64,000 nucleotides of DNA, from contig JARDVH010000115.1 of the NCBI GenBank assembly GCA_030324005.1, forward strand, positions 33,389,478 to 33,453,477, in the 5' to 3' direction. Made by a program: the position numbers and the translations under genes. Source of the DNA: Negaprion brevirostris (taxonomy: Eukaryota). The first letter of the stretch is position 1; every line of letters begins with the position of its first letter. Shown here in pieces: positions 1 to 64,000 of the stretch. The notes below the pieces were generated by a model. That model was not told where the DNA came from, searched no databases, and was given only the letters and a program-made list of their open reading frames with translations.

Positions 1-232
1 GCAGGTAGTATTGAGGAAGCAGGGGGCTGCAGAAGGGCTTGGACAGGTTAGGAGAGTGGGCAAAGAAGTGGCAGATGGAATACAATTTGGAAAAGTATGA
101 GGTTGTGCACTTTGAAAGGAGGAATGGGGGTGTAGACTATTTTCTAAATGGGAAAATGCTTAGGAAAGCAGAAACACAAAGGAACTTGAGAGTCACTGTT
201 CAGGATTCTCTTAAGTTAAACATGCAGGTTCA
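1..232 (+). mobile_element. CR1-like LINE ORF2 (RT C-terminal) fragment
   Basis: DRLGEWAKKWQMEYN.EK.EV.HF is a typical CR1 RT motif; a similar copy lies at 43896-43989. Confidence 0.85.
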
Positions 233-324
233 CATATTCCAAAGGGAGTGCCCAATGGAGCAGGATAATCTAAGTTGTCCAGCGATAACACCAGCTGGGG
301 TCAAAACATAACTGCAATGTTTAA

Positions 325-418
325 AAACTTTGTTTTTGATTCTAAAGTCCAAATTGCTAACATAAATTGTGACCAACAGTGGTCCCAACACTGAACTTTG
401 CAGGGCACCGCTATACTC
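325..418 (-). mobile_element. CR1-like RT fragment
   Basis: SGALQSSVLGPLLVTIYVSNLD resembles the SGVPQGSVLGPLLF.IYINDLD RT motif. Confidence 0.7.
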
Positions 419-429
419 CTTTATATAAA

Positions 430-2630
430 AGGAATCATGCACTGGGAATGTCACTAACAAGGCCAGCAATTGTTGCCATCATTGAGGTGTTGATGAGCCA
501 TCCTCCTGAATCACTGCAGTCCATCTGATGCAGGTACATTCAAAGTAAAGTGAGGAAGGGAGCTGTAAGTTTTTGACTTAGTGACATGACGAAATGGTGA
601 TATAATTCCAATCAGGATGGTTTCTAGCTTGAAGGGGAACCTGGAGGTACCGGTGTTCCCATGAATATGCTCTCCTTATCCTTCTACGTGGAAATGGTCA
701 TGGAGTTGAAAGATGCTGTCAAAGATGACTTGACGAGTTGCTGCAATGGAGTTTGTTAATGTCACACACTAATGCTGCTGGTGAAAGGATGAATGTTTAA
801 GGCAGTCAGCAAGTTGCTGATCAAGTGGGCTGCTTTGTCTTGCTCATCGAGCTTTGAGTGTTATTGGAGCCGCACTCATCCAGGCAAGTGGTCAGTATTC
901 CACCACACTCCTGATTTGTGGCTTCTAGTTTGTGAACAGGCCTTTTGGAGTAAGGTGGTAAGTTAATCATTCACTGGCCCATAATATCCTGGCGTAATAA
1001 CTGGCAGAGGTATCCCAAAGGTGCAGTGGGGAACCCCCACACCCTCCAAAGTCCTCCAGGTAAGGATTACCCATCCGTTCTGTTGGGCAATTGCCCTCCA
1101 ACCAGAACCATTTAAAAGTATGATTTAAATCACAAACTTTAGATGGTTCAAGTGTCCTACAATAAGAGTTGTCCAGGAAAAGTTAGAAGAATTAAACCAC
1201 TTCTAACTCCTGGGTAACTTTTGAACCAATTCCTCTGTCCCTTGTCCACTTACCTTACACACTTACCTAGGTATCTACACTGCAGCGATGTCTTGAAGAT
1301 GAGGTGTTTAGCCCTCCAACAACAACCATCTTCACGCTAGGCATGATGATTCCGACCAATTGAGAGACCCCCCCACAGACTGCTCCAATTCCCATTGACT
1401 TTAATTTTGCTTCAGCAAGTTGGCGCCACATCTGGTCAAATGCTGCCTCCTTGCCAAAGACAGCCACTCACCTCCACTCTCAATTCAGCCCTTTTGTCCA
1501 TATTTGACCAAGACTGTAATGAGGTCTGGAGGCAAATGTCCCTGGCGAAACCCAAACTGAACATCTGTGAACAGGTTATTGCTGCGTAAGTGCCACTTGA
1601 TAGCAACACCATCCAACACTTTGCTGATGATTGAGAGTAGCCTGATGGGATGGTAATTGGTTGGATTGTTGGTTAGATGCCAGTGTTGTTGCTGTACTGG
1701 AACAGCTTGGCTGGAGGCACAGTTAGTTGTGCAGCACAAGTCTTTATTACTGCTGCCAATATTTTGTCAGGGTCCAAAGACTTTGCAGCCTTCAGCCATT
1801 TCTTGATACCACGTGGAGTGAATTGAATTGGATAGGATAAAGACTGGCAACTGTGAAACTGGGGACCTCAGGAGGAGGCGAGATAAATAATCCACTTGGC
1901 ACTTTTGGCTAAAGATAGATGCAAATGCTTCAGCCTTGTCTTTTACACTTAGCTCCCCCATCATTGGGGATGGGGCGGTTTCATTTGGTTGGTTTAATTG
2001 TCCATCACTAGTCTTTAATGGTTGTGGCAGGCCTACAGAGCTTTGATCTGCTCCATTGATTGTGAGACTGCCTAGCTCTATCACATACTGCTTCCCGTTT
2101 AGAATGGATGTAGCTTTGTGTTGTAGCTTCACAGATTTGGCATTGCATTTTTATACATTTCTGTTGCCTCTCCTTACATGCCCTCCTGCACTCCTTATTG
2201 AACCAGGACTGAGCCCCCGACTTGGTGGCAATGATAGAGTGGGGGATATGCTCGGCCATGAGGTTACAGTTTATGGTTGGGTGCAACTCTGCTGCTGTGA
2301 TGGCTCGCAGAACCTCATGGATGCTTGGTCTTTACCTGCGAGATCTGTTTGAAATCTATCTACATAATGGAGAGCATCCTCAACGTGAAGGGAAGACTTT
2401 GTCACCACAAAGATTGTGCAATGGCCAACCATACTAATACTGCCATGGCCAGATGCATCTGACAGGTAGACAGATGAGGGCAAGATCATGAAGGTGGTTC
2501 CCTCTTATTGGTTTCCTCAACCTTGCTGCAGGCCCAGTCCGGTGAATATGTCCTTCAGGACTGAGCTTGCTACACAACAGTAGCAGTGCTACCAAGCCAC
2601 TTTTGATAGTGGGCTTTGGTAACGACCAAG
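430..2630 (-). mobile_element. Degenerate, rearranged CR1/L2-group LINE (3' end 430-965; RT and upstream pieces 1270-2630)
   Basis: NPTNYHPIRLLSIISKV..QFGFRQGH and AFDQMW RT motifs; 3' tail shared with copies at 10425, 14225, 26050 and 42780. Confidence 0.8.
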
Positions 2631-2634
2631 ATTC

Positions 2635-3000
2635 TACATAGAAACATAAAAAAGAGTAGGTGATTTGGCCCTTCAAGCTTGCTCCACTATCCATGCTCTC
2701 TATCCATACCCCTTGACACCTTTAGAAATCTATTTCCTTCTTAAATATATCTAGTGATTTGGTCTCCACAGCCTCCTGTTGTAGAGAATTCCATAGGTCT
2801 TTGCTCAGAGGGCGATGAACATTTCTCCTCATCTCAGTCCTAACTGGCCTACCTCATATCCTGTGACCGTAACCTCCTTGTTCCGAATCTCCCAGCCAGG
2901 GGAAACATCATCCCTGCATTGAATGCAGGTCCAGTTGATCCAATCTCTCCTCATATGATGATCCTTCCATCCCAGGGATCTTGGTGTTGTTCTGAAATCT
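2635..3000 (-). mobile_element. CR1 LINE 3' end
   Basis: acatagaa-repeat tail, ggcccttc hairpin and CR1 3' ORF remnant. Confidence 0.75.
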
Positions 3001-3334
3001 TGTCCCTATCTGCTTTATGCTCAGTGTATTTCCTGTTTTGCTTCCCTCTTGCTCTGTCACCCTCAATTTTACCAATCATTACCAGACATTCCAGTTTCTC
3101 TCTACCAAATGCATCCCCAAGGAACTGTAGTTTTCTTCTGGTAATGAATGGTATCCCGAAGATTATTTACATCTTTTGCAAAAACATTGCAGCATTCTGA
3201 AAAATAAATGTAATGTTTTGTGTGACTTTAAGGGTACGGCCCAGTTAGTTGTCCACTATTACGTTTACTTGACATACACGAGTAACCAATTTTAAAACAG
3301 AAAGGAATAGTCAGCGTATAACATCCAGTGAAAA

Positions 3335-4668
3335 AAGATTCCAGACATTTCATCTGCTTTATTTGTTCATTTTTGAAGGAAAATGGTACATTATACATGT
3401 AAAAATACTACAATACAGTGGACAAAATTGTGGTAACTGCTTTTCTTTATCGGTTTGGTTGTTACCTTGGACCTCCCTAATGCCAAGAGAAAAACAGGAA
3501 ATACTGAGTGTTTTTATAGAACATTCATTCCATAAATACTATATTGACTGCTAGCTCAATCTTCCATGTAGCAATGTCCATGGGGCTAGAACAGGAAGTA
3601 AGCAACCTTGAGGGAATGTGACCGATGACTGAACAGAATCTTTACAGCGTGGACGTGTGAAGATGGACATTTCTCTGTTCCATTCAGGACAATAACATAC
3701 AGAAACAAACTATAAAAAAAAAATTCCTCACGTTCACTGACATACATTAACTTACTAAATGTGACATTGGCAGAATTATTTAATTGAAAACTCTGATAAA
3801 TAACACTCGCAATGTACCACATCCAAAGATGCCCAGCAAGTGACAAAGAAATGGCAGGGATAAAAACAAAACGATAAAGCATTTTTATATTAAAAAAATC
3901 AAGTTGCATCCTTCTGCAGCAGATTTCAAGAGATGGGTCTTGTTCTAGATCCCAATTTGTTTCCCTCACAAACTACAGTAAAGTTCCTGCCGCTGCAGAT
4001 GTTATGCCTCACTGAGGCCATTTGATGTTTACACATAATAAAGAGGTAAACAAATTGCAGGAGAAGTTCTGGCTCAACTCCAGACCACTTTATAATACAT
4101 TGGACCAGTACGCTTAATGAGTTGTCCGTGTCTTAAGAGGTTGACTTATTGCACTAGCTATTAGATTAGTCAGATCTCAAGTTCATCTTGCCAGCAGACC
4201 AGGCAGGGATAGATCATTACCTAACGTATATAGGCGAGAAAATATCTTGCCAGGAATCAATTACAAATGAGCGTTTTACTGAAACAGAATTTCAAATCTA
4301 CTTTTAAAGTTGGGTAATTTCAATGCAGACCATAAATATATAGTGATAATAAAGGAGAGTTCCGTTCAAAGTATCAGCTTCCACTCTCCTGTCAATCAAA
4401 ATGATGCCAGTATATTCCAAATGCATGCTCTTGTGATTGGTCATTTTAAAGTAGGTCACTGCATAGGAACCAGTATTTAAAAGTAGCTCATTTTCCATCA
4501 TCATGTCACAAATGATGGAGAGATTTTGTTGAAAAAGGAACCTTTTCTTTCCCAATTACTTACAAATCAACCAGATAGTGCTGATAATCTCTGGGACACG
4601 TTTCTGGTTAAATATCCTTAAAATCCGATCAGATTTCCTTTCCTCAATTTTTTTTAAGGTGGTCAAGT
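3335..4668 (-). other. AKT1: AKT1 3' UTR (about 1.3 kb, inferred)
   Basis: Repeat-free AT-rich stretch from the stop codon to the first AATAAA I found on the minus strand. Confidence 0.65.
3358..3363 (-). terminator. Polyadenylation signal AATAAA
   Basis: Minus strand ...TGTATTGTAG..CATGTATAATGTACC...AATAAA, with several upstream UGUA (CFIm) motifs and a downstream U-rich element TCTTTTTTC. Confidence 0.7.
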
Positions 4669-4748
4669 TCAGTCCCTTCCACTGGCTGAGTAAGAGAACT
4701 GGGGGAAATGTGGTCTTCTCTCATTGTCTATGGATTCCATACTGCCAT
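4669..4748 (-). CDS. AKT1: AKT1 last coding exon (hydrophobic motif S473): [26 protein letters not shown]
   Basis: Manual translation; gcacag| acceptor; 80 nt to TGA at 4669-4671. S473-equivalent codon at 4693-4695. Confidence 0.97.
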
Positions 4749-4895
4749 CTGTGCAACACAAGAACCTCATCAGTACTGAAGACAAGTTTACATTCTTAAA
4801 AGTGTGTCTGAAATTATATGGTCAGAACAATCTTGGAGATTAGAAATAATCACATTGCATCTATTCCCATATTAGAATCGGTCAGTATATCTAAA

Positions 4896-5149
4896 GCTTA
4901 TTTATTAGTGTCACAAGTAGGTTTACATTAACATTGCAACGAGGTTACCATGAAAATCCCCCTAGTCGCCACACTCCGGCACCTGTTCGGGCACACTGAG
5001 GGATAATTTAGCACCTAACCTCCACATCTCTTGGACTGTGGGAGGAACCCAGAGCACACGGAGGAAACCTGTGCACAAAAACCCGGGGAGAAAGTGCAAA
5101 CTCCGCACAGACAGTGCCCCAGGTTAACCACTGTGCCACCATGCCACCC
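4896..5149 (-). mobile_element. tRNA-derived V-SINE (HE1-like), tail type B, internally deleted
   Basis: V-core gggtttcctccgggtgctccggtttcctcccacagtccaa variants; tail ...cctacttgtgacactaataaataa. Confidence 0.8.
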
Positions 5150-5228
5150 TCAATAAACAACATTTCAAAAGCATTTCTGTCCTTTCACCCTCTCTAATTC
5201 AGATATGTAAAAGTGTAATGCAAAATAC

Positions 5229-5331
5229 CTCGATCAGGTGGAGTGATTGTTATTATTTGTGCTGTAAATTCTTCATCAAAATATCTTGTGTCCATCTCAG
5301 ATGTTACCTGAGGCTTAAATGGTGGAGTAAG
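5229..5331 (-). CDS. AKT1: AKT1 coding exon 12 (AGC C-tail, turn motif T450): [34 protein letters not shown](D)
   Basis: Manual translation; caacag| acceptor and |gtattt donor; 103 nt. Confidence 0.97.
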
Positions 5332-5463
5332 CTGTTGAATATACAAAATGGCATTATTTTGCTGCGCTTACATCATTAAAATAAAANNNNNNNNACACAA
5401 ATTGCAGTGAACACAGGAATAAAAGTGATAATTTTGTCATTTAGCAATGTCACCGAATGTAGG

Positions 5464-5815
5464 GTTTTTTAAAAATTCATTTTACAGAATCGAGTGTCAC
5501 TGGCTGGACTGGCATTTATTGCCCATCCGTAACTGCCCTCCATTCCAAAAGGCATTTCAAAATCAACCACATTGCTTTTGGTCTGGGTAAGGATGGCAGA
5601 CCGGGTGAGGATGGCAGATTTCCTTCCCTAAAGGACATTAGTGAACCAGATGGCTTTTTACAACAACCGACAGCATTCATCATTAGACTTTAATTCCAGA
5701 TTTTTATTGAACTCAAATTTCCCCATCTGCCATGGAGGGATTTGAACCCAGGTCCTTGGATCTTGTCCTGGGTCTCTGGATTACGAGTCCAGTGACAATA
5801 TGCCAGCATCTCCCC
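5464..5815 (-). mobile_element. Second tRNA-SINE family sharing its 3' tail with the CR1/L2-group LINE
   Basis: B-box GGGTTCAAATCC; core ttcactaatgtcctttagggaaggaaatctgcc; other copies at 26470-26695, 41030-41370 and 50771-51002. Confidence 0.75.
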
Positions 5816-6396
5816 ATAACTGACTTCCTGCCTTTAATGCTTTCCAAAGTAAGGGGTTTTGGTGCTGAGGAATGGAATATCTTAAATTTCAAGACACTAA
5901 TAACAGCTTCTTGCTTAGGCTTTGCATATCTGTATGTACAGTGAAATACCTTTCACTATACATCAACGTACATCAGCCCTAAGCTAAGAAAAGTACTCTG
6001 CTACAACAACATGCTTTAGAGTGGTTGCTGTTTAGGGTTTTACGGCACATTTACAGAGTACCTGCTCACCAGTCCAGCCTCCCTAATCAAACATTTCCTG
6101 AATCACACAAAACAAAAACACGGTACGAAAGAAGTGAGAAAGCAACAGGAAGAAACAAAGATAGGAGGGCAGGGAAACAATAGAATAGTGCTGTTGGGCA
6201 TTGATAGGATAAAGATCTACATCTGTGATTTTGGGATACAAACTAAGCTCTGATTTTGACAGTGCTGTTGGGGGATTTGTCCATTGCAAAGTAAAGGGCC
6301 CCCCACTCCCCAAAATGGATTTTGTTCAGTAAATCATGCTGCTTTTCCTATAGTACAAACTGAACTACTGAATCAATTCAAACATGGTTTCATCAC

Positions 6397-6484
6397 CTTC
6401 TTCTGATAGACATCTTGCCACTCGATTCCAGCAAAGAACTTGTCTTGCATTATTTCCTTTGCATCATCATAGCCACCACCCAAC
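6397..6484 (-). CDS. AKT1: AKT1 coding exon 11: (R)[29 protein letters not shown]
   Basis: Manual translation; caccag| acceptor and |gtgatg donor; 88 nt. Confidence 0.96.
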
Positions 6485-7438
6485 CTGGTGAGGAATATAT
6501 CAACAACTTGCATTCACATAGCACTTTTATCACAGAACAATATCTCACAAAGCCTCACGGGATTTAAAGTATTCTGAGCCAAACAATCCCTCAGCAAGAA
6601 TTTGCATGCCACATGCATGGAGTTAGAGCTGGCTTAGACAAAAATATTATTTAGCCAGACGCAAGTTAAACTCATTCAGTGGATAATTAAATGTACCAGG
6701 TTAAAGTATCATGGATTCAACACTGACATGTTCCAACGTATCAGTGAAAGCATAATTACATTGAGACGCACAGACCACATCACTTCCTGAAATAGAATTA
6801 CTTCTATTGAAATGCAGCGACTGTAAGCAAACATATTAGCAATATTACCCAACACCAGCATTGAGATAATTGACAAGTTAAGCCTCTTTGCATCAATTAA
6901 CTGAAGGAGGAAAGGACACTGGGAGCAATCGCTATTCATCTTTGAAATGTGCCATTGAAAATCCATGTGAACAGATTTTTTTTTGAAGTTTACATTAACT
7001 TTGCAATGAAGTTAGTGAAAATCCCCTATTAGACTTCAGCTTAATAATTCAAGTCTCACGTATAGCACTCTTCAGTTTCTTTTAGGTGATCCCAGTTTCT
7101 TTTAGGATAGCACTCTTCAGTACTACATCGGAACTAAGTGTTCAAGTCTGATCTCACAATCTCTGACCCAGAAGGGAAGTGCTGCCAACCAAACCAAGTG
7201 GACACAGGTATTAACTAACCTTCTAAAGCGGTTTTAGCTATGCAGGTTACATGCTAAAATAGCAAAGAGAATATTCGTATTGGTAGAGGAAGGCGGTACA
7301 AATATGCATCAGTGGTGAAATTTTGAAACCACGCGCTAGACAAATGTCTTGACTGAAATTGAAAATCTAACTTTGGTAGTATTGGGTTTCCGCCCCTGAG
7401 TGTGTAAGCATTGTTCAGGCTTGCAAGCATCGCTTCTA

Positions 7439-7726
<288 letters not shown>

Positions 7727-8011
7727 TTACAGAGATAAATATGATTAGTTGTAAGATTACCTGAAAGACTGAACATTGATATAAGTGTGCAATCCTATAT
7801 TATTTTTAACCCTTATATGGATTACTCACTTTCAGGCACAACCATATGGACAAGGAGGAAAAATAATCCAATGAACAATTAGGTACTTCACTAACTACAA
7901 GCGCACCTGTTGTTGGCAACTAGATAAACAAGCTATATTGGTTCTACAATCATTGGGTAAACTCCATACCATGGTGTATAAACAAACATATCATGCCTTC
8001 ATTCATGTCCA

Positions 8012-8200
8012 TAAAACATAGAAACATAGAAATAGGAGCAAGAGTAGGCCATCTGGCCCTTCGAGCCAGCGCCGCCATTCATTTTGATCATGGCTGATCA
8101 TCAAATTCAATACCCTAATGTCTTCACTACCCCCACTTCCCCACCTCTTCCCCATCCCCTGTCATATTCCTTGAGCTCTTCAGCCCTAAGAGTTACTTGA
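8012..8200 (-). mobile_element. CR1 LINE 3' tail
   Basis: (aacataga)n followed by ataggagcaagagtaggccatctggcccttcgagcc. Confidence 0.8.
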
Positions 8201-8824
8201 TCAAAAATTATGACACTTTTTGTTACCCCAAAAATGCGCATTTAACATACACAAATTAGGTTGTTGACACCACTCATGTTACAAATCTCCATAAAGGCTT
8301 CACAAGAGCTCAAAGAGCTTAAGCAGAAAGTGGAAAGAAAATAGCAAGTGGGGAGGTCAAAGCGTTAGGGTTAGTTGAGACGTTCGAAGAAAGAACTTTG
8401 CAGGAGCAGACTGAGTATAGGGACACCTTGTCCAAAGGATCTGCCGCTAGATGAGGAACATTAGGCCAAAATCACAGTGCGTGAGAGCTGGGAAATACGG
8501 CTGTAGAATATGTAGGCCCTCTAGTATTGAAAGAATATCAAAAACAATCGAAAAAGTCACAGTTCGAATGTTAAATTGGCAAGGAATCATAGTTATGAAG
8601 AGTGATTTAAGAAATTAGGATCTTTGTCACCAAACCTGAAAAGATTAAGTATGAACATTACAGAACTTGTATCGATCTAATACCTGGTGCAGCTGCAATA
8701 TTAAAGAATCAAAATCAGAACTGCCAATTACTCATCCAGTTGAGAGTGGTGTTGCATTATTCCTGAAGCATCTTGATAGGGGTGTTCATGGTCTTTTATG
8801 TAGAAAGATGTTCCAAGATGCTTC

Positions 8825-9120
8825 ACAGAGAACAAAGAAAATTACAGTACAGGCCCTTCATCCAACCAAGCCTGCACCAACCATGCTGCTCATCTTAAAT
8901 AAAACCCCCTACCCTTCCGAGGACCATAACTTTCTTCTCCCATCCTATTAATGTATTTGTCAAGACACCCATTAAAAGTCACAATTGAATCTGCTTCCGC
9001 CAACTCCCTCAGCAGTCAGTTCCTGGCACCCATTACCCTCTGTAAAAAAAATTTGCCTCTTAAACCTATGCCCCCTAGTAATTGACTTTTCCACCATGGC
9101 AAAAGGCTTCACATCTTTGT
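8825..9120 (-). mobile_element. CR1 LINE 3' end
   Basis: agaacaaagaa tail, caggcccttc hairpin and remnant ORF ..FFTEG..WQEL. Confidence 0.7.
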
Positions 9121-12100
9121 TTTGGATTGGAGCCATGAAGAAAACACCAACAAAAGGAGGAGTTATAAGGGTGAACAAAACCTTGGTCAAAGAGGTAAAT
9201 TTGAAGAAGTCTTGATGGGGAAGTGACAGGTGCAAAACTTTCGGGGGGAATTCCTGTCGGTAGCAAAAAGCAGTCGATTACATTAATGTGAATGCTAAGG
9301 CAAAGGGTAGGAGACTGGTGTGAAATAAAAGGTTGGCATTAGAGGAAAGGAGAAGTTTAAATCCATGACATTAGAGAACCCGGTATCAATTCAGGTCAGA
9401 CAGGAGATGGTGATGGGCAAGCAGACTTTGGCAGCACAGATTTTGGTCATGAAGGGTAAAGGATGGAAGTGGAATGTTGGAGTGAATAGACCTGAAGGTA
9501 ATGAAGGTCATTACAAAAAGTGAAGAAAACTTTAATTATGATTTTAAAATAAGAATGTTCAGTAATTTTTACCTACAAATACATAACTGGAACGTCTGAA
9601 ACAATGTACTGAAAGATTTGCACCATGAATGTTGCTGTGGTAATTACAGATACAGTGCACTCCAAAAACAAATCCTTCCTCACTATCAATGTGCAAGGTA
9701 TTAAAACAATAACGGTCTGGATTCTGGCGTAGGAATGAGCGCCAAATTGTCAGCATTTGCTGCCATTATTCCTGACAGTAACTTTGGAGTATGCAGTTAA
9801 ACAAGTAAATATAGAGGTGTTTAGTCAGTGATTCTATACTTCCCACTGGGGTCACTGTAGGGGAGCATCTTTTCCCCCAAGTCTGCAATCAACTGAGAGT
9901 CAGTGAACTAACAAAAACTTCCCCTTTTACACAATTAATCACAGTTAAAACCCTTGAACAAGTTACACCTGGTTGATTGAATGCTGTAGTAAATTCCTAA
10001 TTATTGTTGAACAGTTTCACTGGCCCTGAAAACCTAATTTTATAATCGTGAAATATCAAATGTTATTTTTGAATTGTAGTGGAGAAATTTGATATTTTAA
10101 TTGTTTGTGGCACATTAGTTTCTACCATTAATCCTAGGTGCATGGACCATTCATTTTGATTGCTATACAAAACAGTGCATTTTACTTCCTGGTTTGCAGT
10201 CTGTGGAAATACTTCAGTGCGATTGGCTGTTTACCCCACTTGCTGACATCAATGTTGCTGGACACCTGGAGATCCCCCTTGACTTGATGCCAGGTTCAAA
10301 CTGACATCAAGAAGAGGGAAATCCGCACCAAAGAGGTCGCCATTTCTCTGAGTAGTTTTTTTTTGAGTCAGTAGCAAGTATCTTCACTTCGCTGCTGGTC
10401 ACAAGATCTAGGACAATTTTTTCTAAATTTATTTTTGGGATGCTGACATCGCTGGCTACACCAGCATTTTTGCCCATTCCTAACTAACTGTCATTGAGAA
10501 GGTGGTGGTAAGCTGCCTTCTTGAACCATTGCCATCCATGTGGCTCAGGTACACCACAGTATTGAATCTATTTCATAAAACATAAGACTTAACCAGTTTA
10601 AAATAAAGATCACTTCAAATTAATGGCATAACCTGATTAATATGCATAACCTCACTGATTTAACAACTCAGAATGCTTTGTTGAGTCCACTACGAATTCC
10701 AAATACAATTTAAAAAAATGTTTTTTGGAGTTCAGAATCAGATGTCTTCTGAAATTACCTCAACACATTTGCAGAGTGATTTCACCTATCTCCTTATCTG
10801 CATTGCAAGCTGGTGTAACTGCTCATTTTTAATTCTTAATAACGTTTGTGCAGAAATGTAGAACTCATCTCCTGTCAAGAATCTGAGCAGGTATTATGTT
10901 ACTTACACACAGGTCTATTTACAGCAGCTCCTGCCTGTATGATTCAAAGCAAGTGACAGCTGGTTGTACAGCTGCCCCATATATGTACAGGAGGAACACA
11001 GCTGCTTGCCAGCCAGAATTCCAGGAGCCACACTCATCAACTCTTAAAAGAGTAATCAGATTGTATTTTACTGTTCTGAAGGGACAGCCTGGACCCCAAA
11101 ATTCCTGATTATTTTATCAGCGAGACTGAAAATTTAGAAAAGACGCAACTTTCAAATAAGATGCATTTAATTCACCACAAGTTAAATAGGAATAACCTGA
11201 TCCCTCCCCCCTCTTCAGGTGCTTGTAATAAAATGCACTGCAAGTCAGTATTGCAAGGTCCACAGCTGTCATTTCACATCCCCACACTTGAGTTCCCGAT
11301 CTGTGTCACACTAACTGGCCTTTTACAGGCAGGAACAGCCAGCAAGTCGTACTGCAGTGGTCCAACAAGTGTATTAGTCAGAGTACGTTATGTCCACAAC
11401 ACTGCTACTGGCTACTCCACAAGAGTGTGAAGCAAGTACAGAAATTTAGTGTCTAAACAGCAATACATTTTCAGTAAGAACAAGTGTAGTATTTGGTCTT
11501 ACACTTGATATAAGTCAATGAGGTTACACTGAGGCTTCTTTTGAAGTAATTTTTTTAAAAACGCCATCCAGGCCTTTTGTCTAAGATGAAGTTCAGATCA
11601 AGCACTGCAGGGAGTGTAACGCCTGCTTCTATCAGCTTGGGTCTTCTTGATTGAGCCCAAGACAAGAAAAATGGGGTCCGTTTTGTCAGCTTGGACCTGT
11701 AATGTCTCTTGTAGAGACTTTGATTGGACCAATTTGGCTTTTAATTGGATATGACATCCAAGGCATCTAAGTCCACCTTGTTGACCAGCAAGGGGCATGC
11801 ATACGGCAGGTTGTAGTGGGCTGCTCTGGGATGTTGCTTCGGGAGTTGCCTATTGCTNNNNNNNNNNNNNNNNNNNNNNNNNNNNNNNNNNNNNNNNNNN
11901 NNNNNNNNNNNNNNNNNNNNNNNNNNNNNNNNNNNNNNNNNNNNNNNNNNNNNNNNNGAGACTTTGATTGGACCAATTTGGCTTTTAATTGGATATGACA
12001 AAAAAATCTAAGCAGCATTAGAATATTTCCTATCCACACAACAGCAAACGTGCTGAAAAGAGCAGGGGGGCGGGGGGGTTGGTGGAGAACGCTTAGATCT

Positions 12101-12483
12101 GGTTTCTGCAATGATAGTCATTTGTAGAAACTGCCTCAAATAATTAATGGTTGGGCTGAAGCACCCGTTTCCATGCTGTAAATCCCTATGACTCGAATAC
12201 AGTAAATGTCTCAAATACAGTAAATGTCTCAAACCGCAGTTTTAAAACTGAACAAGAGCTTTGTTTTCAATTGTAAGCAGCAGCATGGTCCTTGTGGGGA
12301 AAATGGCGAGGGGGGGTGGGGGTCGGTCAGAACTGCAGATAGGCAGTCCACTGGTCTACTGCAGGGCTTCCCTAGGGTGCTGTGAGTAACATGCACCTAC
12401 AATCACTCCATGATTTAGTTTGATAAGTTTTCTTTGGTTTAGTTCCAACTGAACTGCGTTTTCCCATTTCTTTGTGCCTCCTG

Positions 12484-12775
12484 GGTGGCATGGTGGTTAG
12501 CACTGCTGCCTCACAGCACCAGGGACCCAGGTTCGATTCCCGGTTTGGGTCACTGTCTGTGTGGAGTTTGCACATTCTCCCCATGTTGGAGTGGGTTTCC
12601 TCTGGGTGTTTCGGTTTCCTCCCAGTCCAAAAGACGTGCTGGTTAGATGCATTGGCTGTGCTAAATTCTCCTTCAGTGTACCCGGACAGGTGTCAGAGTG
12701 ACTCGGGAATTTTCACAGTAACTTCATTACAGTGTTAGTGTAAGACTACTTGTGATACCAATAAAATAAATAGAT
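12484..12775 (+). mobile_element. V-SINE (HE1-like), tail type B
   Basis: tRNA head with GGTTCGATTCC B-box, V-core and aataaa-repeat tail. Confidence 0.85.
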
Positions 12776-12809
12776 AAGAATAAATAAAATAATGGAACAC
12801 AGCAGATTT

Positions 12810-12942
12810 ATTCTGATGAAAGGTCACAGATCTAAAACTTTAACCCTGTTTCTTTCTTCACAGATACTGTCTGACCTAGTGGGAACTCCTAGCATTTTCT
12901 GTCTTTATTTCAGATTTCCAGCATCTGCAGTATTTTACTTTA
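12810..12942 (+). mobile_element. Penelope-like element terminal repeat remnant (degenerate hammerhead)
   Basis: ctgatga-aaggtc..gatct-aaaa core followed by cacagat(g)ctgtctgacct..cagatttccagcatctgcagta; same family as 22945-23082. Confidence 0.6.
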
Positions 12943-12993
12943 GTACAAAAAATTTCCATTTATCTTCATCACAGCTTCTCTGTTGATGACATT

Positions 12994-14006
12994 GGGCACA
13001 GTCTTGAGCCCTCTTTCTCCGAGTGCGAGATTGTGGACGGGCCTCAACATCTGTCAACATCCAGAAACAGGAAATCTTGCTGGTGAGACCCAAGATCTAT
13101 GATTTTCTCTGTCCCTTGCCGGTGAGGTAATCAGGTGATTTCAATAAATTTAACTATGATTATACGCTTCCCTCACTAAACTTTTACATCGGCAAGTTTC
13201 TTGTCAGGTTTGGCCAGAAGTAAACATTGAGGGGATCCCTCTGGAGGGTGCAAAGGTGAGCAGAGATCCCAGAGTAGAGGGAGATGGCCAGGCAATGTCC
13301 ACGGCACTGCCATTCTGTGCCAGGGAGCAGTACCAGGGGTGGGCCCAAGGGGGAGCTCATCTACTTGTGGTGGTGGGAGGGAGGGGGGAGGGGTGAGTGG
13401 GCACTGAGGGAGGGGGAATGTGAATGCCAGTATTGTTGGGGGAGGGGCTATGGTGGTTGGATGACTGTTAGGGATGGGGAGAGAATGTCAGTGATAATGA
13501 TGTGGAGGGAGTCATGTCTCTGATGATTTTGGGAGGGGGGTGCGGATGATGGGGATGGGGATACCAGTGATGATCGTTGGGGAGGTTGGTGGGGGGGCGG
13601 GGGAGGAGGAGCTGGAGAGAGACCAGTAAACTTTGGGTGGGATTTTCCAGCTGCGCATGCCACAAGACCAGCAATTCCACCCAAGGTCAACAGACTTTTA
13701 TATGGTCCATCAAATTTTCCGACCTGCCCACTACAATTCTCACAGCGGGCGGGACTGGAAAATCTTGCCGTCTGTGTTCTGATCAGGGCACCCTTTCAAG
13801 ATGACGCCCCAATCTCAGTGTAACCTGTTCCCGGCTCTAAGAGTCCCGCCTCACCAGAGTGATGGCGTGAATCACAGCCAAGCTTCTATTCCCAGACAAT
13901 GAGTCTCAAAATCTGGAGAGAAAACTGCTCAGTGGAGCTGGAAAACTTTGCACCAATTTTCCCACCAAGAACTAACACTTTGCCAAATTCTGGTAAGATC
14001 ACCTCA
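12994..14006. mobile_element. GC-rich non-autonomous DNA-transposon-like element (probably Harbinger/PIF-type)
   Basis: Degenerate termini gggcacagtctt ... aagatcacctc; G-rich interior; related to 28765-29680. Confidence 0.45.
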
Positions 14007-14224
14007 TTGTGTCAAGTTTCAGAATCAATTTGAGAGGTAACAGAGGCACATTCTTCTCTGCAAACTTCACTTTTAAGTAATTAGCAGTCAGGATTAGGAC
14101 AAAAAAAAACACAGTCAGGGTTGAAATGAAGACACTTGCTGTCGGCTGTGCCATCAGATGTACTTATTGGAGAGTGAGTTGACCCAAGCTGTTATCACAC
14201 ACCAATGGCCAGAGTTTTTCATTA

Positions 14225-16075
14225 TTATTTCAAGGGATTCAAGTGTCCTAGGCCAACATTTGTTCCTTACCTCTAATCGCCCATGAGGTAGTCAGTGGTG
14301 GTCAATAGCATTTATGAACCACTGCAATGCATCTGTTGCTATAGGAAAGGAGTTCCAGGGTTTTGACCCCAGTGGTAGTCAAGGAACATCAGTATAGTTC
14401 CAGGTCGGGATGTTGTGTGGCATGGAGGGGAACTTGCAGGTGCTGATGTTCCTGATCAGTTGCTGCCCTTGCTCTTCTAGGTGGTGGAGGTCATGTGTTT
14501 GGAAAGTGCTGTCTAAGCAGCCTCGGTAAATTGCTGCAGTGCATCTTTTAAATGTTACACGGTGCTGCCAGCGTGTGCCGGGATGGGATGCCAACTAAGC
14601 AAGTTACTTTGCCCTGAATGGTGTACAAATTCTTGAGCGTCGCTGGAGCTACAGGCCAGTGGAGAGCATTCCATCACACTCTTGACTTCAGAATCCTACA
14701 GTGTAGAAGAGGCCCTTCGGCCCATCGAGTCTGCACTGACACATGNNNNNNNNNNNNNNNNNNNNNNNNNNNNNNNNNNNNNNNNNNNNNNNNNNNNNNN
14801 NNNNNNNNNNNNNNNNNNNNNNNNNNNNNNNNNNNNNNNNNNNNNNNNNNNNNNNNNNNNNNNNNNNNNNNNNNNNNNNNNNNNNNNNNNNNNNNNNNNN
14901 NNNNNNNNNNNNNNNNNNNNNNNNNNNNNNNNNNNNNNNNNNNNNNNNNNNNNNNNNNNNNNNNNNNNNNNNNNNNNNNNNNNNNNNNNNNNNNNNNNNN
15001 NNNNNNNNNNNNNNNNNNNNNNNNNNNNNNNNNNNNNNNNNNNNNNNNNNNNNNNNNNNNNNNNNNNNNNNNNNNNNNNNNNNNNNNNNNNNNNNNNNNN
15101 NNNNNNNNNNNNNNNNNNNNNNNNNNNNNNNNNNNNNNNNNNNNNNNNNNNNNNNNNNNNNNNNNNNNNNNNNNNNNNNNNNNNNNNNNNNNNNNNNNNN
15201 NNNNNNNNNNNNNNNNNNNNNNNNNNNNNNNNNNNNNNNNNNNNNNNNNNNNNNNNNNNNNNNNNNNNNNNNNNNNNNNNNNNNNNNNNNNNNNNNNNNN
15301 NNNNNNNNNNNNNNNNNNNNNNNNNNNNNNNNNNNNNNNNNNNNNNNTTTCTGATCAATAAGGGAATTAAGGGTTATGGGGAGCAGGCGGGTAAGTGGAA
15401 CTGAACCACTATCAGATCAGCCATCATCTTATTGAATGGCGGGGCAGGCTTGAGGGGCTAGGTGGCATACTCCTGCTCCTATTTCTTATGTTCTTATCTA
15501 ACCTGCTCTTTTAGCCACAATATTTATATGGCTGGTCTGGTTCAGTTTCTGGTCAATGCTAACCTCTAGGATGTTGATAGTAGTGGATTTAACAATGGTA
15601 ATGTAATTGAACGTCAAGAGGTGATAGTTAGATTCTCTCTCGCTGGAGATGATCATTACCTGGTACTTGTGTAGCACAAATGTTAACTGCCACTTATTAG
15701 TCCAAACCTGAATGTTGTTCAGATCTTACTACATGTAGATACTGACTGCTTCAGTATCTGAGGAGTTGTAAATGGCACCGAACACTCTATAAGTCATCAA
15801 CAAACAAGCCCTCTGACCTTAGGATGGAGCGTAGGTCATTGATGAAGCAGCTGGAGATGGTTAGGACTAGAGCGGTACCCTGAGGAACCCCTGCAATGTT
15901 GTCCTGAGGCTGAGAAGACTGACCTCCCACAACCACAGCCACCCTCCTTTTTACCAGGTGTGACTCCAACAAGTGAGTTTTCCCTGTTTCCCACTAACTT
16001 CAATTCTGCTAAGGGTCCTTTATTGCCAGTCAGACAATCGCTGCCTTGATGACAAGGGCAGGCGCTCTCAACTCA
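14225..16075 (-). mobile_element. CR1/L2-group LINE 3' portion interrupted by nested CR1-tail insertions and a gap
   Basis: GVPQGTALV..SCFINDL RT motif (ORF 15787..15972); host sequence breaks at about 14688 and resumes at about 15498. Confidence 0.8.
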
Positions 16076-18764
16076 TTTCTACTAATTGTCAATTATTATT
16101 GTTGTTCCTGCGTTATGGAATGACATCCCCTTTAACTTTATTATTACAGGTTGCACTGAGCCCTGCTGTGTTGCTGCAATGTTCCATGCACTGATTTTCC
16201 GAAACCTGCTCCAACAGCACATTCATTTATTGATTTTACAAAGCTGTTGGTTCTTTGAGTACCAAGCATTTAAATTCAGAAATGCAGCTAACAGAGGGTG
16301 AGCGAGAAACTGATCAGTTGTATTTCTGTATTTGAAAGTGCTGCAATAAGTGCACGGAGACAGTCATTCACTTGTCCCTCGGCCAGATAATTGTACGAAA
16401 CAAGAATCCTCGTAAAAAATAAGAAGAAGGGTAGTCAGTCAAGTCGACTGAATCAAATTTCACCATCATGTGCTTCGCCCTGCTAACTTCAATATTGCAA
16501 GATCACAAGGTTTTTCCATCAACAGAACCAGCAGCTCTGCTTTGCAAGTCACCCCTTTTTCTGTGGTTTATTCCATCTAAGCACCTTTTGAAGCTATATA
16601 CATAATGTACACCTTAAAAGACACAGACCTTTTGGTCTCTTCATTTTCTGGCAATAAAGGTCATTCTCTTATTTGACTGAGCAGAGCAACTCAGTCCTCA
16701 CCTGACGCCCACGCATATGCGCTTCCAGCAGGGATCGCTGGACAGTGAACAGTAGTGGCAATCTTCCTAATAGAAGCAACTGCGATCAATGCTGTAGCCC
16801 TCTGCTAGCTCGCAAGCCTGCAATGGGTCTGTACAGGCAAACACATTGGGGAAAGGGGGAGGTGAAGTAGTTTGTTGGGGGCGGGCGGCGGTGGCGGTGG
16901 GTAGTTGGTGCTCTGGAAGGATTCCTGACTCTATAGGTTTTACACGTTTCATGGAGGTACCATCAATAAAAGTAACTTCAATTAATCACAGGCTGCTGTT
17001 AAATAACTCAGCTGCAAAAATAAAGGAAGTCAGATGGTATCCGCAGAATGTCCACACCACATCCCCATTTGTGAATATTACGCTGAAACAATGAAAAAAG
17101 CCAAAGTCTGTTAAAATGGGTAGCACTAGAATATCACAAAGACAATGCGTGACAGCTGCTTAACACAATTTACAAGAGAAACCAAGGCAGTTATAAACAT
17201 TGAAGCCTTTGATAACCAGGAGCTCACATTTCCAAGATGCTACCATCCCCTGAACCAAATTCCATCATGCAGCTAAAAACAACTATACAACAACTGTGTA
17301 AACAGAGGCAACTATTTTACATTCCAGTGCCTAAGTTAAAAGATGACATTAAGGCAACGGGAGCATCTACTTTTTTTTCACTGAAGGAACATCATTCCTA
17401 GGTTAGCAACCCTTCAGTATGCAGTCTTGAATTGTAAATCATCACCTCGACACAATCTTCCAAACTTGTATGAAGAATCAAGCTGTACTTATTTAAATTT
17501 TCTCAACTTCAAACATCCCCAGTTCTTTATTTATGTTGTTCCTCTGCCCATGTTCTGCTTTTATTAATGGCATCATTTACAATCTATAAAACAATAGTCC
17601 ACATATAAAACACCATTTGGACTTTTAGAAGGATGAAAGAAATGTTCAGTTTCATTATCTGTACAATCACAATTCCTATTAATCATTTCCAATTTCTTTA
17701 GTCGATCTCAGAACATGGAAACAGAATATACCTGCAGCTGTGGTCTTGAGTCACACATTTCTAATGATGTAGTATTTAAAATCGTGCCTCATTATTGATA
17801 AAATTTACTACCAATTTTTTCATTTTGCAGCTGCACGGAATACTGCCGAACTGTTTACCTGGGTTGCAAAACAAAAGCTGATAATTTATTAATGACACCC
17901 TAAATTTATTAGCCAACATTTCTTACTCAAGTCCAGGAACAGATTCTCCATCTTAAGACACTAGTGTTTGAACTGCAACTGAAAGTGGTATTATTAAAGT
18001 TTACATTCTCATGTCACATGGATTTACGGAAATTGAGGACATGTTGGAAGGGTGATGGATCTCAACTATGCATACATACAATTAAACCTCCCATGATTAT
18101 TAAGTAATATTTCAATACTTTTAGTTTGGACTATATATTGATTTGTTGTTTTAACGAGAGTGCACAAAAAGACAAAGTGCAGGAAGACATTTGTCCAAAA
18201 TGAACCAAAGCATTTTTAAAAGATTTGTATAAAATATTATTGTGCAGCAAGCTCCTCACAGACCTATTGTTTGAAACAACTGTTCAAAACCTGAGAATTT
18301 TCAAAGCAAGCTGAGAGACTGATGACAAGATAGTGATTTAAGTGCGGTGAAATTTAAAAAAAAAATAATCACTTAAGGTTCCAGGGTTATTGAAGTGATA
18401 CTTCTGTGTTACAGACATGCAAATGAAACAAACCAATGCTTCACAGTGTGGTATTTTCAAAAGGAACCAAGTGTCTAGCAACAAAATCTTGTGGTTACAA
18501 GAGGAGGAAGCATGAAAGATGAGGAAATATTTTTAAACTAACAAGGTAACAAGCTGCCATTCACAAAAACAGTTCATGATAAACCAGTACTTCTATCAAA
18601 GTAAATCCTGACTTTTCCAGTTTGGAACTGTAACTTAGTTGATTTACCAATTAAATTAATTTAACACATTAAATACAAAAGAAATCTTTAAACTGTCTTA
18701 GGTGCCTTTGCTCAAAATTTACCCCAAAGCTTGCTAATGCTGTGCTAAAGGGAAGGATTTGCAA

Positions 18765-19095
18765 TTAGAGAGCATATTTCATAGCCAGTGGACATCCCAA
18801 AGCAAGCCAATGAGTTTGAAAGTTAGTAACTGTTGGAAAATGCACTTGCCAATTTAGCACATCAAAGTTCTGCCAACAGCCATGACATTATGACAGCTTT
18901 AAAAAGAATTGGNNNNNNNNNNTCAGAGATAAGTACTAGACAAAACATTGGGAATATTCCTCTTCAAATATTGTCATAGAATCTTTCATCTCCACCCAAG
19001 ACAGCAGACAGGCCTCGGTCTAATGTCTCTTCTGAAGAATAGCGTTCCTGACACTGCAGCATTCCTTAAGTGCTGTACTGAAATGAGTCTGAATA
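18765..19095 (-). mobile_element. Deu-domain SINE (SacSINE1/AmnSINE-like), degenerate
   Basis: Reverse of the ...gtcccaaagc..gccaatga..; agacaggcctcggt.taatgtctc motifs seen in plus-strand copies. Confidence 0.6.
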
Positions 19096-19398
19096 GGAAT
19101 CATTTCCATTAACTTCAGATCCCCAGGACAAAATGCCCATCCAGACAACAGCACAAATCAGCTCTGAACTGACACCTGCACTCAAACTGAGGATGGATCG
19201 TGCATCAGAATGCCCTGAGACTGGATTAAGGTACATTGTTGAGATTCAGCCGAAACACAGAGCAACAGGTTGTATCTTATCTCACCTGGCAACACTTAGT
19301 GCTAAAAATGGAAAGTAAATGTGATGAGCATTGCTGTGGTGATTGTTCGACAAACTGGTTGCAAGAGACCCAGAATCATTTATCCAAGATTCTAGCAT

Positions 19399-19633
19399 GC
19401 AAGGAGAGCACAATTGCAGAGACACCCCTGATACAGCACTCTCCCCTAATACACCACTCTGCAAGGACAGCACAATCGCAGAGAGACCCTTGATACAGCA
19501 CTCTCCCCAAATACACCACTCCGCAGGGGGAGCATAATCGCAGAGAGACCCCTGATACAGCACTCTCCCCTAATACACCACTCCGCAAAGAGAGCACAAT
19601 CACAGAGACCCCCCAGATACAGCACTCCACTAA
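19399..19633. repeat. 62-bp minisatellite, about 3.7 copies
   Basis: Unit starts at 19399, 19461, 19523 and 19585 (gcaaggagagcacaatcgcagagagacccctgatacagcactctcccctaatacaccactcc). Confidence 0.95.
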
Positions 19634-19994
19634 ATCCCAGATTGCCACTATATTTATACACTGTTTAATTGCCAATCTTGTCTACGTAAGTTTATTATTA
19701 AACCTCTCACCCAAAGCAGGGTTATCACCTCCTAGTTAGAGACTTTCCTATTCCTATTTTCCCAGAGATTGCACTTAATCTGCTCTGACTCAATGTCTGT
19801 CCTTCGATCAATAAACAACCAAGGCCTTACTGGAGAGACCTGCTGCAAGAGTCCTGATGATCTCAAATCCTTAGGGTGTTTGAGTTTCACTGGGTAGAAG
19901 CATTCAACTAACATGTGCTCTTATTCTAAAATTTACTGAATCTATTCATTTCCCCTAACAAGCATGTTTCAATCTCTAGCATCGATATCTCTTA

Positions 19995-20186
<192 letters not shown>

Positions 20187-20411
20187 CTAAATAAAATTAA
20201 GCAACAGCACATTCAGCATAAAGTGAAGTAGTGATCATCTTGTTTGCACTGGTAAGTACATTTCCATAAACCGAGGAAAATGTCCTGACACATCCTTCAT
20301 CAATTTTGTGATCTGAATTATCTTGACTGATTCAGTTTCTCTTTGTAAAAAACCTTGATGTTTCTTTTCACAAAGAAAACACATCATTCCAGCGTATTTT
20401 CAAATTAAACA

Positions 20412-20745
20412 CTTCTCGCTGCCTCAGGAAAGCAGCCAGCATAATCAAGGACCCCCACACACCCCAGGCATTCTCTCTTCCACATTCTTTCATTGGGAAT
20501 AAGATAAGAAGGTCTGAGATCATGTACCAACCAATTCAAGAACAGCTTCTTCTCTGCTGCTATCAAACTTTTGAATGGACATATTAAATTGATCTTTCTC
20601 GACACCCCAGCTATGACTGTAACACTATATTCCGCACTCTCTTCTTTCTTTCTCCCCCATGCACTTTATGGACGGTATGTTTTGTCTGAATAGCGCGCAA
20701 GAAACAATACTTTTCACTGTACCCCAATACATGTGACTCAAATCA
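20412..20745 (+). mobile_element. Rex1/Babar-like LINE 3' end
   Basis: HPRHSLF..TNQFKNSFFSAAIKLLNG C-terminal motif plus 3' UTR; related copies at 40731-41005, 50318-50566 and 51453-51566(-). Confidence 0.7.
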
Positions 20746-20789
20746 GAGTCAAAGATGGCAATGCACCCATGACATTGAGCCTTCCCTAC

Positions 20790-20915
20790 CTTAAGATCTC
20801 TGTACACTACATTTTTCTCAGAATGGAGATAATCCAAAGCAGAGACAATCTCTGCTCCATAGAAACGGGCACGGTCTTCAGAAAAAACACGTTCTCTTGA
20901 TAGGTGAAAGAATAA
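20790..20915 (-). CDS. AKT1: AKT1 coding exon 8 (catalytic loop): [42 protein letters not shown]
   Basis: ORF 20625..20969; tttcag| acceptor and |gtaggg donor; 126 nt. [12 protein letters not shown] is AKT1-diagnostic (AKT2/3 are one residue shorter here). Confidence 0.98.
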
Positions 20916-21344
20916 CTGAAATAAAAGCAAGCACGGGGAGTTATTTAAAATATTCACCATGGCGTTCACATTTCAATTACAAGTCATTTACATGCAGCTT
21001 GCCCAGTGAGCAACTCAAATTCAATGCCCATCTGTGCCATGTTAGCTCATTTCAGCCAGATGTTTGAGATATTACAACTTCAGCACCACTGGATTAAGCA
21101 GCAAGGGGAAAAAAAAATCTAGGATTCCCACTTCTGAACATCTTCCTGTCACTCCAGGTGGGAGCTTTGTTAAATGAGGACTTCTAGGCAGTGGTGCCAG
21201 CCCAATGGGCCTCTCAGAACAGAGGGGATTAACCTGTACCCAGCAAGGACTTAAATATCCTAAATACAGTAGCTAAGGAAAGCTAATTGGAACAGAGATA
21301 AAAGTTTCAGAGGCCATTGTTCAATTAACAAATTTCCTCCATAC

Positions 21345-21413
21345 CTCGCCTCCATTCGCGTAATCCATAACAAAACACAAACGATCATTTGTCTGAAAAG
21401 AATATTTCAGTGC
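21345..21413 (-). CDS. AKT1: AKT1 coding exon 7 (gatekeeper/hinge): [23 protein letters not shown]
   Basis: Manual translation; cttaaag| acceptor and |gtatgg donor; 69 nt. Confidence 0.97.
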
Positions 21414-21632
21414 CTTTAAGAGAAAAGTAATTTAATTAGCAACTTCATTTATTAGGACGAAGCAATTAATGTAAAAATACCATCATTAAGTAAGTAGGTG
21501 AGGATGCGGTTTTTCTTAGCTCCATAATCTCTCAGCAAATCAGATTGCAATGAAAACACATCACTGACTAGATAAGGTCCCTGTAGCAGTTAGGCATGGC
21601 TCACTGAATAAAATACATATCAAGCAATCCCT

Positions 21633-21970
21633 TCATAGAATCCCTACAATGCAGAAGCAGCCCTTCAGCCCATTGAGTCTGCACTGACCCTCCAACAGAG
21701 CATCCCACCCAGACCCGATTTCTGTAACCCCACTTTATACTCCACTAATCCCCCTAACCAATATATCTTGGGATACTAAAGGGCAATTTAGCATGGCCAA
21801 TCCACCTAGCCTACACATCTTTGGACTGTGGTAGGAAACCGGAGCACCTGGAGGAAACCCACGCAGACAATGGGGAGAACATGCAAACTCCACACAGTGA
21901 TCCGAGGCCCGAATTGAACCCGGGATCCTGGTGCTGTGAGACAGCAGTGCTAACCACTGTGCCACCGTGC
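21633..21970 (-). mobile_element. V-SINE (HE1-like), full length, tail type A (CR1-like)
   Basis: tRNA head, V-core and tail ..gcagactcaatgggctgaaggg..gtagggattctatga. Confidence 0.9.
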
Positions 21971-22063
21971 TCTGGTTTTAGTTTTGTTAGAAACAAGAGA
22001 CTGCCTAACCTTTGATACTAATTCTCAGTTGAATGGTTATGTAGCAAAAATATTAAAATAAGA

Positions 22064-22365
22064 GGGCAGCACGATGGCACTGCTGCCTCATAGTGCCAGA
22101 GACACAAGTTCAATTCCAGCCTCGGGTCACTGTCTGCATGGAGTTTGCACATTCTCCTTATGTCTGCGTGGTTTCCTCCGGGTGCTCCGGTTTCCTCCTA
22201 CACTCCAAAGATGTGTGGGTTAGGTTGATTGACCATGCTAAATTGACCCTGGTGTCAGGAGGAATTAGCAGGGTGGGGCTAAGGGGATAGGATCTGGGTG
22301 GGATTGTTGTTGGTGCAGACTCGATGGGCCAAATGGCTTCCTTCTGCACTGTTAGGATTCCATGA
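22064..22365 (+). mobile_element. V-SINE (HE1-like), tail type A
   Basis: Same family as 21633-21970, in inverted orientation. Confidence 0.9.
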
Positions 22366-22944
22366 AAATGTTTNNNNNNNNNNNNNNNNNNNNNNNNNNN
22401 NNNNNNNNNNNNNNNNNNNNNNNNNNNNNNNNNNNNNNNNNNNNNNNNNNNNNNNNNNNNNNNNNNNNNNNNNTGGGCCAAATGGCTTCCTTCTTCACTG
22501 CAGGGATTCTATGATCAAGGAGTTTTTTTTTTAAGTGAAAGGTCTTGGATGAAAATTCTATTTGCACATAGATCAGCCAGGAAGAAATCCTTGGTCTGTA
22601 CAAGACACAATTTATAAAGTAGTTCACAAATGAGGGATCTCAAAATATCTGTGACTGCAAATATTGTGCAAGATACTAGATGCAGCTTGTAAACATGTAT
22701 AATGATATATATGCAGGGGCACAATCATTACAAGAAAATTCCCTGAAAAAATAATTTTAAAAAATGTTGGTGGCAATGTACTCAACATATGATTTATAAT
22801 TGGAGTATCCATGATAATAAAAGGTGAATAGAATTTAATTACTTGATCTTTAGTTTAAGTATAATCATTGCACTAATTTGTTTTCAAATATACCCAGCAT
22901 CATGATTGCAGCCAAGCACTGCAACTGTTAAAAACGTTACAGCT

Positions 22945-23082
22945 CTGAGCTCTGACAAAGAGTCATCCAGACTCAAAACGTTGACTCTCTTCTCTCTCCA
23001 CAGATGCTGTCAGACCTGATGAGTTTCTCCAGCATTTTCTGATTTTGTTTCAGTTTCCTGCATCCGCACTACTTTGCCTTTA
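22945..23082 (+). mobile_element. Penelope-like element terminal repeat remnant (degenerate hammerhead)
   Basis: ctgacaa-a-gagtc-atcca-gactc-aaaacgtt: perfect stem II with core G>A changes. Confidence 0.65.
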
Positions 23083-23760
23083 TGTTAAAATGTATGTTAC
23101 GTGGCCTCTCTCAAAATACAAAATCAAGCGAGGTAGGATTCGGAAAAGGTGGTCCAAGAATCAACTTAGGCCTTGTAATGATAATGATGTTCAATTCTGA
23201 CAGAGTCATAGAGGTTTACACATGGAAACAGGCCCGTCGGCCCAACTTGTCCATGCCGCCCTTTTTCCTTTAGGCCTCTAAGCTAGTCCCAACTGCCTGC
23301 GTTTGGCCCATATCCCTGCCCCATGTGGTCACATTGGGCTATCGTGGCCAGATCAGATAAAAAGGTCAATTCCATTCTCCCAATCCAAAACTCTGTGAGA
23401 TCCACTACTTCAAATCTTAGCGCACTTCAGGTCCTTCCTGCATGGTGGGATCAAATGTCAGGAACTTGAAATTTCTTCCAGAACAAACGTGCAACAATTC
23501 TGCATCACCGTGTCAAGCAAGCTGCTTTCACCATCAGCAAGAACGGACAGTAAAAAAACACGAGATTGAATTCAGAATCCAAAAAGTGCACTTCAAAAGC
23601 CCATTTGAATGTTTTAAGGGTATCCTTAATATGAACGAGAGAGAGACTGTTTAAATTAGAAAGTGTAATTTTTCAAAACTTTTTATTAGTCACAAATTGG
23701 ATGCATGAGTGAACTGAGACAAAAGAATGGGTAATTGATATTGACTGAGTGAGTACCTAC

Positions 23761-23826
23761 AGTTAAGAATGGGTGCCTCGAATTTTGTAACACTCTGTTT
23801 TCCGTCACAGTGTGTGCTACTTCATC
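23761..23826 (-). CDS. AKT1: AKT1 coding exon 6 (alphaC helix): [22 protein letters not shown]
   Basis: ORF 23686..23883; atgcag| acceptor and |gtaggt donor; 66 nt. Confidence 0.97.
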
Positions 23827-24006
23827 CTGCATAAAAGATAAAAGAGTTACAGATTTAGAAAACCAATATTGAAATAATCGCACTGAATTTCAAATCAAAT
23901 AACAGATGTCGAATGAATAAATTGCTTCATATCGGTAAAATAAAGTTTTACTGAAAGCTTTTAGGTCATTCTGCAGCAGCAGATGCACAAACTTGTGAAG
24001 GGTTAC

Positions 24007-24138
24007 CTTTGCTACTATTACTTCCTTCTTAAGAATCTTCATGGCATAATACCGTCCCGAGGCTTTCTCTTTCACTAAAATCACCTTTCCAAACGTTCCT
24101 TTTCCAAGTAGTTTTAAGTATTCGAAATTATGCATAGT
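24007..24138 (-). CDS. AKT1: AKT1 coding exon 5 (Gly-rich loop, catalytic Lys): [44 protein letters not shown]
   Basis: ORF 23890..24201; ttacag| acceptor and |gtaacc donor; 132 nt. Confidence 0.98.
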
Positions 24139-24529
24139 CTGTAACACATCAAACAATAACCACAAACTGTCCAGCAGAAAACAAGCAGAGCCCCAATGCA
24201 CTCCTACAATGTCAGGGTATTAGTGCAGTTGCTGTAGGAAGGTTTATTTTACAAAGTCCTCATGACCACAAAGTCTTAATTGGAATGTGCCAGTGGATTT
24301 TTCAGGGAGATGCACTGAGCTGATTGACAGCAGTTTCAGAATTTAACTGTGAATCACCCAACACCTTTTGGATTTTGCTGCACCCTAACGTGCTGACACG
24401 TATTTTAGTCACTACTAATGTATTCTCAACAATGTTGCTCTTGACTTAATAGTTATGGGTCAGGTTCACAAGCAGGAACTCTGCTGTCCTTGGGTTACAT
24501 TACTCTGCCGAAAGAGCAACAGTGGCATA

Positions 24530-24680
24530 AAATCAGAAGGAGGCCATTCAGCCTATTGAGTCTGCACCGATGACAATCCCACCCAGCCCCTATCCCCGGT
24601 ACTCCACATATTTACCCTGACACTAAGTGGCAATTTATCATGACCAATCAACCTGACCCACATACCTTTGGACTGTGGGA
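24530..24680 (-). mobile_element. 5'-truncated V-SINE, tail A
   Basis: agaaggaggccattcagcc..tttggactgtgggagg. Confidence 0.75.
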
Positions 24681-25149
24681 GGGTTTTGTTCAAATCAATA
24701 TAATATTAAACATTTGGAAATTCTGTTCAAAGTTAAACTGAACTGTGTGGAAAAAGATGTCAAGATGGTGGGAGTGATTTTCAACTTCAGTCGTGGTGGA
24801 AAACTGGCAGTGGCCGATCAGCCATCCATTAAACCAGGGTTACCCAAACCTTTCTCACATAACCCTGCTGACCTCCCGAGAGTGCTGACAGAACCCCTAT
24901 GAAATATACGTATTATGTTGGAGAGTTGAACAGAGCTGCCTTTCATGAGTGCTGCGGTAAGACACAGAAACTATGCTACTCAAGGCTTGTTTGGGTGATT
25001 TGGTCTTATCTAATTTGAATCTATATGGTATTTCTGTTACATTTTTGCAATTTATTTTACTTTGCAAGTTTTTTCCACCCTGGGATGCACAGTGCTGCTT
25101 TTGTATAGTACAATATTTCAACTTGTTCATTAGTTGTTCCAGGCAAGAA

Positions 25150-25278
25150 ATACCCAAAGGAACCTAACTCTGGCTTTAACATTGATTCCTATGGGAACCC
25201 ATGATTCTTTTAAAGTCGTTTCACTTAAAGTCACAATCCCAGAAACAGAACTACAACGTTAAGTGAGGAGCCACTGTA
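25150..25278. mobile_element. Tigger/pogo-like DNA transposon end
   Basis: Terminus cgttaagtgaggagccactg|ta (TIR CAGTGGCTCCTCACTTAACG plus TA); other end not found. Confidence 0.45.
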
Positions 25279-26049
25279 GAATGGAAGACAAATCAGCGAT
25301 AACATCCTCGTGCCGTGGTGCAATGTGAAAATTAGCCCCATTGATGTCCCAAACTTGCTTCATAATTATCCACTGGAGAAATTATTATATTGTACCAAGT
25401 TTACTTGGGGAAAAAAAACATAAATGTGGACACGGGATAATAGGAGAAAGTGATGAAAAAAGTATAACAAAAATGTCATTGTAGGAAATCAAGGGGTACA
25501 GACAGTAAATAAATTTAGATACATAATTACTAATTTAAATCTTACATCCATGCACACTTTGCATTGATGTTTTTCCATTATAAATTCCTACATCCATATT
25601 TAACATGGAAACTCTAGTCCCTCCACAGGTTGGAGGATTTAATTATCACATGAAAAGTTACTTCAGGATTAACAGTGGAAATGTGAAAACAGGATGTCTG
25701 ATTTTTAACAATGAGGACCGAATTACATCTCTGTGCCTCATCCAATCTTTTGTATACTATACATAATCATAGGGCATATTCTGTACATAGTAGATTTGTT
25801 TCTTCATATTTGTGGAATTTTATACTTGTGCTAAAGTCAGTTTCTACATTAGCTGGAGGATTATATTTCACTTTGTGAAAGTGAGTGTATCATGAAGCAG
25901 GAAGATGGAGCAGAGTTTGTAAGTAACAAATTTGCTTTCAAAGAGGAAGGATAATTTATGCAAATATGAATGTTTGGTCTAGTGGGGAAGAATTGAAATC
26001 TAGAGGAAGAGAGGTAAAAACTTGCTGTGGAAAGCAGTTTCTTAAAATA

Positions 26050-26695
26050 ATTGTTCGTTCATGAGATGTGGCTTTTGCTGGAATGGTTGGCATTTATCAC
26101 CCATCCTTAATTGCCCTCGAGAAGGCGATGGTGAGTTGCCTTCTTGAACCGCTGCAGTTCACACGGTGTAGGAATACCCACAGTGCTGTTATGATGGAAA
26201 TTTCAGGATTTTGCCCGAGTGGCAGTGAAGGAATAGTGTTTTTTAATTCCAACTCAGGATGCTGTGGAGGGGAGCTTAACAATAGTGGTACTTCCATGCA
26301 GCGGTACTCTTGTCCTTCTGAGTGGTAGAGGGCATGGGTCTGAAAGGTGCTGTCAAAGGAGGCTTGCTAAGTTGCAGTAATGCATCTTGCAGATGGNNNN
26401 NNNNNNNNNTATTGTGTGTTGAGGGAGAGAATGTTTAAGGTGGTGGATTGGATGGCAAATAAGCCGGCTACTTTATTGTCCATCCCTGAGGGCAGTTAAG
26501 AATCAACCATATTGCTGTGGGTCTGGAGTCATATATAGGCCAGACCAGGCAAGGACAGCAGGTTTTCTTCACTAAAAGACATTAGTGAACCAGATGGGTC
26601 TTTACAACAATGGTTTCATGGTCATCTTTAGATGTTTATTGAATTCAAATTTCACCATCTACCGTGGTGGGATTTGAACTCAGATTTGAACCTAT
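26050..26695 (-). mobile_element. CR1/L2-group LINE 3' end joined to a second-family tRNA-SINE
   Basis: Matches copies at 430-965 and 5464-5815. Confidence 0.75.
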
Positions 26696-27538
26696 GGACC
26701 TTTCCACGATCCGCCCCTTGCCCACTCCGATTCCCATGGCGGGTGGAACAGGAAAATTCACCTCACAGACCCTGGGATTCTGGCATTCAAAAAAAACTAA
26801 CAAAATAGCAGAACTGAAAAAGAGTTGCACTTTAAAATAAATATACCAGGAGCCAGAGTCAAACCTCTGTCTTGAGAAGGTAGGGCTAACTGGAAGTGGT
26901 GCCAATACCATAAACAAATGATCCTGGATACGTGGTGAAATTTAGGTGAATGGAACTGACACAAAAAAAACAAAGGTAAGAGTTTAAAAAAAAGAAAGAC
27001 CAGAATGGGAACAGGATGAAAAAAGAAAATCAAAGGCAAGAGAAAAAGCAACTGACAATGTGTTTCTAAGGAAGGACAAAGATGAACAAGATGGATCCAG
27101 CCTTCCCACATTTCCACTGAATACAGCAAAACAAGTTAGTACTCCAGATCTCTAACCTTCCATACGAGGCTGGTGGATCACAATCAACTTCACGTGAATT
27201 TTGGTCAGGGGGGTGGGGGCGGAGATGGGCAGAAGAAAAAAAATTAACAGTCAACTTTTTCAGTTTTGTCAAGAATGTTCATTATTCAAACAGCCAAAAT
27301 ATCTTTGTTCATTGGACCCCAACATATAGAAGATGTATCGTGATAACCTACCATTAGGCAAAATTGCATTACATTGTGAATTGGCTTTCTACGAGTTTAG
27401 CTTCGGCAATTGACCACAAACTAAACCTGGTATCCTTAAATGGAAATTCTGACTGATCAGCATGACTTGTGTTGATTGATAGACTGGGGCCCATAATCCA
27501 GTGCAATTTCAAGGCAGATATTTTTTGGTTGAGACAGT

Positions 27539-27881
27539 GGGGCACAGTGGGTAGCACAGTGGTTTGCGCTGCTGCTTCACAGCTCCAGGGATCTGGGTTC
27601 GATTCCCGGCTTGGGTCACTATCTGTGTGAAGTCTGCACGTTCCCCCTGTGTCTGCGTGGGTTTCCTCCAGGTACTCCAGGTTCCTCCCACATTCCAAAG
27701 ATGTGTGGGTTAGGTTGATTGGCCATGCTAAAATTGCCCCTTAGTGTCCTGAGATGCGTACGTTAGAGGGATTAGCGGGTAAATGTGTAGGGATATGGAG
27801 GTAGTGCCTGGGTGGGATGGTGATCGGTGCAGACTCAATGGGCCAAATGGTCTCTTTCTGCACTGTAGGATTTCTATGATT
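27539..27881 (+). mobile_element. V-SINE (HE1-like), full length, tail A
   Basis: A/B-box head, V-core and CR1-like tail. Confidence 0.9.
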
Positions 27882-27889
27882 AAAATGAA

Positions 27890-28132
27890 AGCAGTTTCCA
27901 CCCCATCATGTACTTTAAAGAAAAGCAGCAAAGTTCCTCCCAGAGTCCTAGTTGATATTTTCAGTTATATGCCAGTCTGAGGTTGCTGTGTGTGGGACCT
28001 TGCAGTGTGCAAACTGGGTGCCACATTTGCTACAATAATAACTGCACTCCCAAAGCATATTCATGAGCTGTAGTGCATTTAGAATCATTTGGCAGCTGTG
28101 AAAGATGCTATATAAATTCAAAGCTTTCTTTG
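27890..28132 (+). mobile_element. Deu-domain SINE 3' part
   Basis: tgctgtgtgtgggaccttgcagtgtgcaaactggg..gtgaaagatgctatataaattcaaagctttctt. Confidence 0.65.
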
Positions 28133-28464
28133 GCTTATGAAATCTCAACCAACAGAATATCAACATGTCTCCCTACTCACCTCACATTCCTTCACAGAGG
28201 AAACAAAAGCTTCTAATTTAATTACTGATAACACTGAATGGGTGTGTTTAGTGCACTTGGATGACATTTCTTGGACTATTTTAATAGCGTTGTTAAAAAC
28301 ATACACAATGGGACATTGTATTAATGCTTTCAGTAATTAGCTGCAACAGCTGTTATTTTTAATCTATAGGGGATTTCTCCGATATATCAAACATAAATAT
28401 TCTATTAAATAATGAAATTTGTTACATATTTGATGCCCAAGTTAATGCAATTAAGGTATCCTAC

Positions 28465-28482
28465 CACTTTGTGTTTTTGTCT
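28465..28482 (-). CDS. AKT1: AKT1 coding exon 4, 3' end only (...RQKHKV); remainder lies in N-gap 28483-28684
   Basis: AGA CAA AAA CAC AAA GTG|gtagga matches the human exon end KPKHRV, phase 0, and lies between exons 3 and 5. A 148-nt exon would start near 28612, inside the gap. Confidence 0.85.
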
Positions 28483-28764
28483 NNNNNNNNNNNNNNNNNN
28501 NNNNNNNNNNNNNNNNNNNNNNNNNNNNNNNNNNNNNNNNNNNNNNNNNNNNNNNNNNNNNNNNNNNNNNNNNNNNNNNNNNNNNNNNNNNNNNNNNNNN
28601 NNNNNNNNNNNNNNNNNNNNNNNNNNNNNNNNNNNNNNNNNNNNNNNNNNNNNNNNNNNNNNNNNNNNNNNNNNNNNNNNNNNNAAACAATGCGTCTTCA
28701 ATGCATTTAATCATCTTGGGGTTTCTTTTGAAAACAAGAGGAACATTTAAATGTGTAACAGACT

Positions 28765-29680
28765 ATGGAACGGCGACCTTGAGTCCACCGTTCACGCGAG
28801 TGCCAGCAGGGGCTCAAGATCCAAAAGTCGCAGTCCTTGTCAGTGAGAATGTGATTACACACCTTCCCCCCGCAAAGCCAGCGACATCATCCGGTTCACA
28901 CTCATAACGGGCTGGATTTGAATAAGCTTTGATATAATTAACCAACACCCCCCCCCCCCTCGCCAAAGGTTGACACCCCTGCTGTATATTGACACGGTGC
29001 CAATGTGACAACACATCAGCGCGGTTTACAAAAAGTTCATCCCTAGATGCGAACCTGTCATGAGGATTCTCGCTGATAAGTATGGTTCCCGGGGAGGAGC
29101 ATGGCCAGGCAGTGCCCTGGCCATGCCCCTTAGCACTGGTTGGCATTGCCAGGGTGATACTATGCTCATGCTAACCTGACAATGCCATCATGTGCTAAGG
29201 GGCGGAAGCCTCATGTGCATGGTGGGGGGGATACATTTAGATATTGTCGAGGCTGGGAGCGGACGGAGAAGCTGGGGTTGCTAGCGTGGGAGGGTGGGGG
29301 AGGCGGGCAATGACCAGGGGGTGTTGGGGAGAAGGGGCCGAGGGGCTGCGGCGGGGGAGATGGTTGTAGGGACGAGGCTGATGATCACCTGGGGATGATG
29401 TAGAGAAGCGCTGACTCCAATGGCCGGCTGGTGGTTGTTTACTCAGGTTATGATCAGAACGCCCTTTAAAGTTCTCTGTGCAGCCAGGTGTTGCAGCGTG
29501 TTGAGGATCCCCCTCCCCTTACATGTTGGCATGAATACCACCCTGCACCCCCCTCCCCCCTGACTCTTTTGGCAGAGCGTGGAAAGATCTGAAGAGGAAA
29601 CCAGCCTGTTTCTCCGGAGAATTATGCCTGCTTTCTTGCTGGATACAACAGTCTGCCATATTTTGATAAGAATTTGCCCA
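28765..29680. mobile_element. GC-rich non-autonomous DNA-transposon-like element
   Basis: Right end ..gccatattttgataagaatttgccc resembles 13980-14006; G-rich interior. Confidence 0.45.
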
Positions 29681-29984
29681 ATATTTTAACTGAACTCTTC
29701 ATCAAGAAGCATCTTCTATTTCAGATAAAATGATAAGTAGCTAAACTGCGACCAATTCTATCGAATGCTTGGCTTTGTCCCCTAACTAAAACTAGTTTTT
29801 AGAACCTGAAGTTGCTATATCTTCTGCATCAAAGCTGCAATCAAAAATTGGTTTTTAAAAAAAAAGCTCCCTACGTTTCCAGGCCATTAGAGATGGGAAC
29901 ATTTTTCTGTCATAGTGATTAATGAGGTGAGATTTACAGCCACAATAAACGACTGCAGATTATGTATATCCCCTTCCAGGACTG

Positions 29985-30290
29985 AAGAAAATCGAGGCTG
30001 GCACATCAATCCAGCACTGAAGAAGTGTTGCATTGTCATGTTTGGCATGAGACATTAAAATGAGGCCCTACTCAGGCAGACATATATATATATATATAAA
30101 AAATACAGCACTCTGTTGAAGAGCAGCAAGAGAGTTATCCTGGTCAATCGACATCACAAAGACAAGTCGTTTGATGATTCCCACGTTGCTGTTCCCGAAG
30201 TTTGGTAGATGCAAAATTGGCTGCCTTGCTGCAATAGTGGCGACACTTCAAAAGGACTTAATTGGCTATAAAGCAGTAGGAGATGCCCAG
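29985..30290 (+). mobile_element. Deu-domain SINE with an internal (TA)n
   Basis: gagacattaaaatgaggccc..gaagagcag..caaaattggctgcc..acacttcaaaag. Confidence 0.65.
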
Positions 30291-31458
30291 TGGCTGTTGT
30301 CTTTCCTCTTTCAATGGGGGCTTGGTGTACAACGGCAGCCAGCCACAAACAATTCTGCAGCATTTAAAACATCAAATCTGAGGTAAAACAAAATATCTAT
30401 CCCCCTATCCGTGACTCCAGCAAGAGAAACATGTTTCTTCTTTTCTCCAGTTCTCCCTTATTATTTCAGACTGTTTTCCCATTACAATTTTTACTTTCCT
30501 GATTTCCACTCTTCTCTGTTCTTGCTTCCTTTCATTTTCTTTATCTATCCAAATGATGAGGTCTTTTTTTGACTTCCTTCTCCAAAATGCTGCATCAGTT
30601 TCAACAGGAAATGCTTTCCCAAAACCAGTAAATGGCCAAACAGGTTAGGGGAAGGCACCTGGTACTCTTTCTTGTGGTAAGAAACCGTTACATTGAATGC
30701 TGGGCTCAGCTACTTTCCCTTTATCTAACTCAGTGGCTACATGCCCATGTTTCAAAGAGCGCTGCTGTTGGGGATACGGCCACACACGTCACTAACAGCA
30801 ACAGTTACTGGGGGAACAAACAAAAAACATCGAATCACTCTCTTGCCGCGCGAAAAGGATTGAAATATCAGCCTTCGGGTTCATAATGCAAGTCACTTTC
30901 ACCTTTCCCCCTTATGTACATTTACATTGTTCATACAACTTTAGAACTGTAAACTAACATTTCAACAATGCATCAGAGACAAAAGCTGAAAGTTAAATGG
31001 TAGAAGTTAATGACTAGAAAATTTGTAAGCAGTGTTATAAAAGGCTAGGATTGATTCATAGAAATTATAGCACAGTAGTGTCCATTCAGCCCATCAGATT
31101 CATACAAGAACTGGCATTTCAAGTGGAAATGATATTACGTCCTTTTTCTTCTTCTCCTCATATTATTTTTAGCAAAAACTTAACTGATTCTCATTTGACT
31201 GAGTTGTTGTCACTCCACAGTCAAGCCACAAAGTACATAATTTTCTAATAAAAATGTGAAAAAATATTCTTGCAACTGTCCCCTTCCATTCCTGTAGTAA
31301 TGGTTCTTTCATGACCAATGTGACCCTTTCAAAAACTTGAAACATCACTATTGGACCTTACACCTTTCTGTCCCAGTAAAGACATCTTAATTTTTCAATG
31401 CCTTCATAATCTCATCAGTGTATAATTGAAGACCATATGGAGTTGCTTAAAGTCCTTT

Positions 31459-31779
31459 CACAGAATCTTACTGTGCAGAAGGAGGCCATTCAACCCATCA
31501 AATCTGCACCGATCACAATCCCACCCAGGCCCTATCCCCATAACCACATGCACTTACCCTAGCTAGTCCCCCTGACACAAGGGGCAACTCAGCGTGGCCA
31601 ATCCACCTAACCTGCACATTTTTGAACTGTGGGAGGAAACCACAGCGCCCAGAGGAAACCCACACAGACACAGGGAGAATGTGCAATCTCCACACAGACT
31701 GTGACCCAACCTGGGAGTTGAACCCGGGACCCTGGCGCTGAGAGGCAGTAATGCTAGCCACTGTGCCATCGTGCTGCCG
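31459..31779 (-). mobile_element. V-SINE (HE1-like), full length, tail A
   Basis: Head, V-core and tail all present. Confidence 0.9.
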
Positions 31780-32067
31780 CACAATCTAAAACTTTGATCT
31801 AAAACCATACAAGAAAGGAAAAGTAGCGAAGTTAGTCAATATTCTTGGAAGACATCAACAATACACTAATGGTGACATTAGACTTCAGCTTTCTTTAAAA
31901 ATATTTCAGTAGCAAAATAACTTTTAAGAATGAGGAAGTAATACACTGGCCATGTATTATTAACTCATTTGCTTGTGTTAACATTTTTGTGCTGTTAAAA
32001 AAAAGCAACCTCCTCCTGCTGCTCAGTATTGTTTGCTGATAAACACACATCCTTTACTAAGACATAC

Positions 32068-32179
32068 CGTTGCTCTGGGGTATCAACATGAAATGTTCGT
32101 TCAATTACTGTAGTCCACTGGAGACAGCGGATGATAAATGTGTTTGATTTTGGTCGCTCCGTCTTCATCAGTTGACATT
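32068..32179 (-). CDS. AKT1: AKT1 coding exon 3 (PH domain): [38 protein letters not shown]
   Basis: Manual translation; gttag| acceptor and |gtatgt donor; 112 nt. Missed by the ORF track. Confidence 0.97.
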
Positions 32180-32947
32180 CTAACGGAAAGATGAAATTAG
32201 CTTGAAAATGACATTTCTAAACATTGTACTTTCACTTGACTTCCACTGCCAGGCATCATTAATAAATACAACTCTGATAACAAGTCTCTCAGTTCCAATC
32301 TCCAACTCCACATTTCAACTGGCAGGAAGTTCAACCCAATGCTTCCCTCGTCCGTGGGAGCTGGGCAGCAGGCAACACAGGGAAATTCAGCCTTGATCAA
32401 CTGGTACATCTAGCCTGATCAAATCAACAGAAATACCCTCCAGCATATCGCATGACATTCCAAACAAAAAACAGATCAAATGAAGGGGGGAGGGAGAAAA
32501 AAAACCGGAAAAACAGGATTTATATACAAACAAACATCGAACAACCTGAATGACTTTTAGGTGGCAGCAATTTTATTAGATTTGCAGTTTAGTATACACA
32601 GAAAATTATTTGGAAATGAAGGTTAAAGGGATAATATGGAATGAAAGAAAAAAACTGGAAAAAAATGTTGGCAGCTAACACAGAAGGCCACAACAGGAGA
32701 TGTTAAACTATATGATGGGCAGGGCTATATCTAAAAACTACTCACTTTGCTGGCATTTTGTGGTTCATGAGACTTTGCCATTGTTTCAATCTTATCTTTG
32801 GCTGAATTTATGCCCTATGAACGTTAGCTCTGCCACACCCCGAAAGCAGTTGTCTACATTTACCCCTAACCCTCCTCACTGCAATCTGCCAGTACTGACC
32901 TCAGCCTCTTCTATATTCCTCTCCATTTGCCCCATGAACAATGATGT

Positions 32948-33217
32948 TTAAAGTTTAACTTTATTAGTGTCACAAGTAGGCTTACAATAACACTGCAATG
33001 CAGTTACTGTGAAAATCCTCCTAGTTGCCACATTCTGGCAGCTGTTCAGGAGCACTGAGGGAGAATTTAGCATGGTCAATGCAAACTAACCAGCATGTCT
33101 TTCAGACAGTGGGGGGAAACCAGAGCACCCAAAGGAAACCCACGCAGACACAGAGAGAACGTTTAAACTCTGGGTCCCTGGCATAGTGAGGCAGCAGGAG
33201 TAACCACTGTGCCACCC
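32948..33217 (-). mobile_element. V-SINE, tail B, internally deleted
   Basis: tttattagtgtcacaagtaggcttac tail; V-core. Confidence 0.8.
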
Positions 33218-35299
33218 GGATTTTGTGTTGGTAAATCTCTGGTGCCATACTAATGCCAAAAAGCAATGTCTTGTAGTGGTAAAATCTACAACAAGTGATA
33301 AAAGTGGCCATTTTCCTTGAATCAGGTTGAGGCTCCTGCTGGCAGTACCCCCACTTAAAAGACTCATTTGGAAAATACCTTGGTTGTTGACAGCTCTTTA
33401 AACACTGGTCGCAGAGTGGGAATTGGGCGATGTTCTCTCACTACCACTTCAGCCACCTGTTACACGTCAGCAGAGAGTTTAATGTCACATTTGGTTTAGG
33501 CATGACCACAACAGGGTCCTTTAACTGGCTCAATGATGCCTCGATCGATCAGTTCCTCGAACATTGCTTCCACTGTTCCTCTCAGACGAAACATGTTCTG
33601 TGTGCACGCTGAACTCTGGGCTCCACGTTCTTGCCAATGGTTAATCTCACTTCGTTGTTGTGTAACTTCCCATTTCCTTGAAACACTGGTCTAAATGCCT
33701 GCCTGAGCTTTATATAGGGTTTCAGAGAATGCACTTTCAATCTGATGTGTAACTGTCCCCCACTCCAACACCCACCACCACCCCCCCCCCGCTCCCACCC
33801 TCCAACACTCGGGCAGCTTCCCTGCTTAGTAGAAGCTCGCCATCTTTCTCAATCACTACAGATTCCGCTTCTCCTTTCCAAAACCCAGCTCTCATTTCTG
33901 CAAAGAAGCGTCCAATAATTTGAAGTGGGATGTTAGATATGTAAGAATAAAGCTTTGCGGCACATTTTTGAGGTTCATTGTCTTCTGTTCCTCCCACAGT
34001 GCTCTCTTGGTGACATTATAGTCACTGCCTGAATTTACAATCTTGCTCACTTCACCAATCACTGGACCTTTGTCGTGGTAGACAGACAACACGTATCCCC
34101 GATTGCTATTTGTGTCCTCACTCTCTGCATCCTCTTCGGCTCATCTCACAATTGTGCTACTTTCATCTCTCCTTTGTGTGGTTTGACAGATTTCCCCCTG
34201 TTCAGGTTTTACTATTGCACTCCTTGGCAAAATGCTCTTTGCCCACACATTTTCCAAACATATCCCTCACGGTAGGGCAGCAAGTATCTTTTCCAAAGGT
34301 TCCCAAATTGTCACATTCCAAACACTCACTCTCAGAGTTTCACTGCTTACACTTCTGGATTCTGCTGTGCTATTCCATTATCTTCCACTTTTATCTTGCC
34401 AGTAGCAGAGATGGGAACCAGTGAAATTTCATGCTGTGAAATTATCCGTCCGCTGCCCCCAATACAGCTGCTATTTTCAAAATACCATCCAACATTAAGT
34501 TACATTTTTCCAACAGCTTGCACTCCAACTTTCCCAACTTGCAACATTGGAGTGCCTGATCCATTACCTGGCTATTCAAATTTGTTGCAAAATAGTTACA
34601 TCCCTCCAATGCCTGGACCTCAAACGGGTCACAAATTCAGTTTCTGTTCCCCTTTCTTCTGTCTCAACTGACAGAAACACGCCTTTGGAACGTGATGTTT
34701 AGCGTCGCCATGTAATCCTTCAAAAGATTTCATCACACATTCATAATCCACCTCTCCTCCTGCCTCAAGCAACCTCTTGAAGCTTTCCCTCACCATCCGA
34801 ACAACAATAAGGTCCATTGCTGGGCTTTATGCGTCAGATCAGCTATCAGCACACACCTCAGACTCCTCCAGCCACCTTTTCCAGTTCACACTGACAGTAC
34901 TGGCAGCACCCGCCAGATCAAACACCTCAATTCCCCAGGTGGCAGACATTACCAGCTCCAGCAAACGCCCACGACACAATCCTAAATATCTCAGTATTCA
35001 TCCTTGTCACCAAAGTCATATCTCAGGCTAAAGGAGTAACATTCAGGGTCACAAATTTAGCTGCAAGTGTCACTTTGCTTAATCTGTTGGCTAACTTCTG
35101 GCCACATATTATCTGATGCTGGTTGACCGGCATCAGTATGCAACATTTGCTACTGTACCCGAGTACCCAAAGGCATTTGGTTACCTTTATGACAATTACT
35201 GCACATTTGAGAAAAGTACAATCTAACCAAGGACAGTCAACACAGATTTGTAAACGGCGTGTCATGCTTAATTATTTCCATTGAATTCTTGGAAAAATT

Positions 35300-35670
35300 A
35301 GAGTATAAACAAAGAATGCACTGAATTTAGATTTTCAAAAACTGTTTGGCAAGGTGCCACAAAAGGGACTTGTCGCATAAATTAAAGTTAATGATATTCA
35401 AGGATAAAGGAATGGCTGAAGGATAGAAAGCAGAGGCTACGACTAAATGAATGCTCTTGTACTGCCAAAATGTACAGGGGCGTGCCCATGGATGTTGTGT
35501 CGGAACCTCTCTTGTTCGCAGATAAACAAATGACTTGCACAACAGCAATAATGATATTCAATTTCACTCATCTTAAACTGTGGGAAAAATTGCAGGAGAT
35601 CACAAGACGTGTCAGGCAGAGTAGGGAATTTGGCAGATGAGTGCCAAATACAATTCAACACACATAGACA
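35300..35670 (+). mobile_element. Old CR1 RT remnant
   Basis: ttagattttcaaaa..aaggtgccaca (LDFQK.FDKVPH-like) and tggcagatgag..aattcaac motifs. Confidence 0.55.
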
Positions 35671-35699
35671 GAAGCCGTACTTTTCCAGGGGTGAGCATG

Positions 35700-35938
35700 G
35701 GGCTAAGACTACTCTCCCCCCCACACCACTGACTATCCTGTCTACCACTGTGCCCACCCTGACTGCCTCCACACCCAATGCTCCTGCCTACACCCCCCCC
35801 CCCCCAAGCATCTCCCTCAACCCATGACTATCCCCCCGACCCCGTCACCCACCCACCCTGACTATCTGCCCAGTCCCTTACCCAACCCCCCCAACCGTCC
35901 CCCACCCCCCTCCTGACTATCCCCCACCTCCTCATCTC
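35700..35938. repeat. C-rich degenerate tandem repeat (ctgactatccc-like units) abutting a gap
   Basis: Recurrent gactat/gactgc followed by C-runs. Confidence 0.7.
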
Positions 35939-38365
35939 NNNNNNNNNNNNNNNNNNNNNNNNNNNNNNNNNNNNNNNNNNNNNNNNNNNNNNNNNNNNNN
36001 NNNNNNNNNNNNNNNNNNNNNNNNNNNNNNNNNNNNNNNNNNNNNNNNNNNNNNNNNNNNNNNNNNNNNNNNNNNNNNNNNNNNNNNNNNNNNNNNNNNN
36101 NNNNNNNNNNNNNNNNNNNNNNNNNNNNNNNNNNNNNNNNNNNNNNNNNNNNNNNNNNNNNNNNNNNNNNNNNNNNNNNNNNNNNNNNNNNNNNNNNNNN
36201 NNNNNNNNNNNNNNNNNNNNNNNNNNNNNNNNNNNNNNNNNNNNNNNNNNNNNNNNNNNNNNNNNNNNNNNNNNNNNNNNNNNNNNNNNNNNNNNNNNNN
36301 NNNNNNNNNNNNNNNNNCTCACCTAACTCTGAGTATCCCAAGGCCCCAAAGCTCTGGAAATCCCACCCTACATCTCATCACCTCTGTCAGCAAACTTTGA
36401 GCATCTGATTGACTATCTCCTCGTGACTCTGTGTCAAATTTTATTCCATACTGCTTCTGTAAAGCCCTTTGGGAAATTGTTTTCTATAAATGAGGGGCAT
36501 GACTATGGGGTAAGCGGTGCCATTTGTCCTTCCTTTCCAACATCTATGACTTTGAATGATAATATTTGAATAAACGTCACTGTGCATCTTGACCACACCA
36601 AGATCAATGGAAGGTCGTCATGTCCCTTAAAAGGGTGGGGGGAAGCTGGTTTTAACTGCACGTGGCATCTGGCTTAATGAGGATTGGAAATAGACCTATT
36701 ACTAGGAGAGGACTGAACAAAAAAAAAGGGCTATGGTAGCAAATACAACAAAACTTGAAAAGATCCATGCAAAAAAGAAGTGTTAAAATGACTGTATATT
36801 AAAGTAAGGTGAAATATGCCTTTCAGTTTATTTGTGAACTATACACACGGTTGACAGAAGGAAATAAAGCAAGATTGATACCTTACTTCAACTACAAAAT
36901 CAATCTCTTTCCTTGCATGCAGGTTTGCAGTTTGCTGATGTGGCAGTCTACAGATGCAAACAAGATAAACAAGAATTCTATCTACTAATAACCATTACAA
37001 ATCAAGAGTGTCATACAGGAAACCTTTGTCGCATGGAACAATATGCTGCCTAATTAGCCATTTCTATCATTATAACCACATTATTAGATCATACGCTAAC
37101 TTCAAATCTTTTGGCTAACAAGAACCACAAATGCTGCACGAACACCAATATTCTGATTCAAAACAGAACTCAACACACAGTTATTTTGCTATACACTGAC
37201 AGTTAAGAATAACCAATTTTTTTCTAGTATTGTCACCAGTTTTGCAATGATCAGGACAAAGCACGCAAGGTACAAACAGTAGCCATTTAAGGCAATGACT
37301 TTCAAACTTTTCCAAGAAGGGTCCCGTGCTAACACACTCCCAGGCGCCTGCTCTTGGGAATCCTATTTTTAACATAACCAAAGAGCCCACGTCACACAGG
37401 CCCTGAAGTACTCATTCAATTTTCCCTGATGGAGTCCAAGGTGCATTTAGCTCCCTTTCTTTGTCCGACTCTTAGCCGACTAGTGAAAGCTAAGCAAATC
37501 TGCCAATATCATTTCAAACCCTCATGAAATTAGTCTTTTTCAATCCAAGTGTGAGCACCCAACTGGGTGGTGAAGCATAAAGGCTTCTGGCCTTCAGCTG
37601 CTCCCTCTTTCCCAGATCCTGGCAAACAGCCTGAAATTATCTTAGAAACATTTCCATCTCAAAGTTCACTTTAATGGCAACATGAATCACACAGGCCTTG
37701 TATCCAGGTGGAAATGTTGCTTAACTACTCGCGAGACCACAACCCTCTTTAATCCTGAAGTAAATGGACAGTTTAAAACATAACTAATTACAATCCAACA
37801 TTCTCAACACTGCCCTGGGACTTGAGACCAGCAGTATACCCATTGTAAACATAGATACTGCTGTCATTGCCTTCAAGTGTGAATACCTTATACCTTTGTT
37901 CCAGCAAAACAATTCGGGTTTTCATTTTCAACAGCCATGTCACCCAATCGGTTGCCAGGTAGACTTTAGAACAGGTCACATGACTCTCTTCATTTTACCT
38001 TAAATTTAGAGAAAAAAATCCCAAAACATAACAATCTTATAGGTCTCACAATTGTAACACCTGAAAGCCACCAGAAGTACCTCTAGCCCCTGTACCATGT
38101 AAGATGAGGCCGTTCAGATAGTCACACATACTTTCAGAATGTTGCGATCGGTAAATGGGAGACTATTTTTTTAACAGAATTGAGATCATCAGGTAGAACT
38201 TGCCTTTCGATGTTACAAACTGAAACTAATACAAACAAATTGACCTGTGGACAGCTTCATTCAGTGATCTGTTTTTCTTTGAATATTTTAGTTTTATTTT
38301 TTAAATTTTACATTTTCAAATACTGAGGAGGCAAAGATGAGGACGAAAGGTTAGGTCATACGTAC

Positions 38366-38494
38366 GTGCTACAGAGAAGTTATTCAAAGGTGTCTCCAGT
38401 TGGTCTACATCTTGTGGCCTCTCTTTATAACCAATAAACGTACCATCAGTCTTCAACAAAAAATACCTGGGCCTCCATGTTTTTATGTATTCTC
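38366..38494 (-). CDS. AKT1: AKT1 coding exon 2 (PH domain): (G)[42 protein letters not shown](Q)
   Basis: Manual translation; ttccag| acceptor and |gtacgt donor; 129 nt, phase 1-1. Missed by the ORF track. Confidence 0.97.
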
Positions 38495-39430
38495 CTGGAA
38501 ATACAGAAAAGCAGAATCATAATGAATATCAACCACAAAGAACATGCTCAAAACAGGCAATCCTTGAATCTCCATGGTTTGACTTGCACAGATCTCAGAG
38601 AGACATTTTAAAATATGTACAATGGCCTCAAATCCACAGCTTAGGTAAACCCACTAAATATAGAACCACAGAACCCTACAGTGCANNNNNNNNNNNNNNN
38701 NNNNNNNNNNNNNNNNNNNNNNNNNNNNNNNNNNNNNNNNNNNNNNNNNNNNNNNNNNNNNNNNNNNNNNNNNNNNNNNNNNNNNNNNNNNNNNNNNNNN
38801 NNNNNNNNNNNNNNNNNNNNNNNNNNNNNNNNNNNNNNNNNNNNNNNNNNNNNNNNNNNNNNNNNNNNNNNNNNNNNNNNNNNNNNNNNNNNNNNNNNNN
38901 NNNNNNNNNNNNNNNNNNNNNNNNNNNNNNNNNNNNNNNNNNNNNNNNNNNNNNNNNNNNNNNNNNNNNNNNNNNNNNNNNNNNNNNNNNNNNNNNNNNN
39001 NNNNNNNNNNNNNNNNNNNNNNNNNNNNNNNNNNNNNNNNNNNNNAGAGAGGCCCTGTCATTCAAATACGATTGGTGGGCTGGGGGCACATCTGGGACTC
39101 TCTTCACAAAGAGAACGGAAATCCCTGCCTAAGGATCTTGGATGTGTCCACATTATAACAATTAAATAAAACCTTATTCTTCGAGTCTCCAGGCCAGAAC
39201 AGTGACCAGCACATTAATCCAACCTTAAATGAAGTAGAGCTACTGTGTTTAGTTCCTATACAGTTCGTCCAAAACTAATTCACTACCAATTGCTTAATTT
39301 TAGTATTTCACAATGAGTAAGTTTTGGAAAATAAATCTTTTGAACCCATCATGAATAGTCTAGATAAACATCCTACCAAATTAGTGGCCTTGTAACTTTT
39401 CATTTCTAAATGACTGAATCCCATTTTAAC

Positions 39431-39760
39431 AGCACAGTGTTTAACACTGCTGCCTCACAGCACCAGGGATCGATTCCAGCCTTGGCTGACTGTCTGTCTG
39501 CACATTCTACTAGCGTCTGCATGGGTTTCCTCTGGGTTCTCTGGTTTCCTCCCGCAGTCCAAAGATGAGCAGGTTAGGTGGATTGGCCATGCTAACTTGC
39601 CCCTTAAATGACCCAAGAAGTATAGGTTAGGGGGAATTAGCTGGGTAAATACATGGGGTTACGGAGATAGGGCCTGGGTAAGATGCTCTGTCGGAGAGTT
39701 GGTACAGATTCAATGGGCCAAATGGCCTCCTTCTGCACTGCAGAGATTCTGTGATTCTAT
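39431..39760 (+). mobile_element. V-SINE, tail A
   Basis: V-core and gattctgtgattctat tail. Confidence 0.85.
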
Positions 39761-40649
39761 CAATTTAAATTCTGTTGGCTAAAAACGGCACCTGATATTT
39801 CACGAACATCTGACATAACCACATAAAAATGGTCAGTCACTAGATTTTACAGCATAAGCAAACTGCTGCAGAGAATGCAAATCCCAAAGATGCATTTTAA
39901 CACCCTCTCCAACACTCGGAGCTACGTCCCTTTATATTTCAAANNNNNNNNNNNNNNNNNNNNNNNNNNNNNNNNNNNNNNNNNNNNNNNNNNNNNNNNN
40001 NNNNNNNNNNNNNNNNNNNNNNNNNNNNNNNNNNNNNNNNNNNNNNNNNNNNNNNNNNNNNNNNNNNNNNNNNNNNNNNNNNNNNNNNNNNNNNNNNNNN
40101 NNNNNNNNNNNNAGGAAATGAATGGCCTCCAGATGGTACCCTGTCACATGGATGTAATACTGCACTCTAGCCACTCTGTGGCACAGCACGTTAGAACATC
40201 AATGCACTCCATCAATGCCATCGCGCAAATATTAAAACGTAACTTCATATTGACTAACGGTTTGATTATTTTTTAAAAATAAGTGCGATGAGTTTAGACG
40301 GTCTCAAATTAGGTCCCAGCAATTTCACAGCTTTGTGGTAAAGGGTCAGAATCCCCAGGCCCAAGTACAAGAAGCAGTTTCAGGCTTTTTAAACGCTGCT
40401 GTTAGGGCGGTCTGTAATTATTAATACAGTACTATTCAGCAACAAAAAGATTTGTCATTACAGGAAGAGAGTTAATTCTCGAGGGCACCTTCATTCACAA
40501 GCAGCGCAGTCGATACACTATTCCTTCAATCACAGCCAGATGTCCCACCACTACTTTAATGTCGTGAGTCAACTGTAAAAATGAAGAATGTGCATGAACA
40601 GCAGTTATTCCTTGGAAGCAATTCCTCTACTGAACCTACTCATTCTTAG

Positions 40650-40658
40650 GTGTGTGTG

Positions 40659-40720
<62 letters not shown>
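40650..40720. repeat. (TG)n microsatellite
   Basis: Direct inspection. Confidence 0.95.
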
Positions 40721-40722
<2 letters not shown>

Positions 40723-42779
40723 TGAGTGAAGCACCCCAGACATTCTCTCTTCCACCTTCTTCCGTCGGGAAAAGATACAAAAGTCTGAAAACATGCGCCA
40801 ATCAACTCAAAAACAGCTTCTTCCCTGTTGTCATCAGACTTTTGAATGAACCGACCTTGAACTATGTTGATCTTGCTCTACACCCTGGTTATGACTGTAA
40901 CATTCTGCACTCTCTCCTTTTCTTCCCTATGAACGGTATGCTTTGCCTTTATGGCACACCAGAAACAATATTTTTCACTGTATACTAGTCATAAATTAAA
41001 TCCAAATACTGACAAGAAGCGTATTTATTATTTATCCCTCTCAGACCTGAGATGATGATGGGTCTTCATACAACTGAGTTGCTTGCTAGGCCATGTCTGA
41101 GGGCAATGAAACGTCAGCCATGTTAGTGTGAAACTGGAGTCATTGACAAGCCAGACAGGGTGAGGACAGCAGATTTCCTTTCTTAATAAGGGCACGAGTG
41201 GCCTCTGGGCTTTTATTGACCATCCAACTGATTTCTGGTCATTTTTGTTGATATCAACTTTTTAAAATCAGTAAATCCGTCGAAAAAAAGCAGAATTAAA
41301 ATCCTCAAACCGCACTGCAGATTTGACCTTGCATTTAATGTAATACAAGTTCTGCACCACCATAACACCATTATTTAGAGGATGTACCAAGGGAAGGCAA
41401 GGCATTTCCTCTAGGGAAAGCTGTATGGATATGGAGCAGTCTGGCAGCAGGTGGATTGGCCACGCTATATTGTCCCTTGGTGTCCCAAGGGATGAAAGCT
41501 CGGGGGATTAGCAGGGCAAATACATAGAGTTATGAGGTGGGGTAGGGCCTGGGTGGAATGCTCTGTTGGAAAGTCAATGCAAACTTGATGGACCGAATGA
41601 CCTCTGCCTGCACTGTAGGGACTCCAGGTGTTTCCCCTGCACAAATTCCAAAAGCTGGCACTGGCATTGGTTTGGGAACTGTTAGAAACACCTCCTCAGT
41701 TGGTTTAGTCAATGATGTAATGAAAAGATAAGTTATTGCAACTTACTGATGGGGATGAAGGTAGACATAGAAAGATATGACTTGCATTTATACAGCAGCT
41801 TCATGACTAGAGGATGGCCCAGCACGCTTGACAGACAAGTATGTTTTTGGGGGACTGTAGTCACTATTGTAACACACTAGTCATGGGCAGGGAAGAGAAA
41901 GTAATTGAAAATGTGGACAGAAAGTAAGTGTGCACACAAAAACACACTGATGGGAAACCAAAGAAATTAAAACATCAAGAAATATATATCGATTGGAAAC
42001 TAGAAACATCACTTGACTCTATGTTTGCGCAATTTATTTTTCATGTTGTTCAGATATTGATTTTTCAAATGCGTAGTTAATAATGCAGCTAAGGACTGGG
42101 AAATTCTGCAATGCTGCTCAGAATAAATATAGCAATTAGAAGGTTATTTTTCTTAGAGATTGGGCAATGTTTTTAAAGACATAATCCTGTGTCAAATGAC
42201 AAATTTATAACCACTGCTTATTAATTTGATTTAATTAAGATCATACATCAAGTGCTTCAGTCTACAAAGATACATCGGAAATAATTTCCAGGATAAAGGC
42301 AAAAAATGCAGGAAGTGAACAAGTTATTCATCATCTGTACAGAGAAACGACAAGTTTACAGGAGCATAATAACTCAGTTTCTAAGTTTGATCTTTCAAAC
42401 TGATACGGACCAAGAATAGGGTGAAAATTCAACAAGGTTTTTCAGTTTTTGAAGTGTAATCCAATCACTGATGTAATGAAAAAATAAGTTATCACAACTT
42501 ACTGATAGGGATGGAAATAGATATAGAAAGATATGACTTGCATTTATACAGCAGCTTCATGACTAGAGGGTGGCCCAGCACGCTTAACAGCCAATTAAGT
42601 ATGGTTTTGAACTGTAGTCACTGTTATAACACAGTAGTCATTTTTTGCACAGCAAGGTCACGCAAGTAATAAACGTATTCGTGACCGGAAAACCTGTTCT
42701 ATTTTAACCATTAAGTAATCGGTCTTCCTCAAAACAGAGCCATGGGATATTTTATGTCCATCCGAGAAACAGGATATAT

Positions 42780-43410
42780 CCATTGCCCCTTGAGATTCAA
42801 TGGAATTACCATCACTGAATACCCCACTATTAACACCCTGGACGTTACCAGTAACCAGAAACTGACTGGACCAGCCATGTAAATACTGTGGTGATAAGAG
42901 CAGGGCAGAGACATGGAGTTCTGCGGCAAGTAACTCACCTCTGACTCTCCAAAGCCTGTCCACCATCTACAAGGCACAAGTCAGGAGTGAGATGGAATGC
43001 TCTTTACTTGCTTCATTGAGTGCAGCTCTAAGAATACATGATGCTCAATACCATCCGAGGACTTGACAAGACCCCATCCTTTACCTTCGATGTCCACTCC
43101 CTCCGCCACTGGTGCACAGTGGCAGCAGTGTGTACCATCTACAAAATGTGCTAGAGCTACTTGCCAAGTGTCCTTCGACAACGCCTTCCAAACCTGTACC
43201 TCATCCACTTGAAGGACAAAGGCAGCATATGCATGGAAACAGCAAATGCATGGAAACAGCATAAGACGCAAGCTGCCCTCTAAGTCACAGACTAGCCTGA
43301 CTTTGAATCATACTGCTGTTTCTTCAGTGTCACTGGGTATCCTTTTCTAACAGCACCCTGGGAGTACCTAGGCCACATGGACTGCAATGGTACAAGAAGC
43401 CACCCCGCCA
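42780..43410 (+). mobile_element. CR1/L2-group LINE 3' portion
   Basis: ccaaagcctgtccaccatctacaaggcacaagtcaggagtg; reverse complement of the 430-965 family. Confidence 0.8.
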
Positions 43411-45019
43411 CCAAATAGGGGTGTGTAACAAATGCGAACAAAGAATGATAAACAATGGACAGAGCCTCAGCTTAATATCTCGATCTATTAACAGCACCAC
43501 CAAAATGGGCAGCACCCAAAATGGGACATAAAAGGGCCTTCAATAACTCCAGGAATGTTTTGCTTGTCTTAGTAGTGGAAAGATTATGGTCAATTTTTGT
43601 TTAAGTGAAATCTCCAATTACAATAGCAGTCATCAACTCACCATATCACCCATATGTTTGTTATGTTCTCTCATCCCACAGTTCCAGATTAAGGAACTTT
43701 TTGGGAGCATGACCACGTTTAACCTGTCTTAATTAAGTAAACACATTTAACAATTAGGATTTAAAGTCCACATTGTGTAGATTTTTTTAAAAATTGTTCG
43801 TCCCACGTTTATTGTGTCGTTCACAGCTTTGCTTTCGGTCATGCACTATAGGAAATTACCTTCCTCATGATGACAGGATTTCAGTGTTTCCAAATTAAGA
43901 GAGTGGGCAAAGAAGTGGCAGATGGAATACAATGTGGAAAAGTGTGAGGTTATGCACTTTGGAAGGAGAAATGGAGGCATAGACTATTTNNNNNNNNNNN
44001 NNNNNNNNNNNNNNNNNNNNNNNNNNNNNNNNNNNNNNNNNNNNNNNNNNNNNNNNNNNNNNNNNNNNNNNNNNNNNNNNNNNNNNNNNNNNNNNNNNNN
44101 NNNNNNNNNNNNNNNNNNNNNNNNNNNNNNNNNNNNNNNNNNNNNNNNNNNNNNNNNNNNNNNNNNNNNNNNNNNNNNNNNNNNNNNNNNNNNNNNNNNN
44201 NNNNNNNNNNNNNNNNNNNNNNNNNNNNNNNNNNNNNNNNNNNNNNNNNNNNNNNNNNNNNNNNNNNNNNNNNNNNNNNNNNNNNNNNNNNNNNNNNNNN
44301 NNNNNNNNNNNNNNNNNNNNNNNNNNNNNNNNNNNNNNNNNNNNNNNNNNNNNNNNNNNNNNNNNNNNNNNNNNNNNNNNNNNNNNNNNNNNNNNNNNNN
44401 NNNNNNNNNNNNNNNNNNNNNNNNNNNNNNNNNNNNNNNNNNNNNNNNNNNNNNNNNNNNNNNNNNNNNNNNNNNNNNNNNNNNNNNNNNNNNNNNNNNN
44501 NNNNNNNNNNNNNNNNNNNNNNNNNNNNNNNNNNNNNNNNNNNNNNNNNNNNNNNNNNNNNNNNNNNNNNNNNNNNNNNNNNNNNNNNNNNNNNNNNNNN
44601 NNNNNNNNNNNNNNNNNNNNNNNNNNNNNNNNNNNNNNNNNNNNNNNNNNNNNNNNNNNNNNNNNNNNNNNNNNNNNNNNNNNNNNNNNNNNNNNNNNNN
44701 NNNNNNNNNNNNNNNNNNNNNNNNNNNNNNNNNNNNNNNNNNNNNNNNNNNNNNNNNNNNNNNNNNNNNNNNNNNNNNNNNNNNNNNNNNNNNNNNNNNN
44801 NNNNNNNNNNNNNNNNNNNNNNNNNNNNNNNNNNNNNNNNNNNNNNNNNNNNNNNNNNNNNNNNNNNNNNNNNNNNNNNNNNNNNNNNNNNNNNNNNNNN
44901 NNNNNNNNNNNNNNNNNNNCGAGGCCAACGGAGAATGCCAATCTGCGAGCCCCGCCCACCCCGATTCCAGGGCAGGCGTAAAATTCCAGCTTATGCGCAC
45001 ACATTTTATATACCATTTA

Positions 45020-45889
45020 TGTAACAAAGCCAAGACCTCAAGATATTTTTTATAAAACCTATATACCTATCCTCATGGCTAATTTATAAAATTTTAAAAC
45101 CGGACAAAGACTTTAAAAAAAAAGAGGAACTTTCTGGCAGTAACATAGAAGCTAAAACCTCGTCATCTCCAAGAGATGATAATAACCCTGTGAGCTGTAG
45201 AAACCAAATTCAAACGGAATTATACAAAGGCCAGATACATTACCTAAACCAGGCCTGGTCAGAGACTACTAGCCTGCTAGGACAAAGGACCACTTTTGAG
45301 ACATTAACACTCTAAAGAATCCCAAGAAAGGAATATACATTTCCATCTAGCAAGCAGCAGTTCAGGATGAGGGCCAAGTCCTGATGAATGCCTGACTCCC
45401 ATTGTCTACAAGACTATTTCCTGTCTACGTGCCTATTCCATCATGGAGACCATCACTTCCAGCAAAGTGAATTATCCAGTATCAGTCTTCAATCTGCTGA
45501 CCTCTAAGAAGCAATACACCATTGGACTTTGCTTCTACACTCTGGACTCATGTCGAACAATAATTCTTTATTCAGTGGTCTTTGCCCTTTGAATCTTTCT
45601 TTCTCTACCTTTGCCTGCCCCACTCCCCACCAAAGCTCTTTTATTGCAAGGGGAAGAATAGGCACTGCTGTGAGGGTGTGAACGAACTAACCCACTAAGT
45701 TTGCCGTGGGGTTACTAATAAAAATTGGACAACAACAAAATTGAGGGGTTGGGAAATGCACCACCGCCTATTTAAGTTGGGGGGCGGGGGGGGGGGGGAA
45801 TTAAAAATCAAAACATCCTTTTGTTTATGGACAGTTGATGAGAGGAGAAATTGAGGCTGTTTAAATTAAACCCCCTCCTGTCCGTAACA
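45020..45889. mobile_element. Possible solo LTR
   Basis: TGTAAC... start and ...ccgtaaCA end; no TSD is recognisable. Confidence 0.35.
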
Positions 45890-46109
45890 CACACACACAC
45901 ACATACACACATAAATGTATATTTTAATATATGCGCATATAAAATCACTACAGTCTTTTTCAAACAACGTCTAGTTATATATTCCATTGATCGTAATCAT
46001 TCCTATGAAAAGATAAGTATTTGAGGAGGAGAGGAAAAGGTGAAGAAACAAAGAATTAAAATCATATAAACATTACCCTGATGCTTTCCTCTAAAAACAG
46101 GGAGCAAGT

Positions 46110-46790
46110 GGATGCTACAAATGATCTAAACTACTTGCAAAGCATAGCCAAGCTTTACGGGAGGGTTTATCAGCTACATTCCAGCAGCTGCTGAGCCACC
46201 TGCAGCAGTCTGGAACCCTTCTTTCGCAGGAGATGGTGCCAGCATTGTGTGGCACCCAGGCCCACACTGAGAGGGTGGTGTCCACAACAGGGTGAAGGGG
46301 TGAAGACATCTAAGCCATGTCTGATGATCTCCAAGACTTGACTCACTCTCTGATGTTCTGGCTGCGGTCCAGGAGCAGGCCCCAGTCACACACGGACATG
46401 ACGCAAGCTTGGGTGAGCATTGTTATAACACTCCAGAGCTTGGCCCACTCACCGAGAATTGACAGCATGGTTCAGACAACAGTGGACCCCAGAGTGGCAT
46501 TGCCAGGTGATGTTTAGTCATCTGGAGCTCACTCCAGCTCCCCCTCCATCCCATGGAGTAACCCGGAGGCCAGTGAGCACCCAAGGGAGCAGGAGGCACT
46601 GGAACCCATCCTGGAACCTCCCACCAGGGCGACTCTGGCAGTCTGCAGCCCTTCTGATTCTCCCCCTCTTGACACTGGAGCATTTCCTGGGGAGTGGGCA
46701 GACCAGAGTGTCATGGCATCACCTGTGACGCCCAAAAGTCAGATGGGGCTCTCCAATTTCAGGCTCTGCAGAGGATACTCCTGTCCTATT
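46110..46790 (+). mobile_element. Degenerate coding relic, possibly the Harbinger accessory (Myb/SANT-type) ORF C-terminus
   Basis: GC-rich codon-like stretch (..REGLSATFQQLLSHLQQSGTLLSQEMVPALCGTQAHTERVVS..) with stops; assignment from recalled shark repeats only. Confidence 0.3.
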
Positions 46791-48802
46791 TCTTATGTTC
46801 TTATGCTTGCCAAGCACAGCACAGCCCACAGAGCACAGAAAGCAAAAGGCCACCTCCACTTCTGATATGCAATCTGGGGGCATGTCTCGTAGGAGTGGGA
46901 GTGAATGTGAGATCGGGAAGATGGAGGACCACTGAGTTAGCATGGTGCAGCCACACATCATTACACCTGGGCAGCATGGTGACACAGTAGCACTGTTGCC
47001 AGGGACCTGGGTTCAATTCCCGGCTTGGNNNNNNNNNNNNNNNNNNNNNNNNNNNNNNNNNNNNNNNNNNNNNNNNNNNNNNNNNNNNNNNNNNNNNNNN
47101 NNNNNNNNNNNNNNNNNNNNNNNNNNNNCTTTCTCAGAACAGGGCTGCTGGTGGAGTTTCCCACTGTGGAACATGGGGATGGGAAGAGTATTGCTAAATC
47201 TCCAGCTCAATTCACACTGCCTCTGGGCAGACATCTGCCTCCTGTTATCTGCAGAGCAGAAGCATCTGTGCGGTGGAAAAACGCACACTTTCCCTCACCT
47301 ATTCTCTGACAATAGAACTGCAGCTGTGGAGGGGAAAGGCAAAGATAGAGGGAAGAACCGATATAGAAAAACAAACTTCAGAAATTCCCTCCCCACAAAC
47401 GAAGGGGCACAAAAAGCAGACAGAGTTGCTGAAAAGTAATTCCGCCCATTTTATCTAGAACCAGTGCTAAAAAAATCTCCCTTCTCCTGGAAAACAACCT
47501 CATCAAGATTTGTGAAACCGGGTGCAAGCATTTAAATAAATTTCGAATTACAATTCATGTGCTAAACACATTTAAACATGAACATTTCCAAAACGAATCT
47601 GAGTACATAAGCAGGTACATTAAAATTTTAACTAGGGTAAATTTATTGCAAGTCTTTTGAATCCACACAATAAACACAAATCGGAATATTCACAGATTTG
47701 TCATGTGTGCTCACACGTGTAAAGACTCAAAATCCACTCACGTATTTAATAATATTACCTACTACCACTAGCCAAATAGAATCTTCCAAACCAAGAAACC
47801 GCTCGTTGTGGAACACTTTCAAACATCTTATGTTGTTAGCAAGGAGGAAATAAAACTGATGAAACTAGCTCATATTTTTAAAATATATTAGTAGAGAACA
47901 ACGTTAATACCCACACAAAACTGCTGTATTATCATTGGCGTGCCCTGTGTAATCTTATTCTGAGGCAAAAGAAAAAAAATTCATTAAAATATTGCCTGCA
48001 CTCTGGTGGAAATAACATTTATTGAGGCATCTGATGGGTGCAGTTTCAAAATTAAAATGGCAACACATCTATAAGCTGACTAAGAAAGGTAGCACTGGGT
48101 TATTAGTACCAAGGGACTGTATCATGACAACTAATACATGATGGAATGGAAAATTACCTCGGTGTCTTTGAAAAGTATGGCCCAACTATTCAATATTAAA
48201 CTTTTAATTTAAGGCCAGTCATAACAAGACAAGGTTTATGCACAACCTTCTCCATGTTTATTTGTTGCGAGGTGGGCAAATGAAATGAACAGCATGAAAT
48301 AACCGGATTTAAAATTTACAAGATTAGCTTATTCTCATCATTAAAATCCAGTGATTTGACAGCCAACTATTTGGGGAATCCATGTCAAGCTGCTGTCAGA
48401 TTTCCCCATAAAGCCCAATGCTATGCCCTTGCTTTGTCATTCACATTGGTGAGGTGTGGCTCTGGACAAAACTGGATATCCCAATGCAACAACAAACAAC
48501 AAAATGCTTCCCCATGCACAGAAAAAAATGTAACCAGTTGAGCAACTGACACCTTCCATGATAATTAAAATTGCATTCCACACAACTATCACAAGGACAA
48601 CATGCAAGGTCCAAATCTTTGAGCAAAACTGTCTGATAATTTAAAATCGCTTCAACTGATTAGACACATCAAAAATAATACCCTATCCTGGATTGTTAAA
48701 AAAGAGGCTAGTGTCATCCAGAAGGACAAGAGGATTTTCTTTAAGAGTAATTGAACTCCAGCTAAAACCATCTCATTTTCATTTTATTTTTAAATTTATG
48801 TC

Positions 48803-49401
48803 AGGGCANNNNNNNNNNNNNNNNNNNNNNNNNNNNNNNNNNNNNNNNNNNNNNNNNNNNNNNNNNNNNNNNNNNNNNNNNNNNNNNNNNNNNNNNNNNN
48901 NNNNNNNNNNNNNNNNNNNNNNNNNNNNNNNNNNNNNNNNNNNNNNNNNNNNNNNNNNNNNNNNNNNNNNNNNNNNNNNNNNNNNNNNNNNNNNNNNNNN
49001 NNNNNNNNNNNNNNNNNNNNNNNNNNNNNNNNNNNNNNNNNNNNNNNNTAGGGATGTGGGGGTAGGGCCTGGGTGGGATTGTGTTCAGTGCAGCCTCAAT
49101 GGGCCGACGGGCCTGTTTCTGCACTGTAGGGTTCTATGATTCTATAAGTATATTGTATTAACACTGAAATGAAGTTACAGTGAAAATCCCCTAGTCGCCA
49201 CACTCCAGCGCCTGTTCGAGTACAGAGGGAGAATTTAGCATGGTCAATGCATTTAGCCAGCACATGTTTCGGACTGTGGGAGGAAACTGGAGCACCCGGA
49301 GGAAACCCACGCAGACACAGGAAGAACGTGCAGACTCCGCACAGACATTGACCCCAGATCCCTGGCGCTGTGAGGCAGGAGTACTAATCACTGTGCCTAC
49401 C
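48803..49401. mobile_element. Tail-to-tail V-SINE pair: tail A copy (+, gap-spanning, to 49146) and tail B copy (-, 49155-49401)
   Basis: Recognisable tails and core on either side of about 49150. Confidence 0.8.
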
Positions 49402-51569
49402 TGAACATAAAGACTCAATGCTAATTGGGAAATAGGCCACATTAGAAAAAAGATACAGTAATAGCAACTCTCACTTATTGACATGGCAAAATCTATCACT
49501 TGGAGCTCTGAAACAAATGTTTTTAAGCTACCACAGCAGATGCCTAACACTTCTGTTCCATCGTTGTCATTTTTTATCATGACACCCCAAGAAGGACTTC
49601 ATTTTGGGATAGCCGACATTGCAATAAGGTTCAAGTACGTCAACTACTCAGAAACAATACATTCTTTAATTAAAGTTACAATGCAATATTCGTATCTTTA
49701 GAAGGTAAGGAAAGAATGGAATGAAATATGCAGCAAAATGCATTGTTTTACTGTGTACAACTCTAGGCATAGTTTAGTTATCAGACATGTTTCTTTATTC
49801 ATTTTGTTTTCAAACCTGTCAGGTTTTAGCCCTGTTAAAAAATAAACTTCTTCCTCAGGAATACTCCAGGAAGGCTAGAACATGCTGATCGTGTGCCATA
49901 CCTGGTTCCTGATTTTAAAAAAATCCCTTTCTAGTCCCTCGTAACGACAATCACATCATGAACGGTTAAAGAAATAAGTAAATCAAGATAAACTGGAAGG
50001 CACACCAAAAGATGGGAAGAGAGAGAATGTTACAATTTCCAGAGAGACCATTAACTTCAAACCAAAAGGACGGCATGACAAAATTCTGAATTTTACGTCT
50101 TTTACTGTCACGGGCTAAAAGCACTATTGACTAAATACTATTTTTGTAGACATCTTATACTTTAAGCTACGGAATAAAAAGGTTCCCTTTTTACTGATAA
50201 TGCAACTACAAAACCCACATCGCAGATATACATTACATTGACCTTTAAGTAACAATTCAGTTTTCCAGGAACCAGTCCAAAGTGATTCTCTAGTGCAAGA
50301 GTTTACTTACATTCAAGGTACAAAAGTCTGAGGACACATACCAACCAACTCAAGAACAGCTTCTTCCCCGCTGCCATCAGACTTTTGAACGGACCTACCT
50401 CACATTAAGTTGATCTTTCTTTACACTCTAGTTATGACTGTAACACTACATCCTGCATTCTCTTGTTTTCTTCTCTATGAACGGTATGTTTTGCCTGTAT
50501 AGCGTGCAAGAAATAATGCTTTTCACTGTATACTAATACATGTGACAATAATAAATCAAATCAAATTACATTCCTTGCCTTTCCCAGTCTGATAACATAA
50601 GAACATAAGAAATAGGAGCAGGAGTAGGCCATCTAGCCCTTCGAGCCTGCCCCGCTATTCAATAAGATCNNNNNNNNNNNNNNNNNNNNNNNNNNNNNNN
50701 NNNNNNNNNNNNNNNNNNNNNNNNNNNNNNNNNNNNNNNNNNNNNNNNNNNNNNNNNNNNNNNNNNNNNGTAGGCCAGACCGGGTAAGGATGGCAGATTT
50801 GCTTCCCTAAAGGACATTCGTAAACTAGTTGGGTTTTTTTTTTTGACAATGGCTTCACAGTCATGAGTAGATTCTTAATTCCAGATATTTTGTATTGAAT
50901 TCAAATTCCACCATCTGCCGTGATGGATTCAAACCCAGATCCCCAGAGCATTAGCTGACATTCTAGATTCGTAATCTAGCAATAAAACCACTGGGCCATC
51001 GCTTCCCTTTACTTTCTGCCGGACTCTCAGAGCTGGAGTTTTACAACAGGATTGGGTGTATTTGAATCACATCAGTGACTGGAGTGTCTGCTGGAAGTAT
51101 AAAGGACAGGAAGGAAAGAGTGAGCTTAGCCCTGGCTCGCACCCAGGCCTGGGAAATGGTTCAGAGCTGGCCTGCTTTGCTGTCATTTTTTTCTTGGCTA
51201 CAGCTTTAGATAGTCACCGGGCCTTCTAAATAGAGCATGTGCCAAAATCCCAGGCGATAAGCTGCCAGGTGAATAATATTCAATCTGCTTCTCATTTGCC
51301 AAGCAGCCTGGCAGAACCTGATCAAATCGCTCAGCAAAAATGAACTGGGTTTTGGTGCAAAATGTGACAAAGAATCATAGAATCTTCACAGAAAAAGGCC
51401 ATTCGATCCTTTGTGCCTCTGCCAGCCCTCTGAAAAAGTCCCAGTCTCTTCCCTTTGATTTGATTTGTTATTGTCACATCTACTGGGACACAGTGAACAA
51501 TATTGTTTCTTGCTGCTATACAGATAAAGCATACCATTCATAGCGAAGGAAAGTAGAGAGTGCAGAAAT

Positions 51570-51847
51570 TTTATTTATTTATTAGTCACAAGTAAGGCTT
51601 ACATTAATACTGCAATGAAGTTACTGTGAAATTCCCCTAGTCGCCACAGTCCGGCACCTGTTCGGTCAATGCACCTAACCAGCACGTCTTTCAGAATGTG
51701 GGAGAAAACCGAAGCACCCAGAGGAAACCCACGCAGACACGGAGAACATACAAACTCCACACAGACAGTGGCCCAAGCCAGGTGTTGAACCCGGTTCCTT
51801 GGCACTGTGAAGCAGTAATGCTAACCACTGTGCTACCATGCTGCCCC
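51570..51847 (-). mobile_element. V-SINE, full length, tail B
   Basis: Head ggggcagcatggtagcacagtgg, B-box GGGTTCAACACC and (aataa)n tail. Confidence 0.9.
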
Positions 51848-51856
51848 AAGTATTAT

Positions 51857-51921
51857 CGCCCAACGTGGGGCACGACCCTGGGATTAAGAGTCCCATGCTC
51901 TACTGATTGAGCTAGCTGGGT
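51857..51921 (-). pseudogene. tRNA-Lys(CTT) pseudogene lacking the T-loop
   Basis: acccagctagctcaatcagtagagcatgggactCTTaatcccagggtcgtg[del GGTTCGAG]ccccacgttgggcg versus canonical vertebrate tRNA-Lys-CTT; no CCA. Confidence 0.9.
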
Positions 51922-54244
51922 CACATAATACCTCCCATTAGAATTAAAAGCCCTCACCAAAGTGATGAGTTTTCAAAACCTCTACCCAAAATGTAACTTG
52001 TAATATTTTACACATTTGAACAACTGGCTTATTAGGTACAGTGCAAGTAACATTCTCAACCCAGTGTGTCGCGTTTGCCTATTAAGGAGCCCATTTTGGG
52101 AGCATGACCATGTTTAACCTGTCTAAATTAACTAAATACATGTAACAATTAGGATTTAAAAGTCCACATTGTGTAGATTTTTTAAAAGTTGTTCCTCCCA
52201 CATTTAAGAGTTTGTTTTGCTGCTCATGGCTTTGCTTTTGATCATGCACTACAGCAAATTATCTTTCTCAATGATGACCAAATTTTAATGCTTCCATATT
52301 CTTGGTTAAACAATTGTATCCTTGGTTGGGTTGGTTAACCTCATCAAGAACAACATGGCTCACTTCTAATAGTCCCTCTGAGTGAGCCTTTCAATACCAT
52401 CAAGTAGACCCAGAAGAATTTCTCTATCATAATGCTTTTTGAGTTCAGCATTTCCTCTGGTTCCTCTATGAAGCAGATCTTACATTGTNNNNNNNNNNTT
52501 GACTTTTTAACCATAGTCTCTGGATCATTCTTCTCTTCCAGGGCTTTGGTTCTTTAACATTCACATTTAATAAACATCTCAGCTGCCAACCTCTCATCAT
52601 TTTTCTCCCACTTAAACTCAGCATTACAGTTCTCCTTCACTGTTTTAAGAACCTTGTTGTGGTCACATCAATGTTCTGATAAAGATTCTGGCATTCATCT
52701 TGAATCAGCGCTTTCATTCTTACATTCTCTTCCATGGGCTTTGTCAAATTTCTTCTGAGCAAGAGCTACGGTTTCAACACTTTGAAGTTTTATTTCCCAC
52801 TCCGAAACTGTATTACAATCTCGTAACTCCACAGTATTATCTCCAACCAGGTCCTTGTGTTTTAAAGTACTGTCTCTCTTTGTTTTTCTCTCTCAGCCTC
52901 CCCATTCCACCCAATCTGCAGGCAGGCTAGCCACAGATGGGTTCTGTTCATTTGCAGTTAGTTGCAACTCTTTGTTGTCAGCCTTGAGGTTTCAAGGTCT
53001 CTTTAATCTCCAAAGTTTGAGTTCTGGTCACATCTTTAGTCAAAACGGTACTTACTGCGGCAGGATTATTCATAATCCCTGATTACTTCAGTATACTGTC
53101 AGTTTCAATGGACGTGCCTGCCATCCTGGGAGATGGCAACATTTTATCTCCCGCGAGGTCATGTCCTTGTATGAAATCGACATTATTTTGATTTCGACAT
53201 CACTCCAACAGTAACAGACCCATTGACGAAAGCAGTTTAAATTCACTCTGCACAATGGAACAGGTAAACAATTTCTATCAATACACTGCATCAGTACACT
53301 TTAAGTGAACATCTTGAAAAGAAATTCACATCTTTTGTCAGCATCAGGGATTGAGACAACCTTTGCACCTCATAGAGCAACCATGTTTTTGGACAATAAG
53401 TTATTTCACCCTCAAATGTAAATTCCCATTATCTTTTATGTTTCAATTCACTCCCACAGTATATCCATTAGATGTATTGATTTGTTCCAAGCTTCATTCA
53501 CCGGTACATCATTTTCTGGAGAAACCCGTCGACTTTTCCACAAAAGCTACCAATTCAGCTTACAACCTCTGTTTTCACAGACCCTGTCTAATGGCAAAAG
53601 CAACATGCTTGATTCTTGGAATCATATTTATCTCCCCTGTTATCTCTTTCACTACCCTGAGAAGCATTTGCCTTTTCATTTCTGCTATCCCCCTCATACA
53701 AATTAGTGTCTTGTTCATCATCAGATCAGTTCTCTCTCCAGTTTTCAGGTGGCTTTGCAAACAGATGTTGGCTGCTTCTTGTGCGATTGTGGAATAATTC
53801 GTAACCAGAGGCCATAATATCAGCATCTCTTATTTTAGAAATGTTACCACCTTCTAGTTGCGACCTAATACTTTTTAAAAAATTCCTCTGTTAATAGCGC
53901 CTCTCTAAGGTTTTCCAAACCTTGATCAAACTTCATCACCCCATACTAACTATTAAGCACCGTTTTCCCCCATAAATTCCAGAGAAGTCTGATTCTGTCT
54001 CTTCCTCAGGTTTCTAAACTTTAGTCTGTAAGCTTCAGCTACTAATTCATACACATTAAGCATGGTAGTCTCAATGACATCAAAATTAGCAGAACATTTA
54101 TCTGAAAATGTCAAATAAACCTTCAAATGTTTCCTTACCAAAACATTCGATAATAAAATCATCCAAGTCTTTTTTGGATTTGGTGACATTTTAACAAATG
54201 TGACAAAACATCTTGACCCCTTGCTCACTGAATTCAGGCACCAG

Positions 54245-54980
54245 TGTGATGTTAGCATACCTTTAAGAGGTGTTTTTTTTTAAATCATGATCTCTGCAGC
54301 TCTCACAGTCTGTGTGTCTCATGCTCACAGACTTAGGTGATGCCATTGTTGGGAGGCGAAAAACCTGTGTGCAAGTCAGGTGACAAGGATTGATTTTCAG
54401 TTTCAGTTTGAAGCTGCAAGTTAGAGCTGGGTTTTAGAAGGGACAGCAAGCTAAAGTAAGTATTTTCCCTCTCTCCCCATTGTTTTGAATGTTCTGTTGG
54501 TTTCCTGAAGCGTGAAATCTGCCATTCTTGGGGGCTGGACCAGAGTCTCTCTGGTGCTTTGGAAAGCTGTCTTGTCTTCAAACTGTTCTGAGTCTCAACA
54601 GCATTGGACTGCAGAGTTCAATTAATGGCCACGATCCCAGTACCAAATGAGAATTAGTCTGTGCTGTGTTAAACCTGTAAAAAGGGTTTTTTTGGTCTAA
54701 CTGAGATTTTGGTTTTGACTGGGACAGCTTATATTCATTAAGGGTTACATGTTAGCGTGGATGTTTTGTTTTTGTTTGTAATTGATAGAAGTTTTTGCTA
54801 ATTTTCTTACTATACATGTTAACTATATTCTTACATAAACTTTGATTGATAAAAACTCCTAGTGGGTCATTTGAATCTTACATGAAGTGAAATATCTCAT
54901 GCTTATCCCAGCCAAATTCAAAACTTATGATTCAGACAGGTTCATGAAACACTTTGGAGTTTCTAAATTGAACCATAACA
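54245..54980. mobile_element. Solo LTR inserted into the Gypsy gag
   Basis: TGTGATG...CATAACA termini; 4-bp TSD CCAG/CTAG (1 mismatch); gag-like sequence continues on both sides. Confidence 0.75.
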
Positions 54981-56464
54981 CTAGCCAAATCCAAACCAGG
55001 AGTTAAATCTGACCCATTGTCAAGTTTCCCCTCATAGTCCCTATTCATATCATTGAATTCTTTTGAAGTCTGGGTCAAATTTTCACTTTTTTATTGCAAT
55101 TTAGGCATTCATTTTCTTTTATTCTCTGAAACACCTTTTTTCTTCCCTTAAAGTCTAATTCAACCTTTTACATTTTCCTTCCTTCTCTTTCCAGCTTAAG
55201 TTTTTTTTAAATTTCTCTTTCCATTTCATATGGCTTCAGTCGTAATTGAATAACTCAAAATGCATTTTACCTGGAGTCCCTTCTTCTTCCTCAAGGTTCG
55301 AATGTTGAGCCAAAACACTTCAACTATCTTGGCATTTTTAGCACCTACTTTTAAATCTAACTCTAGCTTTTCTGCTATTGCCTTCAGGCTAACCTTTGTT
55401 AACTGTTGCAAGACACGTTCCTCTTTCAAGGAACGCTTCAGCAATAGCCATAGCCATTTTAACTTTTCAATACAGCAAAAATCATTGTGAAAATGTGTTT
55501 GTTTAACATCTGGCCAAACCCAGCATATCAATTTGTTACAATCCCTACAGATATCAACAACTTTAAAAAATAAGTTCACATTTCCAGTCGACAGCTGAAA
55601 GGATGACACAAGATTTCACCTTTTGAAGACTTTTACTATAACAAGCTAAAAGCACTACTGACTAAACACTATTTTTGTGGTCAACTTATACTTTAAACAA
55701 TGGCAAAATTTTCCAGCAGTTTCTGCTGGCGGGACCTTCCAGTAGCATTGACAGCGATGCTGCACTGCAAGTTTCTCGTCTGCAGAGAGTGTGAACAATG
55801 GGCGGGGGGNNNNNNNNNNAAAACAAAAAACTTTCTCTTTTCACTTCTAACAAAAAACCCACATCATGGTATACTTAACGCCATCACTAGAGCAAATAAT
55901 TTTGATTTTCCCAGACTCAAGATGAAGCAGCACCAGGCAACGAGCCAAGGATCTGCCTTTGTACGAAGCACACGTGAATGAATTGCTATTTACAAAAATT
56001 ATGAAAAGAACTTGCTTTGTTCGACATATACCATGTTTAATTGGTAAGGCAGGGGAAACCTAATAGTGAAAATAATTCCTGTTTATCTAAAGGGTTTCTG
56101 CATACAACTTTTCCAGAGAAGCTCCAATACATCAGGAATTGGTGCTGTTACGGCTGCAGAGATACTTGTGTAGGTTGGTGTCGGAAGTATCTTCAATTAA
56201 TCCATTCACTGAATGAGCACTTCAAGAATTTATACTATATTGGAGAACATACAAAAAACAAAAACCTTTCACAAAAAAGTGCTATATAAACATAAAATTT
56301 CCAATCTCCAGCAGCAGAGGATTGAGTTGTGAGAAATGATTAGGAAGATTTGGCCTTGTGCTATTTCAAGGTAAACCAGAACAGCGTTGGACTTGTATCG
56401 ATCTTGTGACCAATTGCCTGACAGACCAACAGACATTGGTTAGATTAACAACAGATCAGGTATC

Positions 56465-56810
56465 AGAGCAGCATTTAAATGTCATGACTTCACCACATAA
56501 TCTAGGCTGACATTTCAATGCCATACCAAGTGATTGTTGCACTATCAGAGGTCCCACTCTTTAAGATGAGACTTTAAACTGACACACGTCCTTTTTTGTT
56601 TAGGTAACAAAGAAGATTTCATGGAATTCACCTGATGTGCTAACCAATATTCACCCCTGAACAACCACTACCAAAACAGAAAAAATATTCATTTACCACT
56701 TGCTATGCACGCTTTGATGTTACACTTAAAAATAAATCATGAAGATGTTTTGGGATATCTCCAAGGATGACAAAGGCACTTTACTACTTCAAGCTCTTTG
56801 TTTCTTCCTT
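56465..56810 (+). mobile_element. Deu-domain SINE, degenerate
   Basis: ataatctaggctgac..gatgagactttaaactga..ccaatattcacccct..aaaggcact. Confidence 0.6.
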
Positions 56811-57194
56811 CCCCAGGAGCCAAGAAAACACTTAAGTGCTGGACAAGTCTTTCTTTATACGCCTACCAAAATAGCTTCCACATAATAAGACTCCAATAAC
56901 TGTGAATGACTTGCTTCACCGGATGAAGAATAACAGCTGATATGGATTTTCATCACACTCAGCAAAATAGAAAGTTATTTCCACATTCCTCTGTCTACAG
57001 CAGGTTTCTTCAGAAATCGACCACACATCCTTTCAACATATTTTTCTCACAAACACAAGTCTTTATGGGGTTTCTTCAACTGGTTTGGCTTCCTGTAAAG
57101 TACAAGTTGGCCATACAACTCTCTTTTGACTGAGCTTTGCTGAAATGTCAGATATCAGCTTTAATATGGGGCCTAATCTTCTTTATCACATTTT

Positions 57195-57364
57195 AAGATG
57201 TGGAAATGCCGGCATTGGACTGGGGTGGGCACAGTAAAAAGTATCACAACACCAGGTTAAAATCCAACAGATTTATTTGGAATCACGAGCTTTTGGAGCA
57301 CTGCCCCTTCATCACCTAATGAAGGAGCATTGTTCCGAAAGCTTGTGATTCCAAAATAAACCTG
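57195..57364. mobile_element. Penelope-derived palindromic element (two inverted, degenerate hammerhead cores)
   Basis: tttatttggaatcacgagc..cttcatca / ctaatgaaggagc..gttccgaaagcttgtgattccaaaataaa inverted arms. Confidence 0.75.
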
Positions 57365-57659
57365 CATCTCATTTTAAATCACTGGATCAATAGTAATTGA
57401 ATATTTACTGTTGAATCAGTAGCCATAACCACTGTTGTACCTATCCTAAAACTACATTTAGACTAAAGTTAAAGACTATCATACTCAAAATCACAGGGAC
57501 TTCGGGTGAAACAATGCAGATTTTACGAAGGGACAAAAGCCTCTTCAAAGATTCCCCCAGCATTAAAACAGAATGCAAGAGAAGCAAATAGTTCCGGCAG
57601 TTTGCAAAATTTAAGTTGCATTAAATGCTCCGATTTATTTTCATTTTCTTCATTCCACT

Positions 57660-57956
57660 TCACAATTAACTAGATCATAGATACTATGATCAGGACTAGA
57701 GGACACAGCCTCAAGATAAGGGGGGGGGGGGGGACAGTTTAGATCGGCGTTGAGGAGGAACTTCTTCACTCTGGAATTCTCTGCCGGTTGAAGGGGGGGT
57801 GNNNNNNNNNNNNNNNNNNNNNNNNNNNNNNNNNNNNNNNNNNNNNNNNNNNNNNNNNNNNNNNNNNNNNNNNNNNNNNNNNNNNNNNNNNNNNNNNNNN
57901 NGCAGGCTCGAAAGGCTAGATGGCCTACTCCTGCTCCTATTTCTTATGTTCTTATA
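57660..57956 (+). mobile_element. CR1 LINE 3' end
   Basis: actagaggacacagcctcaagataagg..gaggaggaacttcttcact..; tail ctcctatttcttatgttcttat. Confidence 0.8.
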
Positions 57957-59034
57957 CAACAGTGGCAATAATGAAATGGCACATAATGACAAAAAAAATA
58001 CATTTATGATGAAGTAGATCATATACACAAACAACATACACAAATATTGAAATCATTTTGAGAAAGGTTAGTTTTCAAAATTATAGAATTTCTGCGCAAA
58101 ATCCAATATGGCAGGAGGTTGACAAAACCTAATAAGTTGACATGAAATATTACCTGAAGTTATAACCGTTAAAAGCAATAAATGTGCAATGCTTAAACTG
58201 TTTCCTTTCAACAGATTGGGTGGGATTTTCTGGCCACGATCACCCCAAAAATCTCGCCTGAGGTCAATGGACCTTTGCATTGTCCATGTCCCGCCTGCTA
58301 CGATTCCCGTGGCAAGTGGGACGGGAGGATTCCGGGAATCATGTTGAAATCCAGTTGATTTTAAAGACACAAAGGAACAGTAAAGTACATTTAAAGCAAA
58401 CTCCTGGATATTATAAACATAAATACTACAGTTACATCTGCATTGATTTCAATCTTCTAGTAAGTGTGCAGTGGTACTGTAGAAGCTCAACAACACAGCA
58501 GTGTTTCAGGCGGCACTGAATAATACAGGAGCGATTTTACAAGTTAAGCATAAGCTGCAGATGGCTACAACAAAATGAAGTCTCTTTATTCTTGCATCTC
58601 CTCTCTCTATAAAGTGCAAAAACCAACAGGTGCTGCATTTAATCAAAAATCACTGGTGGCTGTATTGTGCTCTTGGAACATTTGCAAGGAACAAGAGGAA
58701 ATACCTTTCAAGGGGATATTAACATACAAAAAGATATAAATAGACCAGCTTAACTGTACCAGCCAAATCAACACATTATACGCATTGGACAGAGATTGGG
58801 TAGTCTGCAACAACTGGCTCCCAAAGCCTCTTCACTACATACAAGGCTCAAGTCAGGTGTGTAATAACATACTCGCAGACAGCAGCAAATTAAGTATAAA
58901 ATAACTCTCCATGTACGTACAAAAGTTGTTGAGAGGTGAATCTTGATCCAATATTACACTGTCAACGACACTGTGCATTGACATTACACAGCTGGGAGCA
59001 TTCAAGCGAAATCCCATGTGGGTAGATGACCACC

Positions 59035-59246
59035 ATCAGTTTAGCTCAGTCAGCTGGGCAGCTGGTTAGTAATTCAGAGCAATGTCAACAATGCGGGTTC
59101 AATCCCTGTGTTGGTTAAAGTTATTCATGAAGGCCCTGCCTTCCCAACCTTGTCCTTCACAAGGGTAAATTCACCACTAGTCAGCTACCCTTCTCCAAGA
59201 GGACAGCAGCCTATAGTCATCTGGAACTATGATGACTTTACCTTTA
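59035..59246 (+). mobile_element. Further tRNA-SINE family (tttac-repeat tail)
   Basis: A-box TAGCTCAGTCAG, B-box GGGTTCAATCCC and tail gactttaccttta. Confidence 0.7.
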
Positions 59247-59255
59247 GATTCATTT

Positions 59256-59291
59256 CACCTGAAGAAGAGGGAAACCCCTCGAAAGCTAGTG
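59256..59291 (+). ncRNA. Minimal type I hammerhead ribozyme motif within a Penelope-like remnant (59250-59352)
   Basis: cac-CTGAAGA-a-GAGGG-aaac-CCCTC-GAA-AGCT-A-gtg: intact core, 5-bp stem II, palindromic AGCT stem III and 3-bp stem I. Confidence 0.7.
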
Positions 59292-60449
59292 CGTTTACTA
59301 TCAAATAAATCGGTTGGACTAAAACCTGGTGTTGTCAGACTTTTTACTGTGTTTACCTTTAGATGCCAGGGAGAAGGATCAATCTATACAATTTGTGCTA
59401 CACAATTCAGGAAGTTTCATCAAGCTTTTAGCAGCTGTTACTATCAAATGCTTCAGCTTTACCCTAAAATATAGCAGAATTTGCATTTAGCATAATAACC
59501 TGATGATTCATCCCATTCTCAACACGTTAACATCAATGAAAAGTTTGGAACGAGATGCTTCTGGATCATGTTATACTGTCTTTAAAGTTGTAATTTATTC
59601 ATTTTTAACTTCAGGTGGGACTTTAATGAATAATATCAGTTCCTTTTACTATTTCTTCCCAAAGCATTAGTGCATAGAAGTTGTATTCTCAAGTGACGTG
59701 AATGTGATGAGGTGGTCAATGCGGCAACAAAATCAAATGACAATGCTGCTGGTTAGGAGATAGTTTGATGAAAGCTACATGAAGTGTAATGCATTTCTAC
59801 TAATGTTGGGTGTAACCCCATGGAACAACTGCATACAAAAGTTGTCCAGGGGTGGATCTTGATGCAGTACTACTTCCATTTCATCATTAGCATTTATTCT
59901 ATAAGTCACAGAACTTACGCTCTGCAGAGGCTTTATATTGTCATGTTAAATCACTCTGGGACCACAACAGCTGTCTCGTGGTTTACTTACATATTGGATC
60001 TTGGCAGAGCAGAAATAGAGGTGGGACAGGGATGACAGACTGATCACAGCAACAGCACATTGATGCAGCACCGTGCACATGACTACCTAACCTTAGACAT
60101 GAAAGTGCACATGAAGGAAAGGAGTGACAACTAGACCGGCATTAATCAATAACTTTAAGCAATCTGTATCGGGGAGGTACATGGGATCAAACTAATTTGA
60201 ATGCATCATAACAAGTTAATTGATAGACCTTTTGTAAATGTTAAATTTTCAATGGTACTTCCAAACATTGCATAATAGTGGTCATCTAAATCCCTGCAAT
60301 TATCTTTGCACTTCCTTTTGTGCATGTTCTATCAAATATAGTCATGCACCAAACTTTGGAAGATACCATCTTACCGAGTTTATACCTTAAAATACGACGG
60401 TAGCAAGTTCAGGATCACAAAGAGTATAGAATAATCAACTCACTGCCCA

Positions 60450-60960
60450 CCCATTCCAATTTTTGGGTGGCCCTTGATTTAGATGGCTGAGCACCTGACG
60501 AATATCAAGGACACATAACATTCTCAAACTGCCAATGCTCAACTTGTCCCCGCTCAAGTCACTATCAATGATTCTTGATCCTGCTTTAATCCACAAATCA
60601 TGGGTGGTGCCAATGGGAAAGCAGCCCATTTCCACCATTTTCATTATTTCCCCCATGGACAACTGGGGAGGGCTCTAGGATACACAAACATTGCCAGTTT
60701 CTTCCAGGTTCATGGCATCACTGACTGTACGTTACCTTTGGGCCCCTTCAGACTGCCTTCGTTTTTTTTGTATCCATAACTCATTTCAAGCACTGCCACT
60801 CCATTCATCTGCAAACAGTGCATGATAACAAAAATGCAGCATGGTGGTCTGTGCCCATTCTCCTGGCATAGCAGCTGCTATGACATTTTATATTGTAGTA
60901 ATCCTGCATTTCACCTCACCCTACCTCCCTTGCACAGCAGGTGAAGGGTTGGTTGTTTTG
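60450..60960 (+). pseudogene. Harbinger/PIF (HARBI1-like) DDE transposase relic
   Basis: RALGYTNIASFFQVHGITDCT resembles IAGFPQVQGAIDCTH; HSIHLQTVHD..VCAHSPG resembles HSINVQ.VCD..VCA.YPGS.HD; frameshifted. Confidence 0.7.
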
Positions 60961-61330
60961 AGAGCACAGCTTTCTCCTGCACTCTTAAGTAATTGCTCCT
61001 TTCAGGAACTCACATTCAAATTGCACTAAAATCAAATCCATGGGTCAACTAAAGGCTTTGTAGTGCAGACAACTGAAGTCCTTCAGCAAGAATTACAGTA
61101 CAAGTTCTGGTGGCTCCATTGTTCCTCAGTGTGGCACGACTTGTTTTGCAACTGGAATAACATGTGAAGACACCACTGGAGGAGGGCCTTCAACTTGCTG
61201 ATGGAAAGGGTATTGATGGACAAGAATGGTTAAGTAATAAAGGATTCTAACGCCACTTGCAGCCAGACTTTATCATAGGATGTTTCTGCTAACTCCTCCC
61301 ATGTTAATTATTGTCCAACATTTTCTATGC

Positions 61331-61620
61331 AGAATCCCTACAATGCAGGAAGAGGTTATTGAGCCTGCACTAACAACAATCCCACCTAGGCCCTATCCCC
61401 ACATATTTACCCTGCTGGTCCCCCGACACTAGGGGGAAACTGTCATGGCCAATTAACCTAACCTGCACATCTTTGGAGCGTGGGGGAAAATCGGAGCACC
61501 CAGAGGAAACTCACACAGACACAGAGAGAATGTGCAAACTCCACACAGACAGTAAACCCAGGCTGGAATCAAACCCAGGTGCCTGGCGCTGTGAGGCAGC
61601 AGTGCTAACCACTGTGCTAC
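61331..61620 (-). mobile_element. V-SINE, tail A
   Basis: Head, V-core and tail present. Confidence 0.85.
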
Positions 61621-62159
61621 TCATTATCTGGGTGCAGTATGGGCACTTGGTCACCTTAATATTGCAACATAGTACAAAAACACTGAATACAAGCTGTACT
61701 ACGAAGCACAAGCTGGATCTTCAGTGCAGCTGAAATCTGGAAGGACCATGCTAAAGTTTGTGTCATTCCCAGTTAAGAAGGATCACACATGTGATGGCCT
61801 TTCTAACCAAACAGCTGGTACTCTCTGCCTAACCTCATACATAAAGAATGTAACTTAAGCAAAGTATCAGAAGGTCATTAATATGCCTGTGGAATTATGT
61901 ACAGCTGATGTACTACTGAAACATATTGATCTTTCCATTTGTTCTCTACTAAAAACATCACAAACATTATATTAGAGGGGGGAGAAATGGTTCAGTTTTA
62001 GCCGCTCCCTACCAATGTTCACAGAACCAGACCGGGTGCAGAGGCAGTCGGCATGAAACAAATATTCTCAAAAAAGATAGAAATTAAATTTAAATCGGTG
62101 TTACGGATCAAGAGGCAAATCAGTCCCCTCAAATCCACCGGATAAATAAATGATTCAAT

Positions 62160-62720
62160 GGGCTGGATTTTACATGCACACAGCAGGCGAATGGAAAATA
62201 TTGTGATGATGATGTCAGGTTGGCCACATAACGCCACCATGTCAATCTCCAAAATCACACAAGGCCAGGTGGTCAGAAATCAGCAGCCATTTTGAGCGCG
62301 CTGCTCAATAAGTGTATCAGGTTTGGTAATGACCCTCCTGTCTGAAATTTTCCTGCTGCACTTCTCGGGCTTGAGCTGTGAAAATGTTTAGGCGTGTTTT
62401 GCAGCAGCTACCTGACAAGGTGGAAATAAAGGCTCATCAACTGAACCATGGTGGAATGGAGCTGCAGACTCTGCTGGTGAAGATGGCAGTGTCTGCATGG
62501 TTTTTTTTTATACAACTCATTACTGTGCTTTATTGGGCTTTTGATAAAAAACGAAATAGGTCTGGCTGGTTGACTTCCTGTTTGCGGTATTACCACTCTG
62601 CTGCATGACTTCCCAGTCTACAGTTCCCATTGGATACGGGACCCCCACTTTGCACATCAATTTGGTCGCCTTCCACCAGTTAGCTGTTCAACACTTGATA
62701 CGACAAGCTGAGATGGTGGG
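62160..62720 (+). mobile_element. Possible second Harbinger remnant (TIR-like gggctggatttt plus degenerate transposase-like sequence)
   Basis: Terminus similar to other GC-rich elements; weak LLVKMAV..FF similarity. Confidence 0.3.
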
Positions 62721-63057
62721 GAGGTGGGACAAGCATGTTATTCAGTATTTATTGCTCCTCCCTCAAACTGTCAAAAAACATTGGGTTGAATTTTAGGGAA
62801 TTGGTCCTCTCTCTTCGAAAAGAGTCGCCAAACAGGTTGCCACAAGTCTTCAGGAGATCCATACAGATACATTTCACACATGGATACAACTTCTAATTTT
62901 TCCGAAAAAGGTCTTATGGTCCCTATAATCATTCCTTCGAACAAAGAATAAAACATGAAGCTTGAATTATATTTAGGCAGGGTAAATAAAGAATAAACAC
63001 AAGAACTAAACTCAAACTGAGAAACATTAAACGGATGTTTTATCATTTAACTCCATT

Positions 63058-63203
63058 CAAGACATGCTGGTTAGATGGACTGGCCATACTAAATTCTCCC
63101 TCAGTATGTCTGAACAGGCAGAGTGCGGCGACTAGGGGATTTTCACAGTAACTTTATTGCAGTGTTAATGTAAGCCTACTTGTGACACTAATAAATAAAC
63201 TTC
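63058..63203 (+). mobile_element. 5'-truncated V-SINE, tail B
   Basis: gcgactaggggattttcacagtaac..gtgacactaataaataaac. Confidence 0.8.
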
Positions 63204-64000
63204 AAACATGGAATTGGGATTGTTCTGCTGAAAATTAAATGTCCATAAAGTAAAAGGATGGTAAATTTAGAAAAAATATAAAAATGAATAAAAACTCAAA
63301 TGCGACAAACTGCAAGTACTACTACTGCCAGCTGGAAACCAAATGAAATCTAATGCCGTCTCGCTAATATAGATTGCCTAATATCACAAGCTGTTACTTT
63401 AAAGCAAGCATCTGGGAACATGCAATAATGCACCTACTAAGCTCTAACCAGAAGAAAAGTTAATTCATCTTTATTTGCCAACTGCTGCATTTCTGTTAAT
63501 GCACCAAGTTGATGTATTGCCAATGCCACACCCTTTCCCCATTAACAGAATAGATAGCCTTCAAACTTGTTACAGCTTTGTCAAACTGGAGATTTGTGTT
63601 ATGAAGATGTGGAAAAAAAATCCCCAAATGAGAGCCACTGTTTTTTTTTCCCCGCTGTATGCTAAATAAAGAACATGTGTTTACTGAGGACCTCTGTTTT
63701 GTTTGGCTATTGAGAGATTATAGGACTGCTTCTTTGTTGATTTTCTACGGTCACTCTCTGGATCCATTCTCTAACTTTGCCTCCAGCGTACAGCTGCGGA
63801 CTGTTCTGCTGTGCCTTGCATCTCAATGAACCTGCTCAGACTGCAGTCAGGAGTGCACCCCAATGGAGAGGTCAAGGCTGAGTCAGCAGACTGTCTGCAC
63901 TAGACTAGCGCTCCACAGCTTAGCAATGCTCCGCATCTTTCATTGCCCATATAAGGCAGCTCACCATTAAAACCACCTATTCACAATAAGGCAAATCCAC

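Follow-up and report, generated by a model that had tools for sequence, protein, structure and literature searches.

A slightly degraded minimal hammerhead motif in a Penelope-like stub inserted into an older SINE within an AKT1 intron of Negaprion brevirostris, a likely inert passenger

Introduction

Minimal hammerhead ribozymes (min-HHRs), a class described in 2014 in the pLTRs of metazoan Penelope-like elements, share, according to the text of Cervera and De la Pena (PMC4209133), a type-I core in which an additional nucleotide separates position 9 from 10.1, a G10.1-C11.1 pair and a palindrome at 15.2-16.2, with no real helix III. They occur mostly as solo dispersed copies, in families whose stem II covaries; as monomers they were reported not to cleave, and as dimers to cleave at a low level. 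How such elements copy themselves is described for the anole Poseidon element PAc (Frangieh et al. 2024, PMC11167929), whose ribozyme, in the account given there, cleaves only with the element's protein, while uncleaved RNA is the main insertion template. PAc inserts into AT-rich targets, and its reverse transcription begins without homology at two starts ~35 nt apart, giving a "tail". The Neptune and Nematis elements, as presented by Craig et al. 2021 (PMC8557442), carry a C-terminal GIY-YIG and a CX2-5CxxC linker, and are found as 5'-truncated and inverted copies with a 30-40 bp tail. Finally, the SINE-like hammerhead units of schistosomes and the non-LTR retrozymes, as outlined in PMC6765202 and bioRxiv 10.64898/2026.07.22.740005, place a promoter before a hammerhead and are amplified, often in tandem.

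The locus compared here with these systems lies in a 64,000-nucleotide stretch of DNA from Negaprion brevirostris (the window; contig JARDVH010000115.1). Its host is a cartilaginous fish, a group unnamed in the text of PMC4209133, although the supplements of that paper may list shark motifs; searching the literature by title and abstract revealed no shark-specific description.

Results

The core, on the + strand at 59256-59291, is a minimal type-I hammerhead with a predicted cut after 59288, in a CUA triplet (Table 1). It displays the conserved min-HHR nucleotides CUGANGA / GAAA / UH, the extra nucleotide between 9 and 10.1 with the G10.1-C11.1 pair, and a palindromic stub (AGCU) where helix III would stand. 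A sequence-only reading of this DNA had claimed a complete type-I core with an extra A, AGCU and CUA, and all of these residues were located. A strict hammerhead descriptor matched once in the window and in none of 300 resampled windows with dinucleotide frequencies preserved. The motif is genuine, beyond chance expectation. A loose pattern lacking stems gave 21 matches, compared with a mean of 28.6, which is the chance level. The Rfam hammerhead models, which the sequence-only reading had suggested as a check, left the core unmatched at E<=1.

Table 1. Features of the locus, in window coordinates
Feature	Position	Strand	Basis or remark
Part of the AKT1 intron separating coding exons 1 and 2	38495..64000	-	Continues to extended position 85558
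Old tRNA-derived SINE	59038..59247	+	Alignment with 23 other copies; boundaries approximate
13-bp target duplication, 5' copy	59237..59249	+	Sequence; includes SINE tail
5'-truncated Penelope-like end (pLTR stub)	59250..59357	+	96-99% identity to best genomic copies
Stem I, 5' strand	59256-59258	+	Sequence
CUGAAGA box	59259-59265	+	Sequence
Extra A between 9 and 10.1	59266	+	Sequence
Stem II, 5 bp, with 4-nt loop	59267-59280	+	Sequence
GAA	59281-59283	+	Sequence
AGCU palindrome replacing helix III	59284-59287	+	Sequence
A17	59288	+	Sequence
Stem I, 3' strand	59289-59291	+	Sequence
C in place of family A; stem I shortened from 6 to 3 bp	59292	+	A in 29/29 other loci compared
T5 run inside stub; putative first possible Pol III terminator	59341..59345	+	Sequence scan
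13-bp target duplication, 3' copy	59352..59364	+	Sequence

Among the listed sequence features of the class, the copy departs in one, the length of stem I. Its 3 bp fall short of the ~4-5 bp or more required of a min-HHR, and contrast with 4-5 bp in the schistosome motifs described in PMC4209133 and with 5-6 bp in 13 of 14 intact sister copies, a comparison in which the search anchor dictated the 3' strand of the sister stems. The earlier reader had missed the A>C change at 59292, to which the shortened stem is due. The 3-bp stem identifies a degraded copy rather than a separate family; the locus is an ordinary, slightly degraded member of the min-HHR class.

Five hammerhead cores were identified in the window, of which 59259 (+), 57316 (+) and 57315 (-) belong to one family and 12813 (+) and 22952 (+) to a second. 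The core at 59259 is the sole intact one, as had been claimed, since each of the other four carries core changes. The catalytic box of the nearest same-strand core, 57316 (1.9 kb upstream), is broken, and this core is engaged in a hairpin with its inverted twin. The pair at 57195-57369 comprises head-to-head inverted older stubs of the same Penelope-like family with both cores broken, and the long hairpin that it forms produces spurious miRNA-family matches in Rfam. The decayed + strand cores at 12813-12841 and 22952-22982 come from the second family, likewise a hammerhead-bearing repeat, whose downstream sequence is different. A second box-intact core was found in the same AKT1 intron beyond the window, at extended position 82968-82998 on the - strand, with a weak stem II (wobbles and a mismatch); as this is the AKT1 sense strand, that core is present in the pre-mRNA. 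Elsewhere in the window, long inverted SINE-like repeats at 21842-22187 give a spurious MIR869 match. A tRNA-like segment at 51857-51921 (-) scores 36.5 bits against an Rfam gathering score of 29 and was not called by ARAGORN, which found no tRNA; it is probably a pseudogene or a SINE head.

The core is borne by a pLTR stub whose first 4-5 nt are imperfect and whose last 6 nt are common to the target duplication. A 103-base stub query returned 3426 candidates genome-wide, the best of which are 96-99% identical. The exact 36-base core has 41 genomic copies (reversed control, 0), and the 32-mer starting at the cut site, just 3' of it, has 2776 exact genomic matches. Among the first 100 of these 2776 places, all of them on one contig, the core is intact in 14; another 5 combine an intact box with weak stems, in 40 the core is broken or missing, and 41 run into N gaps. 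By extrapolation from the 14 in 100, the subfamily set would hold ~390 or more intact cores, and it is likely that hundreds of intact minimal hammerheads of this family exist in the genome. The implication of the sequence-only reading that this copy is special is not borne out, since intact cores are common genome-wide.

In 63 family cores, which were chosen independently of stem II, the first pair of that stem is G-C 56 times, and the second is A-U 38 times and G-C 18 times. Given this covariation, the fold is maintained by selection in the parent element, where the motif probably acts as a dimer and/or with the aid of the element's protein. Covarying stem II families and mostly solo, dispersed copies are also features shared with the described min-HHRs.

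Upstream, longer relatives enter the closing part of a reading frame, in which a C-x4-C-x2-C motif precedes a GIY-YIG-like stretch. The GIY-YIG frame was seen in relatives L074/L127, L125 and L128, and the linker is present in L074, L118, L125 and L128; the nearest Atlas clusters (score 0.97) display PF01541 on 27-56% of members. A Penelope origin, as proposed earlier, agrees with the 3426 related candidates and with relatives that run into a GIY-YIG frame with a Neptune/Nematis-type linker. This linker, together with the GIY-YIG and the inverted, 5'-truncated copies with a tail, is shared with Neptune/Nematis; the linker differs from that of anole PAc as described in PMC11167929. It is the linker that points to the Neptune/Nematis clade, no RT domain or tree having been obtained. 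The family also presents the features of endonuclease-positive Penelope-like elements, namely target duplication, 5' truncation, an optional 30-40 bp tail and inverted partners. Pfam hmmscan of the endonuclease and upstream pieces gave no match, and a PDB sequence search returned nothing. The upstream walk yielded only short broken frames with no Pfam match, and no RT domain or intact full-length frame; the long upstream "open frames" examined were N gaps. The Pfam result and the lack of an RT domain and of an empty insertion site were counted against the Penelope reading.

A 13-bp duplication without mismatches brackets the stub; the earlier reader had overlooked it. Because this duplication contains the SINE's own tail, the stub must have inserted into a pre-existing SINE; the age of the SINE (78%) and the youth of the stub give the same order, SINE before stub. 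The adjacency of the two is a nested insertion. Target duplications measuring 11-15 bp (mode 13) accompany 29 of 100 family copies, with 13 bp in 11 of them; two of the 29 rows represent a single inverted insertion. Family 3' ends, counted from the cut, lie at +58..66 in 51 of 100 copies and at +94..99 in 21. The copy at 59250..59357 ends at +63, plus 6 nt common to the target, and so fits the family pattern of both duplications and ends. Two fixed ends recall the two reverse-transcription starts of anole PAc. At least 2 nt of 3'-junction microhomology with the target duplication was observed in 13 of 29 copies, compared with ~2 expected under a crude null, a count that the end-calling method may inflate; in this the family differs from anole PAc, for which PMC11167929 reports starts without homology.

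Approximately 6 of 100 family copies begin <=3 nt from the cut site (by eye, with 41 gap cases), and a pile-up of 5' ends at that site, looked for by eye in the 100 copies without a matched control, was absent. In many copies the start, or a changeover to inverted sequence, falls in the ~12 nt upstream of the cut, around the palindrome, where many N gaps also begin (100 copies, without a matched control). Since the stub itself spans the cut site, its template RNA was uncleaved or re-ligated, similar to the copies from uncleaved RNA reported for PAc. We propose that the element's endonuclease would have nicked the AT-rich SINE tail, a target like those of PAc, and that reverse transcription would have started at the family's proximal site, ~63 nt past the cut, possibly aided by the 6-nt microhomology. 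It would then have read through the uncleaved (or re-ligated) hammerhead and halted just beyond, and repair would have yielded the staggered 13-bp duplication.

The SINE, whose best other copy among 1919 candidates is 78% identical, is ~20% diverged, with a 17-nt internal deletion and a short tail. Its A and B boxes, assigned by their consensus, lie at 59042-59053 and 59096-59105. Within 59030-59420, four or more consecutive T occur only at 59341-59345, a run that begins 53 nt after the cut. With both boxes present and no T-run before the core, a ~310-nt Pol III transcript through the core is possible. The proposals that a tRNA-SINE with A/B boxes lies upstream and that its transcript could reach the core were therefore upheld.

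Among 46 rows, SINE and stub were spanned together at one place, this locus. The 29 other stub loci gave no SINE match, a stub comes after none of the 23 full-length relatives of the SINE (a separate set of 29 loci, less 6 partial ones, with no SINE-adjacent stub in any of these 29), and 154 stub loci included one partial SINE match, 200 nt off; these searches cover best-scoring samples rather than a census. In the sampled loci there is thus no amplified unit or tandem of the SINE-hammerhead composite or retrozyme kind. The order of promoter then hammerhead is as in the schistosome units, whereas those units and the retrozymes are amplified and often tandem, and the junction here is single and non-tandem. 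As a single instance, the chimera was not seen to spread.

Folding predictions assign stem I of the isolated core a probability of 0.35, compared with ~0.98 in four sister copies. The value falls to 0.015 when the SINE tail is included and to 0.001 in the 311-nt transcript from SINE to T5; there the CUGAAG box is predicted to be paired >95% of the time, the SINE tail being its predicted partner. Two of the four sister copies likewise lose stem I in their own flanks in these predictions. The predicted energy of trans-dimer helices I + III is -2.9 kcal/mol, as opposed to -10.9 kcal/mol in sisters. The core at 57316, broken and in a hairpin with its twin, would by dimer geometry be unable to cut at 59288. 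In this solo copy half of stem I is gone, and it lacks an intact neighbour.

AKT1 is encoded on the - strand, as identified by one exon 41/41 identical to RAC-alpha (PDB) with a weaker match to RAC-beta. The hammerhead is located within a 47-kb intron, with exon 2 at 38494 and coding exon 1 21.6 kb past the window end. The motif is therefore antisense to AKT1, as had been stated, and only the reverse complement of the motif is present in the AKT1 pre-mRNA.

Over 58700-59283, run X9 is identical to the window. Runs X10-X13, from another organism (one sample), display 7 differences plus gaps over 450 nt on the left and 8 over 470 nt on the right. One X11 contig bridges the SINE-stub junction, reaching 34 letters beyond it, which indicates that the insertion predates the split of the two organisms. 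An empty insertion site was looked for in runs X9-X13 and none was seen. In the related organism ~2 changes are deduced from contig counts for 59246-59283, compared with 2 in the preceding 126 nt (cumulative counts of 2 to 59245, 3 to 59270 and 4 to 59283; small numbers). The core region therefore has no fewer changes than its flanks, on these small numbers.

Discussion

The locus is very probably a ~100-base Penelope-like stub, carrying a hammerhead and flanked by a 13-bp duplication in the tail of an older SINE, that persists as a likely inert passenger, rarely transcribed and predicted not to cleave. Several observations were counted against the inert reading: the core has every nucleotide intact, the SINE retains its two boxes, no T-run precedes the core, the insertion persisted in two organisms, stem II covaries, and the folding is only a prediction. 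A host-exapted intronic ribozyme regulating AKT1 would draw on the position of the motif within an AKT1 intron, and is almost certainly wrong; the motif is on the wrong strand relative to the pre-mRNA, the repeat copy is young and, in one related organism, conservation shows no excess (small numbers).

The intact core also admits some low-level catalytic competence in a passing antisense transcript, through a trans partner or the element's protein and of no host consequence. Family transcripts are plausible partners, given that run X1, which is only presumed to be RNA, had repeat-matching contigs and no others; among its listed pieces none crosses a junction, which counts neither for nor against expression. 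Protein-assisted cleavage is known for the anole element (PMC11167929). Such competence is nevertheless very improbable, because the predicted trans-dimer energy is weak and so few copies begin at the cut that even the parent RNA appears to be mostly copied uncleaved. We consider very unlikely a chance-born SINE-hammerhead unit, in which Pol III would transcribe from the SINE through the core to T5, two such RNAs, or one and the transcript of a sister copy, would pair through AGCU, and a cut after 59288 would release a 3'-processed RNA antisense to AKT1 intron 1. The A and B boxes, the lack of T>=4 before the core with one run past the cut, the intact core and the junction kept in a second organism speak for it, as does the precedent of the schistosome promoter-plus-hammerhead units, as far as PMC6765202 describes them. 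It is opposed by the single instance in the sampled loci, the divergence and deletion of the SINE, the predicted pairing of the SINE tail with the catalytic box, the 3-bp stem I, and the broken, hairpinned state of the nearest same-strand core. The 3'-processing device envisaged by the sequence-only reading is not supported: the adjacency is a nested insertion with a single junction, stem I is degraded, the catalytic box is predicted to be paired and there is no intact same-strand partner nearby. The boldest version, a newborn SINE-ribozyme gene in which an old tRNA-SINE acquired its Pol III terminator and its hammerhead alike from the stub, so that a ~310-nt RNA antisense to AKT1 intron 1 would be cut in trans with itself or with hundreds of sister hammerheads, is highly improbable. 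If true, it would capture how schistosome-type SINE-hammerhead units or retrozymes come into being, and a SINE-driven cleaving RNA, if real, would be a first step toward a promoter-plus-ribozyme element.

Taken as the inert passenger that it very probably is, the copy has little importance as found, being one of likely hundreds of intact minimal hammerheads. Its family is of modest use to the specialist, for the 13-bp duplications, two fixed 3' ends, 3' microhomology and copies made from uncleaved RNA. These family statistics provide genomic support for the in vitro picture of Penelope copying.
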